A stretch of DNA of 61,985 nt, filler included, from Choristocarpus tenellus KU-1152 (lineage: Eukaryota > Protista > Phaeophyceae): the NCBI GenBank assembly GCA_964200185.2. It is 14 parts of 14 records of this genome, joined end to end, with 100 filler letters (N's around TTAATTAATTAA, not from the genome) between each part and the next. Parts side by side here need not be neighbours in the genome. Positions count along the whole stretch, not along the records: positions 47,804 to 50,892 come from CAXNAD020022397.1; positions 50,993 to 56,994 come from CAXNAD020009197.1; 12 more parts are not named here. The stretch is one strand, 5' to 3'. This document shows, piece by piece, positions 1 through 61,985 of the stretch (the stretch's first letter is position 1; each line of letters starts with the position of its first letter). A program made the position numbers and the translations under genes. A model generated the notes under the pieces. The model did not search any database. It had not been told where the DNA came from and saw nothing but the letters and a program-made list of their open reading frames with translations.

Positions 1-837
1 TGATTGATTATATTTAGGTGGGGCATGCAATGCCACATAAAATCATAAATATTTCCTTTAATATGAGAAAGATTCTCATTCAACTAATCACTAGTAAAAA
101 TTTCTGATAACTCAACCACTAATTGATTGTTTTGTTACTCCATACATCTTTTACCGTAACTGTCCGATAGAGTTGGAAGAGTCTAATCGAACAATACCTT
201 CATCTCTTGGTGAACTATCCAGTCTTGTACATCCCCATGTGCGGAAAAATAAACTAAGTGGTATGTATGGTTGTTTGTATATGCAAGGTGATGGTTTGAC
301 ATTCCTGTTTGAATGTATTTGGCGTACTCCATTTGCTGTATGATTTGTAGCCTTACTGTTTAAATATTAGATTTGATGTTCCATAGAAAAAGACACTTGG
401 ATGATAATGGCTAGTCTGTCATAGATGTTTCATGGTGTTTATTGAGTGTATGACAGTGGTGGATTCTTAACGCATTCAGAGGTCTCTAGTTTATTTTTAT
501 TTTGTGTATGTTGTGTATAAAAGCAAAGGTACTCTTTTTGTGAATTGGATGTGTACTGTCGAAGTAAATGCTTTGATGTTAAGTACTAGAAGAGATTTGA
601 TTACTCCTGTAGGTTGAAGAGTATTTGTATTTTTAGTTAGATATTTATTGTTTATATAACCTATGAATGTATATTGTCACACAGGTGAGGTACATTGACG
701 TGAAGTGGAGTAAGTGTTTTTTTGTGAATTGTTAGTGATGTACTTGTTGTTCATTTTGTGTATGGTTGTGTTACCCGCAAAGGTAACCTTACTTCCTATG
801 TGTGAACTGTGTGTGTCTTGTATTTCTTCCCAAACAG

Positions 838-909
838 GAGACATACCTTCATCTCTCGGTGGCCTCTCCAATCTTGTGCATCTCGACCTTAGTTTCAATA
901 ATGTACATG
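838..909 (+). CDS. 72-nt LRR exon GDIPSSLGGLSNLVHLDLSFNNVHG (open)
   Basis: CAG acceptor 835-837, GT donor 910, one 24-aa LRR. Confidence 0.9.
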
Positions 910-1522
910 GTATGTTTGGTTGTCTAAGATGCGAGGTTGATTCTTTGACATTGTTCTTTGCATATATTTGACGTACTCCATTTGTTGTGTGATTTGTGGG
1001 CGTATTGTTTAAATATCAGATTTGATATTCCGTAGAAGAGGGCATTTGGATTATATTGACTAGTGATAAATATGATAATGTGTTTGTTGCGTGGGTGATC
1101 ATGGTGGGTTCTTGACACATTTGGAGGTCCCTAGTATATTTTGATGTCTTGCATGTTTGATGTCTAGTGTATAAAAGCAAATACACTTCTTTTGTGAATT
1201 GGATGTGTACTGTTTAGATAAATGTTTTGATGTTAAAGACTAGAAGAGAATATATGAGTCCTGTAGGTTGAATGAGTACTTTTATTGTTGGTAAAATATT
1301 TAATATTTCTGTAAACTACGAATATATATTCTCACACAGGTAAGGCGCATTGATGTGAAGTGGCGTAGGCAGTTTGTTATGAATTGTTAGTGAGATGCGT
1401 TGTTGTTGTTCACTTTGTGTATGATTGAGTTTGTTGTTAACTCCAACCTAACCTTACCTCCTGAGCTAACCCCACCTCCTATGTGTGAACTGTGTGTGTG
1501 AAATGTATTTCTTGCCTGACAG

Positions 1523-1594
1523 GAGATATACCATAATCTCTTGGTGGACTCTCCAATCTCGCACATCTTAATCTTAGTTCTACTGAACTACGTG
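1523..1594 (+). pseudogene. 72-nt LRR exon with in-frame stop
   Basis: GDIP*SLGGLSNLAHLNLSSTELRG; TAA at 1534-1536 where other copies have TCA. Confidence 0.9.
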
Positions 1595-1766
1595 GTATGT
1601 TTGGTTGCTTGTAGATGCAAGGTTGATGCTTTGACGTTGTTGTTTTTATATATTTGATGTGCTCCTTTTGTTGCATGATTTGTGGCCATACTGTTTAAAT
1701 GTCGGATTTGATGTTCCGTACAATAAGATGTTTGGTTTATATTGATTTGTCTGTGATAGTTGTGAC

Positions 1767-2119
1767 GCTGGATATGACAAACCCTAAATCCCTACCTCAA
1801 TTTATATTAATCCTACTCGATCAAGTCGATAAACCCACAAGAGGTGAACCAACCCAATCCACACTTAACCACAAACCAACACCCAAAACACTCCATCCCA
1901 GAAATCGACCCCTAAGGAGGCTACTTTTGCAACATCTAAGCGCTAAGTACATACGCTAGATGCAGACTATGCAATATTCCACCGAAAAAATACCCTCCAT
2001 GATTAAAGACACTCGAATATGCCTTTTTCCAAACATTTTCATACCATTTTCCAACACTATATAAGGGCCCATTTGGACACCCCAGTGCAGACCCTCACCC
2101 CCCCCAGATACTTTGGCCC
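1767..2119. mobile_element. ~350-bp insertion in an LRR intron ending in a MITE family B terminus
   Basis: Absent from sister introns; ends CCATTTGGACAC...CCCCCCAGATACTTTGGCCC; left terminus not recognisable. Confidence 0.7.
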
Positions 2120-2546
2120 TTACATTGTGTTTGTTGCGGGGATGACAATGGTGGGTTCTGGACGCATTTAGAGGTCCCTAGTCTAATTTGATACCGTAGA
2201 TGTTTGTTGTGTAGTGTAAAGAGCAAATATACTTCTTTTGTAGATTGGATATTGTTAAGACAAATGTTTTGGTTTTCAGGACTAGATGAAAGTAGATTGA
2301 TCCTGTAGATTGAGTACATTTTATTGTTGGTTAGATAAATACCTTATGTTTCTCTCTATATATGTATCTATCGATGTATATTCTCAGACAGGTGAGGTGT
2401 ATTAATGTCAAGTGGTGTAGGTTGTTTGTTGTGAATTGTTAGTGATATGCGTATTGTCGTTCATTTTGTGTGTGATTGTGTTAGTTGCAAAGTTAACCTT
2501 ACCTCCTATGTGAGAACTGTATGTGCCTTGCATTTTTCCCCAACAG

Positions 2547-2618
2547 GAGACATAACTTCGTCTCTTGGTGTTCTTTACAAGCTCCAAGTTCTCATTCTCA
2601 GCAACAACAATATATGTG
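2547..2618 (+). CDS. 72-nt LRR exon GDITSSLGVLYKLQVLILSNNNICG (GC donor)
   Basis: CAG acceptor; donor GCATGT at 2619 where sister units have GT. Confidence 0.85.
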
Positions 2619-3209
2619 GCATGTTTGGTTGTTTATAGGTGCGAGGTTGATGGGTTGCCATGGGTGTTTGTATATATTTGACGTACTACATTTGTTGTGT
2701 GATTTGTGTTCATACTCTTTAAATTTCAAATTTGATGTTCTGTAGAGTAAGACATTTGGGTGATATAGACTAGTCTGTGATAGATGTGACATTGTATTGT
2801 GTGTATGACAATGGTGGATTCTTGAAGTATTCAGACCTCGCTAGTTTAACTTGATGTTATGCATGTTTGATGTGTAAGTGTATAAAAGCAAAGATACTTC
2901 TTTTGTGAATAAGATATGTACTGTTGAGATGAACATGTTTTGATGCTAAGGACTAGTAGAGAGTAGATGAGTCTTGTAGGTTGAATGAGTACCTACTTTG
3001 CTGGTTAAATATTTAATGTTTCTGTAATTATCTATGTCTATTCTCACACAAGTGAGGTGCATTGATGTGAAGCGTGTAGACTGTTTGTTGTGGATGGTAG
3101 TGATGTGTGTTGCTATTTTTCACGTAGTGTAAGATTGTGTAGTTAACCGCAAAGGTAACCTTACCTCCTATGTGTGAACTGTGTGTGCCTTGTATTTCTT
3201 CCATAACAG

Positions 3210-3282
3210 GAGAACATTCCATCATCTCTTGGTGGCCTCTCCAATCTTACTTATCTTGATTTCAGTTTCAATAATTTAAGTG
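3210..3282 (+). pseudogene. 73-nt LRR exon (+1 frameshift)
   Basis: GAGAACATTCCA has one extra base; rest reads IPSSLGGLSNLTYLDFSFNNLSG. Confidence 0.85.
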
Positions 3283-3788
3283 GTATGTATGGTTGTTTGT
3301 AGATGCAAGGTTGAAGCTTTGCAATGGCTATTTAGATACAATTGACGCACTTACATTTGTTGTGTGATATGTGGCCTTACTATTTAAACGTTAGATTTGA
3401 TGTTCTGTAGAGTATGACATTTGGATTATATTGACTAGTCTGTGATAGATGTGACATTGTATTGTGTATATGACAATGTTGAGTTCTTGACGTAGTTTGA
3501 ACTCTCTTGTGTATTTAGATGTTTTGATGTTGAAGACTAGACGAGAGTAGATGAGTCCTGTACGTTGAAGAGTACTTTTCGTTGTTGGTTAAATATTCGA
3601 TGTTTCTGTCAACTATTAATATATATTCTCACACAGGTGAAGTGCATTGATGTGAAGTGGTGTAGGTGGTTTGTTGTGAAGTATTAGTGATGTGTTGTTC
3701 ATTTTATGTATGATTGTGTTGTTAAGCGTAAAGCTAGTTTCACCTCCTATGTATGAACTGTGTGTTACTTGTATTTCTTTCCCAACAG

Positions 3789-3860
3789 GAAACATACCTT
3801 CATCTCTTGGTGGCCTCTACAAGCTTTAAGTTCTCTATCTCAGTGACAATGAACTAAGTG
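3789..3860 (+). pseudogene. 72-nt LRR exon with in-frame stop
   Basis: GNIPSSLGGLYKL*VLYLSDNELSG; TAA at 3827-3829. Confidence 0.9.
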
Positions 3861-4457
3861 GTTTGTTTGTTTGTTTGTAGGTGCGAGGTTGATGGTTTAC
3901 ATTGCTGTTTGTATATATTCGACGCACTACATTTTTTTGTGTGATTTGTGTCCATACTGTTTATATGTCAGATTTGATGTTCCATAGAGGAGGGCATTTG
4001 GATAATATTGATCAGTCTGTGATATATGTGACAATGTGTTTGTTGTGTGTTTGACAATGGTTGATTCTTGAGATATTCAGAGCTCTCTAGTTTCTTTTGA
4101 TTTTGTGTATGTTGTGTATGTTGTGTCGTGTATAAAAGAAATATATACTTTTTGTGAATTGGGTGTGCAATGTTTAGATAGGTATATTGTGATGTTAAGG
4201 ATTAGGCGAGAGTAGATGAGTCCTGTAGGTTGAAGGAGTATTTTTTGTTATTGGTTAGATATTAATGTTTCTGAAAACTATTAATGTATATTCCGACACA
4301 GGTGAGGTGAGTTGATGTAAAGTGGTGTAGGTGGTTTGTTGTGAATGGTAGTGATTTGTGTTGTTGTTCATTTAGTGTAAGATTGTGTTGTTAACCGCAA
4401 AACTAACCTTACTTCCCATGTGTGAACTGTGTGTGCCTTGTATTTCTTCCCCAACAG

Positions 4458-4529
4458 GAATCATATCATTATCTCTTGGTGGTCTCTCCAATCTCGCAGT
4501 TCTTTTCCTCCGTTACAATGAACTAAGTG
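4458..4529 (+). CDS. 72-nt LRR exon GIISLSLGGLSNLAVLFLRYNELSG (open)
   Basis: CAG acceptor, GT donor at 4530. Confidence 0.9.
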
Positions 4530-5862
4530 GTATGTTTGGTTGCTCGTAGATGCAAGGTTGATGCTTTGACATTCCTGTTTGAATACATTTGGCGAACTCC
4601 ATTGTTGTGTGATTTGTGGCGTTACTCTTTAAATGTCAAATTTGATGTTCGATACAATAAGACATTTAGATGATATTGACTAGTCTGTGATAGTTGTGAC
4701 ATTATGTTTCTTTCGTGAATGATAATGGTGGGTTCTTGACGCATTTAGAACTCTCTAGTTTAACTTGATGTTGTGTATGTTGTGTAGTGTATAAAAGCAA
4801 AGATACTTATTTTGTGTACTGTTGAGATAGATATGTTTTGGTGTTCAGGACTAGTGGAGAGTAGATGAGTCCTGCAGGTTGGATGTGTACTTTTATTGTT
4901 GGTTAAATATTAAATGTTTCTGTAATCTATCAATGTATATTCTCACACAGGTAAAGTACATTGATATGAAGCGGTGTAGGTGATTTGCTGTGAATTATTA
5001 GTGATGTGCGTTGTTGTTGTTCACTTTGTATATGAATGTGTTAACCGTAACGCGAAGCTTACCACATATTCGTCAACTTTGTGGGTTTTTTACTTTGAGG
5101 ATGGAAATTTATAAATTGGATTCAGTAATGATATCAATATTAATATTGTTCTGGTGGTGCCATTAATGTGAAACGATTGTTCATTTTTTTGTTGGGTAGG
5201 TGTGCTCCCCACTTCTGGACAGCTTCGAGCACTTAGCAAGGTCTTGGTGGACGGTAAGGAGTATGTTTGATGGTGTTTGATCATCAGTATTTTAGGTTTG
5301 TGTTTCAAGGTATTCCCATTACCGAACGTTGAGTTGGATGAAATTTGTGTGGTGAAATGTTCAGAGGAGTATAACTACAGGAGGTGGGTTATATGTGTAG
5401 ATATTTTGCTTGTGTTGACTGGATTGTCAGAACTGAAGAGAGGTTTGTCTTGTTTTTTCCTCTCTGATCATAATGCTTCCTCTGGTGTTGAGGTATTGAG
5501 ATTATTGACTTTGCAGGTTCTGCTTATGCCACAACACTCTCAAAAACATAATACCTGTACCTAAAATAAAGTGTTGGACAGTTGCCTTTCTAAGTTTAGC
5601 ATGTGACGTGCAGATTGGGACTTAGACTTGATGAAGGGAAGGAGGGGTGAGAAATATCCAGTAACTATATCATCAAAGGACTTTGTGCCGAAGTCTCGAC
5701 CGGCAGGTTTGTTATTTTTACTTATTTAGTTTGACCATCCAACATTTGATGTTGATGTCATGATTAATATTCGTATGTGGTAGAATGTGACATGAAAAAA
5801 TATGATGGCAGTATTTAGTCATGCATGTGTTTAGTTCTCACATCATCGTTGTCCTTTGGCAG

Positions 5863-6722
5863 GTGTTACTGGGAAAATGGTGGCATGGAAACTAGGACCA
5901 TACTGTGAGACTTTGGGGTCTCCTGACTTTGAGCTGAAGGTTACTTCACTTAAGTCGATGTTTGATCCAGAGATGTTCACTTCAACTATGGACAGTATTC
6001 CGGCACTGATGACGATGTCATCAAGTACAGCTACTTTGGATGGGAAACGCTACTTGCTGCATCCCGCGGTGACCTGTTCAGCAAGAGAAGGTTTAGAATT
6101 TTCCTCACCCCTTCGACTGGGGTTTCCTGTTAGAGATGAGGAGAGAATAAACGTTGGACCAGATGATGAAAATCGTGTTGAGGGTAAGGAGGAAGCTTAC
6201 ATGAAGTACCTGGAGCAGGAATTTGGAGTGTGGGTACAGGAAGAGGGTGGTATGGAAGGGGTTTCTCTTGAGCCAGAAGTTGTGCAAGTGAAGAAGACCT
6301 TTTCTCTTGAAGCGTTGGTACCTTACTTCCCTAAATTCACTCTTGCGAGGCTAATCAATGAGGACAATAGTGTTAAAATTGTCGACATTGAGAAATTTGA
6401 TCATGAGAGCAGAACGTATGGGTTCCTTTTTGTCATCGATGGCCTTAAGAATGCATCTGGTGAGCCGCAGGACGTGACTGTCTTGTATAGGGATAGCTCT
6501 GTGTCGAGAGTCAGCGCAACTCATTGTGGGCTGTCCATCAGCCCCTTTGAAGGTGGTGCGGTAGATGTGGAAGCAAATTCTGGAGTTCCAGGAAATTGTG
6601 TGTTGAGCTATCAAGTCAAAGTTAGTGAAAGTGATCTGTGTATGTTAAGTGTTCCATGGACGATGGTTATATGGGTAACACAAAAGGAGCAAGAGGAAGG
6701 GCATCGAATAGTTCAGGATTGA
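5863..6722 (+). CDS. Terminal exon, ZU5-like domain followed by a beta-rich (UPA-like) region
   Basis: Open ~286 codons after a CAG acceptor. LLHPAVTCSAREGLEFSSPLRLGFP fits the ZU5 pattern LLSPvVxCgPxGxxFxxPVxLxxP. LVPYFPKFTLA sits where vxHFSxFxL lies. Confidence 0.65.
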
Positions 6723-7138
6723 GGAAAACGCCGTATGGACCACAAGAAAGCAATAGTATTTCTCAGTGTGTAAGGAATACCCTCTTGTGCGCAACTTGAT
6801 ATTTGAGACGTGGTGGACCGTGAAGAGGCTATTTGCCGAGCACTACTTAGCATCACGCCAAATATGTAAATTAATATATAAATGTATCTTACGTGTCTGT
6901 ACGGGTTCCTTCTAGTATGAGGAACAGCTCAACACCTCAGGCACATGATTCATTTTTTTATTGGAGTACAATCGTAACTTTTTTTGTCAAATGGCAGTTA
7001 ACTGGTAGTAGGTCAAAATGTTCTTATACAACAGCAGATTTCAAAAATTGAGGATGGAGCTTTTCATTGAGGATGGGCTTGACCCAAAATTGACTGGGAA
7101 AAAGTATCGATATGTTTTTTTTTTTAATGATGCTTTCT

Positions 7139-7238
7139 NNNNNNNNNNNNNNNNNNNNNNNNNNNNNNNNNNNNNNNNNNNNTTAATTAATTAANNNNNN
7201 NNNNNNNNNNNNNNNNNNNNNNNNNNNNNNNNNNNNNN
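7139..7238. other. Artificial contig linker (N44-TTAATTAATTAA-N44), first of 13
   Basis: Identical 100-bp linkers with stops in all six frames also at 10571, 14225, 21859, 24557, 30887, 33487, 36214, 40887, 44436, 47704, 50893, 56995. Confidence 0.98.
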
Positions 7239-7323
7239 GATCTGCTGATTGTGAGCTTAAATTCCTGGGGGGGGATCTGGCATGCTGGTTCCAGCGGTTG
7301 TGTCGAGGCCCAGGCGTTTGCTA
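7239..7323 (-). mobile_element. Fragment of RLE-type non-LTR retrotransposon
   Basis: AWASTQPLEPACQIPPQEFKLTISR matches TTLEPACQVPLIAFRLTASR in the relic at 31.7 kb. Confidence 0.55.
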
Positions 7324-7633
7324 CCATATATGTTATTTTTGGAGATATGTGAGCGAAAACGTTAAAACATACCAAAATACACATCAGGAGGAGTTACAGA
7401 CCTCTTTTTTGAGGCTTGTGTGGTGTTATAGTGGTTTATACTACATGAAATAGAAGCAATAGAAGCAATATGGTGACATCAAAAATAATAAATTTCAAAT
7501 TCAGAGATAGAATCATCGAACTCTCCAATGACTATAAAAATAAGATATTGTTAGCATTTTCACATACTCCCTAATGTTGATGGGGGACGTGGACGATACA
7601 CACTAGGATCCATCAGTCGTTCATTTCTATGAA

Positions 7634-10267
7634 ATGATGGAGAAACGTTCGGGGCAACGACAGTATAAATCTTACGGAAGCACGGGAAAGGGTGGGCCAG
7701 GGGAAGCTTTGGGTGCTGATGGAGAACGGTCAAGTCGCCTTAGCCCCAACCGACTTTGGGTACTTGCTGTGCTAGGTGTAGTGGGGTTGTATGGTGCTTT
7801 CGCCTTCTCGCTGCAAAACCGAACGACTTCTCCCGTGTCCGATGCGAACACCGTGAAAGATGTGATTAAAGGAGAAAAAAGCTCAAGTGGGGAGAACGCT
7901 GTTCTTGCTGAGGTATGATAGTCGATCCTTGGTTTCCCACACTGAAGAGTTTTGTGCTAACAATTAGTGCTCTAGGTATGGAGCACGACCCTTTCGTGGA
8001 AGGTTGCACCATTACAACAAAACATAGGTCGGAGGTCGGATCTAACCCACTTTCACCTCGCCTAATAATTTCCTCTCTGCCTTTGATAACATGTCCAGGT
8101 ACCCCAGCAAGGCAAGCTCACCACGCCACTTTTCGAAAACGGGTTGCCAAGTCCTCCAAGTGAAAAGATTACCGTTGGGGGAAACACTAGCCCATCCTCA
8201 CTGACCGAGCTGTCTGTGTATGCCCGGAATGAGTATGGCACATCGGATCCAGTCACACTTGCCCTTTATGGTTTTGACCTTCTGGCAGAACCCTACAGAG
8301 ACACTACACTCTCGGTTGAGTCGTCAGACTCTTCCACAGCTTCGACGAAGGGAACCGACACAAAATTCAATTGGTACCTTGCCTGGACGGACGATGATGG
8401 TTCAGTGGTTGATGGAGTGGAGCCAGAGCTGAACGGGGAATATGGGGCGGAGGTGGTGGTCAACCTCAAAAAGCCTGGACAAGTGTACAGACTAACGGTG
8501 GGACACAGAGACAAGGCAGTGTGGGCAGGCTTTTAATGGGGGATCAAACAGATTTTGGAAATGCTTCAAATACTAGATTTCACCTATAAAAAGGGCTTCG
8601 CACAACCATAGATATATAAATAGGGAGGGGTTTACATGAGTACGTCTCTTCCAATTTCTACAGGATCCTAATGATGTATTTGGAAGAAGTGCGATTCGTT
8701 AATATAGTACTCGTACAAGCAGCTTTTGTACTGCACCTTGGATTTGTCCCCACTGAAGATATAATCTACGTTTTTCTGAAATTGAGGAATTTTGCGCTTG
8801 CACCTTCCATTCACCCTTGTCCTCACTAAGTAAGGCAATGTTACGCAAAGGAAGATTGGGAGGACTGAGTGGGTTCCACAAAAATTCTTTTTACCTCTCA
8901 GAGAGTGCTGAAAAGTGGTTCTTGTCTACAGCCACTGTAGAGTAAGTTAACGCAAACAAACATCAAGCGCACACCCAAGTCCTCCGTTCCACACCAACTG
9001 CGATTCACTTCGTGTGCTGAGGTAACAAACTTCATCATGTACCATCAATAGCAACCGCGGATTAATATTTTACCCACCTGCCACAACATGCGACCTTACT
9101 CACCCCTAACGTGTCCTCGTCAGGTCTCTGAGGTGTTGTCAGATAAGAATGGAGGCCTTAGAAGGACCAATGCAGTAGAAGCGCCTGCATCTGTGAGCTT
9201 TTTGGTGACGTGCAAGTATGTGAGGCGAGAACTACGACAGCTGACAGACCAGGACCTAGATGACTTCATGTACGCCATGGGCGTTTTTTATGATGTTCCA
9301 GGGTCAGAGTCACCTGCCAAGTACGATCCTGACTTCGTCAGCGCCAAGGACATGGCAGCTTTGCATATCTCTCTGGCAAGTGGAAGGGGAGAATACATTA
9401 GGATGGATAGTGCCCATTGTGTATATTGTTGATGATGTTGTACACTTCTGGGTTCGTATCACATTGTAAGGGGGATTCAAATTGGTGACTTGGTAGTGTC
9501 TCTGTTTTTACAGTCTCATCATGCATTCCAATGTATACAGTTCGAGCAACATAGGGAGGCTGGGTGAGATCAGGGAAGGAACTAGTGGCGTGATCGAGGA
9601 TCATGAGTTGTGCAGCCACGGCATTATGTTGTGTAACAGCTATCACATCATATTCATGAAAAAGTCGAAGATAGATGGTCTTTACAGATAATTGTACTGC
9701 AATATATTACCCCTGACTTTTGAATTTGAATGTATCCGGTGTAGACATCACAGTTGAAAGAAGTTTCCCATCCCGATGAGAAGGGAGTATCATTGCACCA
9801 CTTGTGACTAACAAAGCCACAGCTGGATGCGCTCAAAAGCTCTTGGTGATTCGTCTATCTGGTCCCGAAATATTTTTCACATTCTCGATATCCTCCATGA
9901 TTTTTTTTTAAATAGAGTGCACTGAGCTGCGGGCGTCAACGCCTTTCCTTTTAGTAACTGCACAATTTCAATCTCATTTGTTTGTTTTGTTTTGCCTCTT
10001 TTGTTTTTATTACAAGAACCTTGATGTGCAGGGAGTGCGTTCGTCCAGAAATAATCTAACGCAACTTATGGGTGCCCTATCCCCTCCCCTTCCCTTCCCT
10101 CCCCCCTCCCCCCCTCATTAGATATACTGCTACCACAGGGGTTTGCAGTTCATCACGGCGCACACCGCCTTCAACATGGTGGTGGAAAGGTCTCTCCAGA
10201 TGGTCAATCCACGGGTTTCTCTTGCCTTCTGGGACTCCATGATTGAGAGCTCCACTCTTGGAACCAA
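7634..10267 (+). CDS. Tyrosinase / type-3 copper oxidase with N-terminal membrane anchor, 5' exons (3' off contig)
   Basis: Exons 7634-7912, 8099-8497, 9124-~9390 (donor unresolved), 10122-10267. Hydrophobic LWVLAVLGVVGLYGAFAF; YVRRELRQLTDQDLDDF; CuA histidines ALH...YHRGLQFITAH; ERSLQMVNPRVSLAFWD. Confidence 0.85.
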
Positions 10268-10671
10268 GTGAGTACACAACGTAAATTTTTACTGCTCTCT
10301 TTCTCCTGAGTGTGGGGGGGAGAGGATGCCTCCTTGTGTACGATGTTGCTCTCTGTGTATACCACAGATAATTTTATGATAATTTTCTTTTGGTGCAGCT
10401 GTGAGCTTCAATGCGTGTACGCATACATATATATATATGCAATAGTGTACATGTTTTTTTTTGTAAGTGTACTTTTTGTTGTAGAGTTTTCGTTTTTACC
10501 TGTCTGCTGTTTTAAAAAATACCTATTTGTTATTGCAATTGTATAGACCTTGGTTTTTTTTCGGGGGGGGNNNNNNNNNNNNNNNNNNNNNNNNNNNNNN
10601 NNNNNNNNNNNNNNTTAATTAATTAANNNNNNNNNNNNNNNNNNNNNNNNNNNNNNNNNNNNNNNNNNNNT

Positions 10672-10929
10672 GAGCCAAAGTATCTTAGAGGGTAGAGCCG
10701 CGTCCATTTGGGGGTCAAAATCCAATGTTCCGATTTTGATGTAATCTTGACTATTGTGTTTTTTAGGAAGTGTCAATATCCTTGTTCCGCACACACCTTT
10801 TCATAACGTATAAATATTACCTACTCCGAAACATATCGGAGTAGAAAAATGTCATAAAACACCTGTGGGAAGCTAAGCCCCAAATGGACAAACAGGGCAA
10901 GACTCGTACCCTCTAATATACTTTCACTC
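10672..10929. mobile_element. MITE family A, full length
   Basis: TIRs GAGCCAAAGTATCTTAGAGGGTA ... TACCCTCTAATATACTTTCACTC; at contig start. Confidence 0.9.
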
Positions 10930-13900
10930 GTAGTTGGGATGTTAAAGTTGGCTTTTTTGAGTATCTCGTGGTTTGCCCTGTGCATGTTGTTTGACCAAAT
11001 CGTTTTTTTATCAACCTGTTCACAGAATTTGCGCAATTGCTGTGCAAGTCTTAGATTGTGGTTTATGTAGCAATGGAAGAAAGCACAAACAACAAGGGTT
11101 TATCACCAACTCAATTATCTCTTGTCGTTGGCGTTTGTGGGTAGAATCTAGGGAGAGAAAAATTGATAAACGATTCGCGATTTCTACATAGAGGAAAATA
11201 TCCTCCTTGACTTCCTTGCTCTATGCCTTGATACCATTGGCGTTTAATGGAGTAAAGTATCTTTTGGGCCTCTCTGTTCTTACAATATTTTCTCACACGT
11301 AAAAAAGGTGCTGTGCAGATCACGTTATGTCGTTTACATGGATCGGAATCACGTTAATTTTCGCACACTGTAATCGCCCTTCCTTTGAAACAGAGTCTTA
11401 CAGGTGTAGGACGGGGTTATTGTTTGATGCTTGTTGGTGACTATTTTTAAGTAAAAAAGCAATGCGGGTGGTAAGAAAAAATCAACACATCCAGTCATCG
11501 AAAGCATGTATCACAGAAGTTATTCTGTATTGAAGGTTCAGAAAGGTTTAGGAACACGGGCTGTTGAAGGTCTTACGTCACATCACACAAGTGAGGAGTT
11601 TGATAGAGGTTGTCTGTTTCCTCTCTTCGGGGGTTAGTCCACGTGATTGAGGAGGGAAGGTGGCAATGTGCAGTTTCCATGATGTACGGAAAAGATGTAA
11701 GCTGTCCAAATTGTTGGTATTTGTATTCTCCTGACGATATTAATGATGAGAACATTACTGTTGTAGTACTAGTGTAATGTGGCAGCCATTTGGACAGGAG
11801 TAGGTACTCGACACTGGAGGGATCGCTTATCATGAGGAGCAATTGATGGTTTGAACAGTCCTAATTGTTTACTAGAAAAAATGTGATTGAACCGTTGATG
11901 TTTTGTGACTATATAACTACTATTACTCTTACACTAGTCCTTGTGATTTTGGTTAGGCTTTTTCCCTGACATATTTGCAAAACGAACGTCAGAGAGCATA
12001 ACAATATTAAGAAAAACCGAGATCATTTTGTAATAGGTTTGGTTCATCCGGTTATTCGGATATTTTCATTATGCCCCAGAACGCACACAGAAGAACTAAC
12101 ACAAGGCCCCTTGTTCTACGCAGTGTGTATGTATATTAAGCTTCTTTCCTTCTGTGACATCTCAGAGATGTTATCACCATATACATGTTGCAAACGCTCT
12201 CTGTAGCTTCCCTTGATTAGATGTGTATGACCTATCCACAAGCTAGCTTGTAGGCGTATCGCGAGTTTTACAGAGAGGGCCTATGATATGTCAGTAGCTG
12301 ATAACCAACAAAAATAGATGGTTATCGGGTTGTTATTTTGAATAACTCAAGTGTTCTTTCTAGCTTGGTTGTGTGTTTGACCATCTCGAATAACACTGGA
12401 GGGAGTTGTACTGTTTCTCAAATGCTTCTTGTACGTCACGTAGGTTGAGTTATTATCTGCCATACACGTCAACTGAATACTACAATTTCTTCTTAAGATA
12501 CAGATTTAACACTATTTCAGTCAGATGACTTTGAACCTGCCCATTTTGTGCTGTCCGTGCACATGCTTGCTGCTTGCATCAGTTGAATCTTGATCAGCAA
12601 TACATACGCCGATAGCCTGTCACATAATACTGGGTAGTAGAACAATAATAAAACAAGAGGTGAAAAGGGAGGTCTTAATAAATCCGTCTTCTTTACTCTT
12701 CACAGTCAAACTCCTCAGGCACATCATATTCCTCAGCCTTCCTTAAGCAAGACATCGATTATTAATAGTGTCCGTCTCAGATACTACAACAGGAGATCAT
12801 GCCTTTGGCGATGAAGAAAGCGTAGAGAAAATCTAATATATCGAAATTTCGTGCTTCCAAAATGGCCCCATTCCAGCTGAGGGCCTCTCGCCTTGTTCTT
12901 CAACTGTTTAATGAAATTGAATCGATCACTCTTCACCTAATATAACTTAACCGAAAAAAATCATTTCGGTTCACAACATAATGTTATTGGCTTTACAACG
13001 TATGACCGTGGATTGGTTTCAGAAGATCAAATCGTGTATCATACTACGTAGCATAATATAAGCTAAGCAAATGGCCATGGGTAATGTTCTGGACAACGGG
13101 TGTACAATATTTGAATATGCTGGACAGGCATTTTATGACCAACCAACTTTACAGAAAATATGACACTAAGCGACGCCCTGGCAATGGATATTAGGCGCAG
13201 TCTCAGTTCTCGACAATGAACAATGCAGGGCAAATGGACTCAAGTGTTATAGAGCCACTAGCCCCCGAATGGGTGTCTGGATAACAGATGTTTTATTGGC
13301 CAAATATTGTAGAATGTTCTAGGGTAGAGCTAGTAGCGTTGAGCTTTCCATTGTCGTGGGTGAGAAAAAAGGTGTAGATCCTGGTGTTTTGTAAGCATAC
13401 ATTTGATACTCCAAAGTACATGGTAGTGTACGGCCTTCAAACAGCAGGGAGGGAGGAAATAAGAACAGAGATTGTCATCGGGTGGTCCTTTGACGGATGC
13501 TGCAGTGACCTTCCTCCTGTCATAGTCTGGTGATGCTGATGAGGCCCTGAGAAGACTCTTGTTCACTGAGAAAGGATGCAAAACAAGCTGATGAACGCTG
13601 GTGTATCTACTTGGCTTGGAATATAAGGAAGACTCTGTTGAGGAGTCGCGAGTCTTTGATGAAGGCTACATGAAGCAAAAGGATGACTCTGAAGGTGTGT
13701 ATAATCCTGGTTTACTGGCGAGGTACGAAATATTCATCTTCTTAAACAAAGATACAGTACGGACCAACACACTGAGCCGAGGTCTGGACGAGTCCCACAT
13801 TGCCATAATATAGAAGGGAGGATACAGCGTCGGACAGGCTACAATATTCTGTAATTCGTAGTCGTGTGCCACTCTCTCCCTTCATCCTGTACATCATTCT

Positions 13901-14097
13901 TCCGTGAACATCTTGTCCTATACAGGTCTGACATTGTTGAGTTCATTTTTCATCTATTAAATTCTGTATTACACACATGTATTTCATAAAATATACTACG
14001 TGTGTTGCTACATATACACCGTTTTTTGTCGTCATTACTACTTTGTTATTATGCCCTTTAACAATTTCCAGATGTGTTACAATGTTGGCAATCGTCT

Positions 14098-14224
14098 GAG
14101 TGAAACTATCTCAGAGGGTACGATTTTTGCCCTGTTTGTCCATTTGGGGCTTGGCTTCTCATGGGTTTTAAATGACAATCTACCTACTCCAAAATGTTTC
14201 AGAGTAGGTAAAATGTATGCGGTA
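14098..14224. mobile_element. MITE family A, truncated by contig end
   Basis: GAGTGAAACTATCTCAGAGGGTACG plus family internal sequence. Confidence 0.85.
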
Positions 14225-14324
14225 NNNNNNNNNNNNNNNNNNNNNNNNNNNNNNNNNNNNNNNNNNNNTTAATTAATTAANNNNNNNNNNNNNNNNNNNN
14301 NNNNNNNNNNNNNNNNNNNNNNNN

Positions 14325-14395
14325 ACATCAAAATCACAACATTGTATTTTGATCACCAAATGGACGCAGCTCTACCCTCTAAGATACTTTGGCTC
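14325..14395. mobile_element. MITE family A, truncated by contig start
   Basis: Ends CCCTCTAAGATACTTTGGCTC. Confidence 0.85.
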
Positions 14396-15352
14396 TTTTG
14401 TGTTCAAGATTTATGTATTGATGTATGTGTGTATGTGTATGTGGGTCGTATGTGTTTGTCAGTGCAATTTGAAAGCGGTGTGGGAGAGAGAGAGAGGAAG
14501 AGGGGTGTTTGTACGTTGAGGATAGATGAGATGCGGAATGAGAAGAACATCATTGCATGCAGTGCAACCCTACTTCTATTTCAGTTCCGAGATGAAGACG
14601 CACCAACGGGGGTAGAGCAACACAAACAGGGGATGGTAAACACAAGAGTCAGAAGAGTGAAGTTGGGGGGAAAGGTCATTCATTGGAGGAACGGCCTCAC
14701 AATGACATGATTACACCATGAGTGTTACCGGTTTGCCATGCGAAGGCAGGTCCGTAGGTGTGGCGGCTGGTGGTCTCTCCGTGGTTTAGTGCGCTGACGA
14801 GCGTTTTGCTGCATCATCTCTTGTTGTTGATAGTGGAGTCAAACCGTCTGAGGGTTAGGGTTAGGGATGCCAATAACGTGTCAAAAATATGACGTTTTTT
14901 GGTACAATTTGCAGAAAGAGCCCTTTTTTTGCTGAGTTGCATTGTAACTGCGTGTGTAACTGTATGTGTAACTGTGTAAAAAAAAATGGGAACTATCAGT
15001 TGTGTCTACACACTAATTGTACACACTATTGTCAGTGGAATAAATAGATAAATAAATGGGGGTGTATTGCACAGGGTAAGAAGGACGGCATAGAGTGAAA
15101 TCATTGGTGGAGGAGGTTCGCACCGGTTGATCACAAGGGGTGTTACAATGGGGGGGCGGAGTAGAATGGGTGGAATGCAAACGTAGAATAGATCATAATA
15201 GTCCACAACAAGGGTCCAAACCTGCCTTGGCTCAGTGATCGTTTTGTTCCTCACTTGCCAAGCCAATTCTCACTACTACCAGATTCTTACTGCAACACGG
15301 CTGATCTGATCCATGTGTCTTGTGTGTGTTTGCTGTGCTGGGGCATGTACAG

Positions 15353-17775
<2,423 letters not shown>

Positions 17776-20610
17776 TCTATGTCCCCCCTTTTGCCTCCCG
17801 ATCATTGTAATCGTAGTTTGGCGTGAAAGTATCATGCTTTGGTACGAAGTAGTATCGTGCGTGGCACTGAGTATATCTCAAGGATATGCTTTTTAAGGAC
17901 ACTGCATATTGCCAGTGGCATACCTAGCGGTTGGCGCAGGAACCGCATTTCTTGTTAGTACGTAATAGGCCGTTCTGTGTTCTATCAAAAGGAAAGGGCA
18001 GGTGTTTGAACGACTATTGGTTTGAAAAGTGGAATGGGTTCAAATCAAGGCACTTGTTTATTGGACACAAGACAAACGTTGAGTATTCTGTCGTGTGGGG
18101 GATTGTTTTCAGGATCTAGAACATTCCTTGCATAGAAGTTCTGTTAGGTTAGCTCGGAGCCAGAACCAAGATCGTGGTCGCCATATTATAGAGAGGAGAG
18201 GTTATGGTGGTGTAGGTGTAGGGTGAAGGGTGTGACCAGAAGGACCACCGTGCGTGTTGTTTTATCAGATAGATGATTATCATGACACTCATTATCCTTT
18301 GGGTGATTGTATGAAGTGGATGTTGGTTTATTCAGGGGAACAGGAGGATGGTGCTCGGGACAGCATGCGTTTTCATTTGTAGAATATCTCTATGGTATCC
18401 TGTGTGCTGAGACTACCCCTCACTACATTTGCTTGGGAGCGATCGCAGCAAGTGGAAGACAACAAGTCCAGTAGGTTATCTGAAGGTTTGCGGAGGGCTC
18501 CTTCCAGATTATGTAGACAAGATGCTCTTTTTGTTGCTATGAGCATGAGCAAGGGCGGCATAGTACAGTAGCCCTTGGTTGACTCTCTCTCGAAGTGGGT
18601 GCATGATAGATATTAGGGCTTGTTAGGACTACTACTACTCTAGAAGGTGGAGGCAATGTGAAGGCAACAGTGGGGGATGGTACCCTCCAAGATCTTCTAG
18701 GTCGATTCGACTCATCACATGGAAATCGAAAAACTAAGTTTCAAAGCCTTGCAAGGTATGTTTGATCCGTACAAGGTGTGAAGAGCATGCTTGGAGTAAA
18801 AGCTGTTGTGTAAATTGGCGACTAGTAGTAAAGGAATGTAGACACCTCTTTCGTTGAAGCGTAACTCTGGATTTATATATTTTTGTTCCGTGTATTGAGT
18901 GGAACCAGTTCTGAGAGTGGGGGGTCTAATTTGATCCTTTTGACTACGAAGATCTTAAGCCTTGCATACCACGCCATGCCCATGCCTGAAATGCACTTTG
19001 CCCCCCTTGATAGGGTGTGTGGCTGTGAAAGGGAATATCAGCTAGCTGTGAACAGATTGTGACCCGAAAGCGATCGTCCTAGGCATCGAAAACCGCATAT
19101 ATATATGTATATATATACCGTGAGGCGTTGGTAGATGAGCCCTAACAGATCATCCACACATCGTATCTATGGTACTGTTCTTTTTTTCTTTATGGTGACA
19201 TGGTTCGATGTCCACAGCATGCGTAAATGTCATTTCCTTGGTGAGGAACTACAGGGAGCAAAAAGCAGGTGGTTATTTTACAGGTCGACCACATCGCCGA
19301 TTGTTAGTCACTGCTTTTCTTCACCTTCACCTTTTGGTCTTATTACTCCTACATAATACAATGCTGTTTTTTTCGAACATGGACTTTACTGATCAGTCAT
19401 CCACTACATTTTAAAAATTCTGGTGATTATACGTCTGAGTTTCAGGGAAACGCTTCGACATGATTGTGTGAGTTCTCAATAAATAACGATCGCATCTTTC
19501 TGGGGCAAAATCGTGAATTTGTAACATCGTCAGTTGATGGCATCTGTTTTTCAAAGTATAGAACTTATTCACCTTGTTGGCGTAAGAAGACCAGAGGGCA
19601 GCATTGATGGGGGTAGCAGTTGTAGGCTATCAAACCCCAACCACGTCAGGTTGAATGAAGCTGCTTTTCATCATTTTTATTTCTCTTTTGCGGGGGGATT
19701 GATTCCTTCCTTCCCTACTCCCTTGACTGTGTGGAAATATATGTGATGATTGTTCCGATTGGAAGGATCTATGTGACGCAAATAATATTTTTTTCTGTAG
19801 AATGACCTGGCAGTGTGCGTCAATGACTGAAGTCTTACATATGGTAGGGTGATACTATTGGGTATCAACTGTTTTGCGCCTGGGTTCCTCTTGCTTACCC
19901 TCTGTTTGAACCTTCGCAAATCGGGATTATTCACCTTTCTTATTTGTTGCTTCACTATTGGTATCTTGCTTTCTCTTATTGATTATGTTGCTTCCGTCCT
20001 CTACTAACTTTCGACCATAGGTGTTTTGAGACCCATGACTAATAATGCGATTAGCGATAATGATTCTTCTTGGTCAAGTAAGGCATGAGATTGATGATAA
20101 AAGCCCTCTCCATGGTTTTTTGAGGGCCCATAATCCCGAACGTATAGTCAAACAAGGTGTCATAAGGGATTATCCGCACTCCGCAAAAATATCAAATGAA
20201 AATAAAAAAATCACCCTGGGATAGTGGGATAGGGTTAGGGCTTGTATATTGTCACAAAAGCACAAGAATAGTTTCCACCTCGTAAGAAGGCAACAAGGAA
20301 AAGTTAGACGCAAGAGATCTGAGACTCCCAAAGCTGAGTAGGAAATACTGGATACGAACATGATGGGAGGAGAAACCTTGATGCAGGTATGATCTTCTTC
20401 CAATCTCTCAAAGTCGAGTAGTTGCTGCATGAGGATGTCCGTTAGTATGCCGTGTGACATCTGGCCCTCCTTGGCATGTTTTGTGTTTCTGCTGAAGGCA
20501 ATGAATGTGATCGTATAAATGATATCCAAGGACTTAAGTTCGTGTACCACTGTTTGGATTCACATGCTCAAGCACAAGACTCACCACCACCTTAGGAAGT
20601 TGCTATTATT

Positions 20611-20790
20611 GACTCAAAGTGTCTGGGGGGGGTGGTGGCTGTCCATTCGGGGGCCATTTTTCCATGTGGAGATTTTTGGGCGATTTGGTTACATGCATCG
20701 GATGGATAATGTAAGTACACTTCTCCTGGTCAGGACCGGAATGGACACCCTGGTGTAGTCCCTCCTCCCCTCCCACAGATACTTTGAGCC
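20611..20790. mobile_element. MITE family B, full length
   Basis: GACTCAAAGTGTCTGGGGG ... CAGATACTTTGAGCC; reverse orientation to the copy at 60446. Confidence 0.85.
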
Positions 20791-22393
20791 ATTGATACCG
20801 TACATGTCTTCTTCCTGCTACCTTGTAATGATGTTGAGTGCTTTAATAATATTACAGTGTTATGTTGTCTCTCCAAGAATCCCAGCAGATAAATTGGAGA
20901 TACCAAAGCTGTGGTGATACTTCATCCACTTTATATTTATATACTTGGGATTCTTGGGGACATACAAGAGACAGACATGTTCATGCCATTCTTCTCACGA
21001 CATAGTCCACCCACTAACACAGATACTCATTCATTGGACTAGAGTGTGAGCACTAGGGCTGATCGCCACTCGTACTCCACCTGTTTCCCTGAATTATTTC
21101 AACAAGGAGATTTTTCTTCCCAATGGCCTGTCTGAGATGAAGTGCTAAATTAGTTCCATTTGTCTGTGCCATACGTTGCCCATTTGGTCACATCCTGCCG
21201 TGACTAGGAAGCGCACCATTTATTGTACGTTCACCCCATACCAAGCATGCCCTTTGCCTCATTCTAAGCTCTACTCGTGGTTCCCCTGTCCACCTTTTCC
21301 TTCTTTCCGATTACGACCTTCACAAAACCGCTATGGTAGAAGACTTGAATGGGAACAGTCTGTTTCCATCACAATCTGGGGCTCTGGGATAATAATGCTA
21401 TTGATGCATTGCCCAACAAACACCTACTATCCCATGGTAGTGAATGTCACCTCGAATTTCAATGCGACCACTGTCACCGACTAAACCTTATCATTGAGTC
21501 CCAACCCTGTCTCAAGATAGTATGTAAGGTCTATTTTTGTCATCATTGCCTATGTCCACGCCATCTTCCAACAGGGGTGTCTGCACCTCCGATACTGTGG
21601 CACAGCTTCCAATGTCATCGGCGTCGGGAGTGTTGAGAGATGATACATAGATGGCCCCCTGACTTGGACAAGGATAAGAAAGACCGTCCCATGATGGTGT
21701 ATAGCTCAAATCTCTTCCAGGACCCCTGCCCATACCCCGACCCCTGGCAATGATCTGGGACATGCTCCTGCCCCAACCACGGCCCATCCTGTCCGTAGAT
21801 AGTGCTGCTGGTACACTACAAACACCATCGGTGGAGTAGATTAGGAAATGCAGACACCNNNNNNNNNNNNNNNNNNNNNNNNNNNNNNNNNNNNNNNNNN
21901 NNTTAATTAATTAANNNNNNNNNNNNNNNNNNNNNNNNNNNNNNNNNNNNNNNNNNNNAAAAAACGCCGCCGGGGGGGGGGGGGGGGGGGGGGGGGGGAA
22001 GTTGTCGCCCTGCCCAAAGGTAACATTCCTGACCAATGGCAACTAGGGGATCTGTTCTTTTTTCCGAATCAAAGGATGTTGATGTGCCTGCTGTATGGTT
22101 GAAGTTGACCAGTCAACACTGTCCACAGGTCTCTCTAACCAACCTGAAAGAGAAGAAAGAAATATCCAGTGCCTCCAAAAAAAATTGAGGTTCAAAACAA
22201 ACACTCCCATCTCATGGACACTCAAACTGAAAATAGGATGAGGTTTGTGCGGGGAATCCGTGGAAAAAGTTGTTCTCTTTTGATAAAATTAACCCCCCTT
22301 GAGCTCTTCAGGCTAACCTGCCATTGCCAAGGGGGTTATAAGTAGGTCATCTTGTAGCACACTTGTTTCCCACTTGTTTTCTACTTGTTTTCT

Positions 22394-22651
22394 AAGTGAA
22401 AGTATCTTAGAGGGTACGAGTTTTGCCCTGTTTGTCCATTTGGTACTTGACTTCCCTTGGGGGTTTTTCGACATTTTCCTACCCCAAAATCTTTCGGAAT
22501 AGGTAAAATGTATACGTTATGAAAAGGTGTGTCTGGAACAAGGATATTGACACTTCCTAACAAACACGATAGCCAAAATTACATCAAAATCGCAACATTG
22601 GATTTTAGTTCCCAAATGGACACGACTGTACCCTCTAAGATACTTTGACTC
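22394..22651. mobile_element. MITE family A, TSD TTCT
   Basis: TTCT flanks at 22390-22393 and 22652-22655. Confidence 0.92.
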
Positions 22652-22954
22652 TTCTACTTGTTATCGGAGTTCTATACACGCATTTGCCCGTTTTGCACTC
22701 TATTACGTTTTTGTAATGCCTGGAAAATACATCAATCCTATTTACTTTCTACCCCTAAGGTAGAAGCCCCCAAAATCTTGGAAGTGAGTAAAGAACAGAG
22801 TCCGACAAGCTAATCTCGTGATTTTCAATCAAACAAAAACTCTCGCAAGATAAAAATATTTGTTTTGGTAATTTCAGGGCATCCTTCTTTGTGCAACTGC
22901 AATATACCTCTCAATATTACTCTTCGTTTTTTTTTCTAAATTTATTTCCACCGT

Positions 22955-23066
22955 TTCAAACATACCGTGTATAGCATACCGTGTCGAACATACCGTGTAA
23001 ATCATACCGTGTCGAACATACCGTGTAAATCATACCGTGTCAAACATACTGTGTCAAACATACCGT
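22955..23066. repeat. ~14-bp minisatellite (CATACCGTGTNNAA)
   Basis: About 8 units seen directly. Confidence 0.85.
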
Positions 23067-23084
23067 TCCACACTCTTGTTCAAG

Positions 23085-24383
23085 GTCTTCTGGCGATACC
23101 TACCTCAGCTCTATCACCGACGTCAACGAGACCCGAAGTGAGGAGGAATGGCATGGGCCTCCTGCTGAGGGGCGGGTTTCCCCACTTGAAGGGTTCCCCA
23201 TGGATGTCGTGCAGGTGGAGCAGGAGGATTTGGAAAATCGTGGGTGGCTTCCTTTGTCTTCTGGAGGTTGTCTCATGCCACCTCTACCAGATACGGTAAA
23301 AAGCAACATACTCTAAGATGCTTTCACTCTTGTCTGTAGCCAAGTGACTCTGGGGTCAAACAGACAGGCAACCCACTGCTACTGCGGAATTGGGTTATAC
23401 TACAATATGTAGTATCAGTAGTGATAGTGTCAATGATGGTGATAATTTGAAGTAATAACTTAGAAAGAGTTAGGGGGATGTTCCAGGGCTAATAGACGAT
23501 TTAGTAAGGTTAGACATCAATGCTGTTGTCATACAAGTGCCACTTGCCTCCTCAATCTATATTTGTGCTATAATGTCCACTATATTATAATATAGATGTC
23601 GTTCTTGTTTTTTAATAAATATTTAATTATTTACTATTACTTCCATTATTATCTACTTAAACATTTAACAGTGTTAATACTATTTCCACTCTTGTTGCCC
23701 TAAAGTAAGTATACCATTTTCATTGTCACCAGCAATATATTTTTTGTTACTGCTAATTACCAGGTCGTTGATTCTGCTGCAAACTTGTACTGCAAAGCAC
23801 TCCTTTTGCACCTCCTCTTCTAGAAATAACCATTCCATCGTCTTGAAATGGAAAGCAGAAGTAAGATCAACCTGGGTGTTTCAATACTTGTCTGTGTATG
23901 TGTCTAGAAAGAGAGATAAAAGAGATTGCAGCAGTTCATATGAGATCCCCTATCCATACACACACTGGAAGAGCAGCACTTTGTTGAGAAACATAGTGTG
24001 TACCTTAATTATTCCTGTGTAGGTCCTAAACCGTACCTGCAACCGCCACATACATTCTGACCCTAATATTATATACTTTGGTATGTCATATTTCCCAATG
24101 CTGTGAAGGGAGGTTAATGACTTGCTGTACGTGATTGCTTATCCCTCACTGTACACCTGAGTGCTTGGCTGGAACAAATCATTCACAATAACATATTGTT
24201 CACAATAACGTATTGTTATAATAACATATTGTTCACAATAACATATTGTCTTCCTACTGTAGGCATGTGAATACAGAAGGACTTCACGTGATGGAGCTAA
24301 CCAACCAAATGTTCCACAGCCCCAGCAGTGCGCTCATAGCCATGCCGCCCCTGGTGGCACCCGTAATGGGTCTCAAGACTGGG
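23085..24383 (+). CDS. Putative internal exons of an unknown protein
   Basis: GC-richer open segments bounded by AG/GT at 23085-23295 and 24263-24383; no motif recognised; exon set uncertain. Confidence 0.35.
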
Positions 24384-24656
24384 GTGAGTTTGCAAGATCT
24401 AGCTAGCCTTGAAAAAACTACAACAACCTGTTCGTGCATCGCACATGTTGGTGAATAAATGGTTGACAAATGTTTTGCTTAGCTGATTTTCAATCAGCTA
24501 TAAGGCATCTTCGCATGGGAGGTGGTGACAAAGGCCCATAGTAGATCCAAGGGGGGNNNNNNNNNNNNNNNNNNNNNNNNNNNNNNNNNNNNNNNNNNNN
24601 TTAATTAATTAANNNNNNNNNNNNNNNNNNNNNNNNNNNNNNNNNNNNNNNNNNNN

Positions 24657-24828
24657 TTTGTTAGGAAGTGTCATTATCCTTGTTCCGGACAGACCTTTTC
24701 ATAACATAGACATTTGACCTATTCCAAAACATTTTGGAGTAGGAAAATGTAATAAAAAACCCCATGGGATGTCAAGCCTCAAATGGACAAACAGGGAAAA
24801 ACTCGTACCCTCTAAGATACTTTCACTC
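24657..24828. mobile_element. MITE family A, truncated by contig start
   Basis: Ends GTACCCTCTAAGATACTTTCACTC. Confidence 0.88.
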
Positions 24829-24999
24829 GACACACAGCATCACTATTAAGTGCTAGTTAGGAGTAGGGCGACAGCAGAGGCAGTTATTCCTCCTCCTGGC
24901 TTTGTACGTAAGTAATTCACTTGGATATAATAAGCTTTACCCCATTTGTTAGTCAATATCACAAGCACAGTTACCCTCTCCGGGGCATCTACTTTGCAG

Positions 25000-25926
25000 G
25001 TGCCAGTCTGTGGTTCTCAACCGTTGGCCTTCCACACCGCATGCCAACCGACGACTGGTATGCAGCCTGTTTGACGCCTGGGGTGACCAAGGAATGACCC
25101 TAGGAACTGCCTTACAGACTACATGCAAGGCTGAGCTTCGGCTTCTCAACATACATGACAACATGGTGCGGGAAAACTATACTTTGCATAGTAGGAAGGG
25201 GGGGATAATGTGCTTGGGGTGCATGAGAAGGAACTAATTTATGCGAATTCTTCAATCTTTCTGGTTAGAAAAGAAAGTGTAAAACATCATTCTGTTGTTG
25301 GGTTATCAGTTGGTAGGATATTCTCCAGAAGTACACACAAGACTGTACTCCAATGAAGCTATATGTGCAGATGTATGTATTTGTGCATATAGTTGTGTTG
25401 TATGTTCAGAGTAGAGAGATGTATATATAGATGGATAAATGGAGCTCTAAACCTTCATGAATATGTGAATGTGTGAATATGTGTATGATTTTTTTAGTTC
25501 TGCTCGCTATGCGGATGCATTGAAAGCGTGCTTATGAGGCTAGGCAATAGCTACTCATACAATTGCAGCCTTCAGTCATCTCCCTTCCGCCTTGCCACCA
25601 TTTTCCTCTAACTTCGTATTTCTATTCTTACCCGAACCCTAGACATGGACCTTCCTTCCATCTCAATTCATGGCCACCACCTACTCACCACCCCCTTTGT
25701 TGGAATGTTGTAATCCAAGGGAAACAAGACCAATGATTCAAATGGGAGCAACAAAAAAGGTGGCACAAAGGATTTGTCAGGAGCAAAGGCAAAAGGGGGC
25801 AGTGCGGCAGCGGGGCAAGTTCCTGGTGCTGATGAGGATGCCCAACACTCCCCTGCTTGCCATCTCAGACCATTTGCACAATTTCGAACGGTACTCTACG
25901 GCTTGCCAAACCTAAAATTTGTATGA
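25000..25926 (+). CDS. CFAP46-like / CHAT-separase-fold protein, last two exons
   Basis: Exons 25000-25165 (CQSVVLNRWPSTPHANRRLVCSLFDAW) and 25720-25926 (...FRTVLYGLPNLKFV*) join in frame. SvvlNxW and VLYGLP are C-terminal motifs of CFAP46/separase-like domains. Confidence 0.6.
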
Positions 25927-28068
25927 ATGATTTTGATGATGCCTATTGTGAGCGAAATCAATAGAGCTCTTTAAAAACTCTACTTGTTTATTGGCACATT
26001 GCATGCATTATTTTTGTTGAGGTGGCCACACTTCAGTAAAATTAGAGTTCCTCTATGGAATGAAAAAATAATTTAGGTAATGAAAAAAAGCATATACTTC
26101 AGAATATGTTCATTCTTCTTCCTCCTGTTCCATCAGTAACTAAATCCAGCATACCAGATAATAATATTGTCAGATGTAAACCATTATGTACTCTGAAGTG
26201 TAAGCTAAGTACTCCAGTACACATCTGTTCCAAAAATATCAATCGACATGAAAATAATAAGCTCTGCAAAATTGATTACTTCTGAGTGATTGGCTGAGTT
26301 TCCCCCTAACCACCCCGTAGTGCTCAGAAATGAAAAATTTCACAGTAAAGCCAGATACGAGGAGCCCTCACCTAGATGGACATGAAAAAATAATCACAAG
26401 TATACCACATTGATTCTATAGGACATAGCTTAACCCATTCTTGCTTTCATGCAAGTTTGGCCAAGTACAGGACATCAATTTAGTCCTCCAAGCGAGGGAA
26501 AATAGTAGTAACAAAATGTGTGGGTGTATATGTTATGTTAAGGGTAAACAGGACCTTGTCACTCTTCGTAAGTGTTGATTAAAACAGGATGGTAGGTACG
26601 TGATTATATGCATTATATTATATTTGGGATTATTTCCACCAATATTAGTTGCTCTGAAGAACTAATATGCTACCCACAGTAAGCACCAAGACACACAATT
26701 TGAAAATCGAACAGCTTTCCAGCACTACAAGAGCTGTGGTCTCTTGCTTCATCAGCACAGAGAGTGTGTTAGGCCATACACCATCACTTACATTTTATGA
26801 GATGCTACAATATTGTATTATTTCTGGTCGAAACAACTCTCACAAATTATACAGATCATCCATATTTGGGCATAGAAAGTGAGACAAAAACGTAGGGGCA
26901 CATGGAGAGCTCTAGAACACAGGGGCAAGATGCGACACCTAGACCACAGGTGGGGTGTGTCATGTGTGTGTCGGAAGTCCATCCAGCAAACTAGTCTCTT
27001 TGAACTACTCTGACTGAGCATGACATAGTTCAGCACCTAGCCCTGTTAACGTGATTAGAACAGGAAGGCACAGTTTTGCTCGAAACCCCAAGCTCCCAAT
27101 CTGTATCTTCTGCCTGCGTAGTCTTCCAGACAGAAACCGCACTACTACTCTAATTGAATGTGCTGGAGCCCCTGGGCAACATGTATATGGGGGCTGTCCA
27201 ATCCTCATACACCTGCCTGTGGGTAGGTCTTCTCGTAACCAAGCAACATGGGCTTAATCGAATTAATCAGATTCTTCCTAGAATATAGCAAACAGGGTTG
27301 TACTTAGTATCGAGATCTACACCCTGCTCTGCTACTTCTAGTGTGGCAGTAGAGGTTTGATGATTGAGGCTCATCACCAAGGGGAACATTACAATGGCAG
27401 AAGGAGGAGAGGGATAAATGATTTACAACCAGAGTTAGCCATGTTTGATGTGTCATTAAGCGAGTCATGGACATAGTGTTGAGCTTTAGCCCATGGAGAG
27501 TCTGTCTTGGGGATAGTGACATGGGGGGAAAGTAGTGGAGCTTGAAGGCGGGCAGCTAATGAAGTACGTCCATGCACAGCAGCAGTAGTAGACCAGTGCT
27601 TAACACATTGGCCTCTATTACATACACACGCCCAGGTAAGTTAGGCAATTCTGCATGCACAGAACAATGAAAACGCAATAGCAAACAGTGATGCTATGAA
27701 TGGAAAGGTTTTGAGGACACACCAGCTCCCATATTCTCTAACCCTACCCCTAACACAAAGAAATATATACACTAGAAAATGATGTGACAATAGTGCAAGG
27801 CAAAGTGTGAAGAAAATGAAGAGACTGCACACACATGCGAGAAAGCAACAAATCAAATCAAACACTCTATTACTCCCAACGTGGATTATTTTGCAACAAA
27901 TCAAAATCAGTGCAGGTTAAATACTGCGAATCACAAAAGAGATTCGCTCGAGGATTTGAGATTTAGCACATTTGCGTACGGTACGATACGGAACTTACTC
28001 CCACCACCTCTCCCATGTCCAAATCCATCATTTAAAGAAGAACCTAACGTACCCTTTTCTAGTCTACG

Positions 28069-28313
28069 GAGTAAAAGTATCGTAGAGGGTACGAGTTTTG
28101 CCCTGTTTGTCCGTTTGGAGATTGACTTCCCACGGGTTCTTACGACATTTTCCTACTCCGAAACATTTAGGAGTAGGAAAAATGTATAGGTGTGTCCGGC
28201 ACAAGGATATTGACATTTCCTAACAAACATGATCGCAATATTAAGATCAAAATCGCAACATGGGACTTTGACCCCAAATGGACGCGGCTCTACCCTCTAA
28301 GATACTTTGAGTC
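28069..28313. mobile_element. MITE family A, TSD TACG
   Basis: TACG at 28065-28068 and 28314-28317. Confidence 0.92.
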
Positions 28314-29361
28314 TACGATTCTATAATGTTACAATCACCTGTTCATGCCTACTTACCATCTCTCCCCACCCTTTTTACACCCCAGTCATAACCTCTCACT
28401 TTCTGTATAAACTTCTACAATCGTTGCTATCTTTTCAAACTACTTGACTATCTCCTTGCCCATCCCTCTAGCCGTCACCCCCCTCACCTCTGAAGATGAT
28501 TTTCTTCAACTGCTTCGTTTTGGAACATCCCTGTACCCTGAGCAACCCACCCCAGTTGCGTTCACTACAACTGTCATCATTTTGTTCTTGGAGAAGTACT
28601 TCATCTACCTTCTCGATCAACCACCCTCTCTGTCAGTCAAAAATTGTCTTATTCTCTTGGTTGGGACTATGTTCAAGTACCCACAAATAAAGGACATCAT
28701 AGCACATACACCTCAAAAATCTCTTGGGACTGCAAAGATCCTCGTACACAAGGAAAAACATTCGTTTGGTCATGCCACCAAGGCACAATGTCAAAATTCC
28801 TATTTTCAATTCATCTTGCTAAGAGGGTGAGGAAAGAGAAACACGACAGGGAGGAGGAAAGACCAGTCAGTCAGCAAAACGAGCCAATTGGAATCAATAG
28901 GGAATAGGTCGGGGCGAGAAAAAGTTGGAGAGAGGGCTGATGGGGAGGAGGTAGAAGGTGAAGAAGTAGACTCACAGGGTACAGCAAAGGGTGATGAGTA
29001 CACACACATATACATACAATTGTGCCATAGGGCACTGCATCACCTGGGATAATTTTTTTCTCACCCTTCACGAAGATGAGATAGATCGGTGTAGTACAAT
29101 CCATGTTCTCCAAAACAAAATTACCGGCAAGCTATTTTTATTCGATTATGTAAGATAAGTGTCTAAATTGTGAACCAGCAGAGCGACAGGAACATGTAAT
29201 ACCAAGTTACATGGAATATAACACCCAATAATAGATCACCAATTCCTCGATTTAGGATTTTATCTATATAAATTATTTGAAGCATGTTGACAGCTAACCC
29301 CCAATTGTATGTATGTGTAGATTGTCATCACCCATTGGATTACAGCAATACTTGTATAATT

Positions 29362-29628
29362 GAGTCAAAGTATCTTAGAGGGTAGAGCTCCGTCCGTTTG
29401 GGGATCAAATCTAATGTTGCGATTATGATGCAATTTTTGCTATCGTGTTTGTTAGGAAGTGTCAATATCCTTGTTCCGGACATACACATGATACCTACTC
29501 CAAAATATATACTTTTTACCTACTTCGAAATATTTCGGAGTAGTAGGGAAATATCATAAAAACCCGTGGAAGCTAAGCCCAAAACGGACAAACAGGACAA
29601 ATTCGTACCCTCTAAGATACTTTCACTC
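29362..29628. mobile_element. MITE family A, TSD AATT
   Basis: AATT at 29358-29361 and 29629-29632. Confidence 0.92.
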
Positions 29629-29909
29629 AATTGTATGGGGGGGGGCATAGACGGATGGACACTAGTTACTGATGAGGTCAGCTTGTTCTCAGTCTGGAGT
29701 GGTGATAAAATATAGAAAGAGGTGTAATGCGACTTGAGGGCAAGATAAAGTGATATACACGGCCAATAATGTCACAGCAAGTCATACCCTATCAGCATGA
29801 ACACACGCATATATTACATTTAATAAAGGGGGGGGAAAGAAATTGCAATAAACACACATATGTTCATTGTGAAGGCGTTGTCTAGAAAGACAAGAAAAAA
29901 AATTCAAAA

Positions 29910-30886
29910 GAAGGGAAAGTTTATGAAGTAATCTGAGTTTTGTGGGCGGAAGAGTTATGGTGGTAATGTGGTACAGGGGAGGGAGAGGTGAGGAAGGAGA
30001 AAGAACAAATAGTAGGCAGGGGGTGAACGAAGAGTTAAGTACTGAGTGATTTAGAGGTAAAAGAGGCAGGATAGAAGTTAAAGAAGTGGTTGGTAGGTGG
30101 AGGCACAAGGTAAGAAGGAATGGTCGGGATGTAAAGAAAGTCGAGGGCTGGTGGTACAAGACGTGGAGGGGCTAGAACGTGACAATCTAGCCCAAAGTAT
30201 CTGGGGGGGACAAGCGGGGGGGGGGAAAAAACGTAAAAATCTAGCCCAAGGTTTGGGGGGGGGGGGGGGGAGGTCTACACGAGAGTGTCCATTTGGACCA
30301 AAACTAGGCAAAGTGCACTTTCATTATCCATCCGACGTATGGAACCAAATCACCCAAAAATCGCGACATGAAAATAATGACCCCAAATGGACAGCCGCCA
30401 CCCCCCCCAGATACTTTGAGCCACCTCCGAGCAAGCTCTCCCGCCCACCCACCCTGTCGCTTGCTTATGACCGATTGGGATGCTGGGTAAAGGGAGAGGG
30501 GAGGTCAAGTTTGGGCAGGCTAGATATCTTCTAGTTCGAAGGCACGGTATGAAGTGGATGATGAAGGGGTGTTCATGGATGATTGTGGAGTGGTGTTGAG
30601 TTGTGTGGGGGAGTGGTAAGTGGTGTGGGGTTGAGTGGGGTTGAAGGGTGGGGTGGTGACTGGAAATCAGTGGCGAAGGGGTCGCACTGGTTGGTCATCA
30701 GATGTGGGGAGTGACAGGAAATCAGTGGTGAAGGGGGTTCGCACTGGTTGGTCATCAGAGGTGGGTGGCGGCTGGAAATCAATTGCGAAAGGGGTTCGCA
30801 TTGGTTGGTCATCGCAGGGGGGGGAGGTGGCGGGAAATCAGTGGCGAAGGGGTTCGCACTGGTGGGCTGCAAGGGATGGTACGATG
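29910..30886. repeat. Dispersed repeat with internal ~55-59-bp minisatellite (copy 1)
   Basis: Collinear with 36590-37240; four units of GGAAATCAGTGGCGAAGGGG..CGCACTGGTTGGTCATC from about 30662. Confidence 0.85.
30189..30422. mobile_element. MITE family B, TSD ATCT/ACCT
   Basis: Empty paralogous site CAATCT|CCGAGCAAGC at 36825-36840. Confidence 0.9.
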
Positions 30887-31489
30887 NNNNNNNNNNNNNN
30901 NNNNNNNNNNNNNNNNNNNNNNNNNNNNNNTTAATTAATTAANNNNNNNNNNNNNNNNNNNNNNNNNNNNNNNNNNNNNNNNNNNNCCCCCCCCCCCAGA
31001 TACTTTGAGCCTCAACAGAGCTATACTCTCCTCCCTCCTTAATTCCATTTGTAGACCTCTAGACATCTCAAGGTTCCTAGTAAGAATAGGATGGTAGTAG
31101 TTGTTGTATCCAACGTCACAAGACAAAATGGTGCACCCCTGTTGTCATGGATGAGCTGTGAGTTCTTTATTCTATCAAAGATAGCACAGCAATAGTGTCT
31201 CCCTTGCGTTTGCCTTGCAGTTGAGGACTATTAATACTAATATATCCTTTTCAATAAATACTAGAGTGAGAATCCTAGATACAAAATCCCACCGTGCCGT
31301 TCCGACATCCCCATATCATCATCGCCCACTCACCAACTATCACCATAAAGTACACTGCACTATACTCCAGCTGGTTGTTACACTATAACCACAACTCCCA
31401 CTACTGCTACTGTCGTACCATTTCATCAATTACTTTGGAACTGACTGAACGCACTGTTTTCTTGTTTGTTTTGGTTGCATATGCATCCA

Positions 31490-32085
31490 CACTCTAGCAG
31501 CCCATGATGCCAGGATCACAAGAAGGGCACAACACGAGATCACCCGCCTCCTAAACAGGATCCACTTCGACTCTTTCCAGACCCAATGGGGGGACTTACC
31601 TGAAGATGCAGAACAAGCGAAGAAAATTTCCTCGTTGGCCCTGCCTGTCACCGGAGCCTGTGTGGACAAGGGACAAGCGCATGGGCCTCCACACAACCCT
31701 GGAACCAGCATGCCAGGTCCCTCTCATAGCGTTTAGACTCACAGCCAGCAGATCCCTAGGGAGGGAGGAGGTCCTATCCAACAGGTGCCCAGTGGCTGGG
31801 TGCAGGAGTCAAAACGTGGACACTAGACATGCTCGTACCTGCCATAGGGCAGGAGGACAGGTCCGCCAACACACACACCATTGGTAAGGTGTCTAGGTCA
31901 ACTCTGCAAAGGAATGGGCATCCCTTGCACTACGGAGGATGGTAGCCTATTCACAGTGAACCGGAATTTCCGTATATGGATCGATCATCCCCCTACCGGG
32001 ATAAAGGCCTCCTCCTGGATGTCACATTTGTAGAAGTGCAAGCAGCGTCTCATCTGTCACACTCACCCACCAGCAATGGTGTAGT
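31490..32085 (+). mobile_element. Degenerate 3' part of an RLE-type (CRE/NeSL-like) non-LTR retrotransposon
   Basis: C-x4-C-x8-H-x3-C (CPVAGCRSQNVDTRHARTC), then QH, frameshifted GIPCTTEDGSLF..NFR-MD and GLLLDVTFVEVQ, typical of restriction-like endonuclease tails. Confidence 0.65.
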
Positions 32086-32149
32086 TGCATACAAGGTGGT
32101 AATTATATAATAATGTGACCTGGATTGGTGAGAGTCCAGGAAATAGTGA

Positions 32150-33260
32150 GGTGCGTCTAGTGGCAAATGTCTTCGTCGCATTGAGGGCTTAGATTACCAA
32201 GATACCTTACTCCCACACCATCGCCTGCTTCTTGGAATAATGGTTTTAACATTGACTTCAGACAGGGGATTGGGAGTTGAAGCATTAGGATGCGAAGCAG
32301 GCTTTCATCCAGGTAGATATGAAGAGGGCATACATGTTCCTTCACGGGATAGATGTAGTACATGGTCAGGGAGGATTGTCCGGATTACTGGAAGCAATCT
32401 ATGCAACCAACCAGGCTAGCAGAGAGTTTAGCAATTGTTTCAGAACAGATCCCTATGTGATATTCTATGCAGAAAATGGCGAAGTTTGTGCAGTAATAGC
32501 ACCCCGCGATGATGACCTTGTAGCTGCAGGATTGTATGATGTTTTGATTTGGTTTCGCACTGTAATTGAGGCGAAGTTTTCCAGGGAGGAACTTGGTCAT
32601 TTGTAGTATATTATGGGCTGTAGTGAAAGTATCTTAGGGGGTACGAGTTTTGCCCTGTTTGTCCCTTGGTGCTTGGCTCCTGATATATTTTTTTTATGAC
32701 ATTTTCCTACTCGGAAATGTTTTGGAGTAGGTAAAATGTATACTTTATGAAAAGGTGTGTGTGGAACAAGGACATCGATACTTCCTAACAAACACGATAG
32801 GTAAAATTACATCAAAATCACAACATTGGATTTTGACCCCCCAAATGGACAGCGCTCTACCCTCTAAGATACTTTGACTCTTGTGAGATTTAACGTGACA
32901 GAATTGCAAAGATGTTAGAACCAGTCAGATTGTGTACATTGAGAGCATTTGTGAGAGATTTGGTGTGGATGGGCCAAAGTATCTGGATGGGTGCGGAGGA
33001 GAAATGTCTCTTGATTATCAGAACATTGTGAATTTGTCTTTAACAGAAAGCGAGTACATAGCCCTATGTAGTGTGGCACACGAGATATTTGAGAAATGTG
33101 TTGGAGAATTTACGACCATAGTTCTCCAGGCGTTACACTGATATGTTAAAGGATAACGATGTTGCACGAAAGCTAGTGTGTAATGCTACCAGTTCATCTA
33201 AGAGATGAGTACATGATATCAGACACCTTTTCTTGAGAGATCTGAGAAGAAAAATTATGT
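32150..33260 (+). mobile_element. Ty1/copia RT-RNaseH relic
   Basis: GLDYQDT, LEAIYATNQASRE, DPY, DDDLVAAG, ELGHL*YIMG, YIESICERFG, LSLTESEYIAL, DIRHLFLRD; many stops and deletions. Confidence 0.85.
32621..32880. mobile_element. MITE family A inserted in copia relic
   Basis: Near-TSD CTGT/TTGT; interrupts MGC|EI. Confidence 0.9.
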
Positions 33261-33418
33261 TCGTGTTATTTTTTGTTATGCTGAAAACAGAGTGCAAATA
33301 TGTTGACAAAGAGTTTGCCTGTGGAAGGTTTTCAGACAACATGTGAGAATTTTGATTCACATGTAGCAGCATTGTGTGTGTGTTTATTCGTTCTTATTAG
33401 TTTTGATGTTGTGTTTAT

Positions 33419-33486
33419 GAGCCAAAGTATCTTAGAGGGTAGAGCCGCGTCCATTTGGGGGTCAAAATCCAATGTTGCAATTTGAT
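33419..33486. mobile_element. MITE family A, truncated by contig end
   Basis: GAGCCAAAGTATCTTAGAGGGTAGAGCCGCGTCCATTTGG. Confidence 0.88.
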
Positions 33487-33750
33487 NNNNNNNNNNNNNN
33501 NNNNNNNNNNNNNNNNNNNNNNNNNNNNNNTTAATTAATTAANNNNNNNNNNNNNNNNNNNNNNNNNNNNNNNNNNNNNNNNNNNNTCTGATATTCTATT
33601 GAGTTGACTTAGTGTTTAGTACAATTTAACTCTGCCTAGGGTGGATGGTGCATTCAGGTTACCCCAGTGAACCCCCACTCTTCTGAGCACTCATCCCACC
33701 CCACAATCCCTCTTCCCAACTTCTTGAATCCTCGCTTCCCTGGCTGAAAG

Positions 33751-34744
33751 ACGATGTGGTCAGTTCAAGCATAAGCATGAGTGCCCCTTCAAATCTTTGT
33801 CACAACTACGCAGCCAAGGGGTACAAGTTGACCCTATCCCAAGCCGGTGGGATCCCGCAGTCTCCATGAAAACCCCCCCCCGCTCCAACAGTAATGGAAG
33901 TATTGGCAGCGATGCCTACACTAGGCCAGGTTCAGCAGGGAGCTCCCCAACTCTGCATCCCCTTACCCCTCCACCACCAGGCGTTGCCATACCTGGGGAG
34001 AAAGTGCTGACTGTTCGCGATGGCCCCGGCCGTCCGCTGTTTGCTCGAGGTGGTGCAGGAACCCCTCCATGTTCGCCAGGCTCATCACGGGATGTTCCTG
34101 CTGACACCGGTGATAACGCCTTTTTTGGTGGGGTGAACGATCGTACTGTTTTTGCAAGACCATATCAAGCTGTGCTTGTACATGACCGGGAGCAGTTTGA
34201 GTCAGAAGAACAGGAACGCAATGTGAATGACCCTCAGGTGGAGCATTCGATGCAGGCGGTGGTGGCGACAGTGGACAGGATCTGGGATTCGCGTGAAAAT
34301 GAAGTTGTCCCATCCCCAGGTAGGACCATGGAGTCTTTTTCAGCGTTGAGAAATGGTCATGCTCCGAACAACAAGGGCATGCAGGTCTTGGCGCACATGC
34401 AGCCAGGGTTATCACAGATGGACTGCGAGACTGGAGGCATTTGGACCAGTCGGGAGGTGCAGATGGTACCACCCTCTGGGGTACTTTCTCCATCGCCACC
34501 TCCTGTGTCTCTTCCAGTTGGTGGTTACTCATCTACCCCTAACCCCTTGGGGTCACAGGAGGAGGATGAGCAATGGTCAATGGATAAGAACGGGCCCCAC
34601 CTTCATCACAGTGACACGGGAGAGGCACTGGATATGGAATTTCATGCACTGGCAAATGTTCTCCTGTGTGAGGATGATAACTACATGAATAGTCCTTTCA
34701 GGGAGGTGGACAACATGTTGGACTTCCCCCCCCTCACAGGATGA
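33751..34744 (+). CDS. Last exon of a CxxCGxxKxxHxC zinc-finger protein with a long disordered tail
   Basis: The 315-aa ORF extends upstream in frame to RCGQFKHKHECPFKSLSQLRSQGVQV after an AAG acceptor; first Cys presumably in an upstream exon; resembles stramenopile CCHC fingers. Confidence 0.7.
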
Positions 34745-36589
34745 GGTTCATCTGAAGGACGATGAGGGGGTGAACAATAAACTGAATTGAGCAGGAGTGG
34801 ACGGGGTTTGAAGGGGTCAGGATGACTGATGTAATTATTATTTATGTTGGGTTGATCATCATTGGTGCTCTAGACATTTTGGGTGTAAGATTTTGTTTTG
34901 GATGCTTTGGCATCCATATTTCCAATTCCCTCCCTCTACTTCCCTGATGTCTTGACCCAGATGTGTTTCTAGCATATTTGCCTGATCTGTTATGAGAAAA
35001 AAGAGAAGGTCCTTTGTTGCCTTTTCTTTGTTTTGTTTTGTGTGTTGATGTCTTTAGTAAAGAGGGGTTTTTCTGTGTCCTCGGTTTTGCTGTATGTAAG
35101 ACTAGGGGTATGTCCAATATTTCGTTTTTTTTTAGGGTTCTGGCGGTAAAAGAGAATTAGTGCATTTACCTTAATTTGCGGAATGAACCCGCCTCCTACG
35201 TGTGCTGTACCACTCCTGCATGTACCGGTGCCATTGGAAGGTTTGAGAGGTAGTATTTTTCCCTCCTCAGTGTGGCGAAAGGCTTGAAAATGTACTGCTT
35301 TGAGACTTTGCATCGCCGACTTACTCGAGCTAGCTAATTTGCTGGCTCTTGGTATCTCTTTTGGTATTACTAGCATGACCAGAGTAGCAAAAGGAACAAG
35401 AACAGCTTATGATGCATATTTTTATCTGGGTTGGTTGAACCCTGTGAAAATCGGACGACAATATTTTCTTGTAGCTTGTTCTTGACAGTGTGGGCTTCAC
35501 TGTGAAACATTTGTAATGCAAGGACCTTGGCCATGTGCACACTGTTGTGTCTCCAGTCGGTTACCATGGCAAGGAAAACCTGGGCTGGGGAGGTCAATGA
35601 GAGACGGAGGGATTTCCATTTTCTCCCACCATGAATGTGTACAATTGTAGCAAAGTGTTTCTTGTTTTGTTGGATGTGAAACCAGGTATATGGTGTTCCT
35701 GGTGTGTCTTGGATGCTCAATATATAGACTATAGTGTGTGATGTATTTGAAAATGTTTCCTTGGTTTTTTTCCTTGGTTTTGTGCAGACATCCTTCGCTT
35801 TGTCTTTGCAAGCGAAAAGAGATGGAGAGTTCTGACTTGCACCCAGTGCTAAGTCGCGGTTCACATGGATGCCACACCTACTGTAGAACAGGTGTAAAAA
35901 CTTTTGTTTGTCTCACTACTGCATATAGGTTGACTTACTTTCTGGTATATACTGTCCTCCGTGCAGTAAGTTTGGTCTTTTACAGTACAGTACTACTGTG
36001 AGGTATTATTGAAGTCATGGATTGCAACTGGGTGGGGGGATGGGCAGGTTCAGAAACGGCACGTATATCATACCGGAGAGTGTAACGGTCTTTGGGTTTA
36101 TTGTTCAGCATTCAAAACATTTTTTTAGCAAACCCACTGGAATGGGGGGCAGTCAATGAGGGTGGGGGGAAGGTAGGGACATCTTTGATCTGAATAAATT
36201 ATGATAGGTGGTGNNNNNNNNNNNNNNNNNNNNNNNNNNNNNNNNNNNNNNNNNNNNTTAATTAATTAANNNNNNNNNNNNNNNNNNNNNNNNNNNNNNN
36301 NNNNNNNNNNNNNATTTTGTTGCTTGTGTTTGGCGGCGGGCCCCCGAGGGCCCCCCTGTGGCGGGCCCCCCCCCCCCCCCCCTCCTACATACTTTGGGCC
36401 CAACCTACGGAGGTTTTCACAAGTTAAATGGCACCAGGAAGATGATAGTTGTGACCTCCACTTTGCCCCTACCGCGATCATATACCATGTTCCAGGTATG
36501 ATGGTCCAAACCATAAACATGAAGCCCTGTTTGCCAATGGGTGTACGTCAGTGGTAAAGGCGATTACCTTTTTCGTAAGAATCGTATAA

Positions 36590-37240
36590 CGCGAGAGTTT
36601 ATAAAATAGTCTGAGTTTTGTGGGCGGAAGAATTCTGGTTGGTTGGGGGCACAGGACAAGCGTGGGCAGGGGAAAGAAAAAGAAGGAAGCAGGAAGAGAA
36701 CGAATAGTTAAGGAAGGGAAGAGAAGGTTAACGGAAATGGGTTGTAGAAAATGGGAGGAACAGCATTCAGTGATTGATAAAGGGAAGAGAACCAGGGGTA
36801 CAAGACGAGGAGGGGAGACCAATGCAATCTCCGAGCAAGCTCTCCCGCCCACTCACCCTGTCGCTTGCTCACGATCAACGGGAACACTGGGAGGGAGGGG
36901 GGGGGGGAGGGGAGATCAAGTTACGGCGGGGTAGATGTCTTCTAGCTCAAAGGCATGGTTTGAAGTGGATCATGAAGGGGTGTTCTTGGAGGATTGTGGA
37001 GTGGTGTTGAGTGGTGTGGGAACTGCTGTGGGGTTGAGGGGAGTGGTAACTTGTGTGGGGTTGAAAGGTGGGGGATGGCTGGCAATCAGGGGCGAAGGGT
37101 ATTCGCACTGGTTGGTCATCAAATGGGGATGGCTGGCAATCAGTGATGAAGGGCATTCGCACTGGTTGGTCATTAAATGTGGGGGATGACTGGCAATCAG
37201 TGACGAAGGGTATCCGCACTGGTTGGTCATCAAATGGGGA
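36590..37240. repeat. Dispersed repeat with internal ~55-bp minisatellite (copy 2)
   Basis: Shares TCTGAGTTTTGTGGGCGGAAG, CCGAGCAAGCTCTCCCGCCCAC and minisatellite units with 29910-30886. Confidence 0.85.
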
Positions 37241-37504
37241 ATGGAGAATAGAGGAATGGCAAACAAGGAATAAGCAAATAATAATAATCCAGAATTCGTG
37301 AGCAAAACAAAATCCCTGTATTTTCACATATTGGACTAAAATGTGCGCATATACCCACACATATATCGCATGTTAAATAACCACTACTACCATTATTAGT
37401 AGTAGTATTGAGACTTCAAAAAAAATATCTATGTGGTATTGATTGAGGATGACTTTTCCTTTTTTATGGGACGATCCTTTGTCCAGGTTATTCTAAACGT
37501 GACC

Positions 37505-40441
37505 ATGTCAATGAACAGGTTGACTGAGCCAGCTAGACTACTGCTCCTGGCTTCGCTTTTGGCGAAAGATCGTTTGATTTCTCACAACGGTGAGGACAGC
37601 TCAAAAAGCCTAGCGCTCTAAAAGTCTCGTTACCGCTTTTCATCCAAAGATTTCGTTACTCCCTTGAACACTCAACAGTTTAAGAATCCCTTCTCTCTCT
37701 GATTTCCGCCCTGTTTTTGTTCCAGGGAAATCTTTCCTAAAGGAGTTGATCCTGAGGAAAGACCCACGTCTTCTTGAAGTCTTTGCTCGTTTTGGTGATG
37801 TGGAGGGAGAGGACACCGCTTTTTTGTCTGGGATCTTCAACCTCATCGGTAAATCGACATGGCGTTGGTGGAGTCGCAAGTCAGCATTTATGGTGCCCCC
37901 TTGACTGGGGGTGGCTTCCTAGATATATTTGATCAATGTAATGTGGAGGCGTGAGTGTTAGCCAGGTTGAGTTTGTTTATGTTATATTTCTGACTGAAAG
38001 CAGGATATGGTGGTTAGAGGATATATCTGTCCAACCACACGGAGAACAACTGTGCAAACTAAAAGGGAAGTTGGGGTGAGTGTGTAGAGCTAGTTTCGTG
38101 GACATCCCATGATCAAAACTCTTACAAGTCTACTGTACTTTGGCCGAGCAGCCACACGGTAAGAAATGCAAAATATGAATACACAGGCTTCCCCCTGTTT
38201 CCTGATAAATTATCATTGGTCCAGCCAGTGCCCTGATATCAACTGTTTCCTAATTACCTTTCATTCCAGATGGTGAGACCCGAAAAATGTACCAAAAGCT
38301 CTTTGCTGGATTCGACTTGGAGGTGGGAAAGAGTCTGTCCAAGACTGAACGAGAGCAGAGATCGCTAACGTCGGACAAGTCGCTCATCTATGGCGAGGTA
38401 TGATCAGCCACCGTTCTTCCTCCAACTTACCCCATCATACCTTCCGTGCCTCCCCCTGAGTGCCCCTCCCTTCTGTGCGTAGATCAGTAAATACTCTGCT
38501 ATCCGTGTATCGGTCTTGTATGTAACGATGTTTGACATTTCAACCCCTTGTTGAAAGCCTTGGTATTTTTTGTAAACCTCTATTAGGGCACATCATGCGA
38601 CCCATGTCTAACTTGTTCTACATGCCCTCTCCCTATTGGCACTCCATGTGTTCTGCGCGTGGTACGTAGCCCTCAGGTTCCTGTTCTCAAGTTACACATC
38701 TGCACTCGCTGTAGTGTATGTGCTGCCAAAATTTGGTGCCAAAATAAGTTGCTAGTAAACACAAACTGCACATTGGTATGTATGTACTTAACTACAAATT
38801 CTTGAACTGGATATTGTGAAGATGTAGTTCTTCCTACCCAGTAAAACTGTTTTTTTCGATGAGTTTTTTGCAGTCCTCTAGGTGAGTGCCACACTTCTTG
38901 AGTGCTCCATCTTACTGATAATTATCATATTCTTGCAGCATTTGAGTGAGGACAATCCCTGTCATTTCGAGGTACTACAAGTTTAGGTCAACCAAGGCAA
39001 AGTATTGCAAACAAGGGTACCACTGTAAAAATAGCACATTTTTTCCTGGTGGTCACTCAAGATTCGGACAGTTCGAAATTGCTGCCATGTAAGAATACTG
39101 GTTGCAAGGGGTGCAAGAGTATTTTGGTAGCAAATGAAATATATGTGGACTATCAAGTCAACAGCTCTAGCAGTATGATGGTATCTCATGAGTAGAGTTC
39201 GGGTTATGGTTAAGGCAGGGATCAGGTGTTAGCTAGAATTGGTCTGATCATTTGTTGTTCTGGTGTGTATCTTTTGTTGGATTTGTGAACACAGCACAAC
39301 TCTTGTACTCTTAAATGCGATTCTTAATATAGCTCTGATATGTGTAGTACTTGATCATGTGGCTCCTCATGCGGATGTCTTGCATTGCAACTTGTCCCTG
39401 AAGAGTTGGGAGACATACAATATATTGCCAATGATACCTGGAGTTGCCTGCAACCTGTTCACCTGACTCCTATGAACTGGATACCACTTTGCTTTACATT
39501 ATCTCCTCTCCTGTGCGCTGAAGCATGGACTAAGGTCGTGATTTCTGTTGGGAGGTTCATGTGATAGTTTTTTGGAATAGATACTCTGTGCCTGGGTTAT
39601 GAACTGCTATGCAGGTTTTTAGGTGCATTTATTAGTAGAGGTATGCAGTGGTATCACTGCCACAATATGTTCACAAGCAGCGCCAACAGTTACGCTCGAA
39701 TCACTTGAAAATTGGTTGCCTGCACCGTTAGCATGTAGGGCCATATTACAATCAGAACATTCCTGGGTTTGGGTTAGTGCTTGCCAGTGCAATGCCGAAA
39801 TAGTTTAGGACAAGGTGTGATAAATTGCTCCCTTGGAGCACAATGTGAGAACTGTGAGGAAAAGCTTTAGAGGTTTGAGATTGCTTTAAAGCATTTCCCC
39901 TGCTAGAGATAAATGGAGACAGTTGAACCCAGAATATGTTAATTTTTATGGGACCAGCAGAATCAAGAGGCCTTTTCTTGTGGGGTTGAGGTGCAGTTAA
40001 TGCATGTATCTTGGAGGAATCTGACCATGTATCTGCTGCATGGCGGCCGATACTGTGGCCAGTACTCTCTGGACCTGTGAATTTCCTTGGTGAAAGTTGT
40101 TTCCCCTCCCCTTCCCATTTGTTTCCCTGGCTAGCCGTAGATAGTTAGGGTAAGGGTTAGGGGTTAAGGGTCAAGGGTTAAGTGTTCACCCCTTCTATTT
40201 TCTCAGGTCTTGCACCCTCCCCACATCAAATCTCTGTCCCCCGACCCAGGCAGCACCCCGTTCCCTTGTGCGATGCAATGATATATATATATTTCTTTTT
40301 CTCACTACATTATTGTCCCCCTCGCAGGTGGATTTCATGAGTTTTGCCAAGATACTCCGTGAGGTGTCAATGCTGGTTGAACCCAGCCCTGGCGGGGTGT
40401 TCTACGACCTTGGAAGCGGTACTGGCAAGGCAATATTTGCA
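37505..40441 (+). CDS. DOT1: DOT1-type (histone H3K79) methyltransferase, 5' exons
   Basis: Phase-compatible exons 37505-37589, 37726-37848, 38270-38397, 40328-40441 give SLIYGE|VDFMSFAKIL...GGVFYDLGSGTGKAIFA (DOT1 YGE motif + SAM motif I). Confidence 0.8.
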
Positions 40442-41216
40442 GTGAGTGGGGGGGATGCACGTACTCTCCCCGATACACACAACAATGCAATTTACCGCTT
40501 GTAAGCATTCAACTATCCCGTTGGCGCGCTCTTTCACACGCCTTCCTAACCTTTTCATTGCTTGGGGGGCGACACGGTCGGTGGTACGACAAAAGAGACG
40601 CTTGAACGTGCTCGGAGTTGTTCGGAAGAGTCGCTTACTGTTACGTGTTGGGGCTTGGGTTCAATTAATGGCACCTCACCTACGGGCGTTATTGATCTGT
40701 TGCTTGTTGTTGTGTCTTATCGTGTAGCGGGAGGGAGACTGCGAAGAGGTCTTCTTGACAAGGAAATGACTTTTCTTTCTTGTCCCTCGGATTGTTTGCG
40801 CTTTGAAATCTTGGCCAGGTGTACGGCTCCTTGATTTGAACGCTTTTTTTTTTTGTATGTTTGTGTGGGGTCAAAGTATCTGGGGGNNNNNNNNNNNNNN
40901 NNNNNNNNNNNNNNNNNNNNNNNNNNNNNNTTAATTAATTAANNNNNNNNNNNNNNNNNNNNNNNNNNNNNNNNNNNNNNNNNNNNCCCCCGCCCCCACA
41001 CCACCCCCCCCCCCCCCCCCCCCCCACCTTCCCCAAGATACTTTGACCCTCACAACTTTGATATTCATCTTCACACCCTGAAATTTACTATTAGGTAGCA
41101 GCAGATGATTTCCCATTTTGTCATCCAAGTAATACCCCCCCTCCCATCTGGTATAAATGCCATCTCTCCTACACACAAACTCCCTTTGTGTGCACTGTGT
41201 GCAAATGGAACACCAG

Positions 41217-42124
41217 TCAAAGCTCTATTCCTTCAAGGTACGCTCCAAGAATGCATTGGGCTGGGGGGAATTTGGACCACCCTCGTTCCCCTTGGTGCTC
41301 AACCCCCTTCCACCCTGCAAGTCACCTGAACTGCTTCAGCGGGGGGTGACTAGGCTAGTCATTGGTATGCTGCCCCCACCCGGATCAGGACTTGTGCTGG
41401 GTTTCGAGCTTCACATGTAAGTCGTGAAAGTAAGGGAGGAAACATAAGTGGGGAGGGGGAGCTACATCTAGCTGTGCTTGGCTAATACTTGAACCCACCA
41501 CCTCAGAAACCACCAACCCAATCCTACGATCAAGCCATCCCTCAACCGGGGGAAAGTACATTTTTGTTGTATATTGCCCCCACCCTCCCCCATGCTTCTT
41601 CTTGCATCCATGATCGGAACATTAATGTTGCCCTGTATCCATAGTGAGTGTGGTCTGTGCCATGAGCAATGCTACTAATAATTCATAGGGAAGAAAATCA
41701 TAGGCTGCGGCTGGCACAGCAGGTACACTGAAAGTGATTGTCTTTGCCACTGATTGACACCAGGTGCTCTTGATAAAATACAGCAACACCCCCCAACCAC
41801 TCCATCCTATCTTCCCCTTACTTCTTCTCCTGGAGGTGCACTGTTCTTCCAGGTACATCCCTGGGTGACGAGAACTGGGAAGTTGTTGGTGGGGTGGGAT
41901 CTGTCCTGAGAGCCAGAGGTGGTGCAATTGATATTAGTGGAGTTTGCACTGGAGCCAGCCCTGAGCCTGGGACTTGCAGCGAGAGAATATCTACTACTCA
42001 GCATGCACTTTGGGACCTACGACCAAGCACACCTTACCGTTTCAAAGTTCGGGCTAAGACTGTCTTTGGGTGGAGTCCAATGAGCAAGCCAAGCCAAGCA
42101 TTCTGTACAAAACGGCGATTTTGA
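41217..42124 (+). CDS. Fibronectin type III repeat protein, last exons
   Basis: Exons ~41217-41416 (YSFKVRSKNALGWGEFGPPS) and 41836-42124 (LRPSTPYRFKVRAKTVFGWSPMSKPS...*). Confidence 0.8.
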
Positions 42125-45100
42125 AGCCAAGGATGGCGTTGTCTGACCTGCAACTTGCGAGGAGATATTTGTTCCAAGCATGGTGAGTCCTTGCATGGGG
42201 TGCTATGCAAATATCATGGGTGCCAATAAGCAATGTGCAGTGAATTACTTGCAGTAGAAAGAGGTGTCGACTGGGCGGCCACCAACGTTTTTTTTCTCTT
42301 TGGCATACTGTAGTGAAAACGCCTCAACACTATGTGTACGTGTTTAGCACATCTCGAAGTACATGGCTGTATCTTTACCCTCAGTGTGAAGTGTTTTTTG
42401 CAATACTGTACACGCTACTGCACAAGCATTATCTCTGAGCGGGAAGGATGAAGTCGACTGCTGCCTACTATACCTGCATGTTGCTGCACTCAGCTTGTCC
42501 AAGGATGTTGGAAAACATTTTCTCCCTCATTTTGCTGGATCTTCTCTTCTCAACACAAATATTTTTCTCCCTGCTTGGTTCTGCTGTCGTCACCCTAACC
42601 ATAGAGTGGAAGAAGTCAGTGGTGATGCAATGGGTCAGAGGCCTTCGTGGCCAATTCCATTATGGCAATGATCACCTTCATCATCACAAATATGATTAAA
42701 CTGGCGGTGGAGATTTCGGGTAGTAAGTAAGCTATTGGTCCAGGAAGACAACCAGGAAGAAAGATGTGACAAAGACAGGGATACATTAAGACAAGCAAGA
42801 GCATACTTTGTTGGTCTATTTGATACCCTCTTCACATGTCGCCCATCACATCATCATGCTCGTCAACTCAAGGAAAAGACCAATGACAAAGTTGTTAAAG
42901 ACTGTGTGTGATAAATCCTTTGATCTAAGACAGATTGTGCCGTCTACTTTGTGTTGGGCATCCGTGCTCTTTTCTCTCAGGGACTTGCTGCCACAAATGC
43001 TAAACCTTTGACTAATGATTTATGGTACGATAAAGACCCTGTATCATACCCGCAGCCATTACACTTAGCTTTTCCCAACCAAATCGTACCCTCCATTTTC
43101 TCTCACCTAGCCTTCTTTCTGAGGCACTGCACATTTAATTAATTGCAAACAATACCAACCTGGCTGACCAATCACTTTCACTCAAGTTTTCCCCTTTCAC
43201 CGTGCACCCAATATCCTCATATCTATCTCCCTCCACAGAAGCTTAATAGCAGGGGTTGGGGTGGTGTCTTGTGCTTAATTAAGTCTGCCTACTTAACTAG
43301 AGCTTTGCTGGACCCATGTGGGTTACAATGTGGTTTTGATACTTCAATGCAATTCATGGTAGTTCGAAACCTATTAACAACATATGATTAGCATATCAAA
43401 CAGAAACTATACACTGTGTTTTGAACCTCCCAATGCTGTGAAATATGCTGAGCACTGCCTACAAGCTTGCCCAGTCCAGGTGAACACTTTCATACACGTT
43501 CGTTATCTATTGAACTGAAATCCCAAACAAAAAGGGCGTACAGTCTTCAATACGTCCATACCATATAGTGTAAGTGAAGGGGTGATTAAAACGTCTCAAG
43601 GGGTTGTTTTAGGTTTGGGAATCTTTTGTCGGGCTGCCAGGAACGGCATGACAAATCTTCAATATGGGACCTCTCGGTGGGGTTGGCGAGGAAACCTTTT
43701 CTAGAAGCTCAGAGAATGGAAATTTATTTGCGTATGGGCCGTGCTTGGTTTGAATTGTAAGGGTTTATCGGCAGCATTAGGCTTGGCTTGGGAGTGCTCA
43801 CTTGTGACATAGGATGTTTGTGGGATAAATGTCGCCTTTGTACACCTACCTGTTGTTCTTGCTTGAGTTTAGATTTTTCTGCTTGGAAGATGGAAAAGAG
43901 TATATGCCTTCAGGAATGAGCGTTCTGTTTCAAAGATGTCTTGAAGAACTGATGGACTTGTTGAACTCTTTGAGGATTAAGTTGTGCCTGGGATATCCCC
44001 AAAACCTTATTAGAGGATGTCAAACCAGACTTCGCAGAGTGAGAACCTAACCTTGGGTTGGTCTTGGTTTGACTTTTCCATCTGGGTGGGTCCCATCTAA
44101 TCTGACAGTGCTATCTTGATGTAGTTTTCTGGTCCAGCTGGGTTCCATCAAATGTGGTAATGCTGAGAGTCCATCAGCAACCTGTGTGCAACAACTGCAG
44201 GGTATATGATGGCATGTGCCTGACTAGAAAGTAACGTAACCACCCTAGACAAAGATTTAGCCCTTCTTCTGTAAACTGTTCTTGGAATTCTTGTATCAAC
44301 ACCATGGAGATTACCCTTCCCTTCCAAGAAGGCACGATTGAGCTCAGTCAGTACCTTGCTCAATCTACTTGTTCTACCATTACAACCTGCCAGTGTTCTA
44401 TCACACACGGCTACAGGGTCAACGTATCTGGGGGGNNNNNNNNNNNNNNNNNNNNNNNNNNNNNNNNNNNNNNNNNNNNTTAATTAATTAANNNNNNNNN
44501 NNNNNNNNNNNNNNNNNNNNNNNNNNNNNNNNNNNGGTGGCTTTTGGAAGGAAAGAGCTTGGCGTCGTGGGGGAGGTAGGAGGGGGGGGGAGGGAGGGAG
44601 GGAGGGAGGAAAAAGTTGCTTGCTTTGAGTGGAAAGGAAGGACAAGTCCTATGTTATCATACTTGCAAACACGATGTGACTAATGTGATTTTCGGAATAT
44701 ATACATTATGGATATGTATGTGTGTGTGCAGAAGAGATTAACGTGTGATGGTTATATATATATATATATATATATATAATGCTCTCTGCCTACAAGTCTC
44801 TGACCTCTGACCAGGGTATGAAACAGGAACCGGTTGCAGAACGTTCTGGTAAATTTCTGGTTCCACCAGGTAAAGAGTTGGGATCATTGGCAGGTGGTGT
44901 ATGTTGGTTTATGGTTTTTTTTTTACATTGTAAGGTACCATATTTGTAAATTTTGTCATTGAATTTTTGCTCAATGCGGTGGAAACCATTTTTTTCTTTT
45001 CCTGTTGCCTCCCGACCCTCGCACACGCCACACAAGGTGATTCAAGCTTTTCCTTTGGATGGGAAGGGACCTGCTCACTGTCTCAAGAAGTTTAAGGAAT

Positions 45101-45177
45101 GGATTGATGGGTTTGATCCAATCATGGACCAGGTACATGGGTACAATCAGAAATCAACACTGGCCTACTGCTCCTGT

Positions 45178-45306
45178 TGTTGTACTTTCACTAATACTTC
45201 TAATGGTACTTTCACTAGTACTTGTATTTTTTCTTGTACTTATACTTACACTTACACTTGTACTTGTAATGGTACTTGCACTTGCACTTACACTTGTACT
45301 TGTACA
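45178..45306. repeat. (ACTTGT/ACTTAC)n hexamer microsatellite
   Basis: Direct inspection; source of the CTCT/VLVL ORFs. Confidence 0.85.
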
Positions 45307-46387
45307 TGTGCACAATTGAATTTCTTACTACTATTTTTGAGTGATTGCAAGGGGCGGTGGTTCTTTCGCCACTTTTTTCCCTCTTCAAACTTACATTCTC
45401 TTAATTCAAGAGAAAATTGTTTAGCGAGTTTTGAAGAGCTACAGATTTTCTTGTTATTTTATTCTTCTTTTATATCGGAACCCCTGTTTTGTTTTTATTA
45501 TTTTTTTGTAACCCCCTTGTGTTAGAAAAATAAAACTAAAAACAAAAACAAAAAAATATGTAGGTTAGGTTAGTTGTCACTTGGCGCCCTGCCCTGTCCC
45601 TCCCTTCTAGGTGGGTTGTCTCTTTGCTGTATTGAATGTCATGTGGTGTTGTAACTCTTCAGACTGAGTGAGTGCGGCGAATTGAAAGCGTAGTTATTGT
45701 ACTTAGTTTTTCTTGTGTACATCTCTACATTCTCTAGTACCACGTTTCTTGAACCAGCGGTCCGTTTAGAGTGGACCGTGGTGAAAACCTTATTTTTGAT
45801 GAGGTACCACGGTGGGGTACTTGCAACAACAATAGGTTCAGCATCGCTGTCTTGTTACCTCTTTTGCTCTAGTGCGCAGCTCGAATTGGGTGGAGAAAGA
45901 ATAATAGTGAAGTACTCGGTTGGTATCATCAGGTTCATGTTTTGTAAACTGAACCTTGTGAAAAAAAAGGTCAAAAACTGTCTGTGAGTTTGTTTCTTCT
46001 TTTTTAACCCCTGACCGGGTTGTGGAGGTTGGTGATGTCATATCATCGGATCCTTTTTTTTTCAAGATCAGTCCAGGGCTGTTGGAGGTTTCAGCTGGAC
46101 TGGACCACAAGAAATATTAAATATATATATATGGTGATCCACTGTTGTAAACTGAACCGGGCTACATCCCAATTTTTTTGTTCAATTTAAACATGTAGAT
46201 GGGATGGATCCAGGCTCTTCAACAGTCGATTAATTATATTGTAGTATGGTGATGAGAGTCTATGCTCAAAAGAACGGATTAAAATGAAACGAAACTCATT
46301 CCCACAAGTATTTTGGACATTTTGAGTATTGACCCGGTTTATATTTTGACTGGGTCGGTCAGTTTAAGCAAGAACCGTCGGAGATTT

Positions 46388-46431
46388 GAACCGAACCGAA
46401 CCGAACCGAACCGAACCGAACCGAACCGAAC
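46388..46431. repeat. (GAACC)n pentamer repeat
   Basis: About 8 perfect units. Confidence 0.9.
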
Positions 46432-46664
46432 TGGTCCGAGGATAGGCCTTCGGTTCCGGTCCGGTTAAGTGCCAGTCTGGTGGAAAGCCCTGGTTGAAAA
46501 TATCTCTTTTCCCATGCTGTCCCCATTTATTGTGATGTTGAAATTGTTAGCATCACGCAACGGTAGTGTATGGAACTCCAATGGTTACATGCAATATAAT
46601 CGGGTGTGTGATCTGTAGTGGTGAAGGTGAGATGGAATTGCGACATTTTTTTTTTGTAATATTC

Positions 46665-46801
46665 TGAAGAATAAAGTACTGTGATGGAGTACATATTGAT
46701 GAAGTACTGTGATGGAGTATCTTGGTGAAGTACCTTGATGAAGTACATATTGGTGAAGTACATTGATGAAGTATCGTGATGAAGTACCTTTGATAAAGTA
46801 C
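46665..46801. repeat. Degenerate GATGAAGTAC minisatellite
   Basis: About 9 imperfect units. Confidence 0.75.
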
Positions 46802-47261
46802 CCTACTGGAGCGGTTCTACTGTATACTGGTACCACTGAAGCGCAGGTTCTGTGGTCCTTGAAGTTCAACTTACTGAAGTTGTCCAACCAAGGTGTGAAA
46901 AAAACCTACGGCATGTATGAACCAGCTACATTTCTTCAAATTTGCACTGAGAACTTTTGAAAAAGAACAAAAAAGTCTTCCATCCCTTTTTTGGAACAAA
47001 TTCAGATTGGTCGGCGTCCCCACCTATAAAAAAAAGAAAATCAAAACACTGAATAAAATGTCCTGAATTTCATTTTGAGTTATGTAGGGTTGGGATGGTA
47101 TCAGTTTTTTTTTCTTTTTTTTCTTTTGAACTATCTGTTTTACTTATTTCTTATTCAAAACTGTTTTACTTCATTTGTACTTGACCGTTCTAATTTATTT
47201 ATTTTTTACTTCTTTTTTTATTTAACACCGATAGGAGGGTGGAGTGACGTTTGATTATTAC

Positions 47262-47502
47262 GAGCATAAGTATCTTAGGGTTAGGGTAGAGACACGTCTG
47301 TTTGGGGGCCAAGATCCAATGTTGCGATTTTGATTTAATTTTTGCTATTGTGTCCGCTAGGAAATGTCGATTTCGTAAGGTATACATTATACCCGCTCCT
47401 ACACATTTTGGAGTAGGTAAAATGTCATTAAAAACTCATGGGAAGTCAAGCCCCAAACGGATAAACAGGGCAATACTCGTACTCTCTAAGGCAGTTTCAC
47501 TC
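47262..47502. mobile_element. MITE family A, diverged
   Basis: Near-TSD TTAC/TCAC; both TIRs recognisable. Confidence 0.85.
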
Positions 47503-49691
47503 TCACCTTTTGTTTTAATGAGGAGGGTTTGGTTGATTCCAGACATCGGCATGATGTATACACTACACATGGACATGGACATGGACATCACACAAGCTTC
47601 AAGAAGGCCTTCAAATTAACTGTGGCTGAATGAAGCCTATCCCCCCCCCCCCCCCTTTAAAACAGTGACACAAAAAAGATTTTTTACTCCCCCTCTTTCG
47701 TCANNNNNNNNNNNNNNNNNNNNNNNNNNNNNNNNNNNNNNNNNNNNTTAATTAATTAANNNNNNNNNNNNNNNNNNNNNNNNNNNNNNNNNNNNNNNNN
47801 NNNCAAATGGACAGCCACCCCCACCCCCCCAGATACTTTGAGCCCGAACACCATGCATGTAGTAGTAGTATAGCTCAAGTTTTTATCAGGCTTGGGAAAG
47901 AAAGTTTTGTTGTTGGAACCACCCCTGTCTGTGCCGAAGTTGGCTTTAGTGAATAAAGTTATTTTATTGCAAAGAACCGTATCGTGTTTGCTGCAGGGCA
48001 GTGTTGTTGATTTTCGTGCCTCACAAACTACAGTTCACTGTCTCTTTTGATTATATATATTTCGGTGCGGGGAGGGTTGGTCCTCATCTGGAGTTGCTCT
48101 CTGTAATCTCTTACTGGAGCTACATACTGGCACAATACATACTCTATTATTGGGTAGCTGCCAAACCTGATGCTGACGTATGTATATGGGTCAATAGTCT
48201 TCACTGTAAATCTTGAAAGGCATGTACAGATTGAACCTACAGGTTCTGACTAATTCTGTCAGTGGCTAATATGTAGAGAGAGATCAACTGTAAATATTCA
48301 ACAGATAGCAATTTCTGCATCAGAAGAAAGCAGGGGAGGGTGACGGTGCTTAATCGACTCAATGAGTGGGAAATTTGCATATTCTCATTAATTGGGTATC
48401 GCTGGTACCACAGGCCTGCTACATGTATATTAGTACTATTATTTCAGTGTGCTAGACTCTGTCTACTACGAAATAGATACTGTACACTCCGGAGTAATAT
48501 TATGCCCACCGAGACATTGAGGGGATTGTCATGCAAATATATATATATATATATGTATATAAAGGGCAGAAGGCAATAATACACGTAGTACCATAATACA
48601 GACCGGAGAAGAGGAAATATTATGAAAAAAATACCAACACAACAACGACAGGAGTGGACTACCAGATTGCAAGCACCAACTACTCTTGCTGAAGTTACGG
48701 AAAACAGTAGACAAGAAAACAAAGAAAATCAACTCCTAAAAAAATAGACTAAATATATATACATATCGTAGATCGTCAAACTTACACCGTGCTGTATGTG
48801 ATGGATAATGAATTAAGTGTGGAATTTAAAGCTTAACTCGGCCCTATTTTCTACGAGGAATACAACCATCACCATCCTGTAGACTAATTCCTCCGACTGT
48901 AGAAAACGTATTTTTGTATATACCAGAAGACATCAACCAGATAACGCCTCTCTGGGGTAGAAACTGGAAGAGGCCTTACTACTAATCCTGAATGGTGGGG
49001 TAAGCCCTTTCAACTTACTTCTACTGATTTGTCTGGTAGAGATCTATCCTCCACCCTACTTTAGTGCCGTGTGCAGCGTGCCATAGCAAGTACATTTCGA
49101 ACGCCTGCTCGAAACTTAAAAAACATTTTACAGAAACTTCCATATATGTGTGTGTATGTGTGTCTGTACGAGTGGTAGAAGAATGCTACAATATGGGTGG
49201 GCTACAATTGTAACACGTAACCTTTTCCCTACCTGGAAAATAACGCATTATGTTCCCTTCGATAATAGGACACAACATGAAATCTTCGTATAATCCCCCA
49301 TTTTTACGTTATTATTCTCCTGCCCCACTTCAACCAGTTTTACCCCAAGAAAGAAGATGACAGTAACGACTGCACCACCCTTCGGTGACAGTGCCAGAAG
49401 TCAGTTGAAGATTACAACCAGTTCCATTTAGCGTACCCTAAAAGAACTCATTCTTAGGGAGAGAGCACAGGACATTCACACCAGCGTGGGTGGAGACTTG
49501 TCTACGGCGTGGGGTTTGGTAACTCTGTTGGCGGACTACAAAACGCCAGTAGGGGTGCTGTCACACATATCTGAGGAACAGGTAGGTGGAGGAAGGCATA
49601 TTACCACTGCGTAGAGATAAAGTGGTATGTGTGTGGGAAAGGAGTAGAGGGAACGCCATGAAGTGCCTTCCAAGTGAGGGAACAAACTTGT

Positions 49692-49870
49692 GACTAAAAG
49701 TATCTGGGGGGGGGAAGGGGGGGTCAGCACCAGGGTGTCCATTTAGGCCATAACCAGGAAAGTGCACTTATTTTATCCATCCGACGTATGCAACCAAATC
49801 ACCGAAATATCGCGACTTAAAAAAATTGGCCCCAAATGGACAACCGCCGCCCGCCCAGATACTATGAGCC
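49692..49870. mobile_element. MITE family B, TSD TTGT
   Basis: GACTAAAAGTATCTGGGGG ... CCCAGATACTATGAGCC flanked by TTGT. Confidence 0.9.
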
Positions 49871-51041
49871 TTGTTTTTTCTATGTTCCTTCAGCCACACA
49901 TACATGTCTTCATCAGTCACTCCCTACAAGACAACAGGGAAACCCTATCAGTGAGAAAAGTAAGCAATAACATTGATGTGAGACTATACGCAATAAAGCT
50001 ACTGTTTGCAGGGATTGTGGCATGCATGGACAATGCTCATTCAAAAACATTGATGTTTGGGAAGCTTGCAGCTAAGAAAACGAAGATTATATCGACAAGG
50101 GGAGAAAAAGTAGTGGTGATCTCTTCAAGGTGACGTTGAGAGTTCAACTTTCCCAGGAAAAATGTGGTGTTTACTCCCAGATCCAAACCATTGATACTGG
50201 TGAGTGGAGAGTGGAGAATGGAGTCAGACGCTTCATGGACATCTACAATAGAATGCTAGGGATGCCGAGCCAGCCACAGATCATTGCATATAATAGTGCC
50301 CACAGTCATCTAGCACACATGATACTACCTGCGGAGCTTTGGGTTGGGTTCGGGGTCTGACCTTGGAAACCCTTCACAATAATATGTTACAGCACACTCC
50401 AGACCTCACCTCCACAGGATGTGCAACTCAAATCCAACAAACTTAAAACAACGATATGGGGGCGATACCTTTGATAACAGTTCTTGGGTGTCAGACAGCC
50501 TTCTCTCGATACTCCACTCAGTGCATAGCTCAAAGCTCGACTCAATATTTCGTTCAAGATAAAAGACTGTTAAAGAGGGGTGATGGATTGTGACCAAAAG
50601 CCCTTTTTATTATTTTCATCATCCACCTGTTTTCTTTAGACTTCTGTAGTTAAAGACCATCCGCAAACTGCTGTATACACAATCCAATCATAAACCTTCA
50701 TTCTGTAACTTCTAGGGACTGACTTTGACGTTTCTTCTGTAAGGTTACGTATGCATCACGAATCTTACTCTGCATCTTCTAAGGAATCAGCATTCGATCC
50801 AAAGTATCTGGGGGGGGGGGGGGGGGGGGGCGCCACTTAAAAAAAAGAAAAAAAAAAAAAGAGAGGGGGGGGGGGGTAGAGGGGTGTGTGCTNNNNNNNN
50901 NNNNNNNNNNNNNNNNNNNNNNNNNNNNNNNNNNNNTTAATTAATTAANNNNNNNNNNNNNNNNNNNNNNNNNNNNNNNNNNNNNNNNNNNNGGAAAATA
51001 TACCGGGTACAAGTAACACTGTGTACATACATCAAACCCAC

Positions 51042-51517
51042 CTCTCCACGCCGGTGGATGCTCTTGCGTTAGGTGTGCCTTTGCAAGCGTCGATGACATG
51101 ATTGGATATCCTGAACGATGCCTTGAAAAACTGCGTACAGACGGGAATGCCAGCCGCGAGCATAGATCCACCTCCAGGTCCCAACTTAATGACAGGTACA
51201 AGGTCGCCAACGAAGTGCTTGCGATCGCGGCGGTTCTCACACGCCCGGATGATGTCCTGCTCTTTGGCCAAGGTGCGTGCAAGGAAAGACTCGCCATCTG
51301 CCGCGAACTTCTTCACACAGGCTAAGCGCTTGCAGCAGTCACCCTGTTCGTTGACCGGGATGGGTTCAGCCCATCCTTGGTGAAGCTTGGTGCCGGTTGC
51401 TGAAGCGCCATTGGTAGGAAGCTCCAGCGCATCATTGTTGACAGGCTGGTGAGGGGGCAACACGGGGGGAGACGCAGGCGACAAAAGCCACCCCCTTGCT
51501 GTGGAAGCAACTGTCAT
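51042..51517 (-). CDS. Cys-rich exon, possibly N-terminus of a Sola-type transposase (rest off contig)
   Basis: 161-aa ORF with CCKRLACVKKF ... VCTQFFKASFRIS; plausible donor GAG|GTGGG; no DDE core visible. Confidence 0.35.
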
Positions 51518-51591
51518 GGTGTTTTCGGGCAGCAGGCGGTCTTGGGCAGTGAGAAGGTCTAGGAGTGATTATATTCGAAGGCGAGCATATG

Positions 51592-53030
51592 AACTTTGTT
51601 TGAGCCTCGGGCGATCGGTGGGACAATCCTGAGATCCATGATCCTGAAAATCCGTGCGTTACACTTTTTGGAAGTTGTAAATCCGATTATATCCGAGATT
51701 TCTATTGTAAAAAATCTGATTATATCCGTGATTTGTATTTTAAAAAATACAAATCACATATTTAATTGATATTGTACGTTTCCAACGTTCCGAAACCAAC
51801 TTTGTCTGAGCCTCTGGCGATCGGTGGGACCACCCTGAGATCCATGATCCTGAAAATCCGTGCGTTACACTTTTCGGAAGTTGTAAATCCGATTATATCC
51901 GTGATTTGTATTTTTTTAAATACAAAGCACATACTTAATTGATATTGTACGTTTCCAATGTTCCGAAATCAACTTTGTTTGAGCTCTGGGCTATCCACGG
52001 GACCACCCTGAGATCCATGATCCTGAAAATCCGTGTATTACGTTTTTAGGAAGTTGTAAATCCGATTATATCCGTACTTACAATTAAAAAAAAAAAATCG
52101 CATACTTCATTGATATTGTACCTTTCAAATGTTCCGAAACCAACTTTGTTTGAGCTCCGGGCGATCGGTGGGACTACCCTAAGATCCATGATCCTGAAAA
52201 TCCGTGCATTACGCTTTTCGGAAGTTATAAATCCGATTATATCCGACTTACAATTTTTTTAAATACAAAGCACATACTTCATTGATCTTGTATGTTTCCA
52301 ACGTTCTGAAACCAACTTTGTTTGAGCTCTGGGCTATCCGTGGGATCACCTTGAGATCCATGATCCTGAAAAACCGTGTATTACGTTTTTCGGAAGTTGT
52401 AAATCCGATTATATCCGTACTTACAAAATTTAAAAATACAAAGCACATACTTCATTGATCTTGTACGTTTCCAATGTTCAGAAACCAAAACTTAAAAAAA
52501 CAACTAGCACCCTCTAATTTTTTGAAGTACAAAATCTTACAAAATTGGACATTTGGATTCTTGTAAATTCTAGAGACGACAAAAAGGGGTTCTTTGAGTA
52601 AAACGGATCCGATCGGATTCCGTTTACCCTTGAACACCCAAAACACGTGCATTAGGATTTTTAGAAATAATAAATCCAGTAATAACCGTTCTTACAATTT
52701 TTGAAAATACAAAGCACGCTCTATATGGGTCTCACACGTTTCCAATTTTCAGAAACTAAAAGGTCACTTCCAACTGGTACCCACAATTTATTTAAATACT
52801 AAAACCGCTTTTTGGCGACTTTAGTATATTCTTAAAAATACTAGAGACGATAAAAAATCGGATCTATAGTTTTAAAGATCCGATCTGATCTCCTAAACCA
52901 TTCAAGAGCCAAAACACGTGCGTTAGGGTTTTTACGAAATAATAATGATATTCTAGTCTTTACATCAACAAATACAAATACAAACCACATCCTTCATTGA
53001 TCCATTACGTTTGAAACGTACGAAACGAAA
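51592..53030. repeat. Tandem array: five ~172-bp units then two diverged 271-bp units
   Basis: Marker motif GTTTCCAAyGTTChGAAAC (imperfect in some units) starts at 51778, 51951, 52122, 52294, 52467, 52738, 53009 (spacings 173, 171, 172, 173, 271, 271). Confidence 0.93.
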
Positions 53031-53672
53031 AGGTCACAAAAAAACAGCTACTCTCTGTCTCTTTTCAATACGAAATCGTATGTTGTTTGATATTCTTTTT
53101 TTTTTAACATAGTTCTCAACAGAAATACAAATATGAGTTTTGAGGACCGACCGACCAGATGAAATAAAGCAGCACCTCCCATACCTCAGTTCTCATTTCA
53201 ATTCATTCCCTTCTGTACATACCACGCGAACCTGTTATTTATCGATCCCCATCACACCCTCCCAATCTTCGCCATATCCAGCATTCCCTCAACAACAACC
53301 CACCCGCCCGCCGATGGCACTGCCCATGGATGGAGAACGTGGGACAGCAATCTGAAGTGCATGTCCTCGCTCCTAGAGCATCACTACCTCGGCACGTACC
53401 AGATAAAACTTGGCAACATCACATGCACGGAGATGGTGCGTCCCCTGAGCGAGCGTAGCCTTGCGCGCGTCAGCAAGTCTATACAGGAGAAAGGCTGGCT
53501 GGAGCAGTTTGCTCCATCTGTTGTAATCCAGCGAGACTGTTCAGGTAATGGGGACCAGCTCAATGCCGAAACTGCGCTTGCCATTCAACGACGTACACTG
53601 GACAGAAACCATAGAATAACGGTGCTGAAGAGAGAGAGTTTGATCCCGAACGTGCTTTCATGATGCGGATCT

Positions 53673-53931
53673 GAGTGAAACTATCTTAGAGGGTACGAGT
53701 TTTGCCCTATTTGTCAATTTGGGGCTTGGCTTCCCATGGGTTCTTTTATGACATTTTACTACTCCAAAATGTTTCGGAGTAGGTAAAATGTATACGTCCT
53801 GAAAAGGTGTGTCCGGAACATAGATATTGACACTTCCTAACAAACACAATAGCCAATATTACATCAAAATCGCAACATTGGATTTTGGGCCCCAAATGGA
53901 CGCGGCTCTACCCTCTAAGATAATTTAGCTC
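53673..53931. mobile_element. MITE family A in ParB-like exon, TSD ATCT
   Basis: ATCT at 53669-53672 and 53932-53935; removal restores FMMRIYMEFNQ. Confidence 0.93.
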
Positions 53932-53987
53932 ATCTACATGGAGTTCAACCAAGCAGAAGAGGGGCTAATTGCCAACGGTGGGTGATG

Positions 53988-54278
53988 GAGTGTTTTCGTT
54001 GTTCCATGATATCCTGATTATTCTGATCAACTAAGCAACAAAGTAAGTTGAGTGTTTTCGTTGTTCCATGATCGCCTGATTATTCTGATCAACTAAGCAA
54101 CAAAGTAGGTTGAGTGTTTTCATTGTTCCATGATCGCCTGAACATTCTGATCAACTAGGCAACAAAGTAAGTTGAGTGTTTTCGTTGTTCCATGATTGAC
54201 TGACTATTCTGATCAACTAAGAAACAAAGTATGTTGAGTGTTTTCGTTGTTCCATGATCACCTGATGACTATTCTGAT
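53988..54278. repeat. 62-bp intronic tandem repeat (~4.7 copies)
   Basis: Units start at 53988, 54050, 54112, 54174, 54236. Confidence 0.93.
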
Positions 54279-57094
54279 GTACGAAGTTGTTGCCGAGTTT
54301 CCTTTGCTTGGTTCGTCGTCAGTCAGCCCATTGTGGATCTTTTTGTTGTTCATCTTTCTTATCCCTCGTGGTCTCTCTGTCCAGAGCAACATGTTGCTCA
54401 GTACTGCATGCCGCATGTGTCCCGCGACCGCTCCCCACCTAACCCTTGTCCCATTCGTCCACTGCACCGCCACGCTTATAGCATTCAACGATGCGACCGA
54501 GAGTGTGGTTGACCGCACGCTATACGATAAGATATATTTTCAGCACGAGCTCAAAGAATCTATCAAGCGACAGACGAAGAAAAAATAAGTGTCACTAGTA
54601 GAGATCCGAAAAATGTACCAAAAGGTGAGGGAGTTGTCAACGTTGGTGGGATGGTTGCGCTCTACTCCTCCTCTAGTTGGGTTACAGATGTTGTGAAATC
54701 TCTCTGTGTCCTCCTATTCAATCTAAGTTGAGATAGTGTAGGAGCCCTGTCAACCAACCTATTGATTTTCGGGTGACCATGTAGTATGTATGTGTGGTTA
54801 ACCACAGACGTACAATAAAAAGCATCCTTGATTGTTTTATCGACGGTGTTGCCTGAAACCCCCCCCCACACACACACACAAATACATACCCCATTGGCGT
54901 GGTAATAACAATGCCTCATCCTCGCTGGCTGGGTGCATAATATTTTCCGTTTTCTGCCCATCGCGAAGGTGGGCGTTACTCCCCTGGCGAAAACAACTCT
55001 ACAAAACTGGCAGCAAGGCATAAAGTCCCTTCGACCAGAGTCCTTCGAGGTACTGAAGGAAGTGTGTGAGACCTCGTCACTACAGGTCGACCGCAACGCA
55101 GTCACACTGAACTATCTGAGTCACGAGGAGTTTGCCGGCTTCACTTCTCTCAAGCAGGGGCTATGCATCCATCTGCTTGCTAGGCAAGTCAAAACGCCAC
55201 TGTGTTTTATCGTGTAGACAGCAGTAAGCGCAATGTGTGCAGGTCGCAGCACATTGCACAGGAACGTTAAATAAGTTTCTCCTGCGATGAAGAATGTAGT
55301 CGGCCATTGTTGTGTCGAATGAAGAACCCTTCGTAGTATTGTGGTAATTCTACAACAGTGTGTGTTTCCTGTGTATGTGCGCTCTTGTCTTTTATGAACT
55401 ATGACAATCGATCCATGAACATTTGCTGCAGTGGTGACCCTTTCCTCATCATTACCTGCGCATCGTTCTCATTGACATCCTTCATGGCCATTCGCTTTTT
55501 GCAGGTACAAGTCGTTCTACGGAAAGGTTTCTACGGCAAGGGACTATAAGGACATCGAATCGGACGTGCACATGTCTGAGATGGTTTTCTTGCACACCAG
55601 GCAGATTGTGCCCAAGGAGAAGTGGACACCAGAGCTCCAAAGGTTGGTAATTGGTGCAGTTGCAGGGGTTATCTTTTTTTGCCTTTTCCGTATCTCCTGT
55701 GCGCCCATACGTCGCCATGCGCCCCTCAATTGTATAAAAATACTGTCGGCGTCTTTTTCGGCACCGCACTTATTGATTGTTGCAAAACTGCTCTAAATTC
55801 CGGACGTTACGTGAATGATGCATGGGTTGGCAGGGAAATGGACAGGCTTGCATATGAGAAGTGCAATATGCACGACCTCTGGGTCAAGCCCCACTACGAG
55901 GAGAGGAAGAGGGAGGTGGCCCAACTTCTGCAGAAGGTTTTATCTGGCGACCAGCAAGCGGGGCCTGTCCGGCAGCTGAGGGCAACATCTCTACGGTAGT
56001 CGGAATGAACCTCTGCAACGGGTCAGAGCCGTGAGTGTGCCTCCTGTGTTCGTAATTACAGCTGAAATGGCTTGTACCGAAAAAAATAGTTGATGCTTGG
56101 TAGGATTGGTGGTGGGTCTTTCTCATCATCATGAGTGACAGAGTTGCCTTCCCTACAACAAACGATGCTGTTTTGACAGTTCTAGACTTTCATTGCTAAT
56201 AGCGGGAATAGCCAATCATTTCCTTCAACTGTAGACAATGATCTTGGTCAATCTCCGCCTCGTTTCTGCTTCCAACACGTGTCACTGTCGTAACCTACAG
56301 ACAGGCTGGCGTCCTGGACATAGACTTCTTTCAAGCTATTTCACCCCGCAAGCTGCCTCCATTAAACACGTTCACCACGTCAACCGTATCGTTTGCTCTG
56401 TTCGATTGACATGCTATCGTACTTCCATTACACTCTCCCATTTTTGATGTCACCATCGTCCCCTCCTCTCCTCAACAACGTGCTCCGCCGTGTCCACCAC
56501 CAGATTCTCGAGAAGGACTCGACTCTATGCGCTTACCTCACCACCCGGGATGGGAAATACCAGGATGTCCTCAACCAGGTCAACCTCCATCGGGTTCACA
56601 GGGGGCGGGGCTGTGATGGTGGCGGCGCAGACGTTGAGAGTAACAATGGATCCGCATCAGATGGCCGTGAGAAAGAAGACGAGGGAGGGTGCGAACACAA
56701 AGGAGGGGATGGAGACGAGGGAGGGGACGAACACAAAGGAGCGGACGAAGACGAGGGAGGGAACGGACTGCCAGACAGGGAGGATACGGGCGAAGGGGGT
56801 TCTGTCGGCAGTGTTCCTGATGTGGAAGAAGAACAAAACGGCCATGGAGGGTGGAACGCGGGCGTTTGCTGTACTGAATGCAATCCTCCACCTCAGTCTC
56901 GGTGAGTAATGTAGTTGTAACGGTGCACATGGGGATGGCGGATAATTAATGGCGTAAGATTGGTTTCCATCCAATCCCCCGAACGGCTAACTAGNNNNNN
57001 NNNNNNNNNNNNNNNNNNNNNNNNNNNNNNNNNNNNNNTTAATTAATTAANNNNNNNNNNNNNNNNNNNNNNNNNNNNNNNNNNNNNNNNNNNN

Positions 57095-57133
57095 CAAATG
57101 GACGCGGCTCTACCCTCTAAGATACTTTGGCTC
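57095..57133. mobile_element. MITE family A terminus at contig start
   Basis: CAAATGGACGCGGCTCTACCCTCTAAGATACTTTGGCTC. Confidence 0.85.
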
Positions 57134-60100
57134 TCAGAGAAGCACCGTTTACCTATGTGTGTGCTCTAAAATCGATAGTCCCGTTCTCAGCCCTCAGACA
57201 GGCACACCACATCATAGTCAGGCGAATAGTCACTGGTCTTGTTTGTCCAGCTGGGGTGCAGTCCATTCTGTGAAGATTTTTTTTTATTATTTCTTAGTGT
57301 TGTGGCTGCCTCTGCTCTGCCCATCAGATTATGTCATTTTCTGTGCCTTGTATGCCTCTCTCTCAGGTTTTCCTGCTGGGCTTCTTCTAGGTGGAGACTC
57401 AGTCCAACCTCTCTAAACTCAATCTTGACCTCAAAAAGCAGACTCTGCACTTTGTATCTACTTCCTCTCTCCCCTTCAAGTCCCGTAACAAAGCCAGCAA
57501 CCAAAAACAAAATATAGGGAACATGCCTGCGACCCAATACATGTTAACACACACGCAGGCTGTATCAGAAGGCAAATGCATGCTGTATGGACATAGATTT
57601 TGGGGAAAAATATTATATAAATTCAACTTTCTCAACAAGAAACAAACATCTCAGTCCTGTAACAGAGAGTGGGGTACTTTTCTGCAACAAAGTGAGCAAA
57701 ACACAACCAAATATAGATATCAGGCCACACAACAAGTTATCGAGCAAGTGCATTATTTCGCCAGGTATTTATATTCAATTCGCACGTAAGCACTTCATAC
57801 AGCTACCCTGGACTGGGCCTGGCTAAAACATACTGATGTAAGCCCTGTATTAACCGCTTTCCTCAAAATAGAGGTTGCCGCGGCCCTTTCTGATTGTGAA
57901 GCAAAGGACTTGCCTGCAAGTCAGATGGGGAGTCGAAGAAGGAAGTGATGGAGTGAGCATGTGGGGTCGAGGCACACACACACATATATGTATATATATA
58001 TATATATCATTCTCATTCGTTTTAAGGTTGAGATCTTTGTCAATTATGATGTGTGATGTACCTGCATACACTACAACCACACTAAATTTGCAATAGAAAG
58101 GGCAAACATCAAGTCAACAAGTTAAGAGGGGTCTTGAGATCTTTGGTATACTCACATGTATTCGTATTCCAATATGAGCTACGCAGATGCCTGCAAGGCC
58201 TGCGATCACTGCTAGCACCATGATTGCAAAGATGATTACCCGTGGATAATGCGATTGGTCATACTCCTATGTTGTGTTGTGGCAAAAGAGTATGGACGTA
58301 GCACAGCAATTGGCAGAAACAGGAATTTATCACAGTGAGAAGCATCGCCTGCCTGGAATATATTCTAGCTGTACTAAGTGTGATAGCTCATGAGTTGAAT
58401 GCCTGATTAAAACCAGCAAAGTTCGAGCACATGCTTTTTTCATGTGTCCACATCCAGGAATGGATAGAAGGAGGAGGTCTGGCAACTTGTGGAGATATTA
58501 TATATGCATAAGAGTATATTTTAGCCCCTGTCTTGAAACCAAGCTCCTACAGTTTCGCCCTATCGATAAGCATGGCTAGATACTGGACTCATTGTACCTG
58601 CTAGAGTGATCAAAAAGCATATCCTGGCAGAGTTACGCTTTGACTTTGTAGGTCTTCTGTGTCAGTTTGCGTGGCAAATGTGCTTGGAGACTTGCTTTTT
58701 CGTACATATTGATTTCCTGATTTTCCAATGTTGCGCAAATGAATGAAAGACTATCCCACCTGTAATTGATCGCTCTTATCTTCGACATATCTGGACTCTC
58801 GCTCCGCAGTGAGCAGCACCAGTAATACCACCCCAATTACTGCCGTCCCGCCACAACTAAACACCCTGAGCAAAGAAGTCAAGATGGGGATAGAGTATGC
58901 AATGCTCGCAACTCACAGTACAGGTCTAGACGATGTGATACAGGATATGTCTATAGATCGCTACGCCAGCACTTAACTTATTGCCTTTACGGCGTAGTTC
59001 ATGATGAACTTCGGTAAAGCTTCACATCGAAATGTAACAAAGAACTACGCTCACACCAATATTATTTTGTCCCAGTCTCAGACTCGGCTTGGGAACCGAC
59101 CCACTCACCCTGGGCGCGGAGTCGTGGCTCCCACAAGGCAGATCAGGATAGAAATGATCGAGAAGAAGAATATAAGGAACACCCCAATCCCTAGCCCCAT
59201 CACACGGGTATCTTTCCTCTCGACAAGCGTGTTGTCAGTCATTGTCAAACTTTGTTTCAACAAAAATCAATGGCCTGTCCAGTAAATTTCAGTGTAGCCA
59301 GTCTTCTACCCTCACATCTCACTTCCCCACCCAGCCTAAGGCTGGACTTATGTTGGTTTCACCCGCTCAGCTCGTCGTGCGCGGTAGGACGTCTCAACAA
59401 GAGATTCTGGAAGTTGACGACCAATGAAGATACAAAATAATACCCAACTTTGACCACTAGTAACGCCTTTCGAGTTTATGAGAACACTTCAAAAAAATTT
59501 CATTGTTTATTCCATACCCATGTGATTTTTTTGTTTTCCGATAAATAGGGAAAATTGAAAGGGTTGGGGAAAATACTTGAGATCCACATGGTTAACCCCT
59601 CACGAAAGATTTTGACATGATCTCGAGTCTAATGGGTGCGAACCTCTAGATCTGCTGGGATGGGGGGCCACTTTGCACTATTTGGATACTAGCGCGCTGT
59701 TGAGAATCGTTATTCCGTGATGTGGTGGTTTCCTCAGGCAGGGGTGGCGAAGAGAATCACGGACCAAGACCAACCGTAACCTAATAGACAAGGTAAAGGT
59801 TGGACACGAGGGCAAGGGCTGAGGAAGAGTGGAGCATCATGGTTCGGATGGGGTTCAGAAATAAACCCCTCGAGAAATGGGAGGACCACCTTCGGAAAAC
59901 GTGCCCATCAAGAGGCGTCCCAGGAAGTCTCGGAAACATATCCTTCCAAAGATCGTCCACAGTTGAACCAAAGTTCTTAGAAAAGAGCCTCAATCCGTAT
60001 GTCGGTATGTATCACACGGAAATAACGGTAGAACAAAAGGATAACCCTGCTTTCCACATGATCCCCCCATCTCTTCAGCCTCAAAGCCATGCAAGCATAA

Positions 60101-60445
60101 TTTGGGATCAACCAAAAGGTGAGCTCTGGGAGCAAAATGGGAAAAAAAGTGTGACTGCTAACACACTACTACTGCAGAGTTGTGTTACACGACTTCATCA
60201 ATACAAAATGAAATGTAATGTATAAATGTTGCATAAATGAATATCTGTTCAGGATATCATTAGCCAAAGGTTGACAGTGTATGGTCAGCATACCAATCAA
60301 GCTTTTCGAGGTCTGAGTATTTGGGTTCAGCATACGAACAGTCAGGCAAAGTACGAGTGAGGTTGACGGGATGTGTTGATGGGATGTGATCAGCGTCGCA
60401 TCATCAGGCTCGTGGTTAAGGTCTAAGGGCATGGACCCAGCACAT

Positions 60446-60617
60446 GGCTCAAAGTGTCTTGGGGGGGGGGCTACACCAGGGTGTCCATTCGGGCTCTGAC
60501 TAGGAAAAGTGTACTTACATTATCCATCCGACGCATGCAACCAAATCACCCAAAAACCACGACATGGAAAAATGAACCCTGAATGGACAGCTGCCACCCC
60601 CCCCCATACTTTGAGCC
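60446..60617. mobile_element. MITE family B, full length
   Basis: GGCTCAAAGTGTCT ... CATACTTTGAGCC; TSD not clean. Further family B termini lie at contig edges near 30987, 36390, 40868, 41040, 44416, 47804, 50797, 61965. Confidence 0.88.
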
Positions 60618-61985
60618 TATATATCTCTTTTATCTTGTACAAACAGAGGGTACTGGAGAATGGGGATACCAGGAACAAACGCTTTGCAACGCCAATAATT
60701 ATTGACAAAATTTGTGATCTGATGATGCTATAAATGAGTGTTACATTATGTTTTGATTTCACACCAATGCGTGAAAACACAAGCGCGTGTAGGTGATCAG
60801 AAATCGATGCAACAGAAGACGAGATCAATAGACGATGTGCGCATACTTCTGCTTCCTCACATTTTGCTATGATAGGGAATATTGCTCACAGCTTCTAGAA
60901 TATTCCAAGGGGACAATAGGTCGTGCGATGTTGGAGATTCAACTCTCAATACGATATGATGTAACTGTACTGTCATTAGAGCCAAACCGATCGAGAGGTA
61001 GGCAGGTTGTACCCTTTTGCATTCTAAGCCCTCTTAATTACCCTGTGCAATACACTCTATTTCATTGCTTTATGTGCACAACATGTTTGCAAAATTGATA
61101 TTCCCCTTTTCCACACACATAGTAAACCACAATTCAGCTAAGACTGTTTCTGCAAATGTACAATATGGTTTACTTGCGTCCTTTCTTGGCATCCTTAAAA
61201 TGCAACCCTGTCTAACTCTCAGTTGGTTAGACTTACTAGATCATGCCAAGGGGATCACGCCACTCAAAAATATGTATTATTTGATATCTATGATGCAGCA
61301 TAGAGGTGGCACATCTTTATTCAGTCCTATTTTATAGCGCCCATGAAAGCAATAAAATGAATAATCGAAGTGAGAGGTTCAGCATATTTGAATGTGTTTT
61401 CTTTGTGGCACCTTCAACGAGCTTCATTATCCACATCCAGCCTAGTAGATTGGAGCTACAAATCCCATCATGGCAAGCTTGCAGAGAATTTGTAACAGAC
61501 TTAGTAAACACGATATGTCAAATTCAGAGCTGGTCATGAACAGATTGACTGAGATCTGTTGCCAGTTTTCTAATCTCTTTACAATATACGGTAGACTATA
61601 CCCATCGATGACAATGTGACATACAAACGATTATTTAATGAGATGGTGAACCTATGTACGGGATTATGATATGTGGGTAACACGAGATATAGGCCAAGAG
61701 AGACCAATCAAAAATGAGATTGGCGAGGATCTGTACAACATACTGGAGTGTATATACAATATTCTTTTCTTAGACGTTGGTTGTTCTACTACTTCGACAA
61801 TGCACAAGGTACAGACTATGCAAAGGTGAATGGTACCAGTAAAAACGAAATTTCAAGAAAAGACTGTTTAGGACTATAGCATGTACTGATTCTCCTATCC
61901 ATTTGCCGCACAATAAGCTGCAATAATTTCATGGCATTGTGGGATTTGTTCCTCTCTTTTGTAAGGCTCAAAGTATCAGGGGGGG

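Follow-up and report, generated by a model that had tools for sequence, protein, structure and literature searches.

An apparently undescribed family of genes in brown algae joins arrays of leucine-rich repeat (LRR) exons to a C-terminal module, the first half of which is predicted to adopt the ZU5 fold. Only 19 representatives of this family were found among 1.84 billion searched; the named members are all brown algal, coming from Choristocarpus, Ectocarpus spp., Scytosiphon, Pylaiella and Ascophyllum, and a literature search combining ZU5 with Ectocarpus or brown alga found no paper. From the N-terminus, the encoded proteins consist of an LRR cap followed by plant-type LRRs in variable number, then a low-complexity linker, and end in a module of ~330 residues; they are probably cytosolic, because no signal peptide is apparent by eye in the orthologue P0005.

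Complex multicellularity arose independently in the brown algae, about whose immune receptors little is known. The combination of the same shuffled LRR cassettes with a ZU5-fold module carrying an H-F-nucleophile motif provides a cheaply testable hypothesis of self-cleavage which, if correct, would extend to the stramenopiles a sensing principle that has so far been characterised for the animal proteins PIDD1, NLRP1 and CARD8. The locus through which the family was recognised is itself degenerate and of limited interest.

The LRR-exon array and its terminal exon

The window, a stretch of 61,985 nt (filler included) composed of 14 parts of one genome assembly, starts with the whole of the 7,138 bp contig CAXNAD020006628.1 (positions 1 to 7,138), and its attribution to the brown alga Choristocarpus tenellus was confirmed. 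This contig probably represents the 3' two-thirds of a single gene of the family, the 5' part of which, including the N-terminal cap, lies beyond the contig; a cap exon was seen only in the paralogue C2655. The features of the contig are as follows.

171-260, + strand: first visible LRR exon, 90 nt, phase 1, open, encoding a degenerate repeat and using a different acceptor
838-909, + strand: intact type I LRR exon, 72 nt, phase 1-1
1523-1594, + strand: type I LRR exon with a disabling TAA at 1534-1536; DNA contigs from two runs show no variant here
1739-2138, no strand assigned: insertion of a dispersed repeat into the unit 3 intron, indicated by unit spacing, a switch in composition and 8-14x higher summed contig depth
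2547-2618, + strand: open type I LRR exon with a GC donor (2619-2620) replacing GT
3210-3282, + strand: LRR exon of 73 nt, a 1 nt insertion near its 5' end causing a frameshift if the exon is included, with no indel among the DNA contigs from the two runs
3789-3860, + strand: type I LRR exon with a disabling TAA at 3827-3829
4458-4529, + strand: intact type I LRR exon, the last of the array
4887-5095, + strand: truncated eighth repeat unit lacking an LRR exon, collinear with the single unit of C2655
5200-5253, + strand: 54 nt phase 1-1 exon forming the final LRR-like segment, with splice sites and ORF conserved in C2655
5614-5706, + strand: 93 nt phase 1-1 linker exon, for which C2655 and C4044 share the CAG acceptor, the GT donor and the open frame
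5863-6365, + strand: predicted ZU5-fold domain, first half of the terminal exon
6324-6332, + strand: Y-F-P where relatives carry H-F-[C/T], the Phe being ORF residue 158
6366-6722, + strand: second predicted β-sandwich domain, shortened by TGA at 6720-6722, which is TGG in paralogues
6723-6870, + strand: degraded remains of the final ~50 codons, still alignable to paralogues, with a +1 insertion at ~6758 and a -1 deletion at ~6806
7030-7138, no strand assigned: dispersed repeat of high copy number that closes the contig, outside the gene

The array comprises seven tandem units of ~660 bp, each with one phase-1 LRR exon, which are 60-85% identical in pairwise comparisons when introns are counted in; unit-versus-unit E-values of 1e-76 to 1e-153 place this similarity far above chance. 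Unit 3 has been lengthened to 1,024 bp by the dispersed-repeat insertion. Canonical exons are 72 nt long with phase 1-1 throughout, and their consensus, (G)xIPSSLGxLSxLxxLxLxxNxLS(G), is of the plant-specific type; the length is exactly 72 nt in five of the seven cassettes and phase 1 is kept in all of them, while three are inactivated. This is the organisation described for brown algal type I LRR exons, in which each LRR has a 72 nt exon and cassettes are shuffled or inactivated (Zambounis 2012). Because each LRR occupies its own 72 nt phase-1 exon within a ~660 bp unit, units could be gained, lost or skipped in frame.

The terminal exon, of 860 nt (5863-6722), is in phase 1, preceded by AG at 5861-5862 and ended by the TGA at 6720-6722. 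The initial annotation of LRR cassettes followed by a terminal exon on the same strand, with phase 1 introns, is therefore accurate for both the seven-unit array and the acceptor at 5863, and comparison with paralogues suggests that the LRR exons are spliced into this position. C. tenellus has five intact or near-intact paralogues. In C2655, a cap exon, an LRR exon, a 54 nt exon, a 93 nt exon and the terminal exon follow one another in an order collinear with the contig, and in C9105, a broken copy, LRR exons precede the module on the same strand. Among the annotated orthologues, P0005 and P0007 have LRR Pfam domains and the module in one chain, as have 11 of 17 proteins in a further set; annotated Ectocarpus and Scytosiphon proteins are among these chains. 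Together with C2655 and C9105, these chains establish the proposed joining of LRR exons and terminal module as a single gene architecture.

A further possibility is that the terminal ORF forms a single-exon gene of its own, the LRR array being either a separate gene or a reservoir of cassettes. NCBI annotates two C. tenellus paralogues as stand-alone models, P0001 (292 aa) and P0002 (339 aa), the ATG of which overlaps the acceptor; in three recent paralogues the module begins exactly with an ATG, several homologues of 340-445 aa are without LRRs, and six Ectocarpales homologues have no LRR Pfam match. However, the position of this ATG is TTG in the contig copy and TGG in C4044, and at three loci the module is tied to the array by a canonical acceptor, phase-1 continuity and two conserved upstream exons. 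As full-length LRR-plus-module proteins are, in addition, annotated in seven Ectocarpales genomes, an independent gene is very unlikely, and the stand-alone module genes in the C. tenellus annotation are likely to have been mis-modelled.

The fold of the C-terminal module

The terminal ORF of the contig matched no Pfam family at E-values up to 10, and a sequence search of the PDB with the terminal exon gave no match. Pfam ZU5, UPA and FIIND were not matched by the contig protein or by the Ectocarpus and Choristocarpus members, and a six-frame search of the whole C. tenellus genome with Pfam ZU5 was likewise negative. Matches to Pfam ZU5 (PF00791, gathering score 21 bits) are present in 3 of the 19 family members, the best being P0020 (21.8 bits) and P0017 (20.3 bits) of the Fucales clade. 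The only PDB match of the family profiles was the ZU5 domain of ZO-1 (2kxs), aligned on the core motif LLxPxVxC..G..F..P..L..P at weak E-values of 0.44-1.9.

By contrast with the blank Pfam and PDB sequence searches, fold searches upheld the original description of 5863-6722 as ZU5-like. ZU5 domains were the first matches of the predicted structure of the terminal exon, as they were of the Ectocarpus orthologue, for which a better model was obtained, and ranks 1-6 of the fold search were all ZU5 entries. With the orthologue model, Foldseek E-values were 1.3e-5 for 6m3q_E, 1.5e-4 for 4d8o and 7e-4 for 3ud2, and ZU5 entries alone fell below 1e-3; ESM Atlas clusters for UNC5CL, UNC5 and DTHD1 aligned over 184-221 residues, spanning both halves of the module. 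The β-strands of the module begin directly after the low-complexity linker, its helices being limited to two short insert helices, and in its first half the ZU5 β-sandwich extends over most of the domain. The likeness might instead be convergent, or reflect a wider ZU5/GAIN/Nup98-like class of β-sandwiches, the module then being a new fold family without shared ancestry with animal ZU5. Such an origin would fit with the restriction of the family to brown algae and the absence of a significant Pfam ZU5 sequence match from most members, but is distinctly unlikely given the exclusive occupation of the leading ranks and significant E-values by ZU5 entries, the attainment of the Pfam gathering score in the Fucales clade, and the ZU5 identity of the sole, if weak, PDB profile match.

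While the LRR and ZU5 parts of the LRR-ZU5(-UPA) architecture first suggested stand, the UPA part is conjectural: the second half of the module had only generic β-sandwich matches, and a search with profile A7 found nothing. Strands of this domain are confidently predicted in the orthologue, whereas pLDDT is < 50 over it in the model of the contig copy. The reported lack of ROC/COR, kinase and death domains applies to the full-length orthologues as well as to the contig. No ORF for a ROC-COR tandem is present on the contig, and LRRs are the only Pfam domains of the full-length orthologues, in which neither Death/CARD Pfam domains nor a C-terminal death-fold effector were found; the orthologue C-terminus continues for ~180 residues past the motif described below, with a single short helix.

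The inter-domain motif and the state of the contig copy

Many ZU5 domains, such as those of ankyrin, ZO-1 and UNC5A-D, are non-cleaving, and therefore the fold alone is no predictor of cleavage. In this family, a tight turn between the two domains of the module carries H-F-[C/T] in all but three of the ~40 members that cover the position (paralogues counted), and every member checked except the contig copy has Cys or Thr as its +1 residue, with no case of Ala, Val or Gly. The motif Phe is residue 154 of the model and 158 of the contig ORF. It is the last residue aligned when NLRP1 chain 6x6c_E (residues 1089-1212) is matched to residues 2-154 of the model, and model residue 154 is likewise the end point for GAIN chains whose last residue is the GPS P1. 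In these models the Phe superimposes on the GPS P1 residue and on NLRP1 Phe1212, the P1 residue of the FIIND cleavage site, at the position of which the family keeps its tripeptide. The signatures of cleaving ZU5 domains are HF/S in PIDD and SF/S in NLRP1 and CARD8, and the [H/S]F/S motif has been characterised both chemically and by mutagenesis (PMC3210808).

By analogy, self-cleavage by the family is plausible, because H-F-[C/T] is conserved and its Phe aligns with NLRP1 Phe1212. Intact members would cleave after the Phe through an N-to-S or N-to-O acyl shift, producing two fragments, LRR-ZU5 and β-sandwich, which may remain associated until the LRR part is acted on, as in PIDD1, NLRP1 and CARD8. 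We infer that the family may have an immune role. Local cell death is seen in brown algal resistance to Eurychasma, and a more elaborate proposal, which is tentative and unlikely in full, is that of a FIIND-like 'cleave, hold, release' sensor, in which, following cleavage between H-F and C/T, perturbation or degradation of a rapidly diversifying LRR arm would free the ~180-residue β-sandwich as an effector, for instance in such cell death. If true, NLRP1/PIDD-type logic would exist outside animals, either by convergence or through an ancient autoproteolytic ZU5.

A rival reading, on the unlikely side, is that the module is a non-cleaving interaction or scaffold domain in the style of ankyrin, ZO-1 or UNC5A-D, H-F-[C/T] being a structural element with a buried Phe and the proteins acting as LRR adaptors. 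Non-cleaving ankyrin ZU5 domains are indeed the best structural matches, no death-fold effector lies behind the module, and P0004 (YFT) and P0014 (HSC) deviate from the motif despite otherwise intact modules. Such a role is harder to reconcile with the retention of a Cys or Thr nucleophile beyond the contig copy, with the position of the motif in the same inter-strand turn as in PIDD, NLRP1 and CARD8, or with H-F-nucleophile being a signature of cleaving ZU5s (PMC3210808). In the contig copy, the H-F-[C/T] conserved in the family is replaced by Tyr-Phe-Pro, which lacks a nucleophile, and the last ~50 conserved residues, forming integral strands of the second domain, are lost through the TGG-to-TGA change together with two indels; no variant was present at the sites of these lesions in two DNA runs. 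Most likely this copy is a pseudogene and, at the most, a truncated variant that does not cleave. Alternatively, it might be a working gene, from which the broken LRR exons are skipped, as is feasible because every cassette is phase 1-1, to give a truncated, non-cleavable LRR-ZU5 decoy or regulator of cleaving paralogues. Its 288-codon ORF is open, all three disabling lesions falling after codon 288 within the last ~150 nt (were lesions random over ~1,014 nt, the chance of two landing there after the first would be ~0.02), the splice sites of the exons at 5200-5253 and 5614-5706 are intact, and inactivated LRR exons are tolerated within expressed Ectocarpus ROCO genes (PMC3341825). This is nevertheless improbable, as Ka/Ks in a three-way distance split is ~1 on the branch of the contig copy against ~0.55-0.6 for C4044 and C19275, the truncation deletes strands confidently modelled in the second domain of the orthologue, over which the contig model has pLDDT < 50, and the LRR exons are no better conserved than the introns (0.71 versus 0.67-0.80).

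With its Y-F-P, truncated C-terminus and three inactivated LRR exons, the contig copy is a poor candidate for self-cleavage. Of the wider proposal of a new class of algal receptor that joins LRRs to a self-cleaving module, the linkage and the ZU5 fold are retained at the level of the family, in which H-F-[C/T] is conserved as well; the contig copy is without the nucleophile. Its Y-F-P constitutes a natural loss-of-nucleophile contrast to the paralogues.

Comparison with known systems

The animal protein PIDD1 (LRR-ZU5-ZU5-UPA-death domain) resembles the algal family in having N-terminal LRRs followed by a ZU5 fold, in the H-F-nucleophile that closes the ZU5, and in being apparently cytosolic. 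The algal proteins differ in possessing one ZU5 rather than two, a candidate nucleophile that is Cys or Thr rather than Ser, a second domain that is not demonstrably UPA, no death domain, and LRRs of the plant-specific 24-residue type. Unlike NLRP1 and CARD8, with their FIIND (ZU5-UPA-CARD), the family has neither NACHT nor CARD, carries HF[C/T] (YFP in the contig copy) instead of SF/S, and has no Pfam FIIND match. The GAIN/GPS region of adhesion GPCRs is distinguished by a helical subdomain A and a downstream 7TM, both of which the algal module lacks, while the algal setting is apparently intracellular and ZU5 domains outscore GAIN in matching the module.

The closest likeness in gene organisation is to the type I LRR-exon loci of Ectocarpus, which have 72 nt one-repeat exons encoding GxxPxxLxxxxxLxxLxLxxNxLx and in which cassettes have expanded in tandem, exons have been inactivated and pseudogenes are frequent (PMC3341825). 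The initial annotation considered such one-LRR-per-exon arrays to be mainly a feature of ROCO GTPases; type I exons occur in these and in some LRR kinases, but also in 46 of 164 other Ectocarpus LRR loci (Zambounis et al. 2012, PMC3341825), which were entered as having no further recognisable domain. The present family differs from the ROCO and kinase genes in that its C-terminal partner is a ZU5-fold module rather than ROC-COR or a kinase, and it supplies a domain assignment for part of the LRR loci recorded without an additional functional domain (PMC3341825).

LRR exons and their connection to the terminal exon

Choristocarpus tenellus is an early-branching brown alga, and the assembly containing contig C6628, the whole of which makes up positions 1-7138 of the window, comprises 164 Mb in 27,310 contigs. 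A land-plant origin, suggested by the plant-type LRRs and a GC content of 35%, was rejected once near-identical NCBI proteins proved to be those of C. tenellus. A repeat search of this contig identified seven tandem copies of a unit spaced by 578-685 bp, apart from a single spacing of 1,024 bp that results from a dispersed repeat inserted at around 1739-2138. These units share 60-85% identity from end to end, and GC content is 33-40% across the repeat region, compared with approximately 45% in the terminal exon. Each unit carries one exon, canonically 72 nt long and with ...CAG as acceptor and GTATGT as donor, the product of which is a 24-residue plant-specific LRR. As the first two bases of the canonical exon finish a Gly codon opened by the last base of the preceding exon, all introns are phase 1, in agreement with the initial annotation.

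LRR cassettes in the window
171-260: 90 nt and open; acceptor differs
838-909: intact
1523-1594: interrupted by TAA
2547-2618: open, with a GC donor
3210-3282: 73 nt, frameshifted
3789-3860: interrupted by TAA
4458-4529: intact

No differences or indels were found at the lesions of these exons in the contigs of two public DNA runs, which are possibly the assembly's own data. In comparisons of the units, conservation of the exons does not exceed that of the adjoining intron (mean pairwise identity 0.71 against 0.67-0.80). The same unit is present in arrays on contigs C10882, C5335, C8695 and C2655, and the organisation is that of the 'type I LRR exon' known from Ectocarpus, where such exons occur in ROCO genes, five LRR kinases and 46 of 164 other LRR loci, with inactivated LRR exons being found within expressed genes (PMC3341825).

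Some 155 nt before its LRR exon, every 660 bp unit also retains a site in which acceptor-like and donor-like sequences abut, (Y)nCACAG|GT(G/A)A(G/A)G (683-689, 1338-1344, 2390-2396, 3050-3056, 3635-3641, 4300-4306 and 4949-4955; one unit reads CAAG). A second exon per unit at the conserved CAG|GTGAGG was considered and rejected, having no supporting open frame; the site may be what is left of an exon since lost, or may resemble a recursive splice site.

Two further exons lie between the array and the terminal exon at 5863.

Linker exons in the window
5200-5253: 54 nt exon, phase 1-1
5614-5706: 93 nt exon, phase 1-1

The acceptors, donors and open frames of both are conserved in the paralogue on C2655, with which the window is collinear from 4297 to 7026, and the splice sites and frame of the 93 nt exon are also conserved in the paralogue on C4044, where the flanking intron is not alignable. 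Further upstream on the same strand, C2655 has an N-terminal cap exon matching residues 5-59 of an Ectocarpus protein; this is absent from the window because only 170 bp of the contig precede the first LRR exon. LRR exons likewise precede the module in a broken copy on C9105. Exons were searched and translated singly, and both of the runs containing the stretch are DNA, their contigs being collinear with the introns and free of splice joints; we therefore infer the splicing of the window's exons from comparison between copies.

In the public annotation, the module appears as two stand-alone C. tenellus proteins, P0001 and P0002 (292 and 339 aa), starting inside or just before the acceptor. These are likely to be truncated gene models, as at the C2655 locus the module is preceded, on its own strand, by cap, LRR and linker exons. 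Some family members may lack LRRs, since no LRR exons were detected by a strict scan and tblastn within 8 kb upstream of the homologues P0004, located on a 1.5 Mb contig of 49% GC, and P0017, in a context of 56% GC.

A predicted ZU5-fold module in brown algae

The ORF of the terminal module, 288 codons at 5856-6719, matched no Pfam family at an E value of 10 or below, nor any PDB sequence. Six-frame searches of the whole genome with the Pfam ZU5 and UPA HMMs gave no match but are uninformative, the control genomes having given none either, and a protein-language-model atlas queried with the ORF returned no usable match. The genome encodes four intact paralogues of the module, 62-65% identical, as well as broken ones. 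A profile built from these retrieved, out of 1.84 billion proteins, no more than 19 representatives, and word-indexed searches added 17 from Ectocarpus spp., E. fasciculatus, Scytosiphon promiscuus and Pylaiella littoralis. In 11 of these 17, the module is preceded by LRR Pfam domains. With a more distant clade adding a protein of Ascophyllum nodosum, all named members of the family are brown algal. Two members of this clade reached or neared the Pfam ZU5 cut-off of 21 bits (21.8 and 20.3), while the sole PDB match of the family profile was to the ZU5 domain of ZO-1, over the ZU5 core motif and with E values (1.9 and 0.44) that fall short of significance.

A Fucales-type subfamily (P0017, P0020, P0021, P0041 and P0042; L015; A. 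nodosum) is encoded by DNA of 56% GC and keeps H-F-C, with a low-complexity, repetitive N-terminus in place of LRRs. Only its members attain the Pfam ZU5 threshold.

Structure prediction supported the original description of the terminal exon as ZU5-like. For residues 370-705 of the Ectocarpus orthologue P0005 (mean pLDDT 78.4), the top three Foldseek PDB matches were all to ankyrin ZU5 (E values of 1.3e-5, 1.5e-4 and 7e-4) and were the only ones below 1e-3, with UNC5b and rat NLRP1 scoring high probabilities. The window model (mean pLDDT 61.7) is good for residues 8-210 and falls below 50 beyond about residue 213; its best match was 4d8o (E value of 3.3e-2), none attained 1e-3, and probabilities of at least 0.6 were limited to ankyrin ZU5 (4d8o, 6m3q, 3ud2 and 3ud1) and rat NLRP1.

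VIA-align values from comparison with 48,161 representatives and the Foldseek top 1,000
Ankyrin ZU5: 8.9-10.3
GAIN subdomain B: 7.5-8.4
rNLRP1: 7.4
CARD8: 7.1-7.3
ZO-1 ZU5: 7.3
UNC5b: 7.0
Human NLRP1 ZU5: 6.5
Nup98: 4.9

The second half of the module could be a UPA domain, as UNC5CL, UNC5 and DTHD1 clusters of the ESM Atlas, all ZU5+UPA proteins, aligned with 184-221 residues across both predicted halves (TM 0.41-0.44). A profile of this half produced only noise against the PDB (a WD40 protein and TraT). A death-fold domain is absent.

Dispersed repeats and probable decay of the window copy

The final 150 nt or so of the ancestral frame contain three disabling lesions, yet are still 75-80% identical to the paralogues.

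Lesions in the window copy
6720-6722: TGA, where all paralogues have TGG
Near 6758: +1 insertion
Near 6806: -1 deletion

The approximately 50 residues thereby lost correspond to confidently modelled strands of the second domain in the orthologue, and position 5856 reads TTG against the ATG of the paralogues. Pairwise Ka/Ks is high throughout (0.57-0.75 for deeper pairs, 1.1-1.6 for a recent trio); by rough arithmetic, a three-way split places the window branch near 1, against around 0.55-0.6 on those of C4044 and C19275. The 288 codons free of lesions before the first stop count against complete neutrality. The locus is probably a decaying, or at best a truncated and non-cleaving, member of the family.

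The recent trio, on C19275, C2655 and C24300, has this elevated ratio across the whole module with frames open, as would be expected under diversifying selection or after a very recent relaxation. The paralogue at C9105:2310-3128 (L013/L007) is clearly dead, with four in-frame stops in the module; its motif still reads P-H-F-T, and the module is preceded by two type I LRR exons.

The contig ends in a very high-copy dispersed repeat (7030-7138), at which hundreds of DNA-run contigs stack to a summed depth of about 190,000, and which probably caused the assembly break. Copies 90-97% identical are found on C9105 (L013 1271-1334) and C2655 (L011 1938-1997). The insertion at 1739-2138, which lies within the unit 3 intron of the LRR array, is a C/A-rich repeat of roughly 400 bp with a summed contig depth 8-14 times that of its flanks. 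Contig joints running from its end (2115-2124) into the repeat at 7030 suggest that the two belong to one mobile element family.

A putative cleavage-site motif and resemblance to PIDD and FIIND

Where the predicted ZU5 fold ends, the turn joining its final two strands reads H-F-C or H-F-T in family members; only three of about 40 differ (P0004, YFT; P0014, HSC; the window, YFP). The motif Phe occupies position 154 in the orthologue model and position 158 in the ORF of the window. The N-terminal fragment chain of NLRP1, the last residue of which is the P1 Phe1212, aligns to residues 2-154 and 1-158 of the respective models, and alignments with GAIN chains terminating at the GPS P1 residue likewise stop at residue 154. 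The cleavage site is HF/S in PIDD and SF/S in both NLRP1 and CARD8, with the +1 Ser acting as nucleophile and the Phe as a buried anchor; acyl shifts of this type can be started by Ser, Thr or Cys (PMC3210808). A +1 residue alternating only between the nucleophiles Cys and Thr is the pattern predicted by catalysis. Self-cleavage is plausible for the family.

A full-text literature search returned no paper linking ZU5 with Ectocarpus or brown algae, and the Ectocarpus LRR loci that are neither ROCO nor kinase genes have been described as without further recognisable domains (PMC3341825). On this basis, the combination of LRRs and a ZU5 fold with an H-F-nucleophile motif, of which the window is a degenerate example, appears to be an undescribed brown algal variant of the PIDD/FIIND theme.

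What the first reader, a model, noticed from the sequence alone, without database searches (positions are those of the whole stretch)
50993..56994. Spliced ParB-like gene + parS-like tandem array + divergent transposase-like ORF on one contig
Seen: a multi-exon gene starts ~330 bp from a 1.45-kb tandem array, with a Cys-rich ORF pointing away on the other side. Known: ParB proteins are CTP-dependent DNA clamps that load at clustered palindromic parS sites, usually near their own gene. Inference: this may be a large eukaryotic DNA transposon or virus-derived element with a ParB-like protein and its own binding array. I know of no described brown-algal system like it, but cannot search to confirm. 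This copy is dead; intact relatives may exist.
Basis: partly seen in the sequence, partly recalled or inferred. Interest (0 to 1): 0.85.

Follow-up and report, generated by a model that had tools for sequence, protein, structure and literature searches.

The report
Seaweed jumping gene with ParB helper
This is a broken piece of a highly repeated element in seaweed DNA, likely a giant transposon, whose intron-containing helper gene is predicted to make a protein shaped like bacterial ParB DNA clamps and sits beside a repeat array that the protein may grip; the same design was reported in brown and red seaweeds in 2025, so this is a further example, not a new system.

Summary
One 6.0-kb contig carries (i) six exons of a broken, spliced gene whose named homologues are all brown algal, one of them modelled as ParB/Noc/KorB N-domain plus HTH (Foldseek E 2e-5; VIA Z 10.4), (ii) a 1.46-kb array of 8 units, and (iii) exon 1 of a divergent, spliced Cys-rich gene. 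Public runs hold all three parts as thousands of 80-99% alike contigs, with no listed pile of loose ends at the array borders, so they likely form one high-copy unit. One run shows exact splice joints for both genes. The reading 'large DNA transposon with a ParB-like accessory gene' is well supported, but it is published: Ectocarpus Sola1-1_Ec32 (ParB-like + methyltransferase gene opposite the transposase) and red-algal Plavaka PAG3 (ParB + adjacent inverted-repeat arrays, self-binding proposed). Not shown: that the Cys-rich gene is a transposase (no database hit; element ends lie off the contig), that the array is parS-like (palindromes not above shuffles; no Bacillus-type parS; only a TCCG-rich unit with gapped inverted repeats), CTP use, or binding. 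Verdict: new member of a known kind; interest 0.3.

The parts
51042..51517 (-). Exon 1 of a spliced Cys-rich gene (about 159 codons); candidate N-terminus of the transposase; the rest lies beyond the left contig end
   Evidence: ORF and ATG; loose end in run X3 at 51041 at a GT donor, 5 contigs; Atlas look-alikes are unnamed arthropod/oomycete proteins, 0.92-0.93, recognition below the reliable level; no family hit
51580..53040 (.). Tandem array, 8 units (206, 4 x 171-173, 2 x 271, 1 partial), rich in TCCG/CGGA and GATC, with gapped inverted repeats TCGGA-N9-TCCGA (3 exact) and GTTTC-N9-GAAAC (4 exact); candidate binding array and divergent promoter region
53274..53977 (+). ParB-like gene exon 1 (ParB/Srx-type N-domain; Box II glycine lost, frameshift near 53630, MITE inserted)
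   Evidence: 77% identity to P0001; profile hit E 7e-39; fold of homologue
53673..53932 (.). 260-bp MITE, GAG...CTC ends, 4-bp target duplication; secondary insertion, not part of the system
   Evidence: inverted arms; about ten relatives in the window, three with matching 4-bp flanks read (this one, 22391, 29629); empty-site joint 53668-53932 with 4 shared letters in run X1
53988..54266 (.). 62-bp x 4.5 minisatellite in intron 1
54482..54624 (+). Exon 2 (end of N-domain, first helix of HTH); in-frame stop at 54586-54588
54969..55183 (+). Exon 3 (predicted HTH recognition helix and following helices); GC donor
55505..55642 (+). Exon 4
   Evidence: GT..AG joint to exon 5 in run X3
55834..56030 (+). 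Exon 5, two frameshifts near 55983 and 56007
56504..56901 (+). Exon 6 (helix, acidic Gly-rich linker, Cys cluster); followed by a donor, so further exons lie beyond the contig
   Evidence: X3 joint lands on 56504

Best explanation
The contig is the broken middle of one copy of a highly repeated brown-algal element, likely a giant cut-and-paste DNA transposon of the Sola1-1_Ec32 design, in which a spliced accessory gene for a predicted ParB-fold, helix-turn-helix protein and a spliced gene that is likely the transposase point away from a shared tandem array that the ParB-like protein would bind. Shown: gene structure, lesions, array, many diverged copies of all three parts, splicing of both genes in one run, ParB-type fold of an Undaria homologue's model, conservation of the Box II GxxR motif in the family. 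Inferred: in intact copies the protein dimerises, recognises the short TCCG-containing inverted repeats with its HTH, closes as a nucleotide-gated clamp (CTP by analogy only) and spreads over its own element, where it regulates the two divergent promoters and/or delivers a C-terminal DNA-modifying domain (a methyltransferase in Ectocarpus Sola1-1) that marks the element and helps it escape host silencing. It is not a segregation system: no ParA or ParA-binding motif is seen. My odds by step: high-copy mobile element 0.9; DNA transposon with the Cys-rich gene as transposase 0.7; Sola1 in particular 0.5; protein binds this array 0.5; CTP-gated clamp 0.35; methyltransferase in the unseen exons 0.5.
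For: Fold: model of P0004, pLDDT above 90 over residues ~11-120, best Foldseek hits Noc, ParB, KorB, E 2.3e-5 to 9e-4; VIA Z 10.4 to PadC (rmsd 3.5, 128 aligned) and 9.6 to KorB (rmsd 4.2, 133 aligned, model 19-191), unrelated rows at 6.1 and below; phage ParB-like proteins in BFVD to E 1e-6 and in the Atlas. Family: 64 clusters at 50% identity; DGxHR intact in 52 of 67 proteins; every named homologue is brown algal, with several per species: Choristocarpus 3, Sphacelaria 2, Pylaiella 2, Ectocarpus 1, Undaria 1. Multi-copy unit: 5,107 (X1) and 3,452 (X2) contigs lie on 50994-53660, most 80-95% alike, 30 of 30 bins covered in 4 of 4 runs, 1% run on into unlike DNA, and the listed loose ends hold at most 7 contigs, against up to 520 at the MITE ends. 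Summed depth outside the MITE is 6,694-56,293 in X1, long contigs with unique flanks 19-24. Splicing: X3 joints at 55642/55834 (GT..AG) and into 56504, absent from X1, X2, X4; X3 loose end at the Cys-ORF donor continues in frame without a stop for ten codons (read by eye). Array unit: TCCG/CGGA 6 against 0.77 expected in one 172-bp unit, family-wise p 0.003; 19.8 per kb against 4.6 in the rest of the contig and 2.8 in the rest of the window. Precedent: PMC12477816 and bioRxiv 2025.02.11.637652.
Against: No terminal inverted repeat, target duplication or DDE core of the large element is on the contig. The Cys-rich ORF has no hit in Pfam, PHROGs, NCBIfam, the 5.8-billion-protein search or JGI metagenomes; its likeness to Sola N-termini (CC..C ... 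VCxxFF...IS) is recalled, not tested. No listed contig spans the whole stretch, 724 loose-end rows were not shown, summed depth is no copy number, and all four runs are one study that may include the source sample. Perfect palindromes in the units do not exceed dinucleotide shuffles: 1 of 18 tests under 0.05; the TCCG excess is not significant in the 271-bp unit alone (p 0.37); the gapped repeats were picked by eye from the array itself. No methyltransferase or oxygenase domain was detected in P0001, P0004, P0005 or P0082, which may be truncated models. No sequence profile calls the family ParB at a significant level (PHROG ParB families only E 0.06-0.09 for P0082). 17 of 28 purified ParB-fold proteins bound no NTP in one survey and specificity was not predictable (PMC12704722).
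Confidence: 0.7

Rival explanations
1. Giant non-autonomous or other-superfamily transposon (KDZ, EnSpm/Plavaka, unknown) in which the Cys-rich gene is another accessory gene rather than a Sola-type transposase.
For: [quoted passage not shown]
Against: In the passages and supplement rows read, the only brown-algal ParB-carrying element named is Sola1-1 with the same opposite-strand layout; the Cys pattern resembles Sola N-termini (recalled).
Confidence: 0.2
2. The array is a passively amplified promoter minisatellite inside the element and is not bound by the ParB-like protein.
For: Palindrome content at chance level; no Bacillus-type parS within 3 mismatches in the array; another minisatellite arose in intron 1; unit number and length vary between copies (joints).
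Against: TCCG words recur on both strands within the unit; arrays beside ParB accessory genes are reported across red-algal Plavaka families.
Confidence: 0.35
3. Endogenous piece of a large DNA virus or Polinton-like element that uses ParB and the array for partition or packaging.
For: Nearest structural and language-model look-alikes are phage and giant-virus ParB-like proteins.
Against: Both genes have spliceosomal introns; no relative in IMG/VR or GenBank phages; no viral hallmark or ParA gene on the contig; identities to viral proteins are 8-21%.
Confidence: 0.05
4. Domesticated single-copy host gene next to an unrelated satellite.
For: Homologues occur across several brown-algal orders.
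Against: Thousands of diverged contigs over every part; several paralogues per species; this copy carries at least five lesions.
Confidence: 0.02

Closest known systems
Sola1-1_Ec32 of Ectocarpus sp. 7 (PMC12477816; passages, section 5 part 1 of 2, supplement table rows read; FASTA supplements not readable)
   Same: Brown alga; high-copy element (1,989 annotated pieces); accessory ParB-like gene transcribed on the strand opposite to the transposase; self-binding proposed.
   Different: Its accessory protein is 1,104 aa with an N4C/N6A methyltransferase domain; here only ~500 codons are on the contig and no methyltransferase is seen. The passages read mention no array between the genes. Direct sequence homology to Sola1-1 could not be tested.
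Plavaka accessory gene PAG3 of Bostrychia and other red algae (bioRxiv 10.1101/2025.02.11.637652; passages read)
   Same: ParB-like N-terminal domain without Pfam hit, found by profile/fold (their best hit 7BNR is also a hit here); tandem arrays of inverted repeats next to the gene; same self-binding proposal.
   Different: EnSpm/Plavaka transposase, three-gene cassette, C-terminal 2OG oxygenase; red algae.
Bacterial ParB/Noc/KorB/PadC CTPase clamps (PMC12704722 passages; structures)
   Same: N-domain fold followed by HTH; Box II GxxR conserved in the family.
   Different: 10-18% identity; spliced eukaryotic gene; no ParA or ParA-binding motif seen; no canonical parS; C-terminal half unrelated or unresolved; nucleotide unknown.
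ParB-HTH-fused chlorophyte-type Dam methyltransferases and phage ParB-terminase-locus methylases (PMC4738411; passages read)
   Same: Eukaryotic ParB-type domain of probable phage origin fused to DNA-modifying enzymes.
   Different: Reported from chlorophytes and chytrids; no methyltransferase shown for this gene.
VANDAL/VANC anti-silencing system (named in the passage read; array binding recalled)
   Same: Transposon accessory protein acting on its own element.
   Different: Unrelated protein; Mutator-type plant elements; experimentally shown, whereas this is not.

Membership tests
ParB-type CTPase clamp | ParB/Srx N-terminal fold | tested here: met
   Model of homologue P0004: Foldseek E 2.3e-5, VIA Z 10.4, rmsd 3.5, 128 aligned. 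Window exon 1 is 58% identical to P0004 there.
ParB-type CTPase clamp | Box II GxxR motif | tested here: met
   DGxHR in 52 of 67 family proteins; 8 lack the region, 7 are substituted. The window copy itself has lost the glycine.
ParB-type CTPase clamp | Box I and Box III motifs | tested here: inconclusive
   R35, G53, P60 nearly invariant and N128 invariant in 7 longer proteins at plausible places; residue-level equivalence was not printed.
ParB-type CTPase clamp | Central HTH DNA-binding domain | tested here: met
   Helices 164-173 and 181-193, pLDDT 84-95; match to KorB extends to residue 191.
ParB-type CTPase clamp | C-terminal dimerisation domain | tested here: inconclusive
   Model below pLDDT 60 for most residues after 210; only generic helical-bundle matches.
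ParB-type CTPase clamp | CTP binding, hydrolysis and sliding | not testable with these tools
   Needs biochemistry; specificity not predictable from sequence.
ParABS partition system | ParA partner and ParA-binding motif (LG-R/K-GL) | tested here: not met
   Motif absent from the N-termini of P0001, P0004, P0005 by inspection; no ParA-like ORF on the contig, which is only part of the element.
ParABS partition system | Palindromic parS sites | tested here: inconclusive
   No match of a recalled Bacillus-type consensus in the array, 2 chance matches elsewhere against 2.54 expected; palindromes not above shuffles; gapped inverted repeats recur.
Sola1 transposon (Sola1-1_Ec32 type) | Sola-type DDD transposase | tested here: inconclusive
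   Only exon 1 is on the contig; no hit; single-sequence model pLDDT 46; motif likeness recalled.
Sola1 transposon (Sola1-1_Ec32 type) | Terminal inverted repeats and 4-bp target duplication | not testable with these tools
   Element ends lie off the contig; no genome held.
Sola1 transposon (Sola1-1_Ec32 type) | Many diverged genomic copies | tested here: met
   dispersal over chromosomes not shown.
Sola1 transposon (Sola1-1_Ec32 type) | ParB-like accessory gene on the strand opposite to the second gene | tested here: met
Sola1 transposon (Sola1-1_Ec32 type) | C-terminal N4C/N6A methyltransferase on the accessory protein | tested here: inconclusive
   Gene runs off the contig; none detected in four homologue models.
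Plavaka PAG3 cassette | Tandem array with inverted repeats next to the ParB-like gene | tested here: met
   Array adjacent and co-repeated; the inverted repeats are short (5-bp arms).
Plavaka PAG3 cassette | 2OG oxygenase domain, PAG1/PAG2 and Plavaka transposase | not testable with these tools
   Not on the contig; no PAG sequences available here.

The most novel reading that the evidence does not exclude
An old, diverse family of brown-algal transposons uses a true nucleotide-gated ParB sliding clamp in the eukaryotic nucleus: it loads at the TCCG-containing inverted repeats of its own promoter array, spreads along the element and carries a DNA-modifying domain that writes a private epigenetic mark on every copy. 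This family is high-copy and apparently still transcribed and spliced, so it would give a direct test bed.
Probability: 0.3. Interest if true: 0.75.

Novelty: new member of a known kind. Interest (0 to 1): 0.3.

Why it matters
The design is published, but in the passages read it rests on domain prediction alone; six library searches listed no paper that tests binding or nucleotide use. This element adds a brown-algal case in which the array lies between the two divergent genes, candidate binding words, conserved Box II residues over some 60 clusters, and signs of spliced transcripts. If binding and CTP gating were shown, it would be a bacterial-type DNA clamp working on eukaryotic chromatin and a further transposon that marks its own DNA. 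As it stands it is one dead, partial copy.

Tried and rejected
No genome is held, so termini, flanks and dispersal could not be read. Pfam, NCBIfam, PHROGs and PDB sequence searches gave no significant family hit for the ParB-like proteins or the Cys ORF; hits to Gly-rich linkers, phycocyanin and EF-Ts were taken as chance. No related loci in IMG/VR or JGI metagenomes; the wide alignment had no conserved block to scan with; phage genomes gave one E=7 match. No RNA holder is listed on record. The Cys-ORF model (pLDDT 46) was too poor for a fold search, which was not run. A dimer prediction was not run because the queue was full. P0061 (a repeat protein, 1 of 64 hits) was dropped as spurious before counts; alignment A2 used 53 of 68 proteins; the tree used 76 of 89 rows and is poorly resolved (133 columns): it puts window exon 1 nearest three Choristocarpus proteins but in no starred clade. 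The alternative ATG at 53315 is in another frame and ends after 13 codons. The 14-bp-arm palindrome at 51728-51757 is in one unit, with a shorter form in the next, and is not a unit-wide feature. Earlier findings by sequence or place: none. The original Sola paper is not held; Sola motifs and termini other than those are recalled.
Full report
Setting. The window is a chain of short contigs joined by N linkers; the finding is one whole contig, 50993-56994. No genome is held, so context came from protein searches and from laying public contigs on the stretch. The host is a brown alga by inference: every homologue that carries a name is from one.

The gene. The ORF at 53163-53660 has no Pfam hit, but its core finds proteins of Choristocarpus (77%), Undaria (58%) and, through the Undaria protein, Ectocarpus, and 64 clusters at 50% identity (one, P0061, is a spurious repeat protein and was dropped). 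tblastn of these natural proteins lays colinear pieces from 53274 to 56902, and the splice signals define six exons and a further donor at 56902, so the gene leaves the contig. The copy is dead: the Box II glycine is replaced, the frame breaks near 53630, a 260-bp MITE sits at 53673-53932, exon 2 has a stop at 54586-54588 and exon 5 two frameshifts. Many other copies in the runs lack the stop and the frame breaks, and one contig joins across the MITE site.

The fold. I folded the Undaria homologue P0004 with 52 relatives: residues ~11-120 and ~141-210 are confident, the rest mostly not. Foldseek ranks Noc, ParB and KorB first (E 2.3e-5 to 9e-4); the independent wide search ranks PadC (Z 10.4, rmsd 3.5, 128 aligned) and KorB (Z 9.6, rmsd 4.2, 133 aligned) above sulfiredoxin and SerK (Z 8.3, 8.2) and above unrelated bundles (6.1 and below). 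The match covers the N-domain and runs into an HTH. Viral look-alikes are phage ParB-like proteins. DGxHR, the Box II equivalent, is intact in 52 of 67 proteins; 8 lack the region and 7 are substituted. Sequence profiles do not reach ParB significantly. A shared fold does not give the nucleotide: in PMC12704722 (passages) 11 of 28 purified ParB-fold proteins bound an NTP, CTP, ATP or GTP, and the choice was not predictable. No ParA-binding motif is seen in the three long homologues.

The array. It spans ~51580-53040 and has 8 units: one of 206 bp, four of 171-173, two of 271 and a partial one. It is not shown to be parS-like. Perfect inverted repeats per unit do not exceed dinucleotide shuffles (1 of 18 tests under 0.05), and a recalled Bacillus-type parS has no match in it within 3 mismatches. 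What stands out is a short word: TCCG/CGGA occurs 6 times in the one 172-bp unit tested (0.77 expected, family-wise p 0.003 against mononucleotide shuffles), but not significantly in the 271-bp unit alone (4, p 0.37); over the array it reaches 19.8 per kb against 4.6 and 2.8 outside, and GATC 15.7 against 3.7 and 2.7 (units are not independent). The words form gapped inverted repeats, TCGGA-N9-TCCGA three times and GTTTC-N9-GAAAC four times (patterns chosen by eye). These are candidate binding sites, no more.

The Cys-rich gene. It starts at 51517 on the minus strand, about 60 bp from the array. Five contigs of run X3 leave the window at 51041, exactly at a GT donor, and continue in frame, so this is exon 1 of a spliced gene. 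It has no hit in five searches; Atlas neighbours are unnamed arthropod and oomycete proteins, with weak recognition; the single-sequence model is unusable. Its CC..C and VCxxFF...IS pattern resembles Sola transposase N-termini as I recall them; that is a lead only.

One repeated unit. Four runs of one study hold the stretch. On 50994-53660 lie 5,107 contigs of X1 and 3,452 of X2, mostly 80-95% alike; all 30 bins are covered in all 4 runs; 1% run on into unlike DNA; listed loose ends hold at most 7 contigs. The MITE, a known independent insertion, shows up to 520 contigs at its ends, which is what an independent satellite should show at the array borders. Summed depth outside the MITE is 6,694-56,293 in X1 against 19-24 for long contigs with unique flanks; this is no copy number, but it points to hundreds of copies. 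Limits: no listed contig spans the stretch, 724 loose-end rows were not shown, and the runs may include the source sample. X3, whose kind is not on record, has joints at two predicted introns that X1, X2 and X4 lack; I infer that it is RNA and that some copies are transcribed. Other brown algae also hold several copies: Choristocarpus 3, Sphacelaria 2, Pylaiella 2 (6 of 10 clusters looked up were named). No relative was found in IMG/VR, JGI metagenomes or GenBank phages.

Mechanism. Most likely this is the middle of a giant DNA transposon. The two genes are transcribed outward from the array. In intact copies the accessory protein would bind the array through its HTH, close as a nucleotide-gated clamp and spread, controlling the promoters or bringing a C-terminal modifying domain to its own DNA. 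Structure, linkage and splicing are shown or strongly indicated; transposase identity, binding, nucleotide and the C-terminal domain are inferred. No methyltransferase was detected in four homologue models; the tail of P0005 looks by eye like a degenerate methyltransferase strand-helix-strand, which is recalled and untested.

What is known. PMC12477816 (passages, section 5 part 1 of 2, supplement rows) describes Sola1-1_Ec32 of Ectocarpus, 21.5 kb, 282-bp TIRs, 4-bp duplication, with a 1,104-aa ParB-like plus methyltransferase gene on the strand opposite to the transposase, and proposes self-binding and self-modification. bioRxiv 2025.02.11.637652 (passages) reports Plavaka PAG3, ParB plus 2OG oxygenase, with adjacent tandem arrays of inverted repeats and the explicit parS analogy. 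PMC4738411 (passages) lists ParB-HTH-fused methyltransferases in chlorophytes and chytrids. The FASTA supplements of the Ectocarpus paper, its figure, and the preprint's supplements were not seen; they would settle whether this family is homologous to Sola1-1 and whether that element has an array. An earlier AI note of this scan (e1-6729154) reports the same design in an animal; I did not check it. Six searches listed no experimental test of these proteins.

Verdict. Observation confirmed; interpretation partly supported; it works like the published algal ParB-accessory transposons, and membership of Sola1 is open. New member of a known kind, interest 0.3; 0.75 if a nucleotide-gated clamp on its own array were shown (probability about 0.3).

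Noticed in passing
window 53673-53932; relatives near 10671-10929, 14095-14395, 16022-16276, 22391-22660, 24657-24828, 28069-28308, 29361-29629, 32622-32875, 33417-33483, 47262-47502, 57095-57133: A very abundant 260-bp MITE family with GAG...CTC ends and 4-bp target duplications; about ten copies or ends in 62 kb, several at contig breaks; summed depth above one million in run X1. Ends and duplication length recall Sola-type MITEs (recalled).
   Followed up: partly
window ~20607-20792, 30256-30422, 49690-49871, 60444-60621: A second short repeat family (~180 bp, G-run and C-run arms) whose ends share the AAAGTATCT/AGATACTTTGAGC word with the first MITE; probably mobilised by a related transposase.
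   Followed up: partly
window 189-5095: Degenerate direct repeats of about 650-670 bp at ~75% identity with strong G and T skew on the first contig; not reported by TRF. Could be repeated exon-intron units of a minus-strand gene.
   Followed up: no
window 30425-30866 and 36829-37240: Two related stretches (78% over 418 bp) each ending in a 54-57-bp tandem repeat.
   Followed up: no
window 5835-6719 (+) and 33728-34741 (+): Long open frames of 295 and 338 codons without Pfam hit.
   Followed up: partly
proteins P0002-P0068: Most family members are first-exon ORFs whose homology stops at about the same place as intron 1 of the window gene (41 of 67 fit a rough junction pattern), which suggests an old shared intron.
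   Followed up: partly
window 50993-56994: CpG is about twice as dense in the element (44-48 per kb) as in the rest of the window (24 per kb).
   Followed up: no

Follow-up and report, generated by a model that had tools for sequence, protein, structure and literature searches.

A disabled brown-algal gene with introns and predicted ParB-like relatives, probably carried by a multi-copy DNA transposon

Introduction

Can a gene with spliceosomal introns in a brown-algal genome encode a protein of the bacterial ParB/Spo0J type, and what kind of locus would carry it? The question is raised by one contig of Choristocarpus tenellus KU-1152 (GCA_964200185.2), which forms part of the window, i.e., the whole stretch of 61,985 nucleotides analysed here. 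An earlier note on this DNA had described a eukaryotic gene with ParB motif order at 53361..55183; it made no mention of a dead copy, of the multi-copy state, of probable transposon cargo or of published precedents. The locus proves to be a pseudogene, one copy of a spliced gene of brown algae; for its intact relatives, a ParB-like fold is predicted. We assign a probability of about 0.75 to the reading that it is the broken copy of a passenger gene of a large multi-copy DNA transposon, the intact product being predicted to bind DNA in the manner of ParB, and likely on its own element.

Results

Gene structure and lesions

The features of the contig are as follows (positions in the window).

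50993..56994, no strand: whole contig, with N spacers on both sides
51042..51517, minus strand: first exon of a divergent gene leaving the contig, with a Cys-rich C..C / VC..F....F.IS...I pattern
51633..53080, no strand: tandem array between both genes, five 171-251-bp units plus two decayed units
53361..53977, plus strand: exon 1, predicted ParB-fold N-terminal domain, split by a MITE
53673..53931, no strand: MITE of 259 bp with GAG..CTC ends, a TIR of about 24 bp and a 4-bp target duplication ATCT (53669-72 / 53932-35)
53978..54481, plus strand: intron 1 (phase 1, GT..AG), containing 4.5 copies of a 62-bp tandem repeat at 53988-54266
54482..54624, plus strand: exon 2, conserved Asn, RTLYDK helix and first HTH helix
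54969..55183, plus strand: exon 3 with a GC donor, covering the region of the recognition helix (PxxTTLxNW) and the helical domain for DNA binding of ParB type
55505..55642, plus strand: exon 4, helical domain
55834..56030, plus strand: exon 5, helical/coiled region, 1-nt frameshifts near 55983 and 56007
56504..56901, plus strand: exon 6, end of the helical region, acidic Gly-rich linker and first CxxC of a PHD-like finger

The motifs underlying the ParB assignment lie in the order and at the places given in the earlier note: in the frame starting at 53361, exon 1 reads RPLSE...SIQEKGWL and then LDRNHR, LIAN|AFND spans the phase-1 intron, and DRTLYDKI is located in exon 2. The exons within the previously proposed extent are real, but the gene comprises at least six of them and goes on through three more to 56901, followed by a donor (GTGAGT at 56902), the remainder lying past the contig end. 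Many ORF-type relatives stop at the boundary of intron 1, in GE/GK. A spliced GT..AG joint, 55640-55832, occurs in two contigs of sequencing run X3, which is not taken as proof of expression because the kinds of the runs are not on record.

Six lesions mark this copy as a pseudogene, namely a G>R exchange in the GxxR motif, a 2-nt frameshift, the 259-bp MITE, an in-frame stop codon and two 1-nt frameshifts. LDRNHR is indeed a single base away from DGNHR, as had been proposed: the codon at 53604-06 is AGA, and G>A at 53604 converts DGNHR to DRNHR. The MITE and one frameshift (two extra nucleotides within a GA run at about 53629) had also been recognized correctly, while the TAA at 54586-54588, immediately ahead of the HTH in exon 2, and the two frameshifts in exon 5 had been missed. 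The MITE is present at 12 other places in the window and with hundreds of different flanks in the sequencing runs, and its empty-site joint (53668-53932) was found in one contig of run X2.

A brown-algal family with a predicted ParB fold

Exon 1 matches brown-algal proteins with an E-value of 5e-35 (76% identity to a Choristocarpus protein), and the family profile matches only the ORF of the 53361 gene among 1636 six-frame ORFs of the window; the ParB-like motif order is therefore not due to chance. Clustered at 50% identity, the family falls into 194 groups; single species hold several of its lineages, and all named relatives are from brown algae. Almost all of them carry the motif DGxHR, whose conservation among 176 proteins (near-duplicates included) is 113/114 for G, 109/114 for H and 106/114 for R, with an upstream R in 102/111 and a box-III-like N in 32/43. 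The G and R of the GxxR motif are near-invariant in the family, and the G replaced by R in the window copy is retained in other copies. The profile check suggested in the earlier note turned out negative, as Pfam PF02195 matched none of the sets of 6, 5, 87 and 6 proteins tested. Likewise, no TIGR00180 match was obtained in NCBIfam, and neither a ParB nor a methyltransferase was matched in PDB sequence searches with exon 1, A2, A3, A5, P0156, P0174 and P0116. A phycocyanin hit in one of these (E 0.008) was judged to be chance, and profile and PDB searches did not support the hAT-like appearance of P0116 in its N-terminal part.

A confident structure model was obtained for the Cladosiphon relative P0025 (pLDDT about 90 or more over residues 30-410), which is 28% identical to the window copy. 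With this model, the ParB/Spo0J fold and the HTH-like stretch proposed from the motifs are supported: Foldseek returned 14 matches at E<=0.001, those listed all being ParB, Noc, KorB or pNOB8 ParB, which cover about 230-280 columns from the N-terminal fold through the DNA-binding helices. VIA-align gave Z scores of 10.2-10.8 for ParB/Noc (rmsd 2.1-2.7 over 91-97 residues) against 7.1-8.6 for sulfiredoxins, the best eight rows all belonging to the ParB/Srx fold. Alignments with Noc, KorB, pNOB8 ParB, Caulobacter ParB and Spo0J reach model residues 297-344, past the N-terminal domain, with rigid fits over both domains at rmsd 5-11 Å. A model of a close relative, based on a six-sequence alignment, was poor (pLDDT 49) and retrieved generic helical bundles and no ParB match; a homodimer prediction made without alignment scored 0.28 (mark 0.32). 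The predicted layout of the intact protein is a ParB fold at the N-terminus, bearing the invariant GxxR patch, and behind it a helical domain of HTH type. Sulfiredoxin is a small stand-alone domain with its catalytic Cys in GCHR. The family proteins are multidomain and carry N (99/114) or A (11/114) at the Cys position, which together with the lower sulfiredoxin Z scores agrees with the previous view that the product is not a sulfiredoxin.

On the same passenger, the ParB fold could also act as an enzyme or simply sense nucleotides, like DndB, SerK/SbnI or the fusions of ParB and methyltransferase in phages, instead of forming a sliding clamp. Such a role would suit the motif DGxHR, since partition ParBs have GERR, as well as the weak, sub-threshold matches to DGQHR, GmrSD_N, DUF1015 and the phage ParB/methyltransferase PHROG 498, and SerK, SbnI and Srx are among the best eight VIA-align rows; moreover, sequence does not predict ligand specificity. 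However, the top Z scores and E-values belong to the HTH-bearing clamps Noc, ParB and KorB, and the helical DNA-binding domain is retained, whereas enzyme-type members are described as lacking it. We consider an enzyme or sensor unlikely, although it is the most serious competitor of a sliding clamp.

Additional domains in the relatives

In the longest relative, P0174 (1100 aa), the ParB fold is joined by a PHD-like finger and by a domain resembling N4/N6 methyltransferases of the beta class. Against 11 beta-class methyltransferases, its C-terminal domain reached an hhalign probability of 75% and a score of 42 (maximum of 21 in 100 block shuffles), the assignment being based on a single profile match of 60 columns together with the order of the motifs. 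P0174 belongs to a different subfamily from the window copy, but P0004, of the same subfamily as the latter, shares the domain (E 5e-13), and the fusion occurs with moderate support in P0174, P0025, P0157 and P0004. No methyltransferase emerged from HMMER or from searches of the PDB and of folds; the corresponding region of the structure model is of low confidence, and none is among the fold matches listed. The motifs (D/N/S)PP(Y/F) and FxGxG of active beta-class N4C/N6A methyltransferases (PF01555) were not found in the relatives: DPPY and DPFxGSG are absent from all three full relatives, and motif IV also from a fourth, partial one. The motif IV regions read ISPG, NVGA, CLNR and SIGA, and the motif I regions LSADKDG, FGAEHNT and FTAESDG, so that the domain is apparently catalytically dead, as judged from sequence. 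Judging from the relatives, the exons of the window copy would be followed downstream by a PHD-like finger and by a methyltransferase-like domain that lacks the catalytic motifs; exons for the latter were not found within the window and would lie beyond the contig.

Multi-copy state and a probable transposon

The whole 6-kb contig, including introns and spacer, occurs in many copies of 85-95% identity. All 30 contig bins are covered by divergent contigs in four of four runs, again over introns and spacer, where individual sites vary in 20-40 contigs. Of 260 X1 contigs aligned over a 193-bp MITE-free exon stretch, 182 are less than 95% identical. Other copies mostly carry G at 53604 (depth 8597/8900 in X1, 17382/17937 in X2, 2612/2630 in X3 and 32.4/32.4 in X4), and the 2-nt insertion at about 53629 is absent from about half of the depth (X1: 4117/8038). 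Pylaiella gene models likewise include sets of 6 and 6 near-identical copies, which are often partial.

The divergent, multi-copy ORF opposite the ParB-like gene (51042..51517) is tentatively regarded as a transposase N-terminus, its motif presumably resembling that of Sola1 transposases. Protein-atlas matches are to arthropod and oomycete hypothetical proteins (0.93, with a low recognition score); no Pfam, NCBIfam, PHROG or homolog match, no match among longer proteins, no exact record and no database match naming it as a transposase were obtained. Sola1 is slightly favoured as the superfamily of the element. The array between the genes has a period of 173 with 86% match and a 30-bp palindrome in units 1-2; in the palindrome test, only 2/7 units exceeded all 60 shuffles. 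The contig contains no detectable parA-like ORF, and Rfam gave no match.

The contig probably comes from the interior of a large DNA transposon present in many copies, both ends being missing: neither ends nor TIRs nor a target duplication of the element were found within 50993..56994. The missing ends, the spliceosomal exons and the age of the family with its several lineages per species would also fit an expanded host gene family, either domesticated or segmentally duplicated. This is improbable in view of the many decayed partial copies, the nested MITE and the divergence extending beyond the coding sequence, and published giant brown-algal transposons do carry spliced accessory genes and fixed nested insertions. 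An endogenous, phaeovirus-type giant virus gene integrated in the algal genome appears still more remote: the structural matches do include proteins with a ParB fold from phages and giant viruses, but the gene has many introns, none of 99 window ORFs scanned is viral, and pattern scans of IMG/VR contigs, sensitive to close relatives only, confirmed no relative. The same holds for equally limited scans of prokaryote genomes and metagenome contigs, and tblastn against phages and plasmids gave only matches at E>=0.1, among them a ParB-like gene of a phage at E 8. Nothing but the bacterial-type fold speaks for contamination by bacteria or phages or for a motif order arisen by chance, and both are refuted by the exon 1 matches, the divergent copies in the runs and, as the earlier note had argued, GT-AG introns, which match brown-algal gene models, together with exclusively brown-algal named relatives.

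Discussion

A spliced transposon passenger encoding a predicted ParB-type protein thus remains the preferred reading. The copy at this locus is dead, and giant algal transposons with ParB-like passengers were already described in 2025; the value of the locus lies in the family, which escapes PF02195-based surveys and keeps both a near-invariant nucleotide-binding patch and the DNA-binding domain. Taken together, family size, the intact patch with HTH and a methyltransferase that seems to be dead point to a possible self-binding, nucleotide-gated clamp in the nucleus of a eukaryote. In a possible mechanism, to which we give slightly less than even odds, the HTH would load the protein onto the tandem repeats beside its own promoter, and nucleotide binding at the GxxR patch would close the clamp and allow spreading, as in ParB, KorB and Noc. 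The finger and pseudo-methyltransferase would thereby be carried over the element, shielding it from silencing or regulating the divergent transposase-like gene. A bolder version seems rather doubtful, namely that brown-algal transposons bear an old and extensive family of genuine ParB sliding clamps, gated by nucleotides, which load on element-specific tandem repeats and spread a PHD-like histone reader and a dead methyltransferase over their own element, the latter as reader or scaffold and not as the writer proposed so far, in a parS/ParB-type anti-silencing or transposase-loading system on chromatin. Counting against a clamp mechanism, a screen of 28 purified proteins with a ParB fold found 17 that bound no NTP (bioRxiv 2025.10.10.680097). 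P0174, P0025 and P0001, together with the candidate binding arrays, provide test material for a ParB clamp in eukaryotes and for self-protection of brown-algal transposons. In the literature searched, with subscription papers and supplements largely outside its range, no study of the family breadth, the intact patch with HTH or the methyltransferase motif loss was found.

Compared with the CTP-dependent clamps ParB/Spo0J, Noc and KorB of bacteria, the family shares the N-terminal fold, the GxxR arginine and the helical DNA-binding domain after it, but differs by identities of only 9-18%, by DGxHR and about 25 extra residues inserted ahead of the motif strand, by the missing PF02195/TIGR00180 match and parA neighbour, and by introns and long C-terminal additions. 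Phage and prophage ParB-N6N4-methyltransferase fusions show the same domain order and are plausible ancestors, with weak matches to PHROG 498 and ParB PHROGs (E 0.01-0.09), whereas the algal proteins lack DPPY/DPFxGSG and have an added finger and C-terminal domain. VANC of VANDAL transposons is described as an anti-silencing accessory protein with target sites arranged as tandem repeats within the element (PMC5735166); it would represent a functional analogy only, no homology being expected and array binding being putative here. On red-algal Plavaka elements, the ParB-like PAG3 adjoins tandem inverted repeats (bioRxiv 2025.02.11.637652). PAG3 (Plavaka/Mutator/Zisupton) shares the ParB-like N-terminal domain, the giant DNA transposon, the adjacent tandem repeats and even the top structural match, the M. 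xanthus ParB entry 7BNR, but it is fused to a 2OG oxygenase, with the methylase encoded by a separate gene, PAG2, and no named red-algal relative occurs among the clusters looked up. The closest precedent is Sola1-1_Ec32 of Ectocarpus, for which the accessible part of the description gives a 1104-aa ParB-like protein with an N4C/N6A methyltransferase, encoded on the strand opposite the transposase, and mentions no PHD-like finger, catalytic-motif loss or family breadth (PMC12477816). A brown-algal host, a gene placed opposite a second one and, in the 1100-aa relative, the same two domain types are common to both, so that this relative would fit the published passenger, likened by description and not by sequence, the window copy being a pseudogene of a subfamily other than that of P0174. 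Given the motif loss, the expectation in the literature that 4mC/6mA is written by the fused domain becomes questionable. The locus would add one more case to the already described ParB-like passengers of Ectocarpus and red-algal transposons.

Structure and state of the ParB-like copy

The ParB-like gene lies in one of the short contigs that, joined by N spacers, form the window (50993-56994). An earlier note had read a bacterial ParB/Spo0J motif order in an intron-bearing eukaryotic gene at 53361..55183, and all of its motifs (RPLSE...SIQEKGWL, LDRNHR, LIAN|AFND and DRTLYDKI) were found in place. Exons were placed by tblastn with family relatives, while the exact borders were taken from the window sequence. 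The introns are GT-AG, with one GC donor, and the gene extends past the contig end, as indicated by a final donor at 56902.

Exons (tblastn with relatives) and lesions of the ParB-like copy
53361-53977 (+): exon 1, putative start
54482-54624 (+): exon 2
54969-55183 (+): exon 3
55505-55642 (+): exon 4
55834-56030 (+): exon 5
56504-56901 (+): exon 6
53604: lesion, G>A
about 53629: lesion, 2 extra nt
53673-53931: lesion, MITE insertion with ATCT duplication
54586-88: lesion, TAA stop
near 55983: lesion, 1-nt loss
near 56007: lesion, 1-nt loss

In public contigs of sister copies, position 53604 is G in 97-100% of the depth in all four sequencing runs compared (X1-X4), the 2 extra nt are missing from 45-79% of the depth, the MITE site is empty in one X2 contig, and an extra A is present at 55983 and 56007; the stop is evidenced by a sense codon in the relative P0001. 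Many divergent contigs cover all 30 bins of the contig in each of the four runs, which belong to one study. Because variant sites also occur in the introns and spacer (same four runs), and a MITE-free stretch of 193 bp drew 260 X1 contigs (16 at at least 99% identity, 62 at 95-99, 125 at 90-95 and 57 below 90%), what is repeated is genomic DNA, introns included. The copy represents a broken, multi-copy, spliced gene.

X3 alone yielded contigs skipping intron 4 exactly (55640-55832) or joining to the exon-6 acceptor (55985-56504); its intron cover is relatively low, and it may be an RNA run. An upstream ATG frame at 53317-53360 (MALPMDGERGTA) resembles the N-termini of the relatives P0002 and P0003 and is out of frame with MSSLL, an offset shared by P0001. 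Intron 1 carries a 62-bp tandem repeat (x4.5, 53988-54266) beginning directly after the donor, each unit of which contains a donor-like GTAAGT.

Surroundings in the window

The 259-bp MITE of exon 1 was found at 12 further places (76-95% identity, several at contig ends) and belongs to a very abundant family. Eight near-complete copies were examined, seven with readable flanks; four of these seven show a 4-bp duplication, which would fit a Sola-type mobiliser.

Further MITE copies or pieces (similarity to the 259-bp MITE) and divergent exon
10672-10929, 14095-14221, 14325-14395, 16022-16276: MITE
22391-22660, 24657-24828, 28069-28308, 29361-29629: MITE
32622-32875, 33417-33483, 47262-47502, 57095-57133: MITE
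51517-51042 (-): divergent exon upstream of the ParB-like gene, ending at a GTGGGT donor

The VC..F....F.IS...I pattern of the divergent exon tentatively resembles Sola1-type transposase N-termini. In the atlas, the exon's links are to hypothetical proteins of arthropods and oomycetes (0.93, low recognition score), and no other search named it. Also upstream of the gene, a tandem array with a 173-bp unit comprises 4.5 copies at 86% match, or seven units once the decayed ones are counted; in two of the seven, palindromes beat all 60 shuffles.

Other contigs contain ordinary host exons at 15305-15646 (+; GMC oxidoreductase C-terminal domain) and 41777-42121 (+; fibronectin type III domain), as well as long open frames lacking Pfam matches at 5835-6719 (+; 295 aa) and 33728-34741 (+; 338 aa).

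Family relations and predicted fold

Exon 1 matches five proteins, three of them named (Choristocarpus, 76% identity; Ectocarpus; Undaria), which identifies the DNA as brown-algal. A profile from six close sequences retrieved 194 clusters at E<=0.001 from 1.84 billion representatives, 150 of which were listed. Look-ups named an organism for 10 of 10, 1 of 10 and 4 of 4 clusters found in three sets, and all named clusters were from brown algae (Cladosiphon, Ectocarpus, Pylaiella, Sphacelaria, Scytosiphon and Choristocarpus). Counted over 176 collected proteins, near-duplicates included, the DGxHR motif is conserved (D 112/116, G 113/114, H 109/114, R 106/114), as are an upstream R (102/111) and the N after the first intron (32/43). 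The GxxR patch is a conserved feature of the family. A tree of 16 rows joins this copy to one protein of Sphacelaria and two of Choristocarpus (91/92), and next to P0005 of Undaria and P0004 of Ectocarpus (84/88). Several species each contain several deep lineages, and the rest of the tree is unsure because of long branches.

In the Ectocarpus gene model P0116, the ParB-like first exon is fused to a preceding stretch that, by eye, resembles a hAT transposase and has no profile support; if true, this would suggest that the gene rides on more than one transposon superfamily.

The Pfam profile PF02195, the test named in the earlier note, did not match the family proteins, and eight of 87 gave sub-threshold matches to GmrSD_N, DUF1015, DUF6551 or KorB. 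A structure model from six sequences was poor. The model of Cladosiphon P0025, built from 119 sequences, reached block pLDDT values of 85-98 over residues 31-420; P0025 itself shares 28% identity with this copy across 249 columns (E 4e-17). Foldseek counted 14 PDB matches at E<=0.001, the listed entries all being ParB, Noc, KorB or pNOB8 ParB, and in a search of 48,161 chains that did not depend on Foldseek the best eight rows were all of the ParB/Srx fold (PadC Z 9.8, KorB 9.5, pNOB8 ParB 9.0 over 216 residues). Re-alignment gave Z 10.2-10.8 for Noc/ParB (rmsd 2.1-2.7 over 91-97 residues) and 7.1-8.6 for sulfiredoxins; two-domain fits extend to residues 300-344 at rmsd 5-11. Viral structure matches, where named, were mostly phage proteins annotated ParB. 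From these structure matches, the proposed fold, HTH included, holds for the family, and the intact product is predicted to combine a ParB fold with DNA-binding helices.

C-terminal extension

In the 1100-aa Pylaiella protein P0174, the ParB and helical domains are followed by a PHD-like C4HC3 pattern, a linker rich in K and G, and a C-terminal domain. Of five proteins, one fits the C4HC3 pattern in its strict form and the others show it partially or more loosely; its first CxxC stands at the end of exon 6 of this copy. When an alignment of the C-terminal domain from three relatives was compared by hhalign with 11 beta-class N4/N6 methyltransferases of bacteria, the two matched across 60 columns surrounding motif I, at a probability of 75% and a score of 42.1, against a maximum of 20.9 in 100 block shuffles. 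As yhdJ alone gave 2.9% and HMMER nothing significant, the domain is regarded with moderate support as beta-class N4/N6 methyltransferase-like. Both signature motifs are lost in the relatives, and methyltransferase activity is presumably lost as well. P0004, of the same subfamily as this copy, includes the domain's first third (E 5e-13); exons for the methyltransferase-like domain were not found in the window.

Discussion

The locus is real, its fold was recognized correctly, the copy is dead and its kind is already known; the value of the finding lies in the family and in a clamp/pseudo-enzyme hypothesis open to testing, rather than in this locus. We consider the gene a transposon passenger with a probability of about three in four, and lean slightly toward Sola1 as the host transposon. 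Tentatively, and taken jointly, the HTH of the product would load on the tandem repeats of its element, and the protein would then close and spread, gated by nucleotide; the finger and pseudo-methyltransferase delivered in this way would protect the element or regulate it. As the chief alternative, the ParB fold would serve as an enzyme or sensor, which we consider less likely. In a survey resting on PF02195/TIGR00180, which the brown-algal family escapes, GxxR-dependent NTP binding is reported for 11 of 28 proteins, with unpredictable specificity, and ParB-methyltransferase fusions are enriched in phages (bioRxiv 2025.10.10.680097). The family may descend from a phage-type fusion of this sort.

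For the gene as a transposon passenger, the closest counterpart comes from PMC12477816. That study reports DNA transposons of brown algae that are giant, spliced and host to nested insertions, as well as a 1104-aa ParB-like plus N4C/N6A methyltransferase gene opposite the transposase of Sola1-1_Ec32. Since host, length, domain order and orientation agree, our family is probably the same as this accessory protein, as likened by description. Other sources record a 4-bp TSD for Sola (PMC10741241), ParB-HTH-methylase fusions in chlorophytes (PMC4738411), and red-algal transposons in which the ParB-like PAG3 adjoins tandem inverted repeats and is proposed to bind its own element (bioRxiv 2025.02.11.637652). 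VANC (PMC5735166) offers an analogy to the ParB-like passenger.
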